From assembly GCA_965223265.1 (NCBI GenBank), contig OZ244999.1, forward strand, positions 2,880,001 to 2,944,000: a DNA stretch of 64,000 nucleotides, in the 5' to 3' direction. Both the position numbers and the translations under genes were made by a program. The notes beneath the pieces were generated by a model. That model was given only the letters and a program-made list of their open reading frames with translations, made no database searches and had not been told where the DNA came from. Shown here one piece after another: positions 1 to 64,000 of this stretch. The stretch's first letter is position 1, and every line of letters begins with the position of its first letter. Origin of the DNA: Planctomycetota bacterium. GTDB lineage: Bacteria; Planctomycetota; UBA8108; SXIK01.

Positions 1-2
1 AC

Positions 3-266
3 CGTTTCGCCATCGGCGCTGTGGTGTCCATTCCGATCGCAGAGGGAAAGAGCCTCACGCGCGAGCTGCACGCTGGTACGAGTTATCTCTCAGCGAGTGA
101 GCTTGCCGTCCACTTCGGTCTCGGAGAGATGACGCTTGTCGAGCGCGTCGAGGTCCGCTGGCCGGACGGCGTCGTCGAGGTGTTTGAAGACCTCGAGGTG
201 AATCGACGGCATCAGCTCGAGCGTCGCGTTGGGGCCGCGCCGAGGTCGTTGAGCGTCGACCCCTGA
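3..266 (+). CDS. ASPIC/UnbV domain-containing (CRTAC1-family) protein, C-terminal part; 5' end lies outside the window
   Basis: RELHAGTSYLSASELAVHFGLG...VERVEVRWPDG is the characteristic ASPIC/UnbV signature; frame is open to the window edge. Confidence 0.8.
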   Translation, partial: RFAIGAVVSIPIAEGKSLTRELHAGTSYLSASELAVHFGLGEMTLVERVEVRWPDGVVEVFEDLEVNRRHQLERRVGAAPRSLSVDP

Positions 267-291
267 CAGCGCCCGCTTGGTCGCCGTGAAT

Positions 292-1359
292 TCACTTTCT
301 TCGACGCTGCGCCGGGCACGTTTTTCTGAGGACGATGCCATAGCGCTGCATGCGGCGATAGAGAGTTGAGCGTGAGACGCCGAGCCTTTCGGCTGCGATC
401 GTCAGGTTGTTGTTGGCAGCCATCAGCGTTTCGCGCACGACGGGTCCGAGCAGTTGGCGCTCGAGGTCAGCCAGCTTGGCGTGTTTCGACCGCGCGCGGC
501 GGGGGCGGCGTGTTCCGTTCAGGATGCGCCTTGAGAGTTGTCGTTCTGTCACCGTGCCTCGGTGAGTGCATACCAGACGATGCACCTCGTTTTTCAGCTC
601 GCGTACGTTGCCGGGCCAGTCGTAGGCGATCAATCTCTTCATGGCTGCTTCGGAGAATCGAAGCGGCGGTGTCCGATCTAGGTGCTCAGCGAAGACGTTG
701 GCGAAGTAGAGGACCAGGAGGGGGACGTCGGTGGCGCGGGATCGCAAAGGCGGAAGGTGGATTGTGGCGACGTTGAGGCGGTAGTAGAGGTCCTCGCGAA
801 ACTGTTGCCGTTCGACGAGATCCTCCAGCACCCGATTGGTCGCGGAAATGACACGAAAGTCGACCTTGATCGCCGCGCTGCCGCCGATTCTTCGGACCTC
901 GCGTTCCTGGAGCACGCGGAGGAGGCGTTTCTGCGTCCCGAGGTCCATCTCGCCGATTTCATCGAGAAAGACGCTGCCTCCCTGGGAACGCTCGAAGATC
1001 CCGGCGTGCCCGCTCGCCGCGCCGGTAAAGGCGCCGCGTTCGTGGCCAAACAATTCAGCCTCGATCAGGCTGGGCGGGATGGCGCCGCAGTTTTCGCTGA
1101 TAAAGGGCTCGTTGCGACGCTGGCTCAGGTTGTGGATGGCCTTCGCCACGAGCTCCTTCCCGGTGCCGCTCTCGCCTTCGATCAGAACCGACAGGTCCGA
1201 CTTGGCCAGTGTCGCGATCGAGTGGTGCACGCCTCGAAGCGCCGAACTGCTGCCGACCAGTTCGTCCACGGCGTCACTCCATGATGATTGTTGTAACGTC
1301 TTTTGGTCTACAGTATTATGTGGCTTCCCCTGCTCCGCTGCGGAGCGGTTGGAGCCCAA
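292..1359 (-). CDS. Sigma-54-dependent enhancer-binding protein (AAA+ plus Fis-type HTH) without an N-terminal sensory domain
   Basis: Walker A GESGTGKE, ELFGHERGAFTGA, Walker B FLDEIGEM, REDLYYRL, WPGNVREL, C-terminal AAERLGVSRSTLYRRM; start codon uncertain. Confidence 0.93.
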   Translation of the reverse strand: MGSNRSAAEQGKPHNTVDQKTLQQSSWSDAVDELVGSSSALRGVHHSIATLAKSDLSVLIEGESGTGKELVAKAIHNLSQRRNEPFISENCGAIPPSLIEAELFGHERGAFTGAASGHAGIFERSQGGSVFLDEIGEMDLGTQKRLLRVLQEREVRRIGGSAAIKVDFRVISATNRVLEDLVERQQFREDLYYRLNVATIHLPPLRSRATDVPLLVLYFANVFAEHLDRTPPLRFSEAAMKRLIAYDWPGNVRELKNEVHRLVCTHRGTVTERQLSRRILNGTRRPRRARSKHAKLADLERQLLGPVVRETLMAANNNLTIAAERLGVSRSTLYRRMQRYGIVLRKTCPAQRRRK

Positions 1360-1596
1360 GGGATTATTTCTTAAAGTTAAGATTTGTCAAATGATTAACT
1401 GGTGGGCGAGCGCTCACCCAGCGCTGACCAGAGGTGCAGAAGCTACGGGACAGGAGTGGAATCCAAGGAGCGGATCCGCACCGCGTTTGTAGCCGCAGCT
1501 GCAGCGTGGGGCGGCTCCCGGAGCGACACTACACGGCGGTCGCTCCCCGCACCATCGTTTCCGTTTGGCGCGCCGTTTGGGCGCCGGGAGGGAGTC

Positions 1597-2241
1597 TTGG
1601 CTTTCGGACAACATTGGGAGTGGCGAGGATTTGGTGCTCTTCCTATGGAGTCGCGTCGCCGTATCGAGTCTTTGCCGCCACGTTTTCCCCGCGCTCAAGA
1701 GCTCACCGATCGTTATCTCTGGAGTGCGCGGTCGAAGGTCAACGTCAAGCTTCGTCATGGCGACCTCAAATTCAAGCGCCTGGTCCGCCAACTAGACGAC
1801 CTCGAGGAGTGGCTCGAGGATCGGGACGAGAACCATCCCTTTCCGCTCGGTGCGACCGAATGGGCTAAGCTGGCGAGCGTACTCGACGTCGATCTGGGGG
1901 CACCGCCGGCGGTTGAGATCGAGCGCGATGGGTTGCTCGCTGCGATCGAACGGCTCTCTGAGGTCAAAGTCATCGACGTCACGAAGCGCCGGCAGCAGTT
2001 CAGTCTCGACATCTTGATGCGAGACGAGATGCATCCCGTGATTGTTGAGCTGGCTGAGATTTCAGCGCCGGAACGCATCGTCAGCGTTGGTATCGAGAAC
2101 GAAGAGCGTGAGCTCGTCGAGCGAGCTCGCGTGGAGCTCGACCTCGGTCCTGAGGTCGTCGCGCTCAGCTATTTCGACGCTCTGGGGCGCTGGGCGCGCG
2201 GCTTCAAGATCGATGTCGCTGCGGGACGGCAAGCGCCGTAG
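1597..2241 (+). CDS. Hypothetical protein, CYTH/triphosphate-tunnel-like
   Basis: GGAG RBS before TTG at 1597; WEWRGFG, DRYL, VNVKLRHGDLKFK, VTKRRQQF, VELAEI and SYFDAL pattern resembles the CYTH-like fold. Confidence 0.55.
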   Translation: MAFGQHWEWRGFGALPMESRRRIESLPPRFPRAQELTDRYLWSARSKVNVKLRHGDLKFKRLVRQLDDLEEWLEDRDENHPFPLGATEWAKLASVLDVDLGAPPAVEIERDGLLAAIERLSEVKVIDVTKRRQQFSLDILMRDEMHPVIVELAEISAPERIVSVGIENEERELVERARVELDLGPEVVALSYFDALGRWARGFKIDVAAGRQAP

Positions 2242-2338
2242 CGGGTTTCGTCGTCGAGCGCCGAGACCACGTTCTCCGATTCCGCACGGCGTGGAATGCC
2301 TCTTCGTGCGGTGAGCCTCCGCGAGCTTGAGAGAAGGG

Positions 2339-3439
2339 CTAAAACGCTGAGAAGAGGGCGTTGACGAAAGTGCTGATTGGGGCTTGCTCGCGCAAGTCTT
2401 CAAGCGCCTCGCGGGCTTGCACGAGGATGCTGACGAGCTCGCGCCACGCTTGGTCGTTGTTGACGATCTGCCCCAGCGTGCCGTGACCAGAGTTGACTTT
2501 GTTGACGATGTCACGTGCCGACTCCAGGATCTCCTCGAATGACTTGGCCAGTTCACCGTCGGTGAGAAGCTTTGCGACAACTCCGTCTCCTTGGCGAAGC
2601 GAGTCGGTCACCTCACGCAGGTTGCTGATTGCGACGCGCAGCTCTTCCTTCGCCGCCTCGTCGCGCAGTAAAAACGCGAGGATCCCCTCGCCGGCCCGTA
2701 GCTCCTCTGAAACCTCGGAGAGGTTCGTGATCAGCTTGAGTGCCTCGTCACGCGCTTTCGGATCCTTAATCAACGAACCGAGCAGTCCTTCGGCCTCTTC
2801 GATGGACTTGGCGACGCTACTAAACGTATCGGACATTTCACGAAAGCTGCGGATGGTTTGGCTGAAGTCATCGCCGAGCTCAACGTCATGGATCACGCGC
2901 CCGAGAATGCCGCGGCCGGTCCGCAGCTCTTCAACGACGTTGTGGATGCCCTCGAGGATTTCCGTGATGCGCCCCGAGTTCTCCTGTACGAGATTCTCCA
3001 GCTGTTTGAATAGATCGCCAGCGGCCTCGCCGCGATACTCTCCATCCCTCAACACCGGTGTCACGATTTCGTCTTCCGATCGGCTTGTGATCTCGACGTG
3101 ACGGCCACCGAGCGCCCCGGAGCTTCTGATCTCGAAACTTGGATTTTTGCCGAGTTCGAACTTGTCGTCGAAGATGCGACATTTCACGAGAATCGGGTCA
3201 GCATTGACTTTGCGGTTTAGCTCGATGTCATCGACCATGCCGACTCGAAATCCCTGATAAAAGACACGATCGCCGGGCGAGAGACCATCGACATTCGCAA
3301 ACCTCACCGAAATCGTCTTCGGTGCCGCTGACAGCCATGAAAGTTCGCCCACCTTCAACGTGGCAACGCCAAAGATGAGGAGGCCGCCTAGGAAGGCGAC
3401 GCCGACGATGAAGTTACGGAAGCCAGGCGCTTTCGACAT
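2339..3439 (-). CDS. mlaD: MlaD/MCE family protein with long helical-repeat C-terminus
   Basis: N-terminal TM anchor, RFANVDGLSPGDRVFYQGFRVGMV MCE motif, GALGGRHVEI; five GxGxLxxLxxD repeats; AAGGAG RBS. Confidence 0.88.
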   Translation of the reverse strand: MSKAPGFRNFIVGVAFLGGLLIFGVATLKVGELSWLSAAPKTISVRFANVDGLSPGDRVFYQGFRVGMVDDIELNRKVNADPILVKCRIFDDKFELGKNPSFEIRSSGALGGRHVEITSRSEDEIVTPVLRDGEYRGEAAGDLFKQLENLVQENSGRITEILEGIHNVVEELRTGRGILGRVIHDVELGDDFSQTIRSFREMSDTFSSVAKSIEEAEGLLGSLIKDPKARDEALKLITNLSEVSEELRAGEGILAFLLRDEAAKEELRVAISNLREVTDSLRQGDGVVAKLLTDGELAKSFEEILESARDIVNKVNSGHGTLGQIVNNDQAWRELVSILVQAREALEDLREQAPISTFVNALFSAF

Positions 3440-3550
3440 GAGTCGCTCCTTCTAACAGCCTTTTCCTGTCAAGTGTTCGTCGATAGTAGGTCGGAACTGC
3501 TCGGACGACCGCGTGCTGCGTCGCCGAAACACAGATGCTTCGACTGGCTT

Positions 3551-4375
3551 TTAATCATCGCGCGTTAGCGGTCCTTTCGTGCTGCCGGAAATGAACTGCT
3601 GAACAATCGGATCGGACGAACTCCTAAACTCGTCTGGGGATCCGACAGCGATGATGCGTCCTTGGTAGAGCATTGCGATGCGATCCGCGATCATGTACGC
3701 GCTCTCCATGTCGTGCGTCACGACGATTTGAGTCGAACCGAGTGCTTCTCGGGTGTGGATGATGAGTTCGTTGATTGTGTTCGCGATCACGGGGTCGAGT
3801 CCTGAAGTTGGTTCGTCGTAGAGGATGATCTCGGGGTCCAGTACGATCGCCCGAGCGAGGGCTGCGCGCTTCTTCATGCCGCCCGATATGTCACCCGGGT
3901 ACTTGTCACGGGCGCTTTCCATTTCAACGAGGCGGAGTTTTTCGAGCACGCGCTCGTGGCGCTGGGACGCGGTCATTTGGCGTCGATGCTCGAGGAGGGG
4001 CAGTTCGATGTTTTCAGCGACGGTCATCCAGTTGAGCAGCGCCCCCGCCTGAAACAAATAACCCATGCGCAGACTGAGGGCCTGGCGTTCTTTCTTCGTC
4101 AACTGCCTCTGATCGCGTCCGAACACGGTGACGCTTCCTGAGTCTGGTTCGAGCAAGCCGACGATGTGGCGAATCGTGACACTTTTCCCCGTTCCGCTCC
4201 GACCGATGATCACGAGAGTCTCATTAGGGTAGACCTTGAGATCGAGCGAACGTAGGACGTGAAAGCTTCCAAAGCTCTTCGAGACACCCTTCAGCTCGAC
4301 GAGCGGCGCCTCCGCATCGTCGCGTGCTTTCGGTTCAGGGGGGCTGTCGTCTTTGGGCGGATCGGTGGTCAGCAA
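3551..4375 (-). CDS. mlaF: ABC transporter ATP-binding protein, MlaF/Mkl family
   Basis: GRSGTGKS, ISGGMKKRAALARA, YDEPTSGLDP, VVTHD, DPIVQQFISG. Confidence 0.93.
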   Translation of the reverse strand: MLTTDPPKDDSPPEPKARDDAEAPLVELKGVSKSFGSFHVLRSLDLKVYPNETLVIIGRSGTGKSVTIRHIVGLLEPDSGSVTVFGRDQRQLTKKERQALSLRMGYLFQAGALLNWMTVAENIELPLLEHRRQMTASQRHERVLEKLRLVEMESARDKYPGDISGGMKKRAALARAIVLDPEIILYDEPTSGLDPVIANTINELIIHTREALGSTQIVVTHDMESAYMIADRIAMLYQGRIIAVGSPDEFRSSSDPIVQQFISGSTKGPLTRDD

Positions 4376-4378
4376 GGT

Positions 4379-5176
4379 TCAGAGATTCAACCGGAAGAAG
4401 ATGAACGTGATGTAGTAGCCAAGAATGATGATCAGAAGGTAGGAGTAAACGACCGACTTGCGCGTTGCTTGACCAACGCCGATGGCGCCCCCTCGCGCGC
4501 GCAAACCTTGCGAACAACCGACGATGGCGATGACGATCCCGAAGATGACCGCCTTCAAGACTCCGGTGTTGACGTCCTTCAGGGTCAAGTAGTCGAGCGC
4601 GTCCGTGCGGAATCTTTGAAAGCTGACGTCGAATTGCGCGTAGCTGATCACAGCGCCGCCGACGATTCCGACCAGGCTCGTGTAGACGGTGAGCACTGGC
4701 GTCATGATCGCCATGGCGATCAGCCGCGGCAGCACCAAGAAGCGTGCCGGATCGATGCTCATGATCTCGAGCGCGTCGATTTCTTCCGAGACTTTCATGG
4801 TGCCGAGCTCAGCGGCGATCCCTGAGCCAACACTCGCCGCCAGGATCAGCGCGGTCATAAACGGGCCCATTTCGCGCACCATCGAGACGGCCACGATCCT
4901 CCCGATGAGCTCCTCCTGGTCGATCTCTTGTAAGCTGAGGCCGCCGTTGAGCGCCAGAATGACCCCTGTGAAAATGCTGACGACGAGCGTCACGGGAATG
5001 GTCTGAATGCCGCAGATGTACATCTGCCGGTAGACGCTTTCGCGGTAGTGGCGGCGCAAGAGAGCCCCCACCTGGAGCGTCGAATGCGCCAAAAGACTTA
5101 ATCCGTAGCCGGTGCTCTCGGCCGCAGCGGTGAGTACTTCTCCGATTCGGCTGATCGGGGCAGTGAGGAACTTCAT
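4379..5176 (-). CDS. mlaE: ABC transporter permease, MlaE family
   Basis: VREMGPFMTALILAASVGSGIAAELGTMKVSEEIDALEIMSIDP...LVLPR; GGAIGVGQAT. Confidence 0.93.
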   Translation of the reverse strand: MKFLTAPISRIGEVLTAAAESTGYGLSLLAHSTLQVGALLRRHYRESVYRQMYICGIQTIPVTLVVSIFTGVILALNGGLSLQEIDQEELIGRIVAVSMVREMGPFMTALILAASVGSGIAAELGTMKVSEEIDALEIMSIDPARFLVLPRLIAMAIMTPVLTVYTSLVGIVGGAVISYAQFDVSFQRFRTDALDYLTLKDVNTGVLKAVIFGIVIAIVGCSQGLRARGGAIGVGQATRKSVVYSYLLIIILGYYITFIFFRLNL

Positions 5177-5225
5177 GGCTCCTTCGTCGACAGGTAGACG
5201 CCGAACGCTCGGACTTCAGAGGTGA

Positions 5226-6713
5226 CTACCACAGTGGAATGTAGAGTAGCTTGAGCGTCACCCCGCCGTCCTGCCGGCCGCACTCCAGCAGCCCGCCGAG
5301 GAGGCTGAACACGCTTTCGCGGCGCGTAGCATCGCGCCGAAACATCACGGCCCCATAAAGTACTTCCCACCCGGAAAGGTCTTGAGTCCACCGGTAGCGA
5401 AAGATGCTGAACCAGCGAGCATAGTGACGCTGGTATGGCTCGGCGTCGAACCAGAGCGGCGAAAACAGGTCGAAGCTGACGTCGTCGCCTCGTCGCTTGT
5501 AGTACCAAAACGGCCACACTTTCCACTTCTCTTCGGTTGCCAGTGTGTCCGTGTCAATGTAGTAGAAATGCCAGAGCAAAGGAAGCAGCCAGAAGCGTGT
5601 CGTCTCCTGGTTGCCGTCGGCGAACCAGTCGTAGCGCTCGATGGGCCAGAGGAAGAAGTGCCGATAACGTCGCCTGGCCGTGGCTCCGTCGCCGATGGGC
5701 CCGGGCTCTTCGAGCTGCTTGACGCCAAAGAACGGCCACAGGTCATAGTGGTTGTCGGTGAACCGGTACGGGATCACGTATCCCATATGGGTCGTCTGGC
5801 CGGTGCGTAGGTCTTCGTGGACTTGATAGAACGGCCACAGATAGGTTCGGGTTTCAGATCGTTCGCCGAGTCGATGACCGTAAAAAGGGAAGGTGAAAAA
5901 CGTTTGCTGCGGGCTGTCGTGCAGGCGATCCTCTCGCTCGATGTAAAACGGCCACAAGACGAAGCGCTGACGGCTCCGCGGCTCGCCATCTTGAGTCTGT
6001 GTGGAGTAGCGGCCATAGAACGGCCAGGCGCGCCAGCCTTCCCAGTTGCGGCCCCACACTGTGTTGACGAACGGCCACAGAACGTGGAGCGAGTGTTTGG
6101 ACTCGTTCTCGCTTTTCCAGTAGATCGGAAAGAGGGCGAAGTGGATTTTGTCTTGACCGAGGAGGCCGCGTAGTTGTCCGCCGACTGGAAAGAAGGCGAA
6201 ATAGCTCCCGGCGCCGGGTTCGTGCCCCCAGAAGAAGAACGGCAAAAGCATCCAGTCGCTGTCTGCGCCCTCTGGGCCACGGCGCTGGCGGTGAAAGAAC
6301 AGGGGCAGGAGCTGCACACGATGTTGGTTGTGTTCAAGTGACACGTCGACCACCGGCGGCAAGGACCGCACGCGTGTCCTTTCCAACTCGGGCGCGACCT
6401 CATCTCGCGGCACCCCGAGCGGTAGTGAGCGCTCGTAGCTGAACAGCGGGCGATAGTACACCTCTCGGCCCGTGGCTGCTTCCGGGCTGCTTGGGCTCGG
6501 GTACTCCTCGTAGAAGGGGGGGACGCCGTAGGTACCCTCGATCGTTCGGCAGCCTGAAACGCTGAGGACAAAAAGAGCGAGAGCCACCCCGCAAGATAGC
6601 GCCGCGCGCTCCGGCGCCGTCAGCGTCAGTCGAGCCGTACCTGCGGGAAGAAGTTGGGGACGATGAATCGCCAAACCAAGTTGCTCTTCTGGCTGTATGG
6701 AAGGAGATGGCAT
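5226..6713 (-). CDS. Hypothetical aromatic-rich lipoprotein with ~14 (W/F/L)P(F/L) repeats
   Basis: Lipobox-like VLSVSG-C; repeats LWPFV, AWPFY, LWPFY, FPFY, LWPFF, LWPIE, VWPFW; ends LKLLYIPLW; true start probably nearer 6630. Confidence 0.8.
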   Translation of the reverse strand: MPSPSIQPEEQLGLAIHRPQLLPAGTARLTLTAPERAALSCGVALALFVLSVSGCRTIEGTYGVPPFYEEYPSPSSPEAATGREVYYRPLFSYERSLPLGVPRDEVAPELERTRVRSLPPVVDVSLEHNQHRVQLLPLFFHRQRRGPEGADSDWMLLPFFFWGHEPGAGSYFAFFPVGGQLRGLLGQDKIHFALFPIYWKSENESKHSLHVLWPFVNTVWGRNWEGWRAWPFYGRYSTQTQDGEPRSRQRFVLWPFYIEREDRLHDSPQQTFFTFPFYGHRLGERSETRTYLWPFYQVHEDLRTGQTTHMGYVIPYRFTDNHYDLWPFFGVKQLEEPGPIGDGATARRRYRHFFLWPIERYDWFADGNQETTRFWLLPLLWHFYYIDTDTLATEEKWKVWPFWYYKRRGDDVSFDLFSPLWFDAEPYQRHYARWFSIFRYRWTQDLSGWEVLYGAVMFRRDATRRESVFSLLGGLLECGRQDGGVTLKLLYIPLW

Positions 6714-9700
6714 GGGTTGAGGCTGAGCGTCTTCGTGGCTCCCTGCCCTGTGTCATCGTCCGTAAGTAGCAGACTCAGGCCGAATCGATAGCCTTTCGGC
6801 GGCGGATTCTGCGGCGAGAATTCACCCGAAAACGTCGACCAGGGAAGTGCTACTTCATAGATCGCGCCGGTGTTGTCAAGCTTTCTCTTGACTGCGAACT
6901 TGCCGTCGGGTTTCTCACCTTCTTCTTCGTCCTCCTCTTCTTTCTCGTCCTCGTCTGTGTCCTCGCCAGATTCTTCGTCTTCGTCACTGAGTTTGTCTTC
7001 GTTGCGGCGTTTCGGGACGGTCAGCGCCAAAGTCATGAGGAGGTCTGTACCGTGCTGACGGTAGCCCTTGTCCGCCGTTGGGTCGACGCCAATGATCAGG
7101 CAGTCGCCTTTCCAATTCTCTGCGTCGCGGTCATACGGGTGCAGCACGTCGTCGGTCACGTCAAAGGCAAAGTAGAAGTAGTTCTCATCCCAACCGGTGT
7201 AGAGGGTGCCAGAGAGATCTTCTTCGCCTTCCCAGTGCTGCAGGATTTTAGGGCCAGGAATGGAACCGATGTACCGTGGCGTATTGAGGTCCAAGCGTGA
7301 CCCGATGTCCCACCAATCGTTGAGGCGCCCGTCGATCGTCGGTGGGTGGGGGAGGCGCCGAGAGGTGATCTCGGGCATTGACCGACCTCTTTTGAACTGA
7401 CGCTCCATGTGCTCCTGCTTGAGGCCATCAAGCACGAACTGCGCTAGGAGCTGTTCCTGGCGAGATTGACCGCCAACGGATTCCTCCTCAAGAAGTGAGC
7501 GGTCCACGAGTCGAATGGCTTCTTCGATCTTGTCTTTGCGAAGGAATTCTTGCGCTAGTCTTGTCAGCACCGTGGTGTCGTTCGGTTCGGACAGCCATGA
7601 CTTGAGCAACGGAGTGTCGGTGAAGAACCGCTGCTCAGACTCGGTGTCGGACTCGAACGCGGCGTCGCCGCCGTCACTTAGGACGACGAAACGTCCGTCG
7701 ATGAGTGCACTTGCGAAGCTCCCCTTCTCTTCCAAGAACTGATTGACCTGTTCCGCAACTTCCGGGCGTCCCGTACCCTTCTTGCGGTCAAACACTGAAA
7801 TCGAGTTGTTCGGGTCGTGAAAGATGATCAGTCCAGGCGCCAGGTAGAGGCGCCATTGAGAGCTGTAAAACGTCCCCAGATTCGGCTCCGACGGCCACAC
7901 CTTGCCGATGACCGCTCGATCGACGCCGCCGCCGGGGCGTAGCTCCAGGGCCAGCAGCTCCCAGTGGTCGTCACCGTGCACTACGTAGAGCTGTTGTCCG
8001 TCGCGAAAGATAGAAAACCGCGAACGCCGAGAGGGGAATCCTTCGTAACGCCACCGTTCGGTTCCGGTGGTCGTGGAAATCGACACGAGCGCCGGGTGGT
8101 TGCCCGCTCGGTTGAGCAGAATGATGCACTCGTTGGGGAAATCCTCGAAGTGGTTCAGCGTACGTATGAAGCCTTTGCCGCGGTCGGGGGCGTAGCTCCA
8201 GAGGGTCTGCTCGCTGCGTAGGTCGAAAAGGTCGACTCGCCCGCGGTAGGGTACGAGCAGCCGATGACCCGGCAGCACGATGCGTTCGGGCCGCAGAGTC
8301 GCACGCTCGCCGGCAATGCGCCGCAACAGAGCTCCTGTCGTCGCGTCGTGAACGTGGATGCCCGCCGGTGCCTTGCTGAAGATGAAAATCTTCTCGAGCG
8401 CGAAGACGTGTTTGACGTGATCCGGTTCGTACGTCAGCTGCACCTCCCAGATTCTTTCGCCATCGATCGAGTAGCGAAACAGAGTGCCGCGACTCGTCAG
8501 GGCGAAGAGTCCGCCGGCGTCGATCTCAACGTGGAGCAGCTGCTCGCGTAGCTGACGCAGATTCTTCGTGTTTTCACCGAAGGGCACATGCCACTTGACG
8601 AGCCCGTTCTCCGTGTCAATCGCGAACAGATTGCTCCGATCGAAGAGTATCAATAACGCGTCGACAAAACGGCCGCGGAGGGCCCGTGGCCCGTGACGCG
8701 GTAGCGTCGAGAAATACGTGCCGCTGTTGAGCACAAAGCCAGGGATGAGGCTCAGGTTGACTCGCCACTTGTACAATCCGGTGTCGACGCCTCGAAGGTC
8801 GACCATTTCATTCGATTGCGTCAAGAATGTCCCGTCCAGAGCCGCAGGCGCGTCGCCTTCTGGAACAAGAAAGAGGCGACTCACCGCCTCAAGATTCGCC
8901 GGCGAGCGCCACGCTTTTCGGAGCGGCGCACGGAGCGTTTTAGGAGCGCCCGCTGGCAGCCCAATCAGTCCCGGGTCTCTGAGGCGCGGCTCCAAGTAAT
9001 CGCGGACCGTCTCGCCGCTCTTCATGTTGCCGACGCCATCCACGGTGTCGTCTCCGAATTGCTCAATCACCGCGAGCGAAAGCTCTTTGGCTTTTTGCCT
9101 CTCGCCGCTTTGGAACAAGAGATTAACGAGGTGGAGGTGCACGCGCACGAGTTCGCCTCGATCGATCTGGGGGTCGTCAGCGTAATCGCGAACGTATCCT
9201 TCGAGCGCTCCCGCTGCCTGCTGAAGGCTGAGACGATCACGATATCTTTGCGACAGATCGAGATACGCCGCGGCAGCCGCTCTGGTGAACGGGTAGGTTC
9301 GGATCACTTCCTGGTAGAGAATCGGCGTGCTCTTCTGACGTGCTTCAGCAAGCCGCGCCGCAGCAGCGGTTTCGACTGCTTCGAAGACTCTTTGCGGTTC
9401 CGCGCTCTGACGTCGCAAACGGCGGATCCGGTCGCGTAGATATGCGTCACTGCTGACGGATAGGAGCGGTGTCGGACTATACTCCGTCGCGCCACGATCG
9501 ACCTCCAGCGCAGCGTGGAGGTGAGCGAGAGCCGCTGCGGCTTGCCCGCTCGCCTCGAGCGCGTCTGCAAGCGCGACGGCGGCGCGAATTTTCCGCTCGG
9601 CCGTGTTTTCGAGGCGGACCCGAAACGTGAGTAGTCGCAGGCGTATCGCGTCGACCGCCTCGGTCGTGCTGAGAGCCGCAAGCAAGTCCGCGAGTTCCAA

Positions 9701-11956
9701 ATGCAGGCTGTCTTCGTCGGAGTTCGGAACGGGAGGTTGCGGGTTCGCGCTCCACCATTCATCGAGGTGTTGAAGACCTACGTTCACGGCATTGGCACGG
9801 AACTCGTGCTTGGCGCGCAGGAGATGCTTGACGCGGTTGTCAGCGCCGCGGCCGGAGAGTTTCTGCGCCGCTTTTCCGCGCGTTCCATAGAGGCAGACTG
9901 CTTCGGGCGTTGTCACCACGAGCGCATCCTCGCAGAGCAGCAGATTGCCCGCTCCGCCTCGATCCCAGAAGGTGCGCGAAAGTACCGATCCATCCTTCGG
10001 GGAGAGGACGAGCAGCGACCGGCGGCCAGGGATGAGAATGGAACCTTCCGTGACATGGCCGCGTCCAAATGGAGAAAAGCGGACCTCTTCTCCGTCGAGA
10101 TTCCAAGCGACGTCGCCGCGGTCGGGCCCGGTGAGCTTCACCGCACTGACCGAAGTGCCGCTGAGCACGCACAGATCCTCGGTGGCGCCGACGATAATGC
10201 TGTGGGCCTCGCGCAAAACGCTCCAGTTTAGCGCAGCGCTTCGACGGTCGATTGAAAAGAGGCGCGTGGAGTCCTGAGGTGCAACAACGAGATGTTCTCC
10301 CGAGTGGATGATTGGATTCGGTAGCCATCGATTGGCGGTCCGGATCGCTGCCTGCTGAGCGAGAGCATGCAGGCGGGGGTATTCAATGATCCATTCGATG
10401 ACTCCGTCTTCGCCATCCAAGGCAGCTACGAATCCTTGGTTCGTGACGACGTAGAGGCTTTGACCGATGCTCAGCGGCGGTGAACTGTAGCCGCCGAGCC
10501 CAAGGTAGTTCGAGTTGCCCGAGGAGCCTAGGTAGGTTTGCCACCGAGTACGGCCGTCAGTGTTGAGGCAAATCATGTAGACGAGAAAGTCTTGCCCGTG
10601 GCGCACGGTGATCGGCACGACCAGGTTCTCGGCATGCAGCGCCGGTGGACTGAGTAGGCACAACGGTGGCGTGCTCGCCTCTGATTCAGCTGGTGTTTTG
10701 TCGCTATGCCTGTCCGGCGGGTGCGCCGCGGCGACGATCTCACCATTCGCGGCGTCGTAGTCGAACCAGATACGCCATCGGAGTTGTCCCGAGTCGCGAT
10801 GGACGGCGACCAAGGAACTATCGTAGACGAGGTAACATTCGTCGGTGCCTAGAAGTGGAACGCGGACAGTCGAAAGTGCATTCGGTGCTTCATTTACCTC
10901 GAGCGTCCACAAGAGCGAATTGCGCTTCAAATCCAGAGCGATCGCCCGCCCGGCGTGATGCGTGAGGACGAAATCTCCCTGTGCGGCTGAAAAGTACGGC
11001 AGCGGTACGAGGCCGTCGTGTGGCATTGACGTGCCAATCTGGTCCATCGACGTGCGTAGGCGGCTGTCCGGCAGAGCGAACTGAAAGGTGACGTCTCCAA
11101 GTTCAAACGGCTGCGTTTGCGGCGACGCTGCTGGGGTTTCGGATTGAAATACGCTTCGCACTTCAGAGTCTGAGGTGTCGCTGGCGGACTTCAAAACGCG
11201 CGGTGCAGACTCAAGTGCCGCGGCTACACGTCGGCGCACGTCTTCGGCCAGCGTATCGTACGAGGGTTCTCTCGTGATGCGCTCGATCGCAGCGGTTGCC
11301 TGGCGCAGATCGGACCCGTTTTCGAGAATGATGGCCAGTTGCAAAAGTGCGAGCTGGCACTCAAGCCACTCGAGGAGGCGAGCGTTCGGAATGCGGTTCT
11401 CGGTCGAATTGCGCTGAAGAGTTTCTGCTAGTCGTTTGCACGCCGCGCGAGCTCGGTGCCAGTTTCCTGCTTCGAACGACACATCGACTTCTTCACGCAG
11501 CAGCTCGACGTCCAAGCTGTTGCCCGGATAGTCCCGCAGGAGACGATAACGCAGCAACCCGCGGCGTGCAGGCGAAAGTGTCTCGGCTTGGCTCTCCCAA
11601 AGGGCGCGCAGGGTGGCGTCTCTTCGCTCCACGTATTGCTGACGCATCTCATCTGGGAGCGAGTCAATCACCCGGGCGTAGAGGCGTCGAATGCCCAAGG
11701 CTAGCCCACGCCCGCTCTCGCCGACGCTGTTTTCGGATGCCTCTTGGGCCAGCTCTGCGTGTCGCGTCAGGCCCTCGAGGACGGCTTCCCAGTTTTCGCG
11801 CGTCGCGAACGCTTCGAGGCGCTGCCAGTGGAGCGCGTGGCTGCCACCGGTCGGCAACACCAACGCCGACTCAACGCGCTCCTGCGTCCAGCTCTCCGGG
11901 GCAGCAAAACAGACGCACGTCGCCATGACGACGATTCGAAGGTGCGATCCCGTCAT
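6626..11956 (-). CDS. Giant exported protein: PQQ-like beta-propeller repeats, TPR-like helices and a C-terminal CBM9/DOMON-like domain
   Basis: Signal-like N-terminus; repeated AxDxxxGxxxW motifs (ALDGEDGVIEW, AIDTENGLVKW, ISTTTGTERW); PPTIDGRLNDW...GWDENYFYFAFDVTDD...IYEVALPW...GLSLLLTDDD; ORF open to 12103, start uncertain. Confidence 0.85.
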   Translation of the reverse strand: MTGSHLRIVVMATCVCFAAPESWTQERVESALVLPTGGSHALHWQRLEAFATRENWEAVLEGLTRHAELAQEASENSVGESGRGLALGIRRLYARVIDSLPDEMRQQYVERRDATLRALWESQAETLSPARRGLLRYRLLRDYPGNSLDVELLREEVDVSFEAGNWHRARAACKRLAETLQRNSTENRIPNARLLEWLECQLALLQLAIILENGSDLRQATAAIERITREPSYDTLAEDVRRRVAAALESAPRVLKSASDTSDSEVRSVFQSETPAASPQTQPFELGDVTFQFALPDSRLRTSMDQIGTSMPHDGLVPLPYFSAAQGDFVLTHHAGRAIALDLKRNSLLWTLEVNEAPNALSTVRVPLLGTDECYLVYDSSLVAVHRDSGQLRWRIWFDYDAANGEIVAAAHPPDRHSDKTPAESEASTPPLCLLSPPALHAENLVVPITVRHGQDFLVYMICLNTDGRTRWQTYLGSSGNSNYLGLGGYSSPPLSIGQSLYVVTNQGFVAALDGEDGVIEWIIEYPRLHALAQQAAIRTANRWLPNPIIHSGEHLVVAPQDSTRLFSIDRRSAALNWSVLREAHSIIVGATEDLCVLSGTSVSAVKLTGPDRGDVAWNLDGEEVRFSPFGRGHVTEGSILIPGRRSLLVLSPKDGSVLSRTFWDRGGAGNLLLCEDALVVTTPEAVCLYGTRGKAAQKLSGRGADNRVKHLLRAKHEFRANAVNVGLQHLDEWWSANPQPPVPNSDEDSLHLELADLLAALSTTEAVDAIRLRLLTFRVRLENTAERKIRAAVALADALEASGQAAAALAHLHAALEVDRGATEYSPTPLLSVSSDAYLRDRIRRLRRQSAEPQRVFEAVETAAAARLAEARQKSTPILYQEVIRTYPFTRAAAAAYLDLSQRYRDRLSLQQAAGALEGYVRDYADDPQIDRGELVRVHLHLVNLLFQSGERQKAKELSLAVIEQFGDDTVDGVGNMKSGETVRDYLEPRLRDPGLIGLPAGAPKTLRAPLRKAWRSPANLEAVSRLFLVPEGDAPAALDGTFLTQSNEMVDLRGVDTGLYKWRVNLSLIPGFVLNSGTYFSTLPRHGPRALRGRFVDALLILFDRSNLFAIDTENGLVKWHVPFGENTKNLRQLREQLLHVEIDAGGLFALTSRGTLFRYSIDGERIWEVQLTYEPDHVKHVFALEKIFIFSKAPAGIHVHDATTGALLRRIAGERATLRPERIVLPGHRLLVPYRGRVDLFDLRSEQTLWSYAPDRGKGFIRTLNHFEDFPNECIILLNRAGNHPALVSISTTTGTERWRYEGFPSRRSRFSIFRDGQQLYVVHGDDHWELLALELRPGGGVDRAVIGKVWPSEPNLGTFYSSQWRLYLAPGLIIFHDPNNSISVFDRKKGTGRPEVAEQVNQFLEEKGSFASALIDGRFVVLSDGGDAAFESDTESEQRFFTDTPLLKSWLSEPNDTTVLTRLAQEFLRKDKIEEAIRLVDRSLLEEESVGGQSRQEQLLAQFVLDGLKQEHMERQFKRGRSMPEITSRRLPHPPTIDGRLNDWWDIGSRLDLNTPRYIGSIPGPKILQHWEGEEDLSGTLYTGWDENYFYFAFDVTDDVLHPYDRDAENWKGDCLIIGVDPTADKGYRQHGTDLLMTLALTVPKRRNEDKLSDEDEESGEDTDEDEKEEEDEEEGEKPDGKFAVKRKLDNTGAIYEVALPWSTFSGEFSPQNPPPKGYRFGLSLLLTDDDTGQGATKTLSLNPCHLLPYSQKSNLVWRFIVPNFFPQVRLD

Positions 11957-12383
11957 CGAGTACCTGCTGAGCGCGGCCGCGCGCTGTGTTGAAATGTCGC
12001 CGCGATCTAGAGTTTGGTCGCGCTCTAAAGTGTTGCCGCGATAAGTGTTGTATTGATTGCTTCGAAGGTCCGGCATTGTAGGTCGACGGCCGGAGAACGT
12101 CAAGAATCCGGCGGTGTGGTGCGCTGCAACACACGTGGCGCAACCACCTCTTCTCTACAACTATATACAGTGAATCGTCTCGATCGCACGTGCGGCTTGC
12201 GTGCATCTTGGCGAGTGTGCTGATTTGTCCCACCTTGCCGCGTTGACATCCGGCGCCCGTCTGACGTGCGACAGGCGTCTTGATTACCGGGCGTCGTTTG
12301 CGACGCTCGCGAGCATCCGGTGGGAGCAAAGATCGGCTTCCGAGAGCCAGGGCGAGTCGTCGAAGGCCGCCCTCAGTACGCGA

Positions 12384-13349
12384 TTATCCGACCCGCGAGC
12401 TGACTCGTTGGGGCACCGCGTTCCTGGCGACAAGACGCAGCAGATGGAGCGGCCTGGGTGTCGCATCTCCTTCGCCAGAGCAGCGAAAGATCAGCAGACT
12501 CACGCTCTCGTCGGCGCTGTCATCAGCAGTTCTGAGGGGCACTCGAAGTACTTCAAGCGGTTCCGTGCGGTCGCCGAGAATCGACGGCGGAAGCGATCGT
12601 CCTGGCGAGACCGTTCTCCAGCTGTTGCTTGCAGACCTCAGAAGTGGCGACCAGAACGCCCCTCCGGAGGTCGCCGTCGCTATGAACTGCTCGTCGTAGC
12701 CACCAAAGAGGCCCCAGCCGTAGCGGAGCACCAGCGACGTCGACGAATGCTCGACGAAAACGCCACCGAGAGCAGCGAACTGTTCGCTCAAAAAACCCTG
12801 CAGCTGGCGCAAGCGAGTGCGTCTCTCCGCGTCTGAAGATGCGTCGCCGCAACTGCCGGCGAGGTCTTCGAGGAGGTCATAGTATCGGTCATTCTTCGCC
12901 CCCGGGTTGGGGGCGGTCGTGCACTCCTTGGCGGTGTTCTCGGCTCGGCGAGATACAGCTTTGCGAACGACGGTGAGCAGATCTTTGTCGAAATCGACGA
13001 TGGGCTTCGTGATGTAGTCGAATGCTCCCATACGCAGCGCCTCGATGGCGCTGTTCATACTGCCGCAACCGGTTGCGATGATGACTTCGACCAGCGGGTC
13101 CTCTTCCTTCAACTGGCGTAGCACTTCTAGCCCATGGATTCCCGGCATAACCAAATCCAGGAGGACGGCGTCGGTCGGCTGCGAAGCGTCGCGAAACATC
13201 TCGAGAGCTTCGTCGCCACGTTCACACGACGTGACCTCGTAGTCATGAGTTTCCAGGTAGAGTTTGAGGGCATTGCGGATGAACGGTTCGTCGTCAACGA
13301 CGAGGACGCGAGGTCGTTCCGGATGCGCCTGGGCGAGTTCTTCTGGCAT
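12384..13349 (-). CDS. Response regulator: NtrC-type receiver plus an unassigned (possibly GAF-like) C-terminal domain
   Basis: VLVVDDE, VLLDLVMPG, IIATG, EALRMGAFDYITKP. Confidence 0.88.
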   Translation of the reverse strand: MPEELAQAHPERPRVLVVDDEPFIRNALKLYLETHDYEVTSCERGDEALEMFRDASQPTDAVLLDLVMPGIHGLEVLRQLKEEDPLVEVIIATGCGSMNSAIEALRMGAFDYITKPIVDFDKDLLTVVRKAVSRRAENTAKECTTAPNPGAKNDRYYDLLEDLAGSCGDASSDAERRTRLRQLQGFLSEQFAALGGVFVEHSSTSLVLRYGWGLFGGYDEQFIATATSGGAFWSPLLRSASNSWRTVSPGRSLPPSILGDRTEPLEVLRVPLRTADDSADESVSLLIFRCSGEGDATPRPLHLLRLVARNAVPQRVSSRVG

Positions 13350-13357
13350 GGTCGTCT

Positions 13358-14161
13358 TCAGTCCAATCCGCTCAACTGATCGATCATCGCTGCTACATCG
13401 TCGATTGGGATGCGTTTGGCTTCCTCGACTCGCAGAGGCTCATCCGGCCGTGAAGTCGAGTCAGACGGTGCTCCCTGGCCGCTCGTCTTGAGCGTCTCGA
13501 CGACGCTTTCCTTAACGCGACCTGCAACCTCCCTGGCGATCGCGAGAGTCAGGTTCTTCGGCAGCTCACCACTTGGTTGGCCGCCGTCGTTTGAGTTCGC
13601 GATGTGCTGCTTGAGCAGCGAGACCATCTCGGCGAGCCTCTCTTTGATCTCAGGATCGGTGGACGTCACCGGGGCCGCCGTGTGCTCTATGGATACGGGG
13701 TGCGCTGGCGAATCTGAAGCCTCTTCGGCGAGCGAAGCGTCGGCAGCGGACGCCGCCTCTTCGGGTTGTCGGGCCGGGACGGGTGCTTCAGCAAGCGGCT
13801 CTGCTGCTTTTGGGGTGAATCGTGGCTTGGCGCTGGAAGGGTCTCGCGTGTCGGAGGCGTCCCTGATCTCCATCTTGCCTGCGCTCTGAACCGAGGCGGT
13901 TGCCGGGTGCTCGCGGGCGAGCACCGCGCGAGCGGATTCCCACTCCTGCTGAACTTCTTTCAGGTCGGGAATGCGGAGATGGCGAAGCGCCGTCTGAAAC
14001 TCTTCTGGCTCCAAGGCCCGCTTCAAGTCGTGAAGGGAAGCCGAGAGTTCGCTCCACTCATGGGCGGCTTCGTCGAAGAGCTGGCGGATTTCCGTCATCT
14101 CTTCGAGCTGCTCGCTGCTTGATTCGATTCGAGTTTTCGCTGGGCGTTCGATGTCTTTCAT
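13358..14161 (-). CDS. Hypothetical protein (helical termini, Pro/Ala/Glu-rich disordered middle)
   Basis: 267-aa ATG-initiated ORF 8 bp upstream of the response regulator, same strand, protein-like composition. Confidence 0.7.
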   Translation of the reverse strand: MKDIERPAKTRIESSSEQLEEMTEIRQLFDEAAHEWSELSASLHDLKRALEPEEFQTALRHLRIPDLKEVQQEWESARAVLAREHPATASVQSAGKMEIRDASDTRDPSSAKPRFTPKAAEPLAEAPVPARQPEEAASAADASLAEEASDSPAHPVSIEHTAAPVTSTDPEIKERLAEMVSLLKQHIANSNDGGQPSGELPKNLTLAIAREVAGRVKESVVETLKTSGQGAPSDSTSRPDEPLRVEEAKRIPIDDVAAMIDQLSGLD

Positions 14162-14401
14162 GTCTCGAAAGTACGTCGATTCGGAGTGTTACGTAGATGC
14201 GACCTAAAAAGGTGTCTTTTTAAATGTACAGTGCTCTCCGGCATTTGTCACAGAGGGGGACGAACTGTAAAAGATGTAGACGAAGCTTCTCCGCCCACTG
14301 GTGTGTGCGGCGTAGGGCAGCCCTCTGCGAAAGCGGGAAAAGTTGGCGTTTGCGTAACACTGGTCGCGTGTGTACTTTTTTTTCTCGCTCGATCGTCCAG
14401 A

Positions 14402-14417
14402 AGGCGTGCATGTTGCG
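14402..14417 (+). promoter_or_regulatory. Possible sigma-54 -24/-12 promoter
   Basis: AGGCGTGCATGTTGCG has GG-N10-GC spacing and TTGC at -12, about 110 bp upstream of the CDS at 14525. Confidence 0.35.
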
Positions 14418-14524
14418 GAGGCAATCGTTACCGGACGCGCACTGCTCTCTGAGGGCATCGCCGTCCTCAATCTGAACGAAGAACCTCCACGTCGCTTCCG
14501 CTACACACACGATCGAGATTCCGC

Positions 14525-15049
14525 ATGAAAGACCAAGAAAACTCCTCAGTGTCTGCGATCTACTTCAAGGAAACGAGTTCGAAGGCGGGCGACTTTCTGC
14601 ACGAACTCAACGACCCGAAACTATTGAAGAATCGCGACATACCGGATACCGCGAAGATCGAGCTGCGGCGTCACCAAGTCGCACGACTGCGGTCCACGAT
14701 CGACGTTCTGAAGGCGAAGCGAGATGAGTTCAACCGCCGCATGGACGACTATATCGGTAATCTGACGAAGCTGGCGAACGAGCTCAGCTCTGGAGTGACA
14801 AACGGTGACACCGAAAACGACGCCGACGGTGAGGCGACGGATAGCCACTGCATCTTGACGCGTGTCCATTGCCTCCACTGTAGCGCCGAGAAGTGCTTCG
14901 AGCAGATCAAAGTCGTATTTGCTCGCGAGTCCGAAGAGTCCCTCTCAACGCCAACGGAGCTCTACGTCCTCGACCATGGAGCCTTCAAGAAGGGACATTT
15001 CTGCTGCGAGAAGTGCGGCACCGAAGGCCTCGTCATTAAGGCCAACTAA
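14525..15049 (+). CDS. Hypothetical protein: coiled coil plus putative zinc ribbon
   Basis: Heptad-like segment LRSTIDVLKAKRDEFNRRMDDYIGNL; CLHC and CEKC pairs. Confidence 0.75.
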   Translation: MKDQENSSVSAIYFKETSSKAGDFLHELNDPKLLKNRDIPDTAKIELRRHQVARLRSTIDVLKAKRDEFNRRMDDYIGNLTKLANELSSGVTNGDTENDADGEATDSHCILTRVHCLHCSAEKCFEQIKVVFARESEESLSTPTELYVLDHGAFKKGHFCCEKCGTEGLVIKAN

Positions 15050-15147
15050 CTCGTCTTCTGCTCCTCGTGTCGCTCTGAATTGCGGACTGGCAGGCGGGCG
15101 CCGTACGGTCCGTTTCTGCATGCTTCTTAGGTCGTCCCGCGTCGAAG

Positions 15148-15168
15148 ACGCGAAACGCGAAACGCGAA
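15148..15168. repeat. Heptamer tandem repeat (ACGCGAA)x3
   Basis: Three exact copies in the gap between convergent genes, with degenerate flanking copies. Confidence 0.6.
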
Positions 15169-15193
15169 GACACGAAGCAAGCCGAGCTGTGCC

Positions 15194-16795
15194 TCAGGCG
15201 TGACAGGCTTCCCAGCTCAGGTTCAACAGCTTGGCGAGGTCTTGTAGCTTGAACGGCTTCAGTAGGTGTCCGTGTGCGCGTCGAATGTACGATTGAAACG
15301 TCTCGTCAGGGAAGCGTCCCGACGAGAAGATGATTTTGGGCGGCGGAGAAAAGCGTTGGAAACGCTCGAATGCCTCAAAGCCGTTCGCGGGTCCAGGAAG
15401 ACAAACGTCGAGGATCACGTAATCGAACGGCTCGACCGCGAAGGCCTCCACCGCGGGTTCGACCCGCGAGCAGCAGACCACGTCATGGCGATTGAGAAAC
15501 TCCCGAACCGAGTCCCGCGTGGCGGACTCGTCGTCGACGATGAGAATGCGAAGTTCCTTTTCCGGGACGACAATCGCGGAAGATTCTATCGCCGTGCCTG
15601 ATTCGATCGCGACTGGACAGGGATCCTTCGAGATAGGGAGTGTCACTGAAAAGATCGTGCCGGTCTCACCGGTCGTGACGTCGATCCTGCCGTGATTGGC
15701 ATTCACCATGTTGTAGCAGACGGTCAAGCCTAGCCCAGTGCCCTGGGCATTGCCGCCTCCCAGAGCGCCTTTTGTTGTGAAGAACGGGTCGAAAATCCGC
15801 TCGAGATTCTCGGGAGAAATCCCTTTGCCGTTGTCTTGCACGTCGATGCGCACTGCGTCGTTGGTGGCGTCTCTCGAGGCTTTGATCACGATCGCTCCGA
15901 CGCCCGATTCGACTGCGTGAATAGCGTTCAGAACGAGATTGAGAATGATTTCCTGTAGATTGCCGGCGCTGATCTTTGCGTAGAGGTCCGATTCGACGTC
16001 GTCCGACACACGAACCCCGTTCTTTTCGACCTCCTTGGCTGTAAGTCGTAGGGTGTCTTCAATCACTTCGCCGACGTTGCAGCCACCTGCGTCGATACCC
16101 TGCGTGCGGTTGTAGGTTGAAAGGCTGCGTGTCAACTCGAGCGCCCGAGTTGTCTGGGTCAGAGCGACGTCAATGAGTGCATCGCACTGTGTCGCGTCCC
16201 GCTTTGCTAGCTGGGCGTATGCAGAAATTCCCGCCATGATGTTGTTGAATTCGTGCGCGATCCCGGCTGCCAGCAGTCCGATCGTCGCCATTTTTTCTGC
16301 ACGGACGAGGTCACGCTGACTCTTGATCAGAAGCTCGTTCTGCGCTTCCAAGTCGTCTGTCAAGTGCTTGAGCCGCATCGCGGTCCGGGTGCGTGCGAGT
16401 AGCTCAGGTACATGAAACGGCTTCGGGATATAGTCGTCCGCGCCGGCGTCGAAACCCTGGACTCGATGATCCACTGAGGCTCGTCCAGTGACTAGAATGA
16501 TCATGATCCCTGCCGTCGACGCGTTTGCTTTGAGGCGGCGACACACCTCCAGCCCGTCGATTTTCGGCAGCATGATGTCGAGAAGGAGAAGGTCCGGACG
16601 AAGTGCCTGCACTTTTTCTATCGCTTCAGCACCGTCAGTCGCCTCCGAGATCTGGTAGTCCTGCGTCGAGAGAATGCGGTGGATCACTTTGACGATGTCT
16701 GGATTATCGTCGACGATGAGGACATGACCTGCGGAAGCGGATGGCTTCGGTGCGATCCGTGTCGCGTCGGAGTTTGCCCGCAGTTCTGTACTCAT
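15194..16795 (-). CDS. Cytoplasmic hybrid histidine kinase (REC-HisKA-HATPase-REC)
   Basis: LIVDDNP/LLDIMLP/DYIPKPF; H-box AGIAHEFNN; N-box NLVLNAIHA; DNGKGI, FDPFFTTK, GTGLGL; second receiver LIVDDE...LLKPF; no TM segments. Confidence 0.93.
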   Translation of the reverse strand: MSTELRANSDATRIAPKPSASAGHVLIVDDNPDIVKVIHRILSTQDYQISEATDGAEAIEKVQALRPDLLLLDIMLPKIDGLEVCRRLKANASTAGIMIILVTGRASVDHRVQGFDAGADDYIPKPFHVPELLARTRTAMRLKHLTDDLEAQNELLIKSQRDLVRAEKMATIGLLAAGIAHEFNNIMAGISAYAQLAKRDATQCDALIDVALTQTTRALELTRSLSTYNRTQGIDAGGCNVGEVIEDTLRLTAKEVEKNGVRVSDDVESDLYAKISAGNLQEIILNLVLNAIHAVESGVGAIVIKASRDATNDAVRIDVQDNGKGISPENLERIFDPFFTTKGALGGGNAQGTGLGLTVCYNMVNANHGRIDVTTGETGTIFSVTLPISKDPCPVAIESGTAIESSAIVVPEKELRILIVDDESATRDSVREFLNRHDVVCCSRVEPAVEAFAVEPFDYVILDVCLPGPANGFEAFERFQRFSPPPKIIFSSGRFPDETFQSYIRRAHGHLLKPFKLQDLAKLLNLSWEACHA

Positions 16796-16914
16796 GCCGT
16801 CTCCACCGTCCGTGTCATGCCGCGCGCTGCAAGTGACTGATGAAGAATACGATGGCGCTGCTCGGGAGCCCAGCTGGGGTGGTGTGCCCGCCGGTCCGAG
16901 TGCCGGCAAATAGA

Positions 16915-17925
16915 CTACCGCGCCGCTCGTCTTACCGGGCGTAGCGATTCGAGTGTGGCTTCGAAGTCAGCTGGCAGAGCGGCGTCGAGTTCCACCATGG
17001 ACTTGCAGCGTGGATGGAAGAACCGAACGCGACGGGAGTGTAAGAGGTAGCGGTCCGGAAACATCTCGTCAGGCTCCCGTCCGCAGCCGTAGCGGTCGTC
17101 GCCGACAACTGGGTATCCTAACGCCGCGAGGTGCACTCGGATCTGATTCTGCCGGCCGGTAAGGGGACGGCAAGAAAGTAGCGTGTAATCATCAAAGCGT
17201 TCGAGCACGCGAACGTCTGTTCGCGACACTTTCAACGTCCGGTGACTGAGGCAGCTTCTGAGATCGTTTCCTTCGCCGAGCGGAATGTCGATGACAGTTT
17301 TTGCCTCCTTGGGTGGTCGGTCATTCGTCGGCAAGTGCGTTTCAGTGTGGTGACGCGGGAATTGGCCGCGCACGAGCGTGGTGTACTCCTTCTCGACATG
17401 ACGTCGCTCGAACTGCCACTGAACCGCACGGTGGACGAAGGAGTCCTTGGCGATGACGAGGGCCCCGGTGGTGTCGCGGTCGATGCGATGGCAGAGGCGT
17501 GGCACGACGCAGTGTCCGTCTGGAGTTTTTTCGCCGTGGTACTCGTGGTGCAGATAGTTGATGAGCGTGTCATAGACATGTCGGCCTACCGGATGGACGA
17601 GAATCCCTGGTGGTTTGCTGACGACAACGAGCCAAGGGTCTTCGTAGAGGCGTGGAAACTCGCGGTCCGCAAACGTCTGTGGGATTCCCGTGCCGTCGGA
17701 GAGATGCAAGGTCACCACGTCACCGGTCGATACCTTGCGTGACGCCTTCGTGGCTTCGCCGTTGACTCGTACGTGGCCGCTCCGTATGAGCCGCTGGATC
17801 CGGGAGCGGGATTTCCAGTCGAGGTGGTGCAGAACGTAGACGTCGAGGCGAATCGCTGTCTCGGAGCGTACGTCGAGGTCGATCTGTTCGCGCCGCAGCG
17901 CGAGGTTCCTGCCTCGACCGATCAC
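16915..17925 (-). CDS. RluA/RluD-family pseudouridine synthase with S4 domain
   Basis: RLDVYV..SRSRIQRLIRSGHVRVNG, KPPGILVHP, HRIDRDTTG, TGRQNQIRVH, PVVGDDRYG. Confidence 0.92.
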   Translation of the reverse strand: MIGRGRNLALRREQIDLDVRSETAIRLDVYVLHHLDWKSRSRIQRLIRSGHVRVNGEATKASRKVSTGDVVTLHLSDGTGIPQTFADREFPRLYEDPWLVVVSKPPGILVHPVGRHVYDTLINYLHHEYHGEKTPDGHCVVPRLCHRIDRDTTGALVIAKDSFVHRAVQWQFERRHVEKEYTTLVRGQFPRHHTETHLPTNDRPPKEAKTVIDIPLGEGNDLRSCLSHRTLKVSRTDVRVLERFDDYTLLSCRPLTGRQNQIRVHLAALGYPVVGDDRYGCGREPDEMFPDRYLLHSRRVRFFHPRCKSMVELDAALPADFEATLESLRPVRRAAR

Positions 17926-18923
17926 GGATGCGGCTCCAACGGATCGATAGAGGACGAATCGGGCTCATGACTTGTCACTGCGGCTCGCATCGGCAGCGCG
18001 CTCGAGACAGTGTCGGTCGCCGTCGACCAACCGAGCGCAGTGGCCAGATTCCCGGGGAGGGATGACGGACGACCGAACAGTTTCATGAGCTGCAAAGCGT
18101 TGCCGACTGCCTGACCTCGGAAGTGGTTGTTGGTGATCACATAAGCGGTCGTTGTGCGCGACGCGACGCGGGAGATGCGCTCTGCGATCGCATCTAGCTC
18201 TGAATGCGAATAGAGGTAGTCATATTTGGCATCTCTACCGCTCTTCGGATCAAACCACGCCACAGCATTTCGGCCATGCAGGCGGAAATAACCTAGCGGA
18301 CCTGTGTTGATCGAGCAGAGGCCTGGCGATGTCGACGAGTCGGGCATGTCAACGTTGACGAGGTTGGCGCCGAGTCGCTCGAAAAACCGGAGCGCACCGT
18401 CAGCGGTGCCGTCAATGAAGGACTGATGTCGTACTTCGACAAAGACGGGAAGCGGTTCCAGGCACTCGATCGAACGCTGCAGGTGAACGCGATTTTGTGG
18501 GCGGTCTTCGAAGTACCACGGGAACTGCAAGAGAACTCCGCCGAGCTTGCCTGCTTGGGCGAGTGGCGTCACTCCACCGCGAAGCTCCGATGCAATCGCT
18601 TTTGTCTCGTCCCGGCTTGCTTCTTGAACGTGAGTCAGCGCCTTGGGTGCCTTGACGGTAAAGGAGAAACGTGTCAAATCTAAGACCGTCTCGGCCCAAC
18701 GAGCCGACGTGCGCTCGTCGACCGGTCGATAGAACGTGCAGTTGATCTCGATTGTGTCGACGAGTTCAGCCAGATAGCGAAGTTCAGAGAATCCTCGCGG
18801 GCGTTTGGATGGATACACGACACCGCGCCAGTCAGGGTACGACCAACCCGCGACGCCGAAGCGGACATGGGCGAAGCGCCGAGAGGTGCTGTCGGCTTCT
18901 GAGGCTGTCATCGGATTCGACAC
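17922..18923 (-). CDS. DUF72 (UPF0759) family protein
   Basis: GVAGWSYPDWRGVVYP, IEINCTFY, LLQFP, EVRH, YFRLHGRN, YDYLYS, NNHFRGQA. Confidence 0.9.
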   Translation of the reverse strand: MSNPMTASEADSTSRRFAHVRFGVAGWSYPDWRGVVYPSKRPRGFSELRYLAELVDTIEINCTFYRPVDERTSARWAETVLDLTRFSFTVKAPKALTHVQEASRDETKAIASELRGGVTPLAQAGKLGGVLLQFPWYFEDRPQNRVHLQRSIECLEPLPVFVEVRHQSFIDGTADGALRFFERLGANLVNVDMPDSSTSPGLCSINTGPLGYFRLHGRNAVAWFDPKSGRDAKYDYLYSHSELDAIAERISRVASRTTTAYVITNNHFRGQAVGNALQLMKLFGRPSSLPGNLATALGWSTATDTVSSALPMRAAVTSHEPDSSSIDPLEPHP

Positions 18924-18990
18924 TCTTTTCCAACTATGGCGAACGTTTGACCCGATCGGGCTGAGCCAGACCTCAGATTGTCCCCGGAAG

Positions 18991-19011
18991 GACTCTGCAA
19001 CGGGCTGCTAA
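18991..19011. mobile_element. Solo IS/MITE terminal-repeat remnant
   Basis: CAACGGGCTGCTAA matches the reverse complement of the left end of the 60720 MITE with its flank (CAACGGGCTGTTAA) at 13/14 positions; intergenic. Confidence 0.4.
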
Positions 19012-19024
19012 CTCGAGGTTAGGA

Positions 19025-19519
19025 TCACGAGGACTCAGGGCGCCTGAGAGCCGCGACGAACGCCTGATAGCTCCATTCGTAGCCGACCCGCTGTGCAGCG
19101 GTGCGGATGCGAGCATAGTACTTTTCGTACAGAGCTTCCAATGCCTCTCGATACGAGGCATCGCAGAAGTACGTTCTACACCCGAGCGGACGCCGCTCCC
19201 TCTCGGTGCACAAACCGTCTTGCCAGAACGGACACAGGACGCTGCCGTGCGGCCAAGCGAGCGGATGCTTTTGTCGCACAAACGCGATCTCGACGCTGCT
19301 GGCGTAAAGTCGATGGTCGACGCGCTCGAAGTCGCAGCACGCCTTCTTGAGCCAACACTCGACCCCCAGTTTTTCGATCTCAAGGTCGACCTCCGTGTAG
19401 ATCGCGCGCAGCTCCTGCTCGAGCTGCACGGGAAGAGCCGGCGGCAGGGGCGTTCGAGCGTTGGAGGCGGCAGCGTCAGGCGACGCGCCAGAGTTCGGAG
19501 AAGAATGCGGACTTTCCAC
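19025..19519 (-). CDS. YkgJ-like cysteine-cluster (Zn/Fe-S chelating) protein
   Basis: CWLKKACCDF and CPFWQDGLCTERERRPLGCRTYFC; start uncertain (GTG at 19519 chosen). Confidence 0.78.
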   Translation of the reverse strand: MESPHSSPNSGASPDAAASNARTPLPPALPVQLEQELRAIYTEVDLEIEKLGVECWLKKACCDFERVDHRLYASSVEIAFVRQKHPLAWPHGSVLCPFWQDGLCTERERRPLGCRTYFCDASYREALEALYEKYYARIRTAAQRVGYEWSYQAFVAALRRPESS

Positions 19520-19698
19520 GGACGCAGTATACCGCTGGAGGGCTGTTTGCCGTGCCGATTTCGACTCACGTCGCGCCGCTCTCGAGGCGCCGAGACGGCG
19601 GCGAGCGAGGTGTCCGTTTTTCTGACGCCGCACACTTTGCTGCGCGCAAGCTGGAAACCTAACTATCAGCGAAAACTTGGTTTGTGTTTCCCGCCCGC

Positions 19699-19715
19699 TT
19701 GGCTTGAAGATTGCT
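19699..19715 (+). promoter_or_regulatory. Sigma-54 (RpoN) -24/-12 promoter upstream of the CHAT-secretin operon
   Basis: TTGGCTTGAAGATTGCT: TGGC, exact GG-N10-GC spacing and TTGCT; intergenic and oriented toward the CHAT gene. Confidence 0.6.
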
Positions 19716-20042
19716 TTTTCAGTTCCCCGGTCGCCGACCGAGCCTCAACGAAGCTTGGTTTTGGGCGGATTCGCATCTCCCAAACACCTATGATGAACTG
19801 TCCGGTGAGAGCAGCTCGTCGGGAGAGTAGAACAGCTCAAGTCCCCCTTGCTTGGCCTAAAGCCGGGCTCGAGTGCGATGCGGTCGGCGGCCGCTCTCAA
19901 CTTTCGCCTCCTGAAACCGGGGCAGCTCCGTGCGGCGCGAGCTGCGAGTTTCAGGACGACTCACCACGGAGGCGCGCGACTGAATCGTGGGTGCGACGAC
20001 GATCTCTTGAAGTTCACCGTGTTCTCACCAGCTTGGTTGCCG

Positions 20043-23000
20043 ATGCGTTTTGGGGCGGTCGCCGCTGTGGTTTTTGGGATGGCGCTGCCCCTGTGGGCGG
20101 CGCCTCTCGACGCCACCTCGGATGCCCGCCGCCGCGTAGCACAGGCGGAGGCGCGAGGCGACGCCCACTTTCGTAAGGCGGCGAAGCACTACAGCGCTTC
20201 GAGGCAGCGCTGGGCACGAATCGAAAAGGAAGCCGGAGAGAGGCAAGCGCACGACGTCGCTCGCGCCGCGGTCGCAGCGCGCACCGCTCTCGCCGTGCTG
20301 CTCCGCCGCCCACAGCTCCTCCCTCCGGCGACTCCTCCGCCGCCTCCGCCGCCGCTGGCGGCTCGCGCTGACGCCGCCACGCCGGTTGAACTGGAGCGCC
20401 TACTTGGATTCGTCACCACGATTGAGCGAGGATTCCTGGCGCAACAGAATCGCGAGCGTCGCGATGATCTGCTGCTCTTTGAGACCCTCGCACTCCTTTT
20501 ACGTTTGGCCGGCGAGATTCACCATGTGCAGGCAGACGCCGAGTATGCCGCAGCGCTGGCGGTGGTCGAACGTCACGTGGACTCCAAGGTGCCGGCCGCG
20601 GCTGCGGTCGACGCCGGCGCTGCTTGGCGTGATTCAAGCCGCGTTCGTCTTCTCTACAAGCTGCGGCGGTTCGACCGTGCAGCGGCGGTTCTCGAGTCAG
20701 AGAGCATTGACCTCGATGCGCTTGACTCGAAAAACGTGACGCGTCATCTCCGCGTCGTCTTCGGCCTCGCACGCTTTCGCGGCGATTTAGCTGCTGAGGG
20801 CTCGGCTCTCAAGGAGCTCCGTCGGCGCGGCGAGAAGGCAGAAGAGAGTACGCGGCTGGGCGCCCGCTTTCGCTCTTTCGCCCTTGGTCGCAAGGTTGAC
20901 CTCGTGCATGCCGCGGACACGTCGCTAGCGGTCCTTCAAGGGTTTCAGTTGCAGCCGCACGACAGTCGGCTGCTACGTCATTTCGCCGCGCTTTGTGCCC
21001 TGGAGTTGGGGGAGTACTCCCTCGCCGAAGAGATCCTTGCCGGCGGCGATCTGCGGGCGGAACGCGATTCATGGCTCCGGGCCTCTATGGCCGCTCGCCT
21101 TGGGCTCGCACGTTCTCGCCTTGGCGACGACGAGGGTGCTTTGATCGCTTTCGAGTTGGCGCGAGCGAGCACGAAAGAGCTCCACCCGAGCACGTCTTTC
21201 CAGGCTAAGTTGCTCCTCAACGAAGCCCGGGCGGGTCTTGGGCTGTGGAAATTGGAGGACGCCCACAGGCGGGCCGCCGCAGTGCTCTCCCTTGCTGACG
21301 TTTCAGCCGAATACAAAGTGCGGGCGCGTCTACTCATCGCCAACGCTCTCTACGAGCGGAGCAAAGAGGAACCTTCGCTTTTGGCCGACGTCCGGCGCAC
21401 GCACGACGCCGCGCAGCGGGACCTCGACACCGCGACGAATCTCGCGTCGGACGTCGTGGCAGAACTGCGGGCGGCGCTCGCGATTGACCGCGCCAACGCG
21501 CATCGCCTCGAGGTGCTCCGGCTGCGCGGCGGGGCGGCGATCGAGGAGCGCCGTCGTGAATTGTGGAGCGAGGCGATCCGGCTGCAGGACGACGCCTTGC
21601 GGCAAGCGGATGCGGCGAACCTGCCGCGACTTGCATCAGTTGCCGCCGGAAATCTCGGCGAGCTCTACCTCGAGAGCGGCGACATAGAGTCCGCGAAATC
21701 ATTCGTCGACTGGGCGCTCGAGCGCGCGCGTCAGCTCGGACTTTTCGAGACTGAGTGGCGCTGCCATTGGTACCGCGCTCGCATTGCCAGTGCCTCCGGT
21801 GACGAAGAGGGCGCCGACGCGCACTACAGCGCGGCTCTTGATCTGGTTGAGGGGCGGCGGGCTCGGATCGTCGATTTTGGACGCAAGAGCGGCTTCTTGA
21901 ACGACAAGAGTGCTCTCTACCGCGACCTCGTGGCGCGCGAGATCCGTCGAGGCAATGCCGCGAAGGCATTGACAATGGCCGAGCGCGCGAAGGCGCGTGC
22001 ACTCGTCGAGTCGATGGGGTGGCGACACTTTCCACTGCACGATCAGCAGGAGCGAGCTCTCCTCGGGCGATGGATGACCGCCATCGCACGCCACGAGCGC
22101 GCGTCGCAGTCGCGGGCTCCACGGCTTCTTGGGGCGGCAGCGAAGCCACTCGATCTCGACGCGGTTCGTCGGGAGCTCTCTGAGATCAAGAGCGAACTGG
22201 CGAAACGCGTACGACCAGGATCGGCGCTTGCGGCAATCGTCAACGGCGATCCTGCGGACGCCCAGACGATTCGAAACAAGCTGTTGCCTCCCGCACAAAC
22301 ACTGGTTGAGTACTTCGCACTTGAGGATTCATTGGTGGTGTTCGTCGTCAATGGGGTCGGCGTTGACGTGCGCCGTCTCGGCGTCTCCGTGACAGACGTG
22401 CAACGTCAGACGGAATCCTTTCTTCGCGGTGGTGCGGCTGACGTTGCCGCAGCGCGACGTCTCTACGATTGGCTCGTCGCACCGGTTCGGCAGCTCATGG
22501 ATCAACCGCGCGTTGTCGTCGTACCCTATGGTCCGCTGCACCAACTGCCGTTTGAAACGCTTCGCGATCACAAAGGTTCGGCTCTCATCGACGCCTACGA
22601 GATCTCGTACCTGCCGGCTGCCAGTGCGCTCAGATACGTGAACAAGACACGCCCGTGTGCTAATAAGGAGAAACTGCGGTTGCTCGCAGTCGTCGATCCC
22701 GCTACTGACTACGACCGCGACGGCGAGCCGGACCTTGTGCCGCTGCCATTCGCGCGCCAAGAGGTTCAGAGTTTTGCGTGGCGATTCGCTGAGCGCGACG
22801 TTCTCGCGGGAAACCAAGCGATCGAGTCTGAGTGCGTGCGGCGGGCGGGTGACTACGACGTCATCCACTACGCGTGCCATGGCGAGTTTCATGCCTCGCG
22901 GCCTTGGGAGTCACCCCTCTTTCTGGCCGCCGGCGACGGCGAGGACGCCGCAGCGGACGGGCGGCTTCGGGCTGGAGAGATCTACGGCTTAGACCTTCGC

Positions 23001-23300
23001 AAAAGTTGTCTGGTAACGCTTTCAGGCTGCGAGACCGGTAAGAGTGCGGTCGGGCGAGGGGACGATCCCATCAGTTTGTCGACGGCGTTCCTCCACTCGG
23101 GCGCGCGGGCGTTGATCGTCAGTCTATGGCGGGTCGAGGACGAAGCGACATCGGTGCTCATGAATATTTTTTATCGGCGTTGGCTCGAAGAGGGGCAGAC
23201 GAAATCTGCGGCCCTCCGCGACGCAAAGTTAGAAATGGCGGCCGGCAAGTTCTCTCATCCCCGTCAGTGGGGTGCTTTTATCCTCATCGGTGAATCATGA
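20043..23300 (+). CDS. Exported TPR-CHAT (caspase/separase-like) protease
   Basis: Signal-like MRFGAVAAVVFGMALPLWA; TPR helices; AERAKARAL; LYDWLVAP, VPYGPLHQLPFETL, IHYACHG (His), LVTLSGCETG (Cys), SLWRVED, HPRQWGAF; ORF open to 19848. Confidence 0.9.
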   Translation: MRFGAVAAVVFGMALPLWAAPLDATSDARRRVAQAEARGDAHFRKAAKHYSASRQRWARIEKEAGERQAHDVARAAVAARTALAVLLRRPQLLPPATPPPPPPPLAARADAATPVELERLLGFVTTIERGFLAQQNRERRDDLLLFETLALLLRLAGEIHHVQADAEYAAALAVVERHVDSKVPAAAAVDAGAAWRDSSRVRLLYKLRRFDRAAAVLESESIDLDALDSKNVTRHLRVVFGLARFRGDLAAEGSALKELRRRGEKAEESTRLGARFRSFALGRKVDLVHAADTSLAVLQGFQLQPHDSRLLRHFAALCALELGEYSLAEEILAGGDLRAERDSWLRASMAARLGLARSRLGDDEGALIAFELARASTKELHPSTSFQAKLLLNEARAGLGLWKLEDAHRRAAAVLSLADVSAEYKVRARLLIANALYERSKEEPSLLADVRRTHDAAQRDLDTATNLASDVVAELRAALAIDRANAHRLEVLRLRGGAAIEERRRELWSEAIRLQDDALRQADAANLPRLASVAAGNLGELYLESGDIESAKSFVDWALERARQLGLFETEWRCHWYRARIASASGDEEGADAHYSAALDLVEGRRARIVDFGRKSGFLNDKSALYRDLVAREIRRGNAAKALTMAERAKARALVESMGWRHFPLHDQQERALLGRWMTAIARHERASQSRAPRLLGAAAKPLDLDAVRRELSEIKSELAKRVRPGSALAAIVNGDPADAQTIRNKLLPPAQTLVEYFALEDSLVVFVVNGVGVDVRRLGVSVTDVQRQTESFLRGGAADVAAARRLYDWLVAPVRQLMDQPRVVVVPYGPLHQLPFETLRDHKGSALIDAYEISYLPAASALRYVNKTRPCANKEKLRLLAVVDPATDYDRDGEPDLVPLPFARQEVQSFAWRFAERDVLAGNQAIESECVRRAGDYDVIHYACHGEFHASRPWESPLFLAAGDGEDAAADGRLRAGEIYGLDLRKSCLVTLSGCETGKSAVGRGDDPISLSTAFLHSGARALIVSLWRVEDEATSVLMNIFYRRWLEEGQTKSAALRDAKLEMAAGKFSHPRQWGAFILIGES

Positions 23301-26300
23301 ATCGTTTGATTTCAATCCGCACAGTCGGCCCGGCGCGGCATCTGTGCCGCGCTACGACACCGCCGACGCGTGCGCGTTCTCGAGTCTGGTCGACGCTCGC
23401 TGACCAGAGCTCGGGCCGCATGCTGCGGTCTTTCGCCCTGGCTCTGAGTTTGACATGCGTTCTCTTGGCGAGTGGCTGCTCTGTGCCGTCTGACGATGTG
23501 GCCGGTGGGGCGCCCGCGGCGTCCTCGGCGGAGCCGCAGCGTGATGACACTCCACCGATCGCTGAGCCCACTTCTCCGCCACTGGTAGAGAAGGATGCTT
23601 CCGGGGACGTGAGCGACACCGAAGCACCGCTCATCTCCAGTCGCGTTGACGTCGACGTTCGCGCCGTGGCCGGTGAGGTCGCCGAGGAGGCGAGCTCGGG
23701 AAGCGCTGTGTCATTGGCCGGTTCTGATGATGAACCACTTGAGTCGGTGGTGTCGACCGACGAGCTGTCGCCTGCGCAAACGGGCGCTACGGGTGAGCGT
23801 TTGACAGACGAGGACGGCTCGGCGTTCGAAGCGGCCACTGAATCCGGCCCCGCGGCGCAGTCGGTGGACGATACCGTGGTTTCGCAAGGTAAAACCGTTG
23901 AACAGAGCCCTGCCGGGAGCGCGGTGTCGTTTCTATCGGAGGGCGATGCCGACGAAGAACCCGCGCTGCGCGACACGGCCCAACGTGTCCCGGCGCCGGG
24001 TGACCCGGCGCCGCGTGACACGGCGGCGCGGCAGCGCCTGCTCACGGCGTTCCTCCGCGGGGAAGATTTGGGCGCACAGGGGCTCGACGACGAAGGGGAG
24101 CGCTCGCAGGGTGATTCTGGCGCTCGATCAACAACCTCTGAGCCTCCTGCTGTCGACCGTCCAAACGACCAGGGCTTGGGAGATCTCCGCGGCCGACTCC
24201 TTCGCTCCGCACGCGAACGATCGGGCAGTTTGCCGCCGCCGCAGTCTCCGGGGGCAACCGAGAACGAGCCGAACCAAGGCGGTTTGCGCCAACTCAGTGA
24301 CCAACGACGCAGTGACTCACAACCCAGTGACGAATCAGCCGGGCGCCGCGACGACGGATACGGGCTTGAGGCGCCGCCACCGAGGCTGCGGTCCGGCGCC
24401 GCGCCGCCGCGTTCTTCCGAGACTCTCGATGTGAGCCCAGGCGGAAACGTACCCGGATCGGAGGGCGAGCCCGCTACCAATGGGTCGACTGCCCGTGCAG
24501 CAAACGTGAAACGTCCCGGTGACGACTTCGAGATCGTTACGCTCCATCACAAGACGGCTGGCGAGTTTCTGCGTTTCGTCCGAGAGCATTTCCCAGTGTG
24601 GATCGAAGCCGGGTATCTGCTCAAGATCGAGGGGAAAGCGCACTCGCTCATGGTGTTCGGAGTTGACGCCGAGGATGCGACGCGGAGGCGAATCATTGCG
24701 ACGCTGGAGAGGTTCGATCTTCTCGAGGTCAAGCCGACGCAAGAGTTTATCCGCCCGCGTTACATCGACGCGAAGATCGCTCTTGATGCCATCGCTATGC
24801 GTGGTCTCGCCAAGATTTGGGTCCTCACCGACGAGACCAAGACCGCTTCGTGGAAGGAAGGCGAGAACACGATGACCGCCAGCTATCGCAAGGAGGTGTA
24901 TGCGCCTCAAGAGCTTGCAGCCGGCGAGGCAGCACCGGTCGACATGCGACCGACGATTCCCTACGTCTACGAGCTCCCCTCCGTTGATCCCTTCGAGATC
25001 CCGGAGTTTTCGGCGGGCGAAGGCAACAACGAGACCAAACTCGTGCGTTTTGACCAAACATCGTCGACCGAGCGGCGCGGAGGTTTCATCGCGGTTGGTA
25101 CCGAAGAGAACATCGCGGAGATCAAAGCCTTCGTTGAGGAGATCGATCAACCTGCGAAGCTTGTGATGATCGAGGTGCAGGTCATCGAGCTCGATGCAAA
25201 CAAGTTCCTTGACCTTGGTATCGACTCGATCCAATTCGGCGAAGGACACACTGTCGGGGGCATCAGTTTGCCCTTGCCTGGTGAGCCGATCGTTCAGCCG
25301 GGTCTCGGCGACGCAGCGCGTGCCGATCCGAACCAGTTCGTCCCGGAGCTGACTCAGGAGGGGCTGTCCGCCATCTTTGATGACACGTCGGTCGATCTGT
25401 CTGGACGCTTCATCGGCAACATCCATGCTCTCGTGCGCGAAGGGAATGCCAAGATCAAAGCGCGGCCGAAGATTTTGACGCTCGACGATCGGATGAGCGT
25501 ACTGCACATCGGTCAGGATGTGCCAGTGTTCGAATCGACCAGCGTGACGCGGGACGCCACCGATGGGAATCTCGTCAGTGAAGTGCAGGAAGTCGGTACG
25601 CAGTATGTCGGATTCACCCTCAACATACGTCCACGCGTCACCGGCGGTGCCGAAGACCGCATCGCGCTTCAGGTGGAGGTGATCGTCAACGCCCTCGGTG
25701 AACGCCAACGGGTCTTCGAGGAGGATCTCGCGGGGATTCCGGCGGTCATCACGCGCCGCTATATTGGCATGCCCCTGGTGAAGAACCACCGCCCGATCGT
25801 TCTCGGTGGTTTGATTCAGGAAGAGGAGGTCGAGTCGATCAACAAGATCCCTCTCCTTGGAGACATCCCGCTGCTGGGTTACCTGTTCCGTCGCACGCAG
25901 AAGACGCAGTCGCGCAACGAGGTGATCTTCGTGCTGACGCCGCACATCCTGTCGCAGAAGGGCGTCGACCGGCAGGGGACGCCGAAGGAAAGTCCGATCT
26001 TCGACACGTTTGATAGCGCGCTCTTCAACGACAAGCACATCATCAAAGGCCGCGACGTGCTCGGTATCGACCCGATCACCGGCAATCCTGCGGTCGTGGA
26101 CGGCAAGCAGTTTTCCAAGGAAGAAGTCGTCGACCTGACGCTCCTTAACATCATCAAACAGCGTGAGCTCATTAGCAAGCTTGGCATTTTGGACGACTAC
26201 TTGAGTGACGCCCTCTCGGATCTTAATTGGCTCCAGCGTAAGTGGCCGGAGCGCACCGTCGGCTGGTGGTCGGCGCGCGACCAGGAAGTTTTCTTTCGCG

Positions 26301-26914
26301 CCTCGGCGATTCTCATTGAGAACATCAAGGAACTAAACTCCGATCTGACTTATGAGGAGCTGACGCTGCCGCGCCGCGAGATCGTGCTGCCGACTACACC
26401 ATTTAGAATCAGTCTTAGCTACGACCAGGTCCACGAGTTGCAGCTCCTCGGCGCACCTCTTCTGCGCGGCGAGCGCGTTGAACTTGACGAAGAAACGCTC
26501 GGTGTGCTGCGTGAGGCAGGCGATCGCAGCCTCTTGGACTTCGCCGAGTTTCTCGAACGCCGCCAAACGAAAGCTGAAGATCATGGCGAGCTCATTGTCG
26601 AGCTCAAGCGCTACTACGGCGGACTGAGGCCAGATAGCTCAAAACTGGAGTCGATTGCGTACGCCGAGATCTACCGCGAATTGGCCGCGGAAAAAGTCAA
26701 CTTCACAGGATTGGCGACGTACCTTCGGGAAAACCTGGCGACGCGCTATCGCGATTTCGGTGCACCCGATGTTGGCTCGTTTGCACAGGACGTGACGCTC
26801 TTCTTGAAATCTTCTGTGACTCTTTTTCATCGCGGCAAGCGGCTGCGCCAGCTTGAGACCAAGTGGATGAAGATTGGCGAACCACCAACGGAGCAAGAAG
26901 ATTCGAACCAGTAG
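23297..26914 (+). CDS. Atypical secretin (GspD/PilQ superfamily) with lipoprotein signal, long disordered N-region and C-terminal extension
   Basis: Lipobox LASG-C; IDQPAKLVMIEVQVIEL, AKIKARPKILTLD, VGFTLNIRPRV, IVLGGLIQE, KIPLLGDIPLLGYLFRR, EVIFVLTPHIL; ATGA overlap with the CHAT gene (alternative start 23420). Confidence 0.88.
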   Translation: MNRLISIRTVGPARHLCRATTPPTRARSRVWSTLADQSSGRMLRSFALALSLTCVLLASGCSVPSDDVAGGAPAASSAEPQRDDTPPIAEPTSPPLVEKDASGDVSDTEAPLISSRVDVDVRAVAGEVAEEASSGSAVSLAGSDDEPLESVVSTDELSPAQTGATGERLTDEDGSAFEAATESGPAAQSVDDTVVSQGKTVEQSPAGSAVSFLSEGDADEEPALRDTAQRVPAPGDPAPRDTAARQRLLTAFLRGEDLGAQGLDDEGERSQGDSGARSTTSEPPAVDRPNDQGLGDLRGRLLRSARERSGSLPPPQSPGATENEPNQGGLRQLSDQRRSDSQPSDESAGRRDDGYGLEAPPPRLRSGAAPPRSSETLDVSPGGNVPGSEGEPATNGSTARAANVKRPGDDFEIVTLHHKTAGEFLRFVREHFPVWIEAGYLLKIEGKAHSLMVFGVDAEDATRRRIIATLERFDLLEVKPTQEFIRPRYIDAKIALDAIAMRGLAKIWVLTDETKTASWKEGENTMTASYRKEVYAPQELAAGEAAPVDMRPTIPYVYELPSVDPFEIPEFSAGEGNNETKLVRFDQTSSTERRGGFIAVGTEENIAEIKAFVEEIDQPAKLVMIEVQVIELDANKFLDLGIDSIQFGEGHTVGGISLPLPGEPIVQPGLGDAARADPNQFVPELTQEGLSAIFDDTSVDLSGRFIGNIHALVREGNAKIKARPKILTLDDRMSVLHIGQDVPVFESTSVTRDATDGNLVSEVQEVGTQYVGFTLNIRPRVTGGAEDRIALQVEVIVNALGERQRVFEEDLAGIPAVITRRYIGMPLVKNHRPIVLGGLIQEEEVESINKIPLLGDIPLLGYLFRRTQKTQSRNEVIFVLTPHILSQKGVDRQGTPKESPIFDTFDSALFNDKHIIKGRDVLGIDPITGNPAVVDGKQFSKEEVVDLTLLNIIKQRELISKLGILDDYLSDALSDLNWLQRKWPERTVGWWSARDQEVFFRASAILIENIKELNSDLTYEELTLPRREIVLPTTPFRISLSYDQVHELQLLGAPLLRGERVELDEETLGVLREAGDRSLLDFAEFLERRQTKAEDHGELIVELKRYYGGLRPDSSKLESIAYAEIYRELAAEKVNFTGLATYLRENLATRYRDFGAPDVGSFAQDVTLFLKSSVTLFHRGKRLRQLETKWMKIGEPPTEQEDSNQ

Positions 26915-26947
26915 ACCATACAGTACGCGGCCCAGTTTCGATGAGAT

Positions 26948-27761
26948 GCATGTGATGGGGTCAACAGTCAGGCTTGCTGGCCCTGGGGCACGCTCGCTTC
27001 GCGGTCCGTCCACGGCGTTCTTCGTGCTGGCGTCTCTCTTTCTCGGCGGCTGCGCAGCGACCGAAGAAGAGCCGGAGTCGTTCAGCGAATTTCTCGAGCG
27101 CAACAGCAACCTTCTCACTGAGCTTGGCAGCTACCAAGTCGAGGTGAGCGCGAACGCGGTGCGCCGCGTCAAAGGCCTTGGTCGCGATCAGGGGCGCGCG
27201 CTCGTCCTGCATCTTCTGCGAGATCCGCAGCTCGAGAATTATCGCGTTGAAGTGGTTTTGGCACGCATCCTTGCCGAGTGGAAAGACCCGCGGGCCATTC
27301 CATATTTGCTCCAGTTCTTGCGCCATCCCGATCGCGGTGCAGCGAAGAATGCTTCGGAGGGGCTCGTCGTCTTCGGCGGCGAGACCGACGTGATCGAGGC
27401 GTTCGAGGAAATCCTTGAAGGCGACGTCGTCGGCGATCGCGAGCTGGTTGCGGACACGCTCGGCGCCATGAAGGGGCCGCGTGCGGTCGAGCTGGCAGTG
27501 CGCCACTATCCGCACGAGCCCGATCGCAACGTCCGCGGAGGCCTCTTCATGGCGGCTCAAAGTGCCAGCGAACCGCAGCGGCAGCGATTCCTCGTCGAAG
27601 TGTTGAACGACGACGATCTCAGCATGCGCGACATGGCGTGGCGGGCGCTCCAGCAGTACCGCTCATTGCCCAAAACTGACTATCGCCCGCAGGCGGACGC
27701 TCAGTCTCGCGCGGCCGCCGTCGCAGCTTTGCGCCGATGGGCAGGGGCGGAGGCGCAGTGA
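26948..27761 (+). CDS. HEAT-repeat lipoprotein
   Basis: Lipobox LFLGG-C; LARILAEWKDPRAIPYLLQFL, VADTLGAMKGPRAVE, LVEVLNDDDLSMRDMAWRAL; start approximate (ORF 26874-27761). Confidence 0.8.
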
Positions 27762-27799
27762 TTTTCGTTGCGGGCGCGGCGCGGGGACAGCGTCGGATG

Positions 27800-27995
27800 C
27801 AGAGACAGAAGTCAGAGACAGAAGCACGGTCAGATTCGGAATACCGATACAGAGTCAGATAGAACGCCAGGGTACGCCCACGCCCACGCCCACGCCCACG
27901 CAATCGCCAATCGCCTACGCCAACCCACACCCACGCAATCGCGAATCGCTCAAGCCAACCCACACCCACGCGAACGCAACTTTTGAACGCCCACG
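27800..27995. repeat. Strand-biased hexamer-periodic repeat tract
   Basis: (ACGCCC)x4 at about 27874-27897, GCCAACCCACACCCACGC twice, CAGAGACAGAAG twice. Confidence 0.75.
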
Positions 27996-28099
27996 GGTCC
28001 CTCGTCCCACAGCCCCAGCCGCTGAGACTTCCCCGTGCCGTGGATTTTGTGTTAGCTTCTAGAATTTGGAGCCGCTGCGTCCGGAGAAGGTGACGGAAG

Positions 28100-29224
28100 A
28101 TGAACGCGCTCGATTACAACTGCGATCTCGTGGCGTTCGACAGCGTCAGTCGACGCTCGAACCAGCCGGTGAGCGACTACGTGCAGGCGGCGCTCGAGCG
28201 ACTCGAGTTCGTCGTCGAACGCCTGGAGTACGAAGTCGCTGGCGAGCGGAAGGTCAGCTTGGTTGCCAAGAAAGGCAGCGGCGCCGGCGGCATGGCCTAC
28301 TTCGCGCACACCGACGTGGTGCCTGCCGATACATGGTTCAGCGACGAGCACGGTCCTTTTTCTCCGACGGTGAAGAACGGTAAACTCTACGGTCGCGGCA
28401 GCTGCGACATGAAAGGGTCGCTTGCCTGCATGCTCGCCGCCGTCGAAGACTTGGGCGTGACCGCGCTGCGGGCACCGGTCTACATCACATGTACTGCCGA
28501 CGAGGAGATCGGCTACGGCGGTGCGGCGCACGTGGCGCGTGAGTCGAAGCTCTATCGGGAGATGGTCGAAGGTGAGAGCCGCGGGATCATCGGCGAGCCG
28601 ACGCAGCTCGATGTCGTGTACGCCCACAAAGGGACCTTTGGCATCGTCGCCACGTCGCACGGACGCGCGGCACACTCGAGTACGCGCGAAGGGGTGAACG
28701 CCAATCTGGCGATGATTCCGTTCCTTGCCGAGATGAAACGTATCCATGACGAAACACTCACCGATCCCGCTTGGCTGAGCGACGAATTCGATCCGCCTCA
28801 CATCAGTTGGAACATCGGCATCAACGATCACACAGCGGCGGTCAACATCACGCCGCCGAAGAGCGTGTGCACGATTTACTTCAGAACGATGCCCGGCCAG
28901 GATGCCGAGATCTTGATCGGACGCGCGCGCGCCGCCGCCGAGGCGGCCGGCCTGGAGTTTGAGGTCCGCGCCAAGGGGACGCCGCTCTACGTCGATCCGC
29001 AGTCGCACTTTGTGTCGGAGCTGCTCGAGCTTGCCGGCGCGGAGCGTCCGAAGACCGTGTCGTACGGTACAGACGCGACCCAGTTCTCCGAGATGAAGCA
29101 TTTGGCGGTCTTCGGCCCTGGCGACATTGCCCAGGCGCACACCGATGACGAGTGGATCGATCTGCGCCAGCTGGAGCTTGGCACGGAAGCCTACACGCGA
29201 CTTGTCCGCGCTTGGTGCTGCTGA
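28100..29224 (+). CDS. argE: M20 family metallo-hydrolase, acetylornithine deacetylase-like
   Basis: AHTDVVP, KLYGRGSCDMKG, TADEEIG, IIGEPT, AHKG, GRAAHSS, GPGDIAQAHTDDEW. Confidence 0.8.
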   Translation: MNALDYNCDLVAFDSVSRRSNQPVSDYVQAALERLEFVVERLEYEVAGERKVSLVAKKGSGAGGMAYFAHTDVVPADTWFSDEHGPFSPTVKNGKLYGRGSCDMKGSLACMLAAVEDLGVTALRAPVYITCTADEEIGYGGAAHVARESKLYREMVEGESRGIIGEPTQLDVVYAHKGTFGIVATSHGRAAHSSTREGVNANLAMIPFLAEMKRIHDETLTDPAWLSDEFDPPHISWNIGINDHTAAVNITPPKSVCTIYFRTMPGQDAEILIGRARAAAEAAGLEFEVRAKGTPLYVDPQSHFVSELLELAGAERPKTVSYGTDATQFSEMKHLAVFGPGDIAQAHTDDEWIDLRQLELGTEAYTRLVRAWCC

Positions 29225-29549
29225 CGAGCAGCTCGCGGGCGATTGACGGCGTCTCCGGACCCCAGCGCGGCGCCGACTGTGCTTGATCTCGAGCCGTTTG
29301 GGGGCGGTCGTTACTCTTTGTCTCGCATGGTGTTAAGCTATTCGCTAGAGCGGAGAGCGGCGGTGCCAGCGGCGACGCTCGTTGGCCGGCGTGAATGATT
29401 CGACGCAGGTCTTGACAGAAGAAGCGGGTGTGATCACACTAAGATCTTTGTCAGGAACGACTTGCGGCGTAGGTTCGGGCGGCGTCGGGCCGCCGAGCGG
29501 GCGCCTCAGCCGAGAGGAGGTCACCAGGACGGTGGCATCGCGAAGCGAC

Positions 29550-32060
29550 ATGATCAGTCTCAGTCGAGGTGTGTTGTGTCTGCTGGTGGCCGGCTTGTTG
29601 GCCGTCGGCCCGCAAACCACGCGTGGCGATGTTGCAGCTGCCGCAGCTCTGCCAGCTGCCGTAGCTGCAAAGGTGACAACGGCGTACCACGACGTCCGCG
29701 TTGATCCCGAGCAGGTGGAGTTGATCGGCCCCGTGGCTCGCTACACGCTTCTTGTCAGCGGCGTCCGCGCCGGCGGCGCGCAACGCGACGATCTGACGAC
29801 GACGGCGCGCTTCGACTCGGAGACGCCGGGGGTCGTGGCCGTGGACGAGCGCGGCGTTTTGCGGCCGGTCGCCGATGGCGTCGGCACCGTCCGAGTTGAC
29901 GCCGGCGGCTTCAGCAAACGAGTGACCGTGACGGTCCAGCATGCGGACTCACGGCACGCCTTTAGCTTCGTCAGTGACGTCATGCCGATCCTGGGTAAGT
30001 TCGGCTGCAGCGGTGCGGGTTGTCACGGCAAGGCGGAAGGCCAGAACGGATTCAAGCTGTCGGTGTTCGACTCGGATCCGCGGGCGGATCATCAAGCGAT
30101 CACGTCGGACAGTCGTGGCCGGCGCGTCAACGTGGGCGCTCCCGAGCACAGCCTCATACTTCTCAAAGCTTCGGGGCGTGTGCCGCATGGCGGCGGCAGC
30201 CGCATTCTCGCTTCGACGGAGGAGTACGCGACGCTTCGCGAGTGGCTGCGGGCTGGGGCTCCGTATGGCGCCGACGTCGGGGCGGAGGTTGTGCGCGTGG
30301 AGGTCACTCCCAAGCAGCGGCTCTTGTCGATGGACGATCGGCAACAACTGCGTGTGGTGGCGCATTACTCCGACGATACATGGCGTGACATCACGAACGT
30401 CGCCCGTTACGAGTCGAACAATCCGGTGCTCGCTGAAGTCGCCGAAGACGGATTGGTCACGACGCGAGATCGACCCGGTAGTGCCGCTGTGCGCGCCAGC
30501 TATCTCAATCATTTTGATGTTATGTCGGTGCTGATTCCGCGTCCCGAAGTGATTGCGGACTACCCCGAGCTGCCGGCGCATCACTTCATCGACCGACTCG
30601 TCTACGCGAAGCTCCGGGCGCTGAACATCGTCCCTTCCGAGGTCTCGACGGGCGCTGAGTATCTTCGACGTGTCTACCTTGACGTCATTGGTACGCTCCC
30701 AAGCGCGGACGAGGTGCGCCGCTTCCTTGCCGACGAGCGTCCCGATCGGCGTGCGCGTATCGTCGACGAGTTGCTCACGCGTCCTGAGTATGCGGATTAC
30801 TGGGCGCTTCGCTGGTCCGACATCCTGCGCGTTGAACGCGGCAGCGGCGCGTTGGATCACCGCAGCGCCTACTCCTACTACCGGTGGATCCGTGACAGCT
30901 TCGCGGCGAACAAGCGTCTCGATCAGTTCGCCCGCGAGATCGTGACAGCGCGCGGCGCTCTAGTCGATTCGCCTCAAGGCTTTTTCTACAAGGTGGTGGG
31001 CGATCCTGGGGAGCGCGCGAGCCAACTTTCGCAGGCGTTTCTCGGTATCAATATCTCCTGTGCTCAGTGCCACCATCACCCCACAGACGTCTGGACGCAG
31101 TCGGACTACTACGGCATGCAGAGTTTCTTCACCGCAGTGAGCTTCAAAGGCACACCACGTGGCGAGGCTCTGCGCTCGGCGGGCAACCCACAGACAAAGC
31201 ATCCGCGCACAGGTGAGGTCGTATATCCGCACCCCTTGGGAACCAAGATGCCGCCAGCGCCTCCGTCTGCTGCGCCCCCGATTGAAGATCGCCGCGAGCG
31301 ACTAGCCGAATGGCTGATCGACCCGCACAACCCGTGGTTTGCGCGCAATATGGCTAATCGCATCTGGGCGCACTTCACGGGCCGAGGCCTTGTCCATCCT
31401 GTCGACGATGTCCGCGGATCGAACCCACCATCGAACGCCGCACTACTTGATGCGCTCGCGGCCCGACTCGTCGAGCTCGATTACGACATGCACGGGTTCA
31501 TTCGTGAGATTACCTCGTCACGTGTCTACCAGTCTTCTTCGGTTCCTAACGCGACGAATGCCTCGGACGAGCAGAACTACTCCCGTGCGATTCTCAAGCC
31601 CCTCGAAGCTGAAGTGCTGCTCGATGCCGTCTGCGCCGCTACAGGGGTCTCAGAGAAGTTTCCGGACGTGGCACCAGGCTACCGCGCCATACAGCTTTGG
31701 GACAGTGGCGTGGATCACTACTTCCTGAAGCTATTTGGCCGTCCGGTACGCAAGTCGGCGTGTCTTTGCGAGCGCATCAGTGAAGCCAATGTCGCGCAAG
31801 CTCTTCATCTGATGAACTCGCCGCAGATTCACGCCAAGCTCAAGCATCCCAGCGGCGCCGTGCGGCAGTTGGTGCGACGTCACGCCGACGACCAAGAGCT
31901 CGTGGAAGAGCTCTACTTGCGTTTCTTCGGTCGCTCGACCGACCCGGATGAGCTCGCGACCGCGCTTGCTTACATCGAACGAGTGGGAGATCGCATGCGC
32001 GCCGCGGAGGATCTCGCGTGGAGCATGCTTTGTTCGATTGAATTCATCTACCGCCATTGA
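29550..32060 (+). CDS. DUF1549/DUF1553 domain protein with Ig-like (Big_2) domains
   Basis: FSFVSDVMPIL, GCSGAGCHG, YLRRVYLDVIGTLP, CAQCHHHP, NPWFARNMANRIWAHFTGRGLVHPVDD, EDLAWSMLCSIEFIYRH. Confidence 0.92.
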   Translation: MISLSRGVLCLLVAGLLAVGPQTTRGDVAAAAALPAAVAAKVTTAYHDVRVDPEQVELIGPVARYTLLVSGVRAGGAQRDDLTTTARFDSETPGVVAVDERGVLRPVADGVGTVRVDAGGFSKRVTVTVQHADSRHAFSFVSDVMPILGKFGCSGAGCHGKAEGQNGFKLSVFDSDPRADHQAITSDSRGRRVNVGAPEHSLILLKASGRVPHGGGSRILASTEEYATLREWLRAGAPYGADVGAEVVRVEVTPKQRLLSMDDRQQLRVVAHYSDDTWRDITNVARYESNNPVLAEVAEDGLVTTRDRPGSAAVRASYLNHFDVMSVLIPRPEVIADYPELPAHHFIDRLVYAKLRALNIVPSEVSTGAEYLRRVYLDVIGTLPSADEVRRFLADERPDRRARIVDELLTRPEYADYWALRWSDILRVERGSGALDHRSAYSYYRWIRDSFAANKRLDQFAREIVTARGALVDSPQGFFYKVVGDPGERASQLSQAFLGINISCAQCHHHPTDVWTQSDYYGMQSFFTAVSFKGTPRGEALRSAGNPQTKHPRTGEVVYPHPLGTKMPPAPPSAAPPIEDRRERLAEWLIDPHNPWFARNMANRIWAHFTGRGLVHPVDDVRGSNPPSNAALLDALAARLVELDYDMHGFIREITSSRVYQSSSVPNATNASDEQNYSRAILKPLEAEVLLDAVCAATGVSEKFPDVAPGYRAIQLWDSGVDHYFLKLFGRPVRKSACLCERISEANVAQALHLMNSPQIHAKLKHPSGAVRQLVRRHADDQELVEELYLRFFGRSTDPDELATALAYIERVGDRMRAAEDLAWSMLCSIEFIYRH

Positions 32061-32139
32061 AAAAGCTCATGAAACTGACAATGATCACGACAGGAACGAT
32101 CTGGACGATCAGGGAGAATGCGATGAAGGAGGCGAAGCT

Positions 32140-33438
32140 GTGAACGCCCTACGCCCTTTCTGTGATGGAATGCGCCGGCGCGATTTCCTACGAGTTGGTT
32201 CTGCAAGTCTCTTCGGAATGAGCATGTCCCTGCCGGAGCTTCTGGCTGCCGAAGCGAAGGTCGCCGAGAATGGTGGCGCATCGAACGATGTGTCTGTCAT
32301 TTGGCTCTTTCTTTGGGGCGGGTTGAGCACGATCGATACGTTCGACATGAAGCCAGATGCGCCGCGGGAGATTCGCGGCGAGTTCCAGCCGATCGCTACG
32401 AACGTGCCAGGCTTGCAGGTTTGCGACCAACTTCCCAATTGCGCCAAGATTGCCGACAAGTATTCGCTGGTTCGGTCGTTCGCCCATGGCAATTCTTCCC
32501 ACGGGCCGGCAGACGAGTTGCTAATGACCGGCTACTTACAGAAGAAGCGCCCCGCCTTTGGGTCAGTCGTAGCTCACGAGTTCGGCGCGCAGGGTGAATT
32601 GCCTCCGTATGTGATGCTGCCGCGTATGCATCCGAGCGCCGGACCTGAGTTCCTGGGTTCGAATGCGGCACCGTTTTTGATCGACGCGGACCCGAGCATT
32701 CCAGGGTTTTCCGTTCCCGATCTGGCGCCACCGCTCGACGTTGACTCGAACCGCCTGGCGGATCGCCGTGGCCTGCTCGGTAAGGTGGATCGGTATCGAA
32801 AGCACATCGAAAAGCAAAGCGCCGCCGGCGCCTTCGGTGAGTTTCGCGATAAGGCGTTCGGTCTCATGACGTCGGATGCAGCGAAGCGTGCGTTCGACAT
32901 TCAGTCCGAGCCTGAAAAGATGCGGCAGCGCTACGGCATGCACACGATGGGGCAGTCGCTGCTTATGGCACGCCGGCTTGTCGCCTCGGGTGTCCGTTAC
33001 GTCATGGTCGCGCACAACAACTGGGACACTCACGAGAACAACTTCGGCGATCTCAAGCAGAACCTGCTGCCACATTTTGATGAGGCCTTTCCAACCCTGA
33101 TCAACGATCTCGATGACCGCGGCATGCTCGAAAAAACCCTCGTGATCGTAACAGGTGAGTTCGGGCGCACACCGCGGATCAATAACAACGCAGGGCGCGA
33201 CCATTGGGGCCCATGCTTCACGATCCTGTTCGCCGGCGGCGGTGTTCAGGGTGGTCGCGTGATCGGCGCTTCCGACAGCTGGGCAGCGAAACCGGCGACC
33301 GCGCCGTATGGCCCACACGATTTCGGCAAGACGATTTACCAGTTGCTCGGAATCGACAGCGAAAAGCTCGTGTACACCCCGGATGGTCGCCCAGTCAAGC
33401 TCCTCGACGAAGGGCGCGTCATGCAGGAACTCCTATGA
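32140..33438 (+). CDS. DUF1501 domain protein with Tat-like signal
   Basis: AAGGAGG RBS; CDGMRRRDFL; GGLSTIDTFDMKPDAP, WDTH, GEFGRTPRIN, GRDHW. Confidence 0.93.
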   Translation: MNALRPFCDGMRRRDFLRVGSASLFGMSMSLPELLAAEAKVAENGGASNDVSVIWLFLWGGLSTIDTFDMKPDAPREIRGEFQPIATNVPGLQVCDQLPNCAKIADKYSLVRSFAHGNSSHGPADELLMTGYLQKKRPAFGSVVAHEFGAQGELPPYVMLPRMHPSAGPEFLGSNAAPFLIDADPSIPGFSVPDLAPPLDVDSNRLADRRGLLGKVDRYRKHIEKQSAAGAFGEFRDKAFGLMTSDAAKRAFDIQSEPEKMRQRYGMHTMGQSLLMARRLVASGVRYVMVAHNNWDTHENNFGDLKQNLLPHFDEAFPTLINDLDDRGMLEKTLVIVTGEFGRTPRINNNAGRDHWGPCFTILFAGGGVQGGRVIGASDSWAAKPATAPYGPHDFGKTIYQLLGIDSEKLVYTPDGRPVKLLDEGRVMQELL

Positions 33439-35888
33439 CCATGAGTCTCACCTCAAATCCGCTGGACGACTGTCGCTTGCGGCGTCTCGTACGAGCAGTC
33501 GCGCTGCTTTCGTTTTTGTGCAGCTGGCCGCCGCTTTTCGGCCAACCCAACACATCGGTAGAGCCCATCGCCTCGTATCTCTTTCCCGCCGGTGGGCAGC
33601 GCGGTACCGAGGTTGACGTGCGCGTCGGGGGGATGTTCCTGCACGACGCCTGTCACGTCGTCGTCAGCGGCGACGGTGTCGACGTTGGAGCAACGTTGAA
33701 TGCCACCGAAACTCTCCTGATCGACAAGGTGACACCGCCGAAAACCTACTTTCCCCAGGAGACGAAGTTTCCGCGTGATTATGCCGCACACGTTAGTGTC
33801 GCTGCGGATGCGGACTTGGGAGCTAAGTACCTACGGTTGTGGACGTCGCAGGGAGCGACGACGCAGCTTGCGTTCATCGTCGGCGACTTTCCGGAAGTGG
33901 TTGAGGAAGAAGTCGCAGGCGATCCTTTGCCGGAGCACGTCACCCTGCCGGTGACGACGAACGGGCGTATCTATCCACGTGAGGATGTCGACATCTGGTC
34001 GTTTGAAGCCAAAAGCGGCGATACGATCACGTGCGAAGTGCGGGCCGCGCGACTCGGTTCATCCTTGGAGTCGTTTTTGGAGGTGCGGGGACCTGACGGT
34101 GGGCGCATCGCGGAGAACAGCGGCTACTACGGTTCCGATGCGATGGTTCGCTTCACGGCGCCGGTTGACGGCGTCTACGCAGTCCACGTCTCGGACATTC
34201 GTTTTGGCGGGCTGCAAAGCTCGGTGTATCGCTTGACCATGACCGCAGACGCTTACGTCGACGTGACATACCCGCTCGGCGGACGAGCTGGAAGACCCGT
34301 GCAGGTCGAGCTTGTTGGGTCGAGTCTCTCGAAGCAGGCGGTCGCGCTCCGCATGCCGCGAATGTCGACGAGCGCATTTCGAGTGGTCGTGCCGTCGAGT
34401 CGCGCGGCAGGCAGTCGAGTCGAACTCGATCTCGGCCGATTTCCCGAGAAGCTCGAAGTGGAGCCCAACGATGCTCCGTCGACGGCTATGGAAGTTTCGC
34501 TGCCGGTGACGGTGAACGGACGTATCGATACGCGTGACGATGTCGATCACTGGGCGGTCGTCGCCAACAAAGACGAGACGATCGAGTTCGGCTTCTTGGC
34601 GCGGAGCTCGGGCTCGCCGCTTGACCCGCTCCTGGTCGTTCTCGACCCTGAAGGCCGTGAGGTGACGCGGTCGGAGGCATCTGGGAGTTTCACGGCGCCG
34701 AAGCCCGGGCGGTATGAGCTACGCGTCGTCGACGTCTTCGGCGGACGTGGTGGACCGAGCTTCGCGTATCGCCTCGAGCTTAAGTCGCCAGGTGAGACTC
34801 AGGCTGATTACCAGCTGGCGCTGACTCGTCCGTCGGTGACCTTGACGCGCGGCAAACCCGCAGAGTTGACAGTGCGCGTGGTGCGCAGCGGCGGCTTTGA
34901 TGCGCCGATCGATGTGAACGTGGGGCCACTTCCTGCTGGTGTCAGCGTGGATCCAGTCACGATTGCACCTGGCAAGCCTGAGGCGAAGATCATCTTTAAG
35001 GCCGCTCCCAAGACGCGCATTCGTGCAACTCGATTGCAGGTGACCGGTGTGGCGACGGCGAACGGGTTCCGAATGCGGCGCACGGCGTCATTTCCAGTCG
35101 ACTATGACGGCGGTGCGCTCGACGACGTGCTTTTGGCTGTTGCGATGCCGACGCCGTTCAAGTTTGCCGGCAAGTACGAGATACCCTTCGCGCTGCGCGG
35201 GACATACCACTATCGTCACTACAAGCTCCATCGCGGCGGCTTTGAGGGGCCGATCTTCGTGCGGCTGTCCGACGTGCAGATTCGTCATCAACAGGGAAGC
35301 ACGGGCCGAACGATCACGATCCCCCCAGGGATCAATGAGTTCGACTACCCGTTCCGTTTGTCCCACTGGATTCAAGTCGGCAAGACAAGTCGCACGGTCG
35401 TGATGGCGTACGCCGACGTCGAGGACTTCGACGGCTCGCTCCATCGAGTCGCCTACACATCTGGAGGCACGGGCGACCAGATCATGGTGCAGCCGTCGGC
35501 CGAGCCGCTTGGGATTGCGGTTCAACCGAGTGCGATCGAGGCGGACAGTACGCAGCCAGTCCAGGTTCGCGTAAGGATCATCCGCGACTCCGACCTGCCA
35601 CTCCCGGCGCTCATCGAGGTCGTCCCGGCGCGTCATGTGCGAGGCATTGCGGCTGCTCCGGTGCTCGTGCCGGCGGATGCAGACGAGGCGGTGCTGTCGA
35701 TTCGATGCGCGCCGACAGCAGGCCCGTTCAACGCGCCGCTGGTGATTCGTGCGACGATCGACCTGCCGCGCGACATGGACGTCCGTGGGCGTCCTTTGCG
35801 GCGCGGCGATCCGGTGGTCGCGCGCACCGAGCTGGAGATTGTCTCGCCGCCAGAGGTGGCGACGAGTGTGTCGCGGGCGTCCGACTGA
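33435..35888 (+). CDS. PPC (pre-peptidase C-terminal) repeat exported protein
   Basis: YLFPAGGQRGTEV, LPVTTNGRI..EDVD, EVRAARLGS, EVEPND, LPVTVNGRID; ATGA overlap with the DUF1501 gene. Confidence 0.88.
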   Translation: MTMSLTSNPLDDCRLRRLVRAVALLSFLCSWPPLFGQPNTSVEPIASYLFPAGGQRGTEVDVRVGGMFLHDACHVVVSGDGVDVGATLNATETLLIDKVTPPKTYFPQETKFPRDYAAHVSVAADADLGAKYLRLWTSQGATTQLAFIVGDFPEVVEEEVAGDPLPEHVTLPVTTNGRIYPREDVDIWSFEAKSGDTITCEVRAARLGSSLESFLEVRGPDGGRIAENSGYYGSDAMVRFTAPVDGVYAVHVSDIRFGGLQSSVYRLTMTADAYVDVTYPLGGRAGRPVQVELVGSSLSKQAVALRMPRMSTSAFRVVVPSSRAAGSRVELDLGRFPEKLEVEPNDAPSTAMEVSLPVTVNGRIDTRDDVDHWAVVANKDETIEFGFLARSSGSPLDPLLVVLDPEGREVTRSEASGSFTAPKPGRYELRVVDVFGGRGGPSFAYRLELKSPGETQADYQLALTRPSVTLTRGKPAELTVRVVRSGGFDAPIDVNVGPLPAGVSVDPVTIAPGKPEAKIIFKAAPKTRIRATRLQVTGVATANGFRMRRTASFPVDYDGGALDDVLLAVAMPTPFKFAGKYEIPFALRGTYHYRHYKLHRGGFEGPIFVRLSDVQIRHQQGSTGRTITIPPGINEFDYPFRLSHWIQVGKTSRTVVMAYADVEDFDGSLHRVAYTSGGTGDQIMVQPSAEPLGIAVQPSAIEADSTQPVQVRVRIIRDSDLPLPALIEVVPARHVRGIAAAPVLVPADADEAVLSIRCAPTAGPFNAPLVIRATIDLPRDMDVRGRPLRRGDPVVARTELEIVSPPEVATSVSRASD

Positions 35889-35991
35889 ATCGTCCGCTCA
35901 GCGCGAAACCTGTAGCTCTTCCACCCGGGGGGAGCTGCGGGCGTTGACCGGAGGGAAGGCGAGATTCGAACTGTGCGGACGACTCGCCGGA

Positions 35992-38241
35992 CTACTCGTC
36001 GCTGGAGACAATCCATGCTGCCGCGGCGAGCGCCGCGTCGTCTCCTGTTTTGGAACTGATCTCTACGACGCCCGGGCTCCCCGCAGCGTTGTAGCATGCT
36101 GCGATCACGTCTGCAACCGAGCCTGAATTCCCACCGATCCAAAGCGGATGCGGCGCTGCCAGAGAAAGGAGGCCGGGAAGATCCCCATACTTCACGGCGC
36201 CGGGGAAGAAGTTCACGTCGCTATAGTGGCCCAAGGCGGCGAAGCGGAAATCTCCAGCGTCGATCGCCGTCTTTGCGACGGAGTCGCCCGCTTGCGTGCG
36301 CGCCGCAGCGGCGATCGGCCCAGCGCCCCGTACACCGACCACGTGGATCTCGTCTGGCTGATACGAGCTGTGAGACGCAAATGAGATGAGCGTCAGGACG
36401 TCGTGAACGCGCTGGATAAAGAGAGGGGCGTTGTAGCCGAAGGTGTAACCGGCGAATGCGCGCCTTGTTTTGACCATCGGCGTCTGAGTGAGAGGCGCGG
36501 CGCCGGCGTCGAGAAACTCGCCTTGATAGAGAAGGTCGGCGGTGAGTACTGAGCAGCCGCGGTTGAGCAAAGAGGTGATTTCCGGCCGCAGCGAGCCGGT
36601 GTCATCGTAGAGCCCAGCCTTGCCGCTACCGGTGATCCAGATCACCACTTGGCGGTTCCACTCCTTCGGGTAGAACGACAACACAGGGATCTCTTCACCC
36701 CGTGCATCGAGTCGCAGCACGTCCGCGAAACGGAAGTACTCGCCGAGGTCTTCCTTGCTCACCTTTTTGCGAGCGATCGACTTCTTGGGCGAGATTCCGC
36801 GTCCAACGATGACACCGAGTGCGCCGCCGATGACGCGTCGGTACTCCTCAAGAGAGCTGAGGTCGCGTGGTACGAGCGCGGCAATCTGTCGATTGGCGTC
36901 ACGGTCTATCCACCGTGTGAGCGACTTTTCATGATCTGGGCCGCCCGAGGGTGGTGGATGCTCCGCATCCCAGACAGTCCACTCTTGGCTTGAGAGGGGC
37001 TTGTAGTCCTCTTCCACGATTGGTTCTTTAAGCCCAAGATTCATATACTTATTGAACCAGGAATACATCAGCGCGCGAGTCACGTAGTTGTAGTTGTGCG
37101 GGAAGTGAACGAGCGATTTGCAGAAGACGTGCTCCTTGGCGCCGTAGAGTTCGTAGAGCGCCTGCAGTTGTGGATAACCTTTGGTCATCATGTCGCGAGT
37201 CCAGTCGTCCGCTGCGGTCATTCCCTGCGGCTTTGGTGCGAAAAGTGCAGCGAGTTCGACATTTCCGGTGCCAATCCGAAGGAGACTCGCGTTCTCACAT
37301 GTACAGCCGCCTTGCATCGAGGTCGACACCATGCCCTGTGGGAACGCGACGATCGGCCTTGGGTCGAGCGCTCCGATGACGATGGTCTGCGTGCCGCCGC
37401 CGCTGCCTCCGGTGACACCGACGCGTTCGGGGTCGACGTCCGGAAGGCTGCAAAGAAAGTCGAGTGCGCGCAGGGAGTTGTAGGTCTGCAGCCCGAAGAG
37501 GCTCTGCAGGCGAAGCTCGGCTTGGGTTGAGAAGAAACCCCAGCCGTCCGGCCGATCGAGTTCGGGCCGTGGATCGACGATGCGGTGTGAGTCGCGCTGA
37601 GAGATCTGGACGCTGTCAGCGTAGCCCACCATGTCGTAGATAAACGCTACGCATCCCATGCGTGCGAGTTGGGCGCAGCGAGACAGCTTGGGGAATCTGC
37701 CAGAGCCTTCGAAACGTTCGGCACCCTGCACAATGTGCTTCAGCACGCCCTCAGCGCCGAGATCTTGTAGACGGCCACCGTGACCGTGTGGGGAAAGCAC
37801 CGCAGGCCGTGGCGCCGATCCGCTCGTGGGGCGAAAGAGGAGACCGGTGACGAAGTGCCCGGGATAACTCTCGAAGAAGACTTTTTCGACCGTGAAGCCG
37901 TCTCGCTTCGTCCGCCCGTGAATGACAGAGCGTAGCGGTGTGCGTGTGGGCATCGGCCAGAGACCCGAGGAGACGAGAAGGCGGCGTCGAAGCAGCTCCG
38001 CGCGCTCTTTCCATTCCTGACGACTTTTGGGAACGATGAACGGAAAGTCGTCGTTGAGAGTTTTGAGGTGGCCGATGCGTCCATCGGCGGGTTTGACTCC
38101 CTCCGGAAAGACGCGTGGGAGCTCGGCGCTGAAGAGTCGCGCGTTGAGCCCCGCGAGCATGACGGCGCAAAGGACAATGGCTGTACTGGTGCGAGGACGA
38201 AGTTTGGGTGCGGAGATCATCGCGTTGATAGTCGCGCTCAT
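35992..38241 (-). CDS. Exported alpha/beta hydrolase (acetylxylan esterase-like, PVC type)
   Basis: VEKVFFESYPGHFVTGLLFRP, PAVLSPHGH, GVTGGSGGGTQT nucleophile elbow, MQGGCTCENA, HNYN. Confidence 0.88.
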   Translation of the reverse strand: MSATINAMISAPKLRPRTSTAIVLCAVMLAGLNARLFSAELPRVFPEGVKPADGRIGHLKTLNDDFPFIVPKSRQEWKERAELLRRRLLVSSGLWPMPTRTPLRSVIHGRTKRDGFTVEKVFFESYPGHFVTGLLFRPTSGSAPRPAVLSPHGHGGRLQDLGAEGVLKHIVQGAERFEGSGRFPKLSRCAQLARMGCVAFIYDMVGYADSVQISQRDSHRIVDPRPELDRPDGWGFFSTQAELRLQSLFGLQTYNSLRALDFLCSLPDVDPERVGVTGGSGGGTQTIVIGALDPRPIVAFPQGMVSTSMQGGCTCENASLLRIGTGNVELAALFAPKPQGMTAADDWTRDMMTKGYPQLQALYELYGAKEHVFCKSLVHFPHNYNYVTRALMYSWFNKYMNLGLKEPIVEEDYKPLSSQEWTVWDAEHPPPSGGPDHEKSLTRWIDRDANRQIAALVPRDLSSLEEYRRVIGGALGVIVGRGISPKKSIARKKVSKEDLGEYFRFADVLRLDARGEEIPVLSFYPKEWNRQVVIWITGSGKAGLYDDTGSLRPEITSLLNRGCSVLTADLLYQGEFLDAGAAPLTQTPMVKTRRAFAGYTFGYNAPLFIQRVHDVLTLISFASHSSYQPDEIHVVGVRGAGPIAAAARTQAGDSVAKTAIDAGDFRFAALGHYSDVNFFPGAVKYGDLPGLLSLAAPHPLWIGGNSGSVADVIAACYNAAGSPGVVEISSKTGDDAALAAAAWIVSSDE

Positions 38242-38450
38242 CGAGCTGCGAAAGCTCCCTCGAAGCGTGTGGATGGAGGTTCAGACCGCGTCCTTACGAT
38301 ACGAAGCGAGGGCCTACGCATCCAGCCCTCCCCGAGCGATGGCCTCGACACGGCGGCGAACATTCCGCGATCACGTGGTACCATGGGCTGAAGCGCCGAC
38401 TCCGGGGGCGAGGGCTCCCTTTCCGCTCGAATCGAAAGTGGGTGAAAACT

Positions 38451-40172
38451 ATGTGTCGACCGCGACCCGTTGCGCTCCTGCTGTTTTTGTTGTCACTTTC
38501 CTCGATCGCCGGGCTTGAAGCTGGAGGAGCTGCCTCCTCCGAGGACAAACCGACTCAGCGGCAAATTCGCGAGGAGTTGGGTCGACTAGAGCAGGCGATC
38601 AAGCGCGGCGAGGAAAACGAGATCTCCTCCGCTCTCAAAGCGATCGCGCGAGGTGGGGGTGTCGAGCGCCTCGCCGCACTTATGAAGTGGGCGAAAAGAG
38701 TGTCCGCGAATCAGCAGACCGTTTACTGGACGCTCATCCGTGGCATCGGGAGCTTTCGTGATCGCCCCTCGCTCGAGCACCTTGGCAAGGCGATTCTGAA
38801 GGACAAGAAAGGGGTGTTGGGGCGCGACGCTCTGTACGCCTTGACGCGCAACTCGTCGCGATTCAGGGTGTACGCTTTCGGGCCAGTATTGCAGCAGGGT
38901 GCGCAAAGCCTGAAGGAGCTCGCAGCCGAAGGACTGGGGAGCGTCAAGTCACCGGTCGCAGTCGACTACTTGGTCGAAGCCCTGCTGGTGGAGTACGACC
39001 GCGAAAAAGAAGAGCAGAGCACGTTGGCGCATCTGATCGTCGAAAGTCTGACGCGATTGACTGGGAAGACGTTTGGCTTCGCTACCTTGAACTGGCAGAG
39101 CTGGTGGAAGAAGAACCGTGACCGACGCTTGCGCGGTGCGTCCAAATCGGGCGGCGGGTCGAAGACTTCTACAGGAACTGCTGTCGATTACCTTGATCGC
39201 GAACGACGCAAGCGATTTGTCGGCGTCGAGAAGGCACCCAAGAGAGCGGTCGTCGTCTTAAGCGCGACGTTTTCCAAAAAAGCTGAAATCGACCTCAACA
39301 ACGACTACATCGAGGTTGCCCTCGAATCCATGGGCGTGCCGCACACCGTTGTACCTCGCGACGAGTTCCTTCGCTTTGATCTATCAAAGACCGGTGCAGT
39401 GTTGATCAACTGCGCGCAGTTCCATCGCCTCTGCATATGTCCCGATTGCAAACAATCAGGAGGGATCAAGAATCGCTTGCGAGAGTGCTCCGGGTGCAAT
39501 CGACATATTCCATTCTTTCCACGCCTGAGCAGCCAGCATGTGAAAAAGCTGAAAACGTTTGTCGCCGGCGGTGGGTTTGTCTTTTGTGAAGACTGGTCGG
39601 TCAAAGAATTCCTCGAGAACGCCTACCCCAAGTACGTTACCAGCGGTGAGAAACTGCGGCGGACGAAGGCCGGTGCGATCAACCTTGACGACGAGCCGAC
39701 GTACCTCAAGAGTTTTTCAGTCGATGTGTTCCCGGCGCGCGGCCAAGCGACGCATCCGTATTTGCGCGGTGTGTTCGCTGGCGATCGGTCTGTCCGGCGC
39801 AAGAAAAAGCTCGTCAAACTGAACTATGAATGGCTCGTCGATGATGAGAGTTTCGCGCTAAAGGTTCACAACAAGTCGCGAGTTGTGCCGCTTCTTGTGA
39901 GCCCCGATCTAGAGGAAGACGTGGGAGACGACTCGCTCGTCGCCTTGGCTTTTCGGCCAGGCAGCAAGGTCCCACCAGGGCGGTTTACTGGGGGTGGCAA
40001 GCTCCCTGGCGTCGTCATGCAGGTGCTGAGCCATTTCGGTCACCAGGAAAGCGTGCTCGACCAGCACAGCATTCAGAACCTGCTCTTGAACTTCCTCATC
40101 GACGCAAACGTCGAGACGCGCTACCGAACAGGTCTTCGCGAGGAAGAAGAGGACGGCGGAGACGAATCTTGA
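38451..40172 (+). CDS. Exported HEAT-repeat protein with a C-terminal GATase-like/unknown domain carrying a Cys-rich insert
   Basis: Signal peptide; HEAT-like helices; LTRLTGKTFG...WQSWWKKN; AVLINC, CICPDC...CSGCNRH, LKTFVAGGGFVFCEDW, VLSHFGHQ. Confidence 0.75.
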   Translation: MCRPRPVALLLFLLSLSSIAGLEAGGAASSEDKPTQRQIREELGRLEQAIKRGEENEISSALKAIARGGGVERLAALMKWAKRVSANQQTVYWTLIRGIGSFRDRPSLEHLGKAILKDKKGVLGRDALYALTRNSSRFRVYAFGPVLQQGAQSLKELAAEGLGSVKSPVAVDYLVEALLVEYDREKEEQSTLAHLIVESLTRLTGKTFGFATLNWQSWWKKNRDRRLRGASKSGGGSKTSTGTAVDYLDRERRKRFVGVEKAPKRAVVVLSATFSKKAEIDLNNDYIEVALESMGVPHTVVPRDEFLRFDLSKTGAVLINCAQFHRLCICPDCKQSGGIKNRLRECSGCNRHIPFFPRLSSQHVKKLKTFVAGGGFVFCEDWSVKEFLENAYPKYVTSGEKLRRTKAGAINLDDEPTYLKSFSVDVFPARGQATHPYLRGVFAGDRSVRRKKKLVKLNYEWLVDDESFALKVHNKSRVVPLLVSPDLEEDVGDDSLVALAFRPGSKVPPGRFTGGGKLPGVVMQVLSHFGHQESVLDQHSIQNLLLNFLIDANVETRYRTGLREEEEDGGDES

Positions 40173-40174
40173 GG

Positions 40175-41299
40175 CTAGTCCGCGTCAGCTGCGACTGCTT
40201 CGGCTTGGCAGCGTCGGACTTCTTCGACAAGCTCCTGAACTTCTGGCCATTCTGGATTCGCGCAGCGTTCAAGGACGCGGAGCGCATCTTCGAACGATCC
40301 GGAGCTTAAGAGAAGGCTGGCCAGGTGCAGCGTTGGCGCGTTGTAGCCGGGGTTGAGCTCGACGACACGGCGCAGCTCGGTAACTGCTTGCTCCCTTTCT
40401 GCACCATCGACAAGCAGAAGAGCCAGGTAGTAGCGATAGTCCGGGTACAGGGGGCGCAGAACCACTGCCTGATGCAAACAACGCTTTGCTTCGTCGAATC
40501 GATCGTGATCAGCGTGAATGAATCCCAACTCGACGTACGCTTCACTGCAGAGCCCGTCGACCGTGATGGCGGCTTGGTGCCAGCGGACCGCTTCATCCCA
40601 TCTCGACTGCGTCTGTAGGAACCTCCCCATGTGGTTCATAAGCTGTGTATGCCCCACGGTCCTTGCGTTCGCGTCGAGGAGTACGGATTCAGCGGCTTTG
40701 ACGTCACCTTGGTTGCTGAGTGCATTGGCGTCGAGAATCGATCTTTTGACGGCGAAGGGGTTCGACCATGTCTTGCAAGCCTGCAAATCGACGGCTGCGA
40801 AGAACTCGCGATCGACCTCAAGTTCGCAAGCTAGTTTGTCGTGAAGCGCGGCAATCTGCTCGAGCCGAGCCTTGACAGCGTTTACTTCGCCGGCCTGGTC
40901 CATGGCAGCGGCCACATGGGCAAGAACGTAGGGGGCGTTGGGGCGGATCCTTTGCGCCCGTACGAGTTGGGCGATGCCAGACGACGTCCAGCCGTGCCGC
41001 ATACAGAAGACACCAAGAGGAAAAATGACATTGAAGTCATCGAGATTGCTCACGCGGAGACGGCGGAATTCGTTGATGCTCGAGGCCGTCTTTCCTGCTT
41101 CGGCCAGGGTGAAGCAGCGCGAAATCGCAGGGTCGAGGTAGCGAGGATTGAGGTCGTTGGCTTTTGTAAAAGCCATGAGAGCGTCGTCGTAGCGCTCAAG
41201 CGCAGAGAATGTGAGGCCCAAATGGTACCACGCATCGGGGTACTGAGAGTCGAATCGCGCTGCGTCGCGTACTTGTCTCTCGTAGATCTCGCGGTTCAT
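40175..41299 (-). CDS. Tetratricopeptide repeat protein
   Basis: YPDAWYHLGLTFSALERYDDALMAFTKANDLNP and YPDYRYYLALLL...LRRVVELNPGY repeats. Confidence 0.88.
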   Translation of the reverse strand: MNREIYERQVRDAARFDSQYPDAWYHLGLTFSALERYDDALMAFTKANDLNPRYLDPAISRCFTLAEAGKTASSINEFRRLRVSNLDDFNVIFPLGVFCMRHGWTSSGIAQLVRAQRIRPNAPYVLAHVAAAMDQAGEVNAVKARLEQIAALHDKLACELEVDREFFAAVDLQACKTWSNPFAVKRSILDANALSNQGDVKAAESVLLDANARTVGHTQLMNHMGRFLQTQSRWDEAVRWHQAAITVDGLCSEAYVELGFIHADHDRFDEAKRCLHQAVVLRPLYPDYRYYLALLLVDGAEREQAVTELRRVVELNPGYNAPTLHLASLLLSSGSFEDALRVLERCANPEWPEVQELVEEVRRCQAEAVAADAD

Positions 41300-41667
41300 C
41301 GTTGCGCCTCTTTTTTCTCCTCTTGGTTCTCACGCTCCTCTATCTCCAGGGTCTGCTGCGCCTCGTCGCAAGCATTGACCGCTGACGCGCGTTTCGTGTT
41401 CTCCCACTCTCCGGTCGGACTGCGGCGCCACGACGCGAAATCGAAGAACACTTGGCGGACCGCGGGTATCCGGCGCACCTCGCACTCCAGAGTCTGAAGA
41501 CGCTTTTCATCGATCACGTGGACGCTCGAATCGCCCAGCTGGACTAAGTCGCCGCTGACGCGAACCGTGCCGCGGAAGGAAGAGATCCGGATCTTTTGCA
41601 CGTCAATCCAGTGCCGCGCGAAGACAGATCTCGTTCTCGAATTGATTTGGAAATCTGAGACCGACAC
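41296..41667 (-). CDS. Small hypothetical protein, BON-like
   Basis: SDFQINSRTRSVF...IRISSFRGTVRVSG...EVRRIPAVRQV resembles BON topology; ATGA-coupled to the TPR gene. Confidence 0.6.
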   Translation of the reverse strand: MSVSDFQINSRTRSVFARHWIDVQKIRISSFRGTVRVSGDLVQLGDSSVHVIDEKRLQTLECEVRRIPAVRQVFFDFASWRRSPTGEWENTKRASAVNACDEAQQTLEIEERENQEEKKEAQR

Positions 41668-42034
41668 GTCGTACCGCCGAGGAGTTAGAGTGTAGGTGTG
41701 TTCCCGCGAGCTGCTGAAATCGATCGCTCGTGAGAAGCGTACGACGTGTCGGTCTCCGCGGCGAGCGATCTACGCCCGATTCGTAGATTGTGAGAGGTTA
41801 TCGTCGAGATCGAGGAGCATTATCGACGCGAAACGCCGAACTCGAGGTGAGTCGAAGTCCTATTGCAAAAGGCGACTAGTCCGCATTTCTCACAAGATTT
41901 CGTAGCGAGGTGTCGCGAGTCGTGTCGTGGCAAGGAAGGCCTTGCGATTCGACCGTTGAGTCCGACCGAGGAGGGAGGACGAAAGCGCGACTTATGGTGC
42001 CGCAGTAGGAATTTCGTGAGAAATGCGGACTCGG

Positions 42035-43321
42035 CTACCAGTAGCGCATCGCGTCGCGAAACATCGCTGTGAGGTCCTTCGCTTCAGCAGCGCGGGGCGA
42101 GAGCTTTGTGACGCGGTGCTGCGGTAGGGTACCTTCCACAAGTGACGGAATATCTCGCTCCTCATAGCCGATCGCGCCTAATCCATTGGGGAGTTCGAGT
42201 CGGCGCATCAGTTCGATGATCTTCGTAGCGAGTAGCTCACCGGCATCGGCAAGCGGGACCTGATTCGTATCCGCCCCAAGAGCTGCCGCTGCTTCCAGAT
42301 GGCGTTCGGCACACGCCGGGGCGGTGTAGCGGAACACTGCAGGCGCGTTCAAGATGACCGAGATTCCATGCGGCACGATCGAGTGGTCGGTGGGGTAGCC
42401 GGGTGGATGGAAATCACGGACCAAGCCTGAAACCGGATACGACATTCCATGGCAAAGGTGGACACCGGCGTTGCCAAACCCGACCCCGGCGTAGGCGGCG
42501 GCGAGAAGCATCTGTCCACGGGCCTCTTCGTCCTCGGGCGACTCGACGGCGCGGACAAGATAGCGGCGAACGATGCGAAGCGCCTCCAGCGACCAAAGGT
42601 CGCTCATTGGGTTGGATCCCTGATAGGCCGGGCGTTCGATTGGTCGGGCAGGCCGGGGGCGCGTGTCGAATCTTCGTGCGGTGTACGATTCGATCGCATG
42701 AGCCAGAACGTCCAGCCCGCCGGACGCGGCAACGAGCTTCGGCATACTCCGCGTGTTTTCGGGATCGACGACACCAAGCAGCGGTTTCAGATAGCGGTGT
42801 GCGATTCCTGTCTTGGCGTGCAGTGGCGAGTAGTCGAAGATTGCGACACCCGTTGTCTCGCTGCCCGTACCGGCGGTCGTCGGTACCGCGATCAGTGGCG
42901 GCAGCGGACCGGGAACGGGCTTTCCTTTGCCGATGGGAGCGTTGACGTAGTCGAGAAAGTCGGCGGGATACACTGAATAGAGATTCGCCGCCTTGGCAGT
43001 GTCGATCGAGGACCCCCCGCCGACAGCGATGAACGCATCGAACCCGCCTGCGCGGGCGACTTCGATTGCATCCTGGAAGGATTGATCTGTCGGCTCAATG
43101 CGGACGCGATCGTACACCTCGAAATCGAGCCCCTCGGTCGAAAGCGAGGCCGTGACTTTCTCTACCGGCGATAACTTCGCAACTCGTGAATCCGTTACCA
43201 CGAGGACTCGGCGACTGCCTAAGTCGCGCAGGTCCATGCCGACTTCGCGAGTGACGCCCGGGCCGTAGCGGATACTCGACGTCGCCATCTCGAACGCGGT
43301 GTCATTGGTCATCCTGTTCAC
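42035..43321 (-). CDS. Hydroxyacid-oxoacid transhydrogenase (iron-containing ADH, ADHFE1/HOT family)
   Basis: AFEMATSSIRYGPGVTREVGMD, GGGSSIDTAKAAN, PTTAGTGSETTG, RPAYQGSNP, GNAGVHLCHGMSYP, TLPQHRVTKLSP. Confidence 0.92.
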   Translation of the reverse strand: MNRMTNDTAFEMATSSIRYGPGVTREVGMDLRDLGSRRVLVVTDSRVAKLSPVEKVTASLSTEGLDFEVYDRVRIEPTDQSFQDAIEVARAGGFDAFIAVGGGSSIDTAKAANLYSVYPADFLDYVNAPIGKGKPVPGPLPPLIAVPTTAGTGSETTGVAIFDYSPLHAKTGIAHRYLKPLLGVVDPENTRSMPKLVAASGGLDVLAHAIESYTARRFDTRPRPARPIERPAYQGSNPMSDLWSLEALRIVRRYLVRAVESPEDEEARGQMLLAAAYAGVGFGNAGVHLCHGMSYPVSGLVRDFHPPGYPTDHSIVPHGISVILNAPAVFRYTAPACAERHLEAAAALGADTNQVPLADAGELLATKIIELMRRLELPNGLGAIGYEERDIPSLVEGTLPQHRVTKLSPRAAEAKDLTAMFRDAMRYW

Positions 43322-43637
43322 TCCGAGTCACGTGGCAATCGTTGAGGTTTTTGTCTGCTGTCAGGTTTCAGCTGAACGAGGGAAAACACCCAGCAACCAC
43401 GCCGCGGCTCCCGGCGCTCACTGGTTGAACACTCCCCTTGCCACATGATGCCTCGACTGAGTGACGATGGGTACCTCTTCCTTGGAGCTCGTAAAGTGAC
43501 GCGCGCGGTCGCTAGGGGCGTTTCTGTGCTGTGGCACTATTGACTGAGAGGTCTCTGTGTGATTTTTTGACGGTTTGACGGCGCAAAAGTCTTTTTTCGT
43601 GCCAGCGCCGTGACGACGCAAACGAACAGCCAACCGC

Positions 43638-44912
43638 ATGAACAGATCCGGATCGCCCCGTTCACACTCGCAATCGACACTAGCCGACCTTCTTGGGCCG
43701 CATGCATTGCGCGCGTGGGCTTTTGCGGTAGTGCTGGCTTGGTCGGGCATCATGGGCTGCACGGGGACGCGTCAGGGTCCCACAGGTGGGGGGCGCGAGT
43801 CAGTACTGTCCGCCGACGACTTGTTGGTTTACTTCGGCACGTACACTCGTGGCGATAGCAAGAGTGAAGGGGTCTACATCTACGCGTTTGACGTCGCGAG
43901 CGGTTCTCTCAATCAACTCGGCGTTGCAGCTGTCGACGACAGCCCATCGTTTGTTGCGATTCACCCTACCGGACAGTACCTGTATGCCGTCAATGAGATT
44001 GCCGAATTCGAAGGCAAGAAGAGCGGTACTGTGAGCTCCTTCTCCATCGACTCGGGCACCGGCATGCTAACGTTCTTGAATCGGCAACTTTCAGGCGGTA
44101 GCGGGCCGTGCCATCTCGTCGTCGATGGCTCGGGTCGATCCGTCCTGGTGGCAAATTACGGCGGCGGGAGCGTAGCGGCTCTGCCGATCCGAGAGGACGG
44201 TAGCCTTGGAGATGCAACGTCGTTCATTCAGCACGAGGGCTCCAGTATCACCCCTCGCCAGCGCGGACCACACGCACACTCAATCAACGTCGACAACTCC
44301 AATCGTATGGTGGCTGTGGCCGACCTTGGACTCGATCAGGTGCTGCTGTATCGCTTCGATTCCGAGATCGGGCGGATGACGCGAAATCATCCGGCGTTCG
44401 TCGCTTTGGAGCCGGGCGCCGGGCCGCGTCACTTCGCGTTTCATCCGAATGGGACGAACGCCTATGTCATCAATGAGCTCGACTCGACGGTCACCGTTTT
44501 TTCCTACGATCAGATCGCCGGATCACTGACCCCGCGGCAGACGGTCGTCACGTTGCCGCCAGACTTCGTCGGCGAGAACTCAACTGCGGAGATTCAGGTC
44601 CATCCGAGCGGACGTTTTGTGTACGGTTCCAATCGTGGTCACGACAGCATCGTCGTTTTTCGTGTCGTTCCTGCGACCGGCGAGTTGATTCGCGTTGAGA
44701 ACGAGCCGACGTTGGGAGCCACGCCACGAAACTTTGGGATCGATCCGTCAGGGCGGTTCCTTTTGGCTGCGAACCAAGGGAGTGACTCGGTGGTCGTTTT
44801 TCGGATCGACGAAACCTCTGGCGAGCTCACTCCGACTGGAGAGCGTGCGTCGTTGCCGTCCCCTGTGTGCGTCAAGTTTCTAGATCGATCGACCGTTCCG
44901 GCGAAGCGATAA
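43638..44912 (+). CDS. pgl: 6-phosphogluconolactonase-like lactonase (7-bladed propeller), exported
   Basis: VYFGTYT, YLYAVNE, GPCH, VANYGGG, PHAH, ADLGLD, GAGPRH, SNRGHDSI, PRNF. Confidence 0.85.
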   Translation: MNRSGSPRSHSQSTLADLLGPHALRAWAFAVVLAWSGIMGCTGTRQGPTGGGRESVLSADDLLVYFGTYTRGDSKSEGVYIYAFDVASGSLNQLGVAAVDDSPSFVAIHPTGQYLYAVNEIAEFEGKKSGTVSSFSIDSGTGMLTFLNRQLSGGSGPCHLVVDGSGRSVLVANYGGGSVAALPIREDGSLGDATSFIQHEGSSITPRQRGPHAHSINVDNSNRMVAVADLGLDQVLLYRFDSEIGRMTRNHPAFVALEPGAGPRHFAFHPNGTNAYVINELDSTVTVFSYDQIAGSLTPRQTVVTLPPDFVGENSTAEIQVHPSGRFVYGSNRGHDSIVVFRVVPATGELIRVENEPTLGATPRNFGIDPSGRFLLAANQGSDSVVVFRIDETSGELTPTGERASLPSPVCVKFLDRSTVPAKR

Positions 44913-45227
44913 TGCAGCTCAGAGGGAGATCTCAGAGCGTAGATCTTTGCGCCAACGGTCCGGCTGTGCTGTTGCGAGGATCCCGATCGATGAGTGGCCA
45001 GCACACGCCGGCCCGAGATGAAAACAACGCCCGCAAGAGGTAGACGACCTCGTGCGGGCGTTGAGTAAAAGAGAGCGGAAGTCCGCGGGAGGATGGGGGA
45101 GTACGTCTGGAGCCAACGTGAGCAATCACCTGACCCACATCGCTTTCCTCCGCTCTCTTCAGTTGGTTCACGCTGAGTTTCTGCTGTGGCTTGCCTCCTT
45201 TACGTTTCGAATACGACGTTTCCGTTC

Positions 45228-47129
45228 CTACTCGAGGACTTCTTGGAGCTCTGCAGCGAAATCACTTTCGTTGCCGAACTCGTCATACGCGGTCACCGAG
45301 AGGAAGTAGGTTCCAGCCGGTAGATCGTCGAGAGTGGCCTCGTTGACATTGCCGACGTCGGTGACATGCGAATAATCACCCGGCGCTTGCCCGTCGTAGA
45401 CCTTGAATCCTGCCAAGTCAGACAGTGGCAATCCGTTGTTGTCGGTTTCGGGTGGATCCCATTGCAAGCGAATCGAGCGGACGACCGGCAGACTTGCGGA
45501 GGCGATAGCGGAGAATCCAGACTCGTTTCCCGTCTCATCGATGGCGGTCACAGCGTACTGGTACTCGATACCCGCTTCGGCTGTTTTATCGCTGTGGCTT
45601 GTGGTCTCCAGTCCACTCGCCAGGAGATCGAAACTGGCTCCCGTGGAGCGGTAGATCGAGTAGGACGACCAGTCGGCTGCGGAGCTCTCATTCCAGGAGA
45701 TTTGGATGGAACCACCAACGATGCTGGCAGTGACTCCGTCGGGAGCCGGCGGCGGTTGGCTGTCAGGCAGCATGGCCGCGGCTTCGTTCGAGTGTCCAGA
45801 GGAGTTTCCGGAGGCGTCGACGGCAATCACCACGTAGAAATGAGTCACGCCTACCGCCGCGTCGCCGTCGGTATGGTTCGTCGTTTTGACGTCGCTGGCC
45901 AGTACGGAGAAGCCACTGCCCGAAGTGAGGGAGCGCAGTATCTTGTAGCTCGCAACGTCCTCGGCGGTGCTCGCCTGCCAAGAAAGCGTGATCCTACCAT
46001 CCCCCGTCGAGGCGACCAGCCCAGTGGGGGCGACCGGCGGTTCGGTGTCGATGACCGTAGCCGAAACAGCTGTTGACGGCGGCGAACGGTTGGACGACAC
46101 GTCGATGGCAACGACCGTGTAATAGTACGTCGTACCACTCAATACGTCTTTGTCGTGATACGTGTTCGTCGTTTGCGCCGAGATGACATGGTATCCAATC
46201 TCTGGGTTCACGGAGCGAAGTAGTTCGTAGCTCGTCACGTCGCTCTCTGAGCTCCGCTGCCATGAGAGCACGACCTCGCTACTACCAGCGTCGGCAGTCA
46301 GACCCGACGGGGCAGACGGGGCATCCAGGTCGAGCGGTTGAGCGGAGACCTCCAATGAGCGGCTGGATTCGTTGCCCGTCAGATCGCTCGCTGTAATGAC
46401 ATAGAAGTAGGTGGTACCGTTCTCGACCTTGTCGTCGACCAGCCCTGGCGTTGACAGATTTGCCGCGATCGCGCTGAACGATGAACCAGATTGCGACGAG
46501 CGGTAGACGGTGTAACCGGCGAGGTCGGATTCGCCGTTGCGATTCCAGGCAAGTTCGACGGCGGAGTTCTTGCCAATAGCAACGGCACCGGTCGGCGCCG
46601 CTGGCGCGGTTGTGTCCGGCTCCGGCTCCGGCTCTGGCTCAGGCTCCGGCTCAGGCTCCGGTTCCGGCTCAGGTGTGTCCACCCGCTCGAAACGTACGGC
46701 GTCTGCACAAGTTCGGTGCGATCGGCGCGCCGAGAGGATGACCCGCGAATCTGAGTCCAGGTCGAATTCACCGAGGAGGTTCCAGGTGTCGCCGTTGCGT
46801 CGTTGGTTGAGCCGGAAGTCGTGGATCGCACCGGCCGTACCATAGATGACAACGGGCACTCGGTGGGACAAGCCGCTGACGGACGTCCACCGCATTTCAA
46901 CGCGGTATTTTCCAGGCTCGAGCTGCGGCGCGAAAGTGAACTTGCCGCTATTCCCATACGCAGCGTCGCCGCCGTAGGGGGAGCCCTCAGACGAAATCTC
47001 CCACGCCGACGACGATGCTGACGCGTCGGGCGAATTGTTATCGATGACGGTGACTTGAGACTGCACCCCTGTAGTGAGGGCGGTCGAGACCGCAGCCACC
47101 AGCAGAATTGTGCGCCGAAAGCTGTTCAT
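45228..47129 (-). CDS. Exported fibronectin type III repeat protein with an N-terminal golvesin/CBM-like domain
   Basis: Signal peptide; VIDN...WNLLGEF...CADAVRF; four FN3 repeats (YYYTVVAID...GNES) plus terminal LQWDPP...DLAGFKVY domain. Confidence 0.88.
   Translation of the reverse strand: MNSFRRTILLVAAVSTALTTGVQSQVTVIDNNSPDASASSSAWEISSEGSPYGGDAAYGNSGKFTFAPQLEPGKYRVEMRWTSVSGLSHRVPVVIYGTAGAIHDFRLNQRRNGDTWNLLGEFDLDSDSRVILSARRSHRTCADAVRFERVDTPEPEPEPEPEPEPEPEPEPDTTAPAAPTGAVAIGKNSAVELAWNRNGESDLAGYTVYRSSQSGSSFSAIAANLSTPGLVDDKVENGTTYFYVITASDLTGNESSRSLEVSAQPLDLDAPSAPSGLTADAGSSEVVLSWQRSSESDVTSYELLRSVNPEIGYHVISAQTTNTYHDKDVLSGTTYYYTVVAIDVSSNRSPPSTAVSATVIDTEPPVAPTGLVASTGDGRITLSWQASTAEDVASYKILRSLTSGSGFSVLASDVKTTNHTDGDAAVGVTHFYVVIAVDASGNSSGHSNEAAAMLPDSQPPPAPDGVTASIVGGSIQISWNESSAADWSSYSIYRSTGASFDLLASGLETTSHSDKTAEAGIEYQYAVTAIDETGNESGFSAIASASLPVVRSIRLQWDPPETDNNGLPLSDLAGFKVYDGQAPGDYSHVTDVGNVNEATLDDLPAGTYFLSVTAYDEFGNESDFAAELQEVLE
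46617..46673 (-). repeat. (Pro-Glu)n linker repeat inside the FN3 protein
   Basis: Degenerate CCGGAG/CCTGAG hexamers encoding PEPEPEPEPEPEPEPEPEP. Confidence 0.9.
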
Positions 47130-47244
47130 GACAAAACACCTTTGAACGAGTCAACCCTAGTCACGACGAAGCGAAGGATTCGTGGACTTCTCCTCGTCAC
47201 CTGCCCGGCCCGAACGCTTCGCGGCCGTTCACTCGAGCACCACT

Positions 47245-47261
47245 CGCGAGTCGTGTGCCAG
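47245..47261 (-). promoter_or_regulatory. Possible sigma-54 promoter of the FN3 gene
   Basis: Minus strand CTGGCACACGACTCGCG: TGGCAC with GG-N10-GC spacing, about 115 bp upstream of the ATG at 47129. Confidence 0.45.
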
Positions 47262-47504
47262 TGTTTGCGTCCCAGGCCTTAACCAACCCGCTTTGAAGGA
47301 ATTACACGCCGGTGCGCAGGTCATGCGGGCGCGAATTGGCACAGCCGTTTATTACACGCTGTGGAGCCTTTACTCGTCGCAGTAGGGGAATGTTCGCGAA
47401 CATCACACTACTCGATCATGTTCGGCGTCATTTAGGGGGTATTTAGGGAAGAGTTTGTGATCGCCCCCCCCACGCCCTGGACTCACGAACGGCCAACTCG
47501 AGGG

Positions 47505-48800
47505 TCAGATCACCATGCCCGCTGCGACGGTGGTGTTCGAGAAGGCGTCGACCAAGATGACGCTCCCCGTGAACCGGTTGCGTCGATAGGAGTCGACGAA
47601 GAGCGGGTTCGAGGTTCGAACCTGGATGCGGGCGATGTCGTTGAGCTCGATCGCTGGCTGATCCTCGATCTTGTGGAGCGTGTTGATGTTCATCTTGTAG
47701 CGCACTTCCTTGACGAGACACTTCATCTCTCGACTGGTGTGACGCAGCGTGTATTTCTTCCCGAGCTGCAGCTTATCTCTCTCGGAGAACCAGCACACCA
47801 TCAGTTCGAGATCCTGCGTGATCTTCGGATGATTGTTGGGCTTCGCAATGAGGTCGCCACGGCTGATGTCGAGTTCATCTTCCAGCGTCACGGCAACCGA
47901 CATCGGAGAGAACGCTTCATCGAGGTCGCCGTCGATTGTGTGAATGCCTTTGATGCGTGACGTAAATCCTGAGGGCAGGACAAGAATCTCGTCTCCCACC
48001 TTGAAGACTCCCCCGCAAACGCGACCCGCAAAGCCGCGGAAATCGTGGAATTCGTTCGATTGAGGTCGGATCACCCACTGGACGGGCAGGCGCGCATCGA
48101 CGTGATTGTATTCGTTCCCGATGTACACCGTCTCAAGAGTGTAGAGAAGAGTTGTTCCCTTGTACCACGGCATGTTGGTAGAAGGTTCAACGACATTGTC
48201 ACCGTGCAGCGCGCTGATGGGGATGAACTTGATGTCGGCGACGTCGAGGCGTGATGCGAAGTTTTTGAACTGCTGTACGATTTCATCAAAGACTTCTTCC
48301 CGGTAGTCGACAAGGTCCATTTTGTTCACGCAGACGACGATGTGCTGCAATCCGAGAAGTGAGGCGATGAACGAGTGGCGGCAAGTTTGTTCGACGACCC
48401 CTTTTCGCGCGTCGATCAGGATGATCGCCAAGTTAGCGGTTGACGCCCCGGTCACCATATTGCGTGTGTATTGAATGTGACCGGGAGTGTCCGCAATGAT
48501 GAATTTTCGTCGCGGCGTCGCGAAATAACGATACGCCACATCGATCGTGATGCCTTGCTCGCGTTCGGCACGTAGCCCATCTGTGAGAAGGGCCAAGTTA
48601 GTGTAGTCATCGCCGCGCTGCGCGCTCGACTGTTCAATGGCGTCGAGCTGATCCTCGAAGATGGCTTTGCTGTCGAAGAGTAATCGCCCGATCAGCGTGC
48701 TCTTTCCGTCGTCGACGCTGCCTGCTGTCGTGAAGCGCAGCAGGTCCATGTCGAGATAGCTTTGGGCGTCCTGTTGGTCGGTCACGGGTTTTTGGCTCAT
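47505..48800 (-). CDS. cysN: Sulfate adenylyltransferase subunit 1 (no fused APS kinase)
   Basis: LLRFTTAGSVDDGKSTLIGRLL, DGLRAEREQGITIDVAYRYF, DTPGHIQYTRNM, NKMD, TVAAGM. Confidence 0.96.
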   Translation of the reverse strand: MSQKPVTDQQDAQSYLDMDLLRFTTAGSVDDGKSTLIGRLLFDSKAIFEDQLDAIEQSSAQRGDDYTNLALLTDGLRAEREQGITIDVAYRYFATPRRKFIIADTPGHIQYTRNMVTGASTANLAIILIDARKGVVEQTCRHSFIASLLGLQHIVVCVNKMDLVDYREEVFDEIVQQFKNFASRLDVADIKFIPISALHGDNVVEPSTNMPWYKGTTLLYTLETVYIGNEYNHVDARLPVQWVIRPQSNEFHDFRGFAGRVCGGVFKVGDEILVLPSGFTSRIKGIHTIDGDLDEAFSPMSVAVTLEDELDISRGDLIAKPNNHPKITQDLELMVCWFSERDKLQLGKKYTLRHTSREMKCLVKEVRYKMNINTLHKIEDQPAIELNDIARIQVRTSNPLFVDSYRRNRFTGSVILVDAFSNTTVAAGMVI

Positions 48801-48896
48801 TGATGATCGATGCAAAACTGACAGAGACGCGCCGCATGAAGCAGTCGTGAGGCGCAAGGAAAGCCCAGTGGCGCCTCGACCTGCGTCCAGCTGATC

Positions 48897-49802
48897 CTAG
48901 AAATATCCTTCTTTCTTGCGGTCTTCCATCGCGGTTTCGGAACGCTTGTCGTCCGCCCGTCCACCGCGCTCTGTCACACGTGCTGCAGCTACTTCCTGGA
49001 TGATGTCTTCGAGCGTCGAAGCTGACGACTCTACCGCTCCGGTGCAAGTCATGTCGCCAACCGTGCGGAAGCGTACCACCCTCTCTTCGACGGTCTCAGA
49101 TCCCTTCACTTCGATAAATTCCGAGTCAGCCAGCAGTACGCCAGCTCGATTGACTACACGCCGTCGGTGCGAGAAGTAGATCTCGGGAATCTCTAAGCCT
49201 TCCAGCGCTATGTACTGCCAGACGTCCATCTCCGTCCAGTTGCTCAGCGGAAAGATCCGGAAGTGCTCGCCGACGTTTTTACAGGCGTTGAATAGGTTCC
49301 ACAGTTCGGGGCGCTGATTTTTCGGGTCCCACTGGCCGAATTCGTCTCGGTGGGAAAAGAAACGTTCTTTCGCGCGGGCCTTTTCTTCGTCACGTCGTGC
49401 GCCGCCAAGAGCTGCGTCGAACTGAAACTCCTCGACAGCGTCCAAAAGGGTCGTTGTTTGCAAACGATTTCGACTCGCGTTCGGTCCCTTTTCTTCGACG
49501 ACGCGACCCTTGTCGATCGAGTCCTGTACGGTTCGAACGATCAGATTGGCTCCAAGCGATTCGGTGAGGCGATCGCGAAAGTCGAGCGTTTCCGGGAAAT
49601 TGTGCCCGGTGTCGATATGCAGAAGCGGAAACGGCAGTTTTGCGGGGTGGAACGCTTTTTGTGCCAATCGCACCATCACGATCGAGTCTTTGCCGCCGGA
49701 GAACATGAGCGCCGGTCGCTCAGTCATCGCTGCCGTCTCGCGAAGGACGAAGATCGCTTCCGACTCGAGGTGCTTCAAGTGGGTCAGGTGGTACGCAGGC
49801 AT
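48897..49802 (-). CDS. cysD: Sulfate adenylyltransferase subunit 2
   Basis: LESEAIFVLRE, FSGGKDS, GGARRDEEKARAKER, WDPKNQRPELW, MEDRKKEGYF. Confidence 0.97.
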   Translation of the reverse strand: MPAYHLTHLKHLESEAIFVLRETAAMTERPALMFSGGKDSIVMVRLAQKAFHPAKLPFPLLHIDTGHNFPETLDFRDRLTESLGANLIVRTVQDSIDKGRVVEEKGPNASRNRLQTTTLLDAVEEFQFDAALGGARRDEEKARAKERFFSHRDEFGQWDPKNQRPELWNLFNACKNVGEHFRIFPLSNWTEMDVWQYIALEGLEIPEIYFSHRRRVVNRAGVLLADSEFIEVKGSETVEERVVRFRTVGDMTCTGAVESSASTLEDIIQEVAAARVTERGGRADDKRSETAMEDRKKEGYF

Positions 49803-49806
49803 GACG

Positions 49807-50436
49807 CTATACAGGTTTTCGTGGTGAGATTTGCGGGAGGATAAAACTTTGGAGCTGCGTCATGCTTGACTCGACACTTGCTTCGTTGGTACTGACGACG
49901 AGCTCGGGCGCTTCTCCAGGCTCGAATCCCGAGTCTTTGCCGGTGAAGTCTTTGAGTCCGCCTTGACTTGCTTTCGCGTAGAGGCCTTTGACGTCTCGCT
50001 GTGCGCACGTCTCAAAAGGACAGTCGACGAAGATCTCGATGAAAGAGGATCCAATGATCGCCCGAGCTTGAGCGCGCATCGATTTCTTCGGCGTAATGCA
50101 AGCGACGAGAGTGACGATTCCAGCGTCGCAAAACAGCTTCGCTACTTCCGCGACACGGCGGATGTTTTCGGTCCGCTCTGCGTCCGAAAAGCCAAGATCA
50201 CTGTTGAGACCTGTGCGCACGTTGTCGCCGTCGAGAAGAGCCGTATGGAAATCCCGTTGGTGGAGTTCGTGCTCGAGCCTCGTCGCGAGGGTGCTCTTAC
50301 CAGAACCCGACAGACCGTAGAACCACAAAACCTTGCCGCACTGGTGGAAACGTTCCTCTTTGCTCCTGCGCGAGACGGCAGCGCTGGTCACTGGGAAGAG
50401 ATTCGCCGTCTTTGGTCGGCGCTTGGTCTCGCTCAT
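49807..50436 (-). CDS. cysC: Adenylyl-sulfate kinase
   Basis: GLSGSGKST, LDGDNVRTGLNSDLGFS, ENIRRVAEVAKL, RDVKGLY. Confidence 0.95.
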   Translation of the reverse strand: MSETKRRPKTANLFPVTSAAVSRRSKEERFHQCGKVLWFYGLSGSGKSTLATRLEHELHQRDFHTALLDGDNVRTGLNSDLGFSDAERTENIRRVAEVAKLFCDAGIVTLVACITPKKSMRAQARAIIGSSFIEIFVDCPFETCAQRDVKGLYAKASQGGLKDFTGKDSGFEPGEAPELVVSTNEASVESSMTQLQSFILPQISPRKPV

Positions 50437-50650
50437 TGCTTCAATCCTGGATGGGCTCCGTCGCAGCAGAATCATGCATTAACGCACGTAAAGGCTTTGA
50501 AGTCAACGCCTTAGAGGTCTTTCTCAGGTGCTCCTTAAGTCGTTCAACCCGGGCGTGATAGGTTTTTAGCTCTGGCGCTGTCGAGGTATACTCCTAGGCT
50601 TCTCAAAAGTTAGCATAGACCTGAACAACACCCCCCGCAGAGAGCTGCCG

Positions 50651-54331
<3,681 letters not shown>

Positions 54332-54573
54332 ACGTCGAGGCGTGCGTCAGGCTGTCACGAAGACTCACGCGTCGAGCTGCAGGTGCCCAGGCGACCTAGC
54401 GAACCTCAACGCCTCCAAAGGGAATGGTTGAGGTTGAAAGACGAAGAGCGATCGATCGCGGCGTTTGGATACGCCGCGGTACACGGAGCGTACTTCGCTG
54501 TAGGTGAGCGTTGCCGACGCGGTTCGACCGTCGTTCCCGATGCGCTATCGCCGAGCTCAGTCGTTTGCCGCTG

Positions 54574-56859
54574 CTATCTTTCGCAGGCGTCGGCGGCAAA
54601 GTCTGAGAACGAATCTTCTGCTAGGAGCTGCTCCATCGCCTCAGCCGGCTGAGGAGGCGAAAACAGGTATCCCTGTCCGTACTCACAGTTCAGCGACTTG
54701 AGGGTGTGAAACTGATCTTCGCTCTCGATGCCTTCGGCGATGACCCGCATCCCGAGGTTGTGGGCCATCGAGACGATCGTCTTGACGATTTCGTAGTTCT
54801 TGTCCCGTCCAAGCATGCTGCCGACGAAGCTGCGGTCGATCTTCAGGGCACTCATGGGCAATTCGCTGAGATAGGCGAGAGACGAGTAACCCGTGCCGAA
54901 GTCGTCGATTTGCAACCCCACACCAAGGGCGCGAAGTTCGTTCAGCAGTGGGATGCTCGAGGCCCGATTCGTCATGATCAGGCTTTCCGTGATCTCGATG
55001 TGCAGCAGTTTCGGATCCAGTCCGACTTTCTTCACGATGTGTTCAACCCGTGACGGGAGATCCGCATGCGAAAACTGCCGACCTGAGAAATTCACGCTAA
55101 CTGTCAAGGGACGCGGAAGAATCGATTGCCATCGCACCACTTGCGCAGCGGCGGTTTCGAGAACGTATCGATCGATTGGGATGATCAATCCTGTCTCTTC
55201 GGCGAGAGGGATGAACTCGTTGGGCGGGATCAGTCCCTTCGTTCCATGTGACCAGCGGACCAAAGCTTCCACTCCGCTCACCGTCCCGGTGGGAAGGTGG
55301 ATGATCGGTTGGTAATGGATGACCAGCTCGTTTTTCCTGATGGCTCGATGTAGATCCGCCTCAAGGTCCATCTTTTTTCGCATTCGTGCGTGCTGCTCGT
55401 GGTCGAAGACGTGGTGCTTCACGTCTGCGTCCGATTTGGCGCGGTGCATCGCGGCTTCGGCATCACGCATCAGATCTTCACTGTTCGTGTACTCGTCCCT
55501 ACTGAGTGCGATCCCGATCGTCGTCGTGGCGTAGATGTCTTGTGAGTGAATCTTGAACGGCTGTTCGACTTCCTCTTGGATGCGCAGGACTGTGCGCATG
55601 GCTTCGTTTTCGGTCTCGATGTCTTCGAGTAGGATCGCGAATTCATCGTCCCCGAGACGGGCGACGCAGTCCCCCTCTCGGAGTGAGTCCTCTAGTCGAG
55701 CTCCGATCGCGGACAGAAGTTTGTCGCCGATGGCGTGGCCGAACGTGTCGTTGACGACGCTAAAGCGGTCGACATCGATCACGGCAACGGCGATTCTTCG
55801 CTCGGGATGCCGCTTGTAGCGATGAATAGCGCGTCGAACGTAATCGTAGAAGAGGAACCGATTCGCCAAACGGGTCAACGGATCATAGAAGTTCGAATCG
55901 ACCGTCGCTCGCAGGAGAGCTTCGTCGAGCTGCTTGCCCGCTTCGACGACTTTGATGGCGATGCACGCGAAATCTTTGCCCGCGAGTCGAAAGCGACGGA
56001 TCCCGGCTTCGACCGCGAAAGGCCAGCCCTTCTTGGGTTTGCAGTTCGTTTCAGATACGAAGCTGTCGACGTCTTGGAGATCGTGCCATAGACCGACCCA
56101 TTCTTGGCGAGAAAGGTTGTCCAGGATGTCCCACGTCTTGACTCGGGCTAACTCCGAATCGAGATAGTTCAGGAGTTTGCAGGCGCGGTCGTTCACGTGA
56201 ACGATGTCGCCGTCGTGGGTGGCGATGAGAACCGGATCTGTGAATGCGCAAAGACCTTGGTGCAGAAATGCGGCCGACAGGTCTGTCTCGAAGTCCGTGC
56301 TCTTTATGACCATCAGCGCCGCTGTAATCGCTTCAGAGTCTGAGCGGATCGGCAGCGCCTTGACGACGACGCGAAGCATGCGCTTTTTTCCGGGTTGGCG
56401 AAGGAAAAACTCAGCAGGGCCGAACGACGTGCCTTCGAAAGCACGCGATAGGGGATTGTTTCCCGCGCGTATCGGGCGTCCGGTGGAAGGATCGATCAAA
56501 ACCAGATGGGTTGCCCATGTGAGGGCGTCCTGTTGCGGGGGCGTTGAGCTCAGGATTTCTTCTGCTGCAGTATTGACGAATAACAGGTCCCCGGATCGAT
56601 CCACGATGAGGATCCCTTCGTCCACTGCGTCGAACGCAGCGGTGACGATTGCCGGTGAGATTTCGAGATCGATGGCGGTGGACACTTGAACTCCTGAGCC
56701 CGCGACATTCCCTACGTCGCCCAGAATTTGGCTGCGAAGGGTTTCCTCCCAATCCAATCGCGATCCTCCGAGAGAAGTTTTGGTAGTCGATCCAAACTGC
56801 TGCTCGACGGAGCCATGATCGCAACCACTCGGAGGAATTTCGGCCACCATGGTCGCCAT
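54574..56859 (-). CDS. PAS-PAS-GGDEF-EAL c-di-GMP metabolising protein
   Basis: Two PAS-like regions; YDPLTRLANR, RLGDDEF, VEALVRW, IEITES, IDDFGTGYSSL, LKIDRSF, IAEGIE, GQGYLFS. Confidence 0.93.
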   Translation of the reverse strand: MATMVAEIPPSGCDHGSVEQQFGSTTKTSLGGSRLDWEETLRSQILGDVGNVAGSGVQVSTAIDLEISPAIVTAAFDAVDEGILIVDRSGDLLFVNTAAEEILSSTPPQQDALTWATHLVLIDPSTGRPIRAGNNPLSRAFEGTSFGPAEFFLRQPGKKRMLRVVVKALPIRSDSEAITAALMVIKSTDFETDLSAAFLHQGLCAFTDPVLIATHDGDIVHVNDRACKLLNYLDSELARVKTWDILDNLSRQEWVGLWHDLQDVDSFVSETNCKPKKGWPFAVEAGIRRFRLAGKDFACIAIKVVEAGKQLDEALLRATVDSNFYDPLTRLANRFLFYDYVRRAIHRYKRHPERRIAVAVIDVDRFSVVNDTFGHAIGDKLLSAIGARLEDSLREGDCVARLGDDEFAILLEDIETENEAMRTVLRIQEEVEQPFKIHSQDIYATTTIGIALSRDEYTNSEDLMRDAEAAMHRAKSDADVKHHVFDHEQHARMRKKMDLEADLHRAIRKNELVIHYQPIIHLPTGTVSGVEALVRWSHGTKGLIPPNEFIPLAEETGLIIPIDRYVLETAAAQVVRWQSILPRPLTVSVNFSGRQFSHADLPSRVEHIVKKVGLDPKLLHIEITESLIMTNRASSIPLLNELRALGVGLQIDDFGTGYSSLAYLSELPMSALKIDRSFVGSMLGRDKNYEIVKTIVSMAHNLGMRVIAEGIESEDQFHTLKSLNCEYGQGYLFSPPQPAEAMEQLLAEDSFSDFAADACER

Positions 56860-57232
56860 GATCCGTGCCGCTCGCGGGGTCCACGCCCCCTCGATGCCGC
56901 TTCGAACCGAAGGGCCTCCGCCGATGGGTTGAGACGTTCCTTTCGACCTTCATCGACTAGCGAAACGCTTTCGAGTACTTGGAGCGTTTGCGTGCTCACC
57001 ATTGATCGACCAAAACTGAGTCGAAGGTGAATCGACTAGTTCGAGTAGAAGGCCGGTAAAGGTGGCAGGGTCGGTCTCGACGGGTCGGTGTGAAGGTCGA
57101 CGCGTCGTATGCCCGGCTGCAGCTCGACTTGAGGGCTTGCTACATCGCTGCCTAACGGCACGTAAGGCACACCGGCCGCGCGGAGAGGAGCCGCCCCTCT
57201 CCTTGGTCTGCGACGTTCGAGTTTCCCGGTCG

Positions 57233-58078
57233 CTATTTCGGTGCCGAGAGAGAGAAATCGAGTCGCGCCGTTTTTCCGGCCTCGATCTTGAGCTTTTTCT
57301 GGACCACCTTGCCCTTGATCGGAGCTAATCTCTCGTGCCACGCACGAATATCGTATTCGCCGGGTGGCACGTTGACGATCTTGAACCGCCCTTCGACTCC
57401 GGAGACGTCGAAGAGTTCGTGTGGGAACACCTGCACGTGCGCTGACATCCAGGGATGAAAGTCACACTTGAGCATGAACCAGCCAGGTCGGCGCAGTCGT
57501 CTTCGAGGGATTTCGCCACCGACTGGTACGACGAGGTTGAAGTTGTCGAGGAAGAGCCCTCGGGAGTTGTGAAGGAACGAATCGTTGTTGGTGATTCTGA
57601 GCGTGCTGCCAGCTGTCGTCGCCTGCACGTGCGGGACGAAGGAGCAGTTCTTGTTGTCGATGACGATTTTGCGCTTCTTTGGCCGCTGTGCTGGCTTGTA
57701 GCCGTCGACTGAGACGACGACGTTGGCGACCTCTCGTCCTTCACCCAAGATCAAAATCTCTGACCGGACGTGCTTCGCACAGGCGGAGTGATCTTTGTTT
57801 GTCTTCGGAACTTCGATGGGCGCGATCTCGGGTGGGTCACCTTGTAGTAGAATCGAGCCTTCGATGGCTCCCAACGAAGGATCCTGTTCCGGGTAGGTTT
57901 TCTTAGGGGGCGCCTGTTCGGTTTTTCCGGCCTTCGGAGCTGTCTCTTTCGGCTTGCTGTCTGCCGCCGCGGCTTTTGTCTCGGGTGACGTCGACGTCTC
58001 GTCGGCTTGAACGAGTAGGATTGAGACGAAGCAAGCGATGGCCAGGGCAGCCGTCGAGATGACGCCGATTCTGCTCAT
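57233..58078 (-). CDS. Exported carboxypeptidase-regulatory-like / cupredoxin-like protein
   Basis: Signal peptide; IDNKNCSFVPHV, NNDSFLHNS, LKCDFHPWMSA, VPPGEYDIRAWHERL. Confidence 0.82.
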   Translation of the reverse strand: MSRIGVISTAALAIACFVSILLVQADETSTSPETKAAAADSKPKETAPKAGKTEQAPPKKTYPEQDPSLGAIEGSILLQGDPPEIAPIEVPKTNKDHSACAKHVRSEILILGEGREVANVVVSVDGYKPAQRPKKRKIVIDNKNCSFVPHVQATTAGSTLRITNNDSFLHNSRGLFLDNFNLVVPVGGEIPRRRLRRPGWFMLKCDFHPWMSAHVQVFPHELFDVSGVEGRFKIVNVPPGEYDIRAWHERLAPIKGKVVQKKLKIEAGKTARLDFSLSAPK

Positions 58079-58303
58079 AGGTCGTTCCTTGTCCTTATTA
58101 CGTGTGGCTCGGCTCAATTCAACCTCGTGTCGGATGGGACAATCGTGAGACGCTGGCTGAGCTGATTTCATTCAAAATCACATGGTGTTTGCGGGTCTCT
58201 AACGACCGATCGCGCGGTCTGTCGGTGGCAGCGTGGAAGGAAGCATTCTACAAGCAATACGCCGGCGATTGAAGAGGGGCGTTCCTTGGACGCCGTAGAG
58301 TCG

Positions 58304-59617
58304 CTAGCGCTTCTGGGAGTCTTCGAGGAGCCCCTCCACGGCGGTGGCGGCTTGTTGCCAGATCGGGTCGCCCGAGTTTAGCTGACGGCGCAAGACAGTC
58401 CGGTAGTGCGGCTGTAACCTGAGGCACCTATCGAGAGCGGTCAAAGCCTGGGCGACCTCGCCAAGCCGTAGCCAAATGCGCGCTGCGTCGAAGAGACGCT
58501 GGGCGTCACCAGGTGATCTGCGGACGTATTCCTCGATCACGCGTTCCACAGTTGCGCGGTCGCGGTCTTCGGCCGCAAGAGTAGCTTGCGAGAAGAGTAG
58601 AGCGTCCCACGTTGGATGCCGCTCGAGCGCTTCGCGCAGGAGCTGCCGCGCCGCCGCACGGTCGCCGGCCGCAAAACGAATCCGCGCGCGAGAGATCGGG
58701 TCACGACGAAGGCTCAACTGAACCAGGCGACGTAGCTCCTGGACTGGTCGTGGGTGGTCATCCACGCGCACGTCAACATAGCGATCGTTGAGTCCCGCAT
58801 AGCCACCTCTGAGCCGGACGACCACGCATGCGGCTGACTGCTGCCCACGGACATCGCCGCCAGCGGCCTGTCCGGCTGCGAGCGCTGTGACCAGCCGCTC
58901 CGCCAGCTCGCCGCGGCTTTGGCGGTAGGCCGAGGCCATCGCTTTCACCGTCGCCTCGCTCACCAAGAGGTTTCCTTGCACGGCGAACGCGTCGCCGCGT
59001 TCGTGTCCGGCCCAGGAGTAGCACTCGGCGCCGGTATGGGCAGCCACCCGGCCGTTCGCGCCGACGATGGCGACTTGCCGCTGGGCACTCTGAGGGTCGG
59101 ACGCGAGCAGCGCCTCGAGAGCCTTTTGCGGTGCTTCACCCCTCCTGAGTGCGGCGAGAGCGCGAGGCCCGAACGTCGTGTTGGCGAACGCTTGCGTGGC
59201 GACAGCACCCACCCCGGCCTCCGCCCACGGAACGACCGCGCCGACGGCGAAGAACTTTGACTGCACGGCAACACCGAGGTCCTCAGTCGCGGCGTCGTAG
59301 GCGACAATCGAGAACGTTGCCGTCGGTGTCGTCGTCGCCTGGGGAGATGGGGATGTGTTCGCAGCGTCTGCGGCCGATCGCTTACTGTCGTCACGAACCG
59401 CTGCATGTCGACCGACCTGGCCGCTAGCGGGCGGTGCCCTTGTCACTGTGGCGCAGCTGGCGGCGGTGACGATCAACGCGGCAAAGAGCAGCGCGCTTTC
59501 TGTAACAAAGGCAGCCGCGTCCGAGTGGATGGGCCGTGCTGGACGACTGACACGCGACCAAGCTATAACGTACCAAGTGTCTGGTTGAGTCGCTGAAACT
59601 CGACTTGAATCGTGCAA
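58304..59617 (-). CDS. DUF1028 (Ntn-hydrolase-like) protein with C-terminal TPRs
   Basis: TFSIVAYD...LGVAVQSKFFAVGAVVPWAEAGVGAVATQ, VQGNLL, GGDVRGQQSA, DVRVDDHPRP; start uncertain. Confidence 0.88.
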   Translation of the reverse strand: MHDSSRVSATQPDTWYVIAWSRVSRPARPIHSDAAAFVTESALLFAALIVTAASCATVTRAPPASGQVGRHAAVRDDSKRSAADAANTSPSPQATTTPTATFSIVAYDAATEDLGVAVQSKFFAVGAVVPWAEAGVGAVATQAFANTTFGPRALAALRRGEAPQKALEALLASDPQSAQRQVAIVGANGRVAAHTGAECYSWAGHERGDAFAVQGNLLVSEATVKAMASAYRQSRGELAERLVTALAAGQAAGGDVRGQQSAACVVVRLRGGYAGLNDRYVDVRVDDHPRPVQELRRLVQLSLRRDPISRARIRFAAGDRAAARQLLREALERHPTWDALLFSQATLAAEDRDRATVERVIEEYVRRSPGDAQRLFDAARIWLRLGEVAQALTALDRCLRLQPHYRTVLRRQLNSGDPIWQQAATAVEGLLEDSQKR

Positions 59618-59637
59618 TCGTAGATTGACTCCTGGCG

Positions 59638-60600
59638 ATGATGGAAGCTTTACCGCTATACAGCGATCTCGGCCATTTGAGTTGTCTTGACTATCTCTGC
59701 CTTCTTTTGCCGGACCGATCTCGTCGGATTCTCGCCGAGCTCTTCGCTGCTGGCAAGGTGCGAAGCAATGGGCGTCCTATTTCGCCGCGTTCGCCGGTTG
59801 GCGAGCTGCGAGACCTCGTGCTGCACCAGACGGTCGAGTCCATCGACACGATGTTTGCGCAGTGTCAGCCGGCAGGCGAGCGTCTCGCCGTAGCGGACCC
59901 AACGATCCTTCACGAGGATGGTCGGCTCGTCGTGCTCGCGAAACCAGCTGGCCTGCCGGTGGTGCCGGCACGAGACCGCGGCTGTGGAAGCTGTCTCGAG
60001 TTCCTCACGCGCCGTGAGATGGCCATTCGCGTTCGCAAGGCGCCAGCCGAGTACGTACGCTACCGCGTCGCGCATCGAATCGACCGCATGACGAGTGGCG
60101 TCGTAATCCTAGCAAAGACTCCGGAGGCAGAGCGCCAGCTCGGTGCGGATTTGGCTGCGCGGCGCGTCGTCAAGGAGTACGACGCGTTATTGAGCGGCTG
60201 TGTCGCCGCGGCCCGCGTACGTGTCCTCTGCCCGATCGCGCCGGGGAGGCGGGGTAAGATGCGAGTCGTCGCAGACGATGTGCCCGCCGCCAAGGCGGCT
60301 GAGACGAGGTTCGACGTCATCGAACGTTTCGGTTGCACCACGTGGGTGCGAGCCATCCCGGCGACCGGTCGTCAACACCAGATTCGAGTCCATGCCTGGG
60401 CGTTTGGGCACCCGCTTGCCATCGACCCGCTCTATCGTGGTGCGCAGGGCTGTCGCGCCGTACGCGACATGCATCGTTTGACCCTTCACGCATCGCGCTA
60501 CGAGCTACCGAGAAGCTGGGCGTTACCGCGCGCGTTCGTCGCGCCGCTCCCTGACGATTTCGCCGCAGCCATTGCAGCTTTGCAAGCGTCAGCTCAGTAG
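59638..60600 (+). CDS. RluA-family pseudouridine synthase
   Basis: KPAGLPVVP, HRIDRMTSG, TGRQHQIRVH, GHPLAIDPLY, RLTLHA. Confidence 0.9.
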   Translation: MMEALPLYSDLGHLSCLDYLCLLLPDRSRRILAELFAAGKVRSNGRPISPRSPVGELRDLVLHQTVESIDTMFAQCQPAGERLAVADPTILHEDGRLVVLAKPAGLPVVPARDRGCGSCLEFLTRREMAIRVRKAPAEYVRYRVAHRIDRMTSGVVILAKTPEAERQLGADLAARRVVKEYDALLSGCVAAARVRVLCPIAPGRRGKMRVVADDVPAAKAAETRFDVIERFGCTTWVRAIPATGRQHQIRVHAWAFGHPLAIDPLYRGAQGCRAVRDMHRLTLHASRYELPRSWALPRAFVAPLPDDFAAAIAALQASAQ

Positions 60601-60719
60601 GTTCTCCGAGGCTGAGGGCTCCTGGCGTCGATTGCTGCGCTCATCGGTGACTCGTTCCGCTGCGTTTCCTCGTGCGTGAGTCGCAGCGTGCTGATCCGAC
60701 TGCCTCGGTCCGCAGTTAA

Positions 60720-60878
60720 CAGCCCGTTGAAAAAGTCATTCGGCCGAGAAACTGGCCTCTTCACGCCCAGATCGACTGCGGCGAGCCTCGATAATCTCGG
60801 AGATTACCTACGTTCGCCGCGGCCGATCTGGACGCGAAGCGACCAGTTTTCGACTCGAAGCACTTTTTCAACAGGCTG
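60720..60878. mobile_element. 159-bp MITE/REPIN-like non-autonomous element
   Basis: Terminal inverted repeats CAGCCCGTTGAAAAAGT / ACTTTTTCAACAGGCTG (16/17), TTAA on both flanks, interior is an imperfect palindrome. Confidence 0.8.
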
Positions 60879-60887
60879 TTAAGCACC

Positions 60888-62144
60888 CTACGGGCGCCAC
60901 TTGCCCTGCGCGACGCTTGGCACAAAGTCGTCGAGCCCCGGCGGCGGGAACTCGAGCACCCTTTTTTCTTCCGAAGACTGGTAGCACGCCATCAATGTGC
61001 GCACAACCTCGTGTCCGTCGTGCCACGTTTCGTCAGGCATCGCGGCGCTGAGAAAGCGCTGGACCATGTGACGGTTTTCAGCCTCGTAACCGTAGTAGCC
61101 TGCCTCGTTGGCCAGGACCGGGCTTAACCCTTGCTCTGCGTTTTGTTTCTCGACCAAATCTTCGCCGGCGTCGCCAGAGACGCGGCGGCTGAAGAACACT
61201 TTCAGATCGGAGTCCAACGAGTTAATCGCCATCGCGTACTCCGGGCCGAGAAGCTCAAATGACAATCGTAGACCAGAGCCGACGAAGCTCCACGACGTGC
61301 TCGCCTCGAGGATGAGCTCGTTGCCGTCGGCGTCGGTGTACGATAGGTTCGCGCGCGCAAAGTCTTCGGCTGGTGCTTGGCTATAGTCCACCCCGCTCAT
61401 GTTCTGCTTGAGTTCGGCGGCATATTCGGGGCGACCCCACTTCAGCACCGCGATCGTCGCGTTGACACTCTTAAGTCGAATCGAATCGCGTGGCTTCGAT
61501 GGGTCGGTCAGAAGAAGGCGACCTGCTTCGACGGAATGGCACAGCATGTCGTTGAGGACGCCGCCTCCCTGCCGCGTTCCATCCCAAAACCAAGGATTGT
61601 GGGGTCCGGAGTGTTCTTCCGCCGTGCGCGCTAGATATGGACGCCCGGCGATGGCTGCACCACGGCGCCAGATGATCTCGCGGCCTCGCACGACCGACGG
61701 TGTGAACACCTGATTCTCAAGATACCCGTGCGGCAGGCCGGAGCTGACAGCGAGATCGAGCATTCGCTTCGCTTCCTTGACGTTGCGTCCGAGCGGCTTC
61801 TCGCACGCGACGCCCTTCAGCTCGGCTTTGCCTTGATCATGAAGGCTGAACACTTCCTCAGCGTTCTCGACGCGTTTGTGGTTCGGTCCGGCGATCCATA
61901 TGGCGTCGATTTCAGGAGCGCAAACCATTTCCTCCAGAGAGCTAAAGGCACGGCAGCGTTTGTCGCCACGCGTTCCGACACCGAGGTCGATTGCCTGCTG
62001 CGCAGCACTGGCGGCATTGTCACGATTCGGGCTCCAGATTCCCAGGATATCGGCGTCACGCACGGCCTGAAAACTCTGCAGATGAAAGCGCGTCATGAAC
62101 CCGCTACCGATAAACCCGATTCCAAGTCGGGGGGCATCGCTCAT
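60888..62144 (-). CDS. Gfo/Idh/MocA family oxidoreductase
   Basis: IGFIGSGFM, ACEKPLG, EEHSGPH, GGGVLNDMLCH. Confidence 0.9.
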   Translation of the reverse strand: MSDAPRLGIGFIGSGFMTRFHLQSFQAVRDADILGIWSPNRDNAASAAQQAIDLGVGTRGDKRCRAFSSLEEMVCAPEIDAIWIAGPNHKRVENAEEVFSLHDQGKAELKGVACEKPLGRNVKEAKRMLDLAVSSGLPHGYLENQVFTPSVVRGREIIWRRGAAIAGRPYLARTAEEHSGPHNPWFWDGTRQGGGVLNDMLCHSVEAGRLLLTDPSKPRDSIRLKSVNATIAVLKWGRPEYAAELKQNMSGVDYSQAPAEDFARANLSYTDADGNELILEASTSWSFVGSGLRLSFELLGPEYAMAINSLDSDLKVFFSRRVSGDAGEDLVEKQNAEQGLSPVLANEAGYYGYEAENRHMVQRFLSAAMPDETWHDGHEVVRTLMACYQSSEEKRVLEFPPPGLDDFVPSVAQGKWRP

Positions 62145-62355
62145 CGTGAACTCCGAGGAATTGTCTGTGGGGATAGCTTCTTTCGCACTGTGAGGGTATG
62201 AGTGTAACCCGAACTCGCGGGTGGACCTCGCTAAAGGATGTAAGAATGTGAGTAGCGAAAAGCCATCGTTTTTTCGGTCCAACTTCTCGTCATCCGCGCA
62301 GGTCGCAATGAACGTGGGTCGATCGCTTCTTTTCCGGCCGATTGATTGAGTGCAT

Positions 62356-63588
62356 ATGAAAGTCCTTACTTTGACCCGTGAGTATCCTCCGTACGTCTAC
62401 GGTGGAGCCGGCGTCCATGTCGATCACTTGACCCGTGAGCTTGCACGTATCATGGACGTTGAGGTGCGTTGCTTTGGCGATCAGAGTGCGCCCGGTGCAG
62501 CGTCGCCGAGCGTACGTGGCTTCGTGCCCTCCGAGGCGACGCTGGCGCATGCAGACCGCCTCCTGCGGCGAAGTCTGGAACCCCTCTCGGTGGGGGTTTC
62601 TATGGCCGCAACTCCCGTCGATGCCGACGTGCTGCACTGCCACACGTGGTACTCGATGGCGGCGGGGTTTTGGATGAAGCTACTCTATGATTTGCCTCTC
62701 GTCATCACGACCCACTCTCTTGAACCGCTGCGGCCGTGGAAAGCAGAGCAGCTGGGCCGAGGCTACCAGCTTTCGAGTTGGATCGAGAAGACGGCGATCG
62801 AAGCTGCGGATGCGATCGTCGCGGTTTCGAGCGGAACCCGACGTGAGGTCCTCGACTGCTACGACGTCGATCCGAAACGTGTGCACGTCGTCTACAACGG
62901 CGTCGACCCCAGCGTCTATCGACCGACGGATCCAGCTCCAGCGCTTGCCAAGTACGGCATTCCGAGCGATCGCCCTTACCTGTTGTTTGTCGGGCGTGTC
63001 ACGCGGCAGAAAGGCGTCACCCACCTCGTTCGAGCGCTCGAGCACGTCACGCCGCAGCTGAATGCCGTGTTGTGTGCGGGCGCGCCTGACACGTCGGAGA
63101 TCGAACAGGAGATGGAGGCCGCTGTCAGTGACGTTCGGGCTCGCCGCGGCGGCGTCTACTGGGTGCGCGACATGGTGCCGGTCCCTGATTTGGCAGCGCT
63201 CTACAGCGGCGCATCTCTGTTCGTCTGTCCGTCGATCTACGAGCCATTCGGGATCATTAACCTCGAGGCGATGGCGACAGGATGTCCGGTCGTCGCCAGC
63301 AGTGTTGGCGGCATCCCCGAGGTGGTCGTCGACGGTGAGACTGGAGTCCTGGTGTCGTTCGAGCCTCGCGGCAACGGTGATTTCGCGCCCAAAGACCCCG
63401 AACGCTTTGCCGTCGATCTCGCCGCCGCGATCGAGTCCCTTCACGCCGATCCTGACGCGCGCGCTAGAATGGGAGAGGCCGGGCGCAAACGCGTCGCGGA
63501 GCTGTTCACCTGGCCGAGCATCGCGGCTCAGACAAAGTCGCTCTACGAGCGTGTTGTGGCCGCTACATCTGGCGCGCATTCGCGCTGA
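62356..63588 (+). CDS. glgA: Glycogen synthase, actinobacterial GlgA/GlgM type (GT4)
   Basis: MKVLTLTREYPPYVYGGAGVHV, HSLEPLRPWKAEQLG, FVGRVTRQKG, CPSIYEPFGIINLEAMA. Confidence 0.9.
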   Translation: MKVLTLTREYPPYVYGGAGVHVDHLTRELARIMDVEVRCFGDQSAPGAASPSVRGFVPSEATLAHADRLLRRSLEPLSVGVSMAATPVDADVLHCHTWYSMAAGFWMKLLYDLPLVITTHSLEPLRPWKAEQLGRGYQLSSWIEKTAIEAADAIVAVSSGTRREVLDCYDVDPKRVHVVYNGVDPSVYRPTDPAPALAKYGIPSDRPYLLFVGRVTRQKGVTHLVRALEHVTPQLNAVLCAGAPDTSEIEQEMEAAVSDVRARRGGVYWVRDMVPVPDLAALYSGASLFVCPSIYEPFGIINLEAMATGCPVVASSVGGIPEVVVDGETGVLVSFEPRGNGDFAPKDPERFAVDLAAAIESLHADPDARARMGEAGRKRVAELFTWPSIAAQTKSLYERVVAATSGAHSR

Positions 63589-63624
63589 CGAGGACAGGGC
63601 AGAATCGCGTCAGTGGTCGACGAT

Positions 63625-63999
63625 CTACGGGCAGAGACCAGGAACTGGCTGAAGGTCCAGCTGCGTCTTGTCGCCCCCGAGCAGCGCTCGCACCCTGCGT
63701 TCGCGTTCCGCGACCTCGTCATCGCTTGTATGGACTGAAAACGTCAGCGAGGCAGTGAAGCTGGCGCCGCCCTCGAGCGTTGGGACGCGCCCGTTTTCGC
63801 GCTCGAACTGTCGGTTGTTGGGGAAGTTAGTCGCTGGCTCGATGCCCGTGACGTAGCCGTCGCCCGTAGCGGCGGTATTCTTCCAGATCGTCAGATGGGG
63901 CAACTCGTGCAGCGAGAATCTGATCGAAGCACCTCGTGAGCCAGCCGCGTTTTTCAGCAGCACCTCGGTCTCTCCTAAATCGTTTCCTTTGAGCGCGAG
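63625..63999 (-). CDS. Aldose 1-epimerase-like (DUF4432) protein, C-terminal part; 5' end lies outside the window
   Basis: LPHLTIWKNT...DGYVTGIEPATNFPN. Confidence 0.8.
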   Translation of the reverse strand, partial: LALKGNDLGETEVLLKNAAGSRGASIRFSLHELPHLTIWKNTAATGDGYVTGIEPATNFPNNRQFERENGRVPTLEGGASFTASLTFSVHTSDDEVAERERRVRALLGGDKTQLDLQPVPGLCP

Positions 64000-64000
64000 A

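Follow-up and report, generated by a model that had tools for sequence, protein, structure and literature searches.

A CHAT protease, a secretin and a HEAT-repeat lipoprotein encoded side by side in one class of Planctomycetota: a candidate outer-membrane module

Introduction

Secretins assemble as rings of 12–15 subunits in the outer membrane and constitute the gate shared by type II and type III secretion, type IV pili and filamentous phage release. Pilotins and peptidoglycan-binding proteins are, to our knowledge, the secretin helpers known to date. In the planctomycete DNA analysed here (the window, a stretch of 64,000 nucleotides), a secretin gene lies between the genes of a CHAT protease and of a HEAT-repeat lipoprotein. 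The locus raises the question of whether the three products form one system and, if so, how a protease and a lipoprotein of these types would act on the channel. An earlier note on this DNA had proposed a stand-alone channel behind a sigma-54-type promoter, with the protease in control of assembly or gating and the lipoprotein as a pilotin or adaptor.

Organisation of the locus

The trio occupies positions 20043–27761 of the window on the plus strand and reads in one direction. Its open reading frames (19848–23300 for CHAT, 23297–26914 for the secretin and 26874–27761 for HEAT) match the Pfam families CHAT, Secretin and HEAT_2, which bears out the three co-oriented genes of the earlier note. 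The genes and the motif that precedes them are:

19700–19715, plus strand: doubtful sigma-54-like −24/−12 motif, TGGC-N7-TTGCT (pattern match)
20043–23300, plus strand: gene of an exported TPR-CHAT cysteine protease (frame open from 19848, likely start ATG 20043)
23297–26914, plus strand: secretin gene (Pfam Secretin, E 1.2e-36; alternative start ATG 23420)
26946–27761, plus strand: gene of a HEAT-repeat outer-membrane lipoprotein (Pfam HEAT_2; lipobox Cys 27051–27053)

The ATGA said to join the first two genes is present at 23297–23300, where the CHAT stop codon overlaps the earliest ATG in frame with the secretin. The alternative secretin start, the ATG at 23420 immediately 5′ of the signal peptide, would turn this overlap into a gap of 119 nt. 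The first in-frame ATGs of the HEAT frame, at 26946 and 26955, lie 31–40 nt past the secretin stop (26914), in agreement with the distance of about 40 bp given previously. The three export signals listed there, one Sec-like and two lipoboxes, were likewise found when the translations of all three proteins were read by eye.

Whole-genome family searches gave no match to the T2SSE ATPase, the T2SSF platform protein or PilM inside the window, and the closest ATPase gene is 45 kb away. A Pfam scan that took in 33 of the window's 41 ORFs with 100 amino acids or more detected no secretion or pilus family besides the secretin, and no CRISPR-associated family. The statement that the 64 kb hold no GspE/F, PilB/C, pilin or T3SS genes is borne out for T2SSE and T2SSF, and for pilins and T3SS genes it extends to the 33 scanned ORFs.

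The sigma-54-type promoter was not supported. Its motif is at chance level, with one match in 64 kb against 0.81 expected and at least one match in 56 of 100 shuffles; the strict sigma-54 pattern occurs at none of 16 orthologous loci, and a loose pattern at 5 of 17 against about 2.2 expected.

Conservation and distribution

Secretin orthologues, defined by E ≤ 1e-60 with 42–67% identity over nearly the full length, occur once per genome in 53 of the 59 genomes studied from one Planctomycetota class. The synteny on which the earlier proposal depended is conserved: the CHAT gene immediately precedes the secretin gene, on the same strand, in 51 of the 53, the remaining two being cut at contig ends, and the HEAT gene lies downstream at all 16 loci examined and, in a set of 50 loci, wherever there is room for it. 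Among 50 loci placed in genome contigs, 46 have both partners and four are cut by contig ends, and the trio is intact at every one of the 46 uncut loci. The three genes are always adjacent, with frequent overlaps. The neighbours of the trio are housekeeping genes, and the flanking genes show no conservation past the order. No pilus or secretion gene adjoins the trio at the 46 complete loci, and none was seen in the conserved gene clusters of 16 orthologous loci or among the scanned neighbours. The secretin tree groups by family and genomes of 2.7–3 Mb keep the module, as expected of a core trait passed on by vertical descent.

The secretin

The Pfam Secretin family (PF00263) matches with 126.3 bits against a cut-off of 27.5. 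The protein upstream of its C-terminal domain is divided as follows:

23420–23479, plus strand: lipoprotein signal peptide, lipobox Cys codon 23477–23479 (translation, by eye)
23480–24511, plus strand: acidic, Pro/Ser-rich linker of about 345 residues (composition; no domain found)
24512–25426, plus strand: periplasmic N-domains, namely an N1-like KH fold, a second domain with a hairpin insert, and N3 (model m252dab4ca8b0)
25427–25951, plus strand: secretin β-barrel domain (PF00263, residues 711–885; a genome-wide search gives the same place)

The model was computed for a monomer and has a mean pLDDT of 66. A Foldseek search with it returned 40 PDB matches at E ≤ 0.001, all secretin chains among the matches listed, and the weaker matches listed after them are unrelated folds with E ≥ 0.02. 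GspD (5wq7) matched with E 4.7e-16, and RcpA–TadD (8odn) and PilQ (6ve2 and 6w6m) are also among the fold matches. VIA found 36 chains with Z ≥ 8 (for 5zdh, Z 10.7 and a root mean square deviation of 29.3 Å over 318 residues). By both searches on the model, the protein is a secretin with N3 and a double-walled barrel fold. The structural alignments begin at GspD residue 97–101, which corresponds to N1, and the N-domains of HofQ and XcpQ align too. The N0 domain, the usual contact to inner-membrane parts, was not found in these structural alignments.

In the secretin tree the family forms its own clade with a support of 100/100. The GspD profile TIGR02517 scores 158 bits against a cut-off of 351.35 and covers profile positions 310–594 only (N3 and barrel); two other secretins of the same genome pass it with 593 and 457 bits. 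The PilQ profile TIGR02515 scores 111.5 bits against 284.35. A canonical GspD was rejected on its score and on the lack of gspC–M, gspE and gspF alongside, and PilQ on its score and on the lack of a PilM match in the window. With both scores under the cut-offs and a clade of its own, the secretin does not show the clustering with canonical GspD or PilQ that would have spoken against the earlier note.

The lipobox Cys is present at all six loci of the order to which this genome belongs; other families have no clear lipobox, and one locus (L005) is ambiguous. The lipidation claimed for the secretin is accordingly upheld for the order and not for the entire family. The linker, which is probably disordered, is missing in orthologues outside the order, in which the mature protein begins at the first, N1-like N-domain.

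The C-terminal domain and the HEAT-repeat lipoprotein

Behind the barrel, the secretin continues into a domain of its own:

25967–26911, plus strand: family-specific helical C-terminal domain, 315 residues (60% mean column identity, 14 sequences)
26225–26269, plus strand: conserved helix, residues 87–101 of the C-terminal domain (predicted HEAT interface)

The domain was modelled with a pLDDT of 76. It has no Pfam family and no Foldseek match at E ≤ 0.001, and its best VIA match has a Z of 4.3 with a root mean square deviation of 3.8 Å over 76 residues. Weak death-fold matches at residues 185–290 (best, Z 4.3) are far under the level meaningful for helical bundles. The domain was detected in 14 of 16 sampled genomes of the class and in none of 285 Planctomycetota genomes of other classes. 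A search of 1.84 billion representatives yielded 44 matches, and in the full-length ones the domain ends a protein of 800–1100 amino acids. Its junction is strongly conserved and was modelled as disordered.

The lipoprotein matches HEAT_2 with 53 bits (E 3.8e-14), and its lipobox Cys is present in all nine orthologues checked by eye. No known pilotin family (PulS/AspS, PilF/PilW, MxiM) matched; Pfam gave HEAT_2 only, and NCBIfam only weak CpcE/F-type HEAT matches. A complex of the HEAT protein with the C-terminal domain was predicted from author-made alignments with an ipSAE of 0.77 (median of three runs), a score that expresses model confidence, against 0.00 for the best control; of 80 solved complexes 58 reach this mark, as do 2 of 110 mismatched pairs. 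At least 62% of the contacts are common to the runs, and the partner pLDDT is at least 87. The predicted interface coincides with invariant residues: helix 87–101 adjoins the invariant L86 and contains two further invariant residues, P94 and W101, together with E95, which is nearly invariant. The prediction supports a pilotin-like binding of the lipoprotein to the post-barrel segment of the secretin, and thereby lends in-silico backing to the suggested role of pilotin or adaptor.

The CHAT protease

Two features of the protease gene bear on its location and activity:

20043–20099, plus strand: Sec-type signal peptide, 19 residues with an Ala-X-Ala-like end (read by eye)
22446–23294, plus strand: CHAT (caspase-like) domain with His/Cys dyad (Pfam, residues 867–1149)

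The CHAT family (PF12770) matches with 210 bits against a cut-off of 24 (E 6.7e-62), together with a weak TPR_12 match. An N-terminal hydrophobic signal was read by eye in all 17 orthologous CHAT frames, in line with the Sec-like signal of the earlier note. In the 17 aligned sequences the HG-motif His and the GCET Cys, which we take to be the catalytic pair of CHAT proteases, are invariant, and for this reason the protease looks active from its sequence. No solved relative was found by sequence at E ≤ 0.01. Among the PADLOC defence models none matched the protease or the secretin, and the HEAT protein gave only a generic repeat match.

Secretin-less pilus loci elsewhere in the genome

Two PilB/PilC (T2SSE/T2SSF) loci without a secretin are located at 3.67 and 6.56 Mb. 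A conserved PilM–pilin cluster at 3.26–3.27 Mb comprises a sigma-54 activator, FHA proteins, a PilM-like protein, a TPR protein and two pilins, and contains no secretin, ATPase or platform gene. The eight other secretin matches of the genome each lie within about 25 kb of T2SSE/T2SSF or PilM, among them a PilQ-like locus at 2.85 Mb with pilMNOP upstream; the trio secretin does not.

In three related genomes (G021, G025 and G048) a short secretin of 419–462 residues lies 5–9 kb from the PilM–pilin cluster, the genes in between varying by genome. The trio alone is present in 52 of the 59 class genomes, the short secretin alone in three, both in one (G048) and neither in three. The two secretins are thus nearly complementary in distribution, and the link to the PilM–pilin cluster is drawn from a small number of related genomes (families f4 and f7), which are not independent. 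All four trio-less genomes tested retain PilC orthologues of the two secretin-less platform loci, and all six trio-less genomes of the class retain the PilM-like gene, with a weak match in G003 (E 2e-17, in-frame stop). Given this retention, no phyletic tie of the trio to these loci is seen.

Discussion

The results point to an undescribed way to build or control a secretin channel. The explanation that we favour, if still somewhat short of probable, is that the trio is one outer-membrane module, restricted to a single class-level and mostly uncultured lineage of Planctomycetota, in which the HEAT protein is a pilotin, a periplasmic protease acts at the channel and the ring serves dispersed type-IV-filament parts. 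The lipoprotein is predicted to clamp the conserved helix of the C-terminal domain, much as a pilotin holds the S-domain of a T2SS secretin, and would in this manner bring the ring to the outer membrane, anchor it there or stabilise it. The CHAT protease would reside in the periplasm, docked via its repeat region, and might control maturation or opening by cutting a channel component, most likely the conserved junction or tail of the secretin and otherwise a passenger protein. Such a ring probably does not work on its own and would most likely serve type-IV-filament parts encoded elsewhere. The best candidate partner is the PilM–pilin cluster, which one of the PilB/PilC loci (3.67 or 6.56 Mb) may complete. 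Three observations count against such a partner: the trio never lies beside a pilus or secretion gene, N0 was not found in the model, and no phyletic tie is seen.

The same observations would suit a ring that stands alone, without an inner-membrane machine, whose assembly or gating is controlled by the CHAT protease and whose pilotin is the HEAT protein. Such an arrangement, which we consider rather unlikely, would agree with the 46 complete loci without a pilus or secretion gene alongside, with the position of the other eight secretins near T2SSE/T2SSF or PilM (about 25 kb) as opposed to that of the trio secretin, with the lack of a detected N0, with the persistence of platform-only loci where the trio is missing, and with the predicted binding of the HEAT protein to the tail. 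However, three secretin-less pilus loci in the genome need an outer-membrane exit, and the near-complementarity with the short secretin by the PilM–pilin cluster points to a shared role. Moreover, the characterised secretins known to us all work with an inner-membrane machine, and we know of no energy source for a passive ring. With two PilB/PilC loci and the PilM–pilin cluster devoid of a secretin in the same genome, the stand-alone channel of the earlier note is not borne out.

A protease-gated variant, which we regard as improbable, would have the CHAT protease cut the junction of the C-terminal domain, or remove the domain, whereupon a closed autonomous ring assembles or opens. The logic of caspases and gasdermins would here be turned into a housekeeping envelope machine, and the weak death-fold likeness would mark the docking site of the enzyme.

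The earlier alternative that the protease is the cargo, a Sec-exported TPR-CHAT protein released to the surface or the medium via the adjacent secretin, appears quite improbable. The signal peptide in 17 of 17 sequences and the tight coupling of protease and channel genes agree with it, and T2SS substrates are sometimes encoded beside their T2SS. Against it, the locus has no pseudopilus or ATPase to push out a folded protein of 80–115 kDa, and one-to-one conservation in streamlined genomes would be expected of a structural partner rather than of an enzyme that is secreted. In addition, in the two described cases considered, Craspase and the gasdermin activators, repeat-bearing CHAT proteases are site-specific regulators.

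A death or defence pore, in which cleavage opens the secretin and permeabilises the envelope under phage attack or stress, is very improbable. Gasdermins with neighbouring CHAT proteases offer a precedent (accessible part of bioRxiv 10.1101/2021.06.07.447441), and the C-terminal domain is large, conserved and weakly similar to death folds at residues 185–290. The fold matches are nevertheless far below the meaningful level, PADLOC matches neither protease nor secretin, and a single-copy, vertically inherited unit that has housekeeping neighbours and is present in 53 of 59 genomes does not resemble a defence island. An exit nozzle for slime or polysaccharide, as reported for PilQ/GspD-type secretins of cyanobacteria and myxobacteria, is hardly credible: secretins are reported to be needed for slime secretion (PMC12475490, accessible part), but the trio has beside it no conserved gene for making or exporting polysaccharide, and the protease is left without a role.

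The outer-membrane module that we favour would add a clade of secretins that end in a large new domain and, according to the complex prediction, a new type of lipoprotein partner built of HEAT repeats. Within the literature searched, it would be the first secretin unit to include a caspase-like protease as a constant component. If the protease indeed acts on the channel, this would constitute a new principle of secretin control and a rare CHAT protease at work in the periplasm. The class-level planctomycete lineage that the module marks includes abundant marine forms with small genomes, and the module may for this reason explain part of the unusual envelope biology of this lineage.

Comparison with known systems

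No description of the trio combination was found in the literature searched, in accordance with the earlier view that it is not a described system. Its protease shares with Csx29 of the type III-E CRISPR Craspase a repeat region followed by a CHAT domain, and matches the Csx29 model NF041237 partially (E 5.3e-10, 38.8 bits against a cut-off of 300). Unlike Csx29, it has a signal peptide, and no CRISPR-associated family was found among the 33 ORFs scanned in the window.

Bacterial gasdermins resemble the trio in that a pore former with a C-terminal extension is encoded beside a CHAT gene. In the accessible part of bioRxiv 10.1101/2021.06.07.447441, 23 of 59 proteases beside bacterial gasdermins are CHAT proteases, and dedicated caspase-like proteases remove the inhibitory C-terminal peptide. 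Here, by contrast, the pore former is a secretin, all parts are exported, and the unit is core and vertically inherited, with no PADLOC match to protease or secretin. A lineage-specific protein that is not a pilotin is reported to associate with the secretin of slime secretion (PMC12475490, accessible part).

Within this order, the secretin resembles the liposecretin HxcQ of Pseudomonas aeruginosa in that it bears an N-terminal lipobox Cys itself, with a long linker behind it. HxcQ is part of a full T2SS operon. Members of the present family outside the order are without a clear lipobox and still keep the HEAT lipoprotein, which suggests that the lipid anchor of the secretin is an addition and not the piloting principle of the family; HxcQ itself is cited as self-piloted through its lipid anchor (accessible part of PMC12475490).

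PilQ with PilF/PilW/Tgl and RcpA with TadD also pair a secretin with a helical-repeat lipoprotein, and in type IV pilus and Tad systems, too, the secretin gene may sit away from pilB/pilC. The trio differs from PilQ in that pilMNOP are absent upstream, and from the TPR lipoprotein pilotins in that its TPR-bearing protein is a non-lipoprotein with a protease domain.

The closest likeness in fold is to the T2SS secretin GspD, whose chains are the best structural matches and which works with a pilotin (AspS/GspS, PulS). In contrast to GspD, no N0 was found in the present model, no gsp genes lie nearby, and a CHAT protease belongs to the unit. The lipoprotein consists of HEAT repeats with no pilotin-family match, and the short S-domain of GspD is replaced by a tail domain of 315 residues. 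As in GspD–pilotin pairs, a lipoprotein gene lies beside the secretin gene, and its product is predicted to bind the segment behind the barrel.

Organization of the trio locus

The genome under study consists of a single contig of 9.18 Mb, and positions 19848–27761 of the window are filled by three open frames on the plus strand. Pfam searches assign a CHAT domain (210 bits, residues 867–1149) and a weak TPR_12 match (22.3 bits, residues 567–629) to the first frame, a Secretin domain (126 bits, residues 711–885) to the second, and a HEAT_2 domain (53 bits, residues 121–185) to the third. The stop codon of CHAT and the first secretin-frame ATG share positions 23297–23300, which bears out the ATGA overlap described in the earlier note. 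The true start of the secretin may be the ATG at 23420, directly 5' of the signal peptide. The in-frame ATGs of the HEAT gene, at 26946 and 26955, lie 31–40 nt past the secretin stop at 26914. Export signals were judged by eye from the translation for all three proteins and, so read, agree with the one Sec-type signal and two lipoboxes noted earlier:

From ATG 20043, plus strand: Sec-type signal peptide of the CHAT frame
23477–23479, plus strand: lipobox cysteine of the secretin
27051–27053, plus strand: lipobox cysteine of the HEAT protein

Both flanks of the trio are occupied by genes unrelated to secretion. The Pfam scan places a divergent group upstream (an unassigned 220-aa ORF, a DUF72 gene, a pseudouridine synthase and a hybrid histidine kinase), and an M20 peptidase and a PSCyt2/PSD1 protein, a planctomycete hallmark, downstream. 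Elsewhere in the window, 6626–12103 on the minus strand encodes an 1825-aa protein that combines a PQQ/BamB-like beta-propeller segment with a CBM9 carbohydrate-binding domain.

Conservation of the trio

The secretin sequence, without its low-complexity linker, was run against the 60 nearest genomes. Of the 59 class genomes, the genome under study counted, 53 have a single, nearly full-length orthologue (E ≤ 1e-60, 42–67% identity); the genomes with no orthologue are G003 (completeness 80%), G020 (55%), G021 (93%), G025 (93%), G044 (79%) and G054 (81%). In the nearly complete G021 and G025, no contig bears both CHAT and secretin matches. In 51 of these 53 genomes the secretin gene is directly preceded, on the same strand, by the CHAT gene, and the secretins of G007 and G012 sit at contig ends. 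A profile search found the HEAT lipoprotein directly downstream of the secretin in all 16 fetched loci, five of which had no part in building the profile. Synteny is thus kept among the homologues.

In a collection of species-representative genomes, which overlaps the 59 class genomes and is not independent of them, both partners accompany the secretin in 46 of 50 loci. The other four are cut by contig ends, and in none of the 50 is a partner missing where there is room for it. The 50 records, two of which bear other phylum labels, all come from metagenome-assembled Planctomycetota or unclassified bacteria, and these cross-genome counts are counts of relatives and not of independent events. 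In many loci the secretin and HEAT genes overlap by 1 or 4 bases, as judged from longest-ORF calls. The genes around the trio are kept only within the order of the genome under study; in the small-genome family f6 of the same class the trio is flanked by housekeeping genes, among them a tRNA-synthetase-like gene and one for a release factor.

Just 3' of the trio in f6, a convergent gene (6333–7361, plus strand, of the fetched locus L007; counterparts in L006 and L010–L014) encodes an actin/MreB-like protein with weak matches to MreB, Salactin and Actin. It is adjoined in most such loci by an unassigned gene of about 390 aa.

The secretin represents a separate clade

The model of the secretin has middling confidence (mean pLDDT 66), and its only clear matches in the PDB are secretins. 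Foldseek returned 40 matches at E ≤ 0.001, the best of which is GspD (5wq7, 4.7e-16), and the structural alignment search VIA returned 36 chains with Z ≥ 8, the best being 5zdh (Z 10.7, rmsd 29.3 Å over 318 residues). None of the curated NCBIfam models reaches its cut-off: GspD scores 158 bits (cut-off 351), PilQ 111.5 (284), SctC 108 (238) and MshL 105 (250), and the GspD match spans N3 and the barrel only. Among the other secretins of the genome, two exceed the GspD cut-off and one is PilQ-like. By these sequence models the protein belongs to the secretin superfamily but not to GspD, PilQ, SctC or MshL as curated.

A tree was computed from N3 and the barrel of 16 trio secretins and seven of the eight paralogues in the genome; the paralogue at 2.161 Mb, which had no BLAST match to the probe, was left out. 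The trio secretins form one clade on a long stem (support 100/100), and the tree does not fix their relation to the paralogues. The clade and the scores below both cut-offs set the protein apart from canonical GspD and PilQ.

No N0 domain was found in full-model structural alignments or at the N-termini of orthologues, since the alignments to GspD begin at GspD residue 97–101 (N1) and the mature secretin, outside the order of the genome under study, starts right at the N1-like domain. The description of the secretin as lipidated holds for this order, in which a lipobox and an acidic linker of about 345 residues were read by eye in six of six loci. It does not extend to the other families, which have a plain signal peptide and no linker; locus L005 is ambiguous.

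A conserved C-terminal domain and its predicted partner

The 315 residues past the barrel (25967–26911) show 60% mean column identity and 56 invariant positions across 14 sequences. Modelled alone, this domain is helical (pLDDT 76), with its first 20 residues strongly conserved yet disordered in the model. No Pfam family matches it or recurs among the 14 members, and Foldseek gave no match at E ≤ 0.001. In a phylum-wide sample, profile searches detected the domain in 14 of 16 class genomes and in none of 285 from other classes. A search of 1.84 billion representative proteins gave 44 matches at E ≤ 0.001; the full-length ones are all proteins of 800–1100 aa with the domain at the end, and the remainder are short pieces.

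The best match in a wide VIA search has Z 4.3 and an rmsd of 3.8 Å over 76 residues. Of the 50 matches listed, about 19 are death-fold domains (pyrin, death/DD, DED and CARD) that align to residues 185–290 with Z 3.0–4.3. These values are too low for a death fold to be claimed in this part of the tail and far below significance for a helical bundle. As no more than a lead, the likeness is curious beside a caspase-like protease.

The lipobox cysteine is present in nine of nine HEAT orthologues checked. The mature lipoprotein and the C-terminal domain, both supplied as alignments, were submitted to complex prediction together with three controls, and the median of three runs was taken. The pair scores 0.77 and the best control 0.00. 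Among solved complexes 58 of 80 attain this mark, and among mismatched pairs 2 of 110; these rates are a rough guide, as the calibration excludes user-made alignments. The runs have at least 62% of contacts in common, with a partner pLDDT of at least 87. The predicted interface comprises domain residues 18–22, 87–101 (a helix at 26225–26269) and 143; it takes in the invariant L19, F20, N21, D22, P94 and W101 and adjoins the invariant L86. The prediction supports binding of the HEAT lipoprotein to the secretin C-terminal domain.

Pilotins bind the S-domain of secretins, and the predicted geometry resembles that of a pilotin holding the segment after the barrel. Judged by their titles, the solved complexes AspS-GspD, PulS-PulD and RcpA-TadD are among the fold matches of the secretin. 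The suggestion that the HEAT protein acts as a pilotin or adaptor gains from this modelling, with a score of 0.77 vs 0.00 and an interface on invariant residues.

The CHAT protease

An N-terminal signal peptide is found in 17 of 17 orthologous CHAT frames, in keeping with the export claimed for the protein, and all aligned sequences retain the HG-motif His and the GCET Cys. In the order of the genome under study a long repeat region brings the protein to about 1085 aa; the f6 proteins have a shorter repeat region, a different N-terminal part and about 750 aa. The architecture is the common TPR-CHAT type and nothing beyond, according to a protein atlas, and no solved relative was found by sequence at E ≤ 0.01. 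Csx29 was rejected as an identity (38.8 bits vs a cut-off of 300). A second CHAT gene of the genome, at 7.82 Mb, is not near a secretin. Conservation suggests that the periplasmic protease is an active, site-specific enzyme and a fixed part of the unit.

Promoter and terminator signals

The sequence TGGC-N7-TTGCT at 19700–19715 is the sole match to the sigma-54 motif in the window, vs 0.81 expected, and 56 of 100 shuffles contained one or more matches. A slightly relaxed form of the strict pattern was found upstream of CHAT in none of 16 orthologous loci. In a looser scan (GG and GC fixed, up to three mismatches), 5 of 17 loci, two of them from one genus, had a motif 109–275 nt ahead of the open frame, vs about 2.2 expected. 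The genome has two rpoN genes, and a sigma-54 activator gene (292–1359, minus strand; AAA+ and HTH_8, without a receiver domain) lies 18 kb from the motif. The sigma-54 promoter proposed earlier is possible but is not supported by these counts, which are at chance in the window. Scans for sigma-70 promoters (1 found vs 0.9 expected) and terminators (9 vs 8.0) also gave chance results.

Beside the activator gene, an Mla-type lipid-transport operon (MlaD, ABC ATPase, MlaE) occupies 2339–5176 on the minus strand.

Secretion and pilus genes elsewhere in the genome

Whole-genome family searches gave nine secretin hits, 12 T2SSE ATPase hits, seven T2SSF platform loci and five PilM-like hits. No T2SSE, T2SSF or PilM hit falls within the 64-kb window, the first two in agreement with the earlier note, and a Pfam scan of 33 of the 41 window ORFs of at least 100 aa found no further secretion or pilus family besides the trio secretin. 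The other eight secretins all have an ATPase and a platform gene, or a PilM gene, within about 25 kb; these loci include a pilM...pilQ-type operon at 2.85 Mb and a PilM locus at 2.15–2.17 Mb with two secretins and an ExbD gene.

The latter locus (L069, G000:C1:2154000–2173900) is led by PilM and encodes two MshL/Amuc_1098-like secretins of 1054 and 924 aa, the ExbD-like protein and a 958-aa protein whose only match is a weak one to TPR; an ATPase is absent. A secretin pair of this type, about 9 kb apart, recurs in small f6 genomes. At another locus (L071:2697–16277; G000:C1, about 2233696–2247276), a giant frame of 4527 aa has a C-terminal part that is a canonical GspD (593 bits, cut-off 351) and lies about 21 kb from an ATPase/platform pair.

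Three further loci carry pilus-related genes without a secretin:

3.67 Mb: PilT-PilB-PilC locus
6.56 Mb: PilC-PilB-PilB locus
3.26–3.27 Mb (fetched locus L076, G000:C1:3259000–3278900, ORFs 631–15091): conserved cluster

The cluster at 3.26–3.27 Mb encodes an S13 D-Ala-D-Ala carboxypeptidase, a sigma-54 activator (FHA and GAF), a double-FHA protein, a PilM-like protein, a 267-aa protein of unassigned family, a TPR protein of 875 aa and a pair of pilin-like proteins, of which one bears a laminin-G domain; secretin, ATPase and platform genes are all absent from it. Synteny of the core genes (for the carboxypeptidase, activator, double-FHA and PilM-like proteins) holds in all four other genomes fetched. 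Matches to the TPR and pilin genes were obtained in G049 and G023 only and not in the trio-less G021 and G025.

No phyletic tie of the trio to these parts was found. PilC orthologues of both platform loci, at 3.67 and 6.56 Mb, are present (61–66% identity) in five of five genomes tested, four of them trio-less. The PilM-like gene of the cluster, matched in 56 of 61 genomes, is present in six of six trio-less class genomes, weakly so in G003 (E 2e-17, in-frame stop).

A different, short secretin of 419–462 aa has no orthologue in the genome under study. Among 61 genomes searched, its orthologues (E ≤ 1e-60) are in G021, G025, G044, G048 and G060 only. Three copies were located:

L077:2298–3557, minus strand: short secretin
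L078:1634–2986, minus strand: short secretin
G048:C319:25248–26450: short secretin

Table. Distribution of the trio and the short secretin among the 59 class genomes.
Trio and short secretin: 1/59
Trio only: 52/59
Short secretin only: 3/59
Neither secretin: 3/59, all ≤ 81% complete

In G021 and G025 the short secretin is divergent from the PilM-pilin cluster and 5–9 kb upstream; in G048 it is likewise a few kb upstream of the cluster and shares a contig with the PilM-like gene at a distance of about 14 kb. The near-complementary spread of the trio and the short secretin points to a link between the trio and the PilM-pilin cluster, and would fit the trio having taken over from the short secretin as the exit of that pilus-like system. 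This pattern carries serious caveats, since the genomes concerned are closely related (families f4 and f7) and one has both secretins. A shared operon of short secretin and cluster was not seen in G021 and G025, where the intervening genes are unrelated (a rhomboid gene in one, an amidohydrolase in the other).

Proposed function and comparison with known systems

The best-supported reading of the trio is an outer-membrane module. The secretin ring would form the gate, and the HEAT lipoprotein is predicted to grip the tail and to target or anchor the ring. The protease would act at the channel, either on the conserved junction or tail of the secretin or on a passenger protein.

To our knowledge, every characterised secretin works with an inner-membrane machine. 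Because of this, and because the genome has secretin-less pilus parts, a ring served by parts encoded elsewhere is ranked above one that stands alone; we give the dispersed machine a little less than an even chance. A ring working without an inner-membrane machine, as the lack of platform genes near the trio had suggested, we consider rather improbable. Two rivals to an outer-membrane module with a protease acting at its channel, in which the protease would be the cargo of that channel or the ring a polymer nozzle, we consider unlikely. A death or defence pore is disfavoured by PADLOC, whose defence models matched neither the protease nor the secretin.

A precedent for a protease acting at a channel is described for bacterial gasdermins, where a CHAT protease activates the adjacent pore former by removing a C-terminal peptide (bioRxiv 10.1101/2021.06.07.447441); for the trio it would serve as an analogy and not as evidence. 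In full-text literature outside subscription journals, we found no description of a combination of CHAT domain and secretin, and no work joining CHAT domain, secretin and Planctomycetes. HxcQ is described as the exception to a need for pilotins or accessory proteins that nearly all secretins share (PMC12475490). Secretin-lipoprotein pairing is a known principle; the tail domain, the HEAT-repeat partner and the fixed CHAT protease are new.
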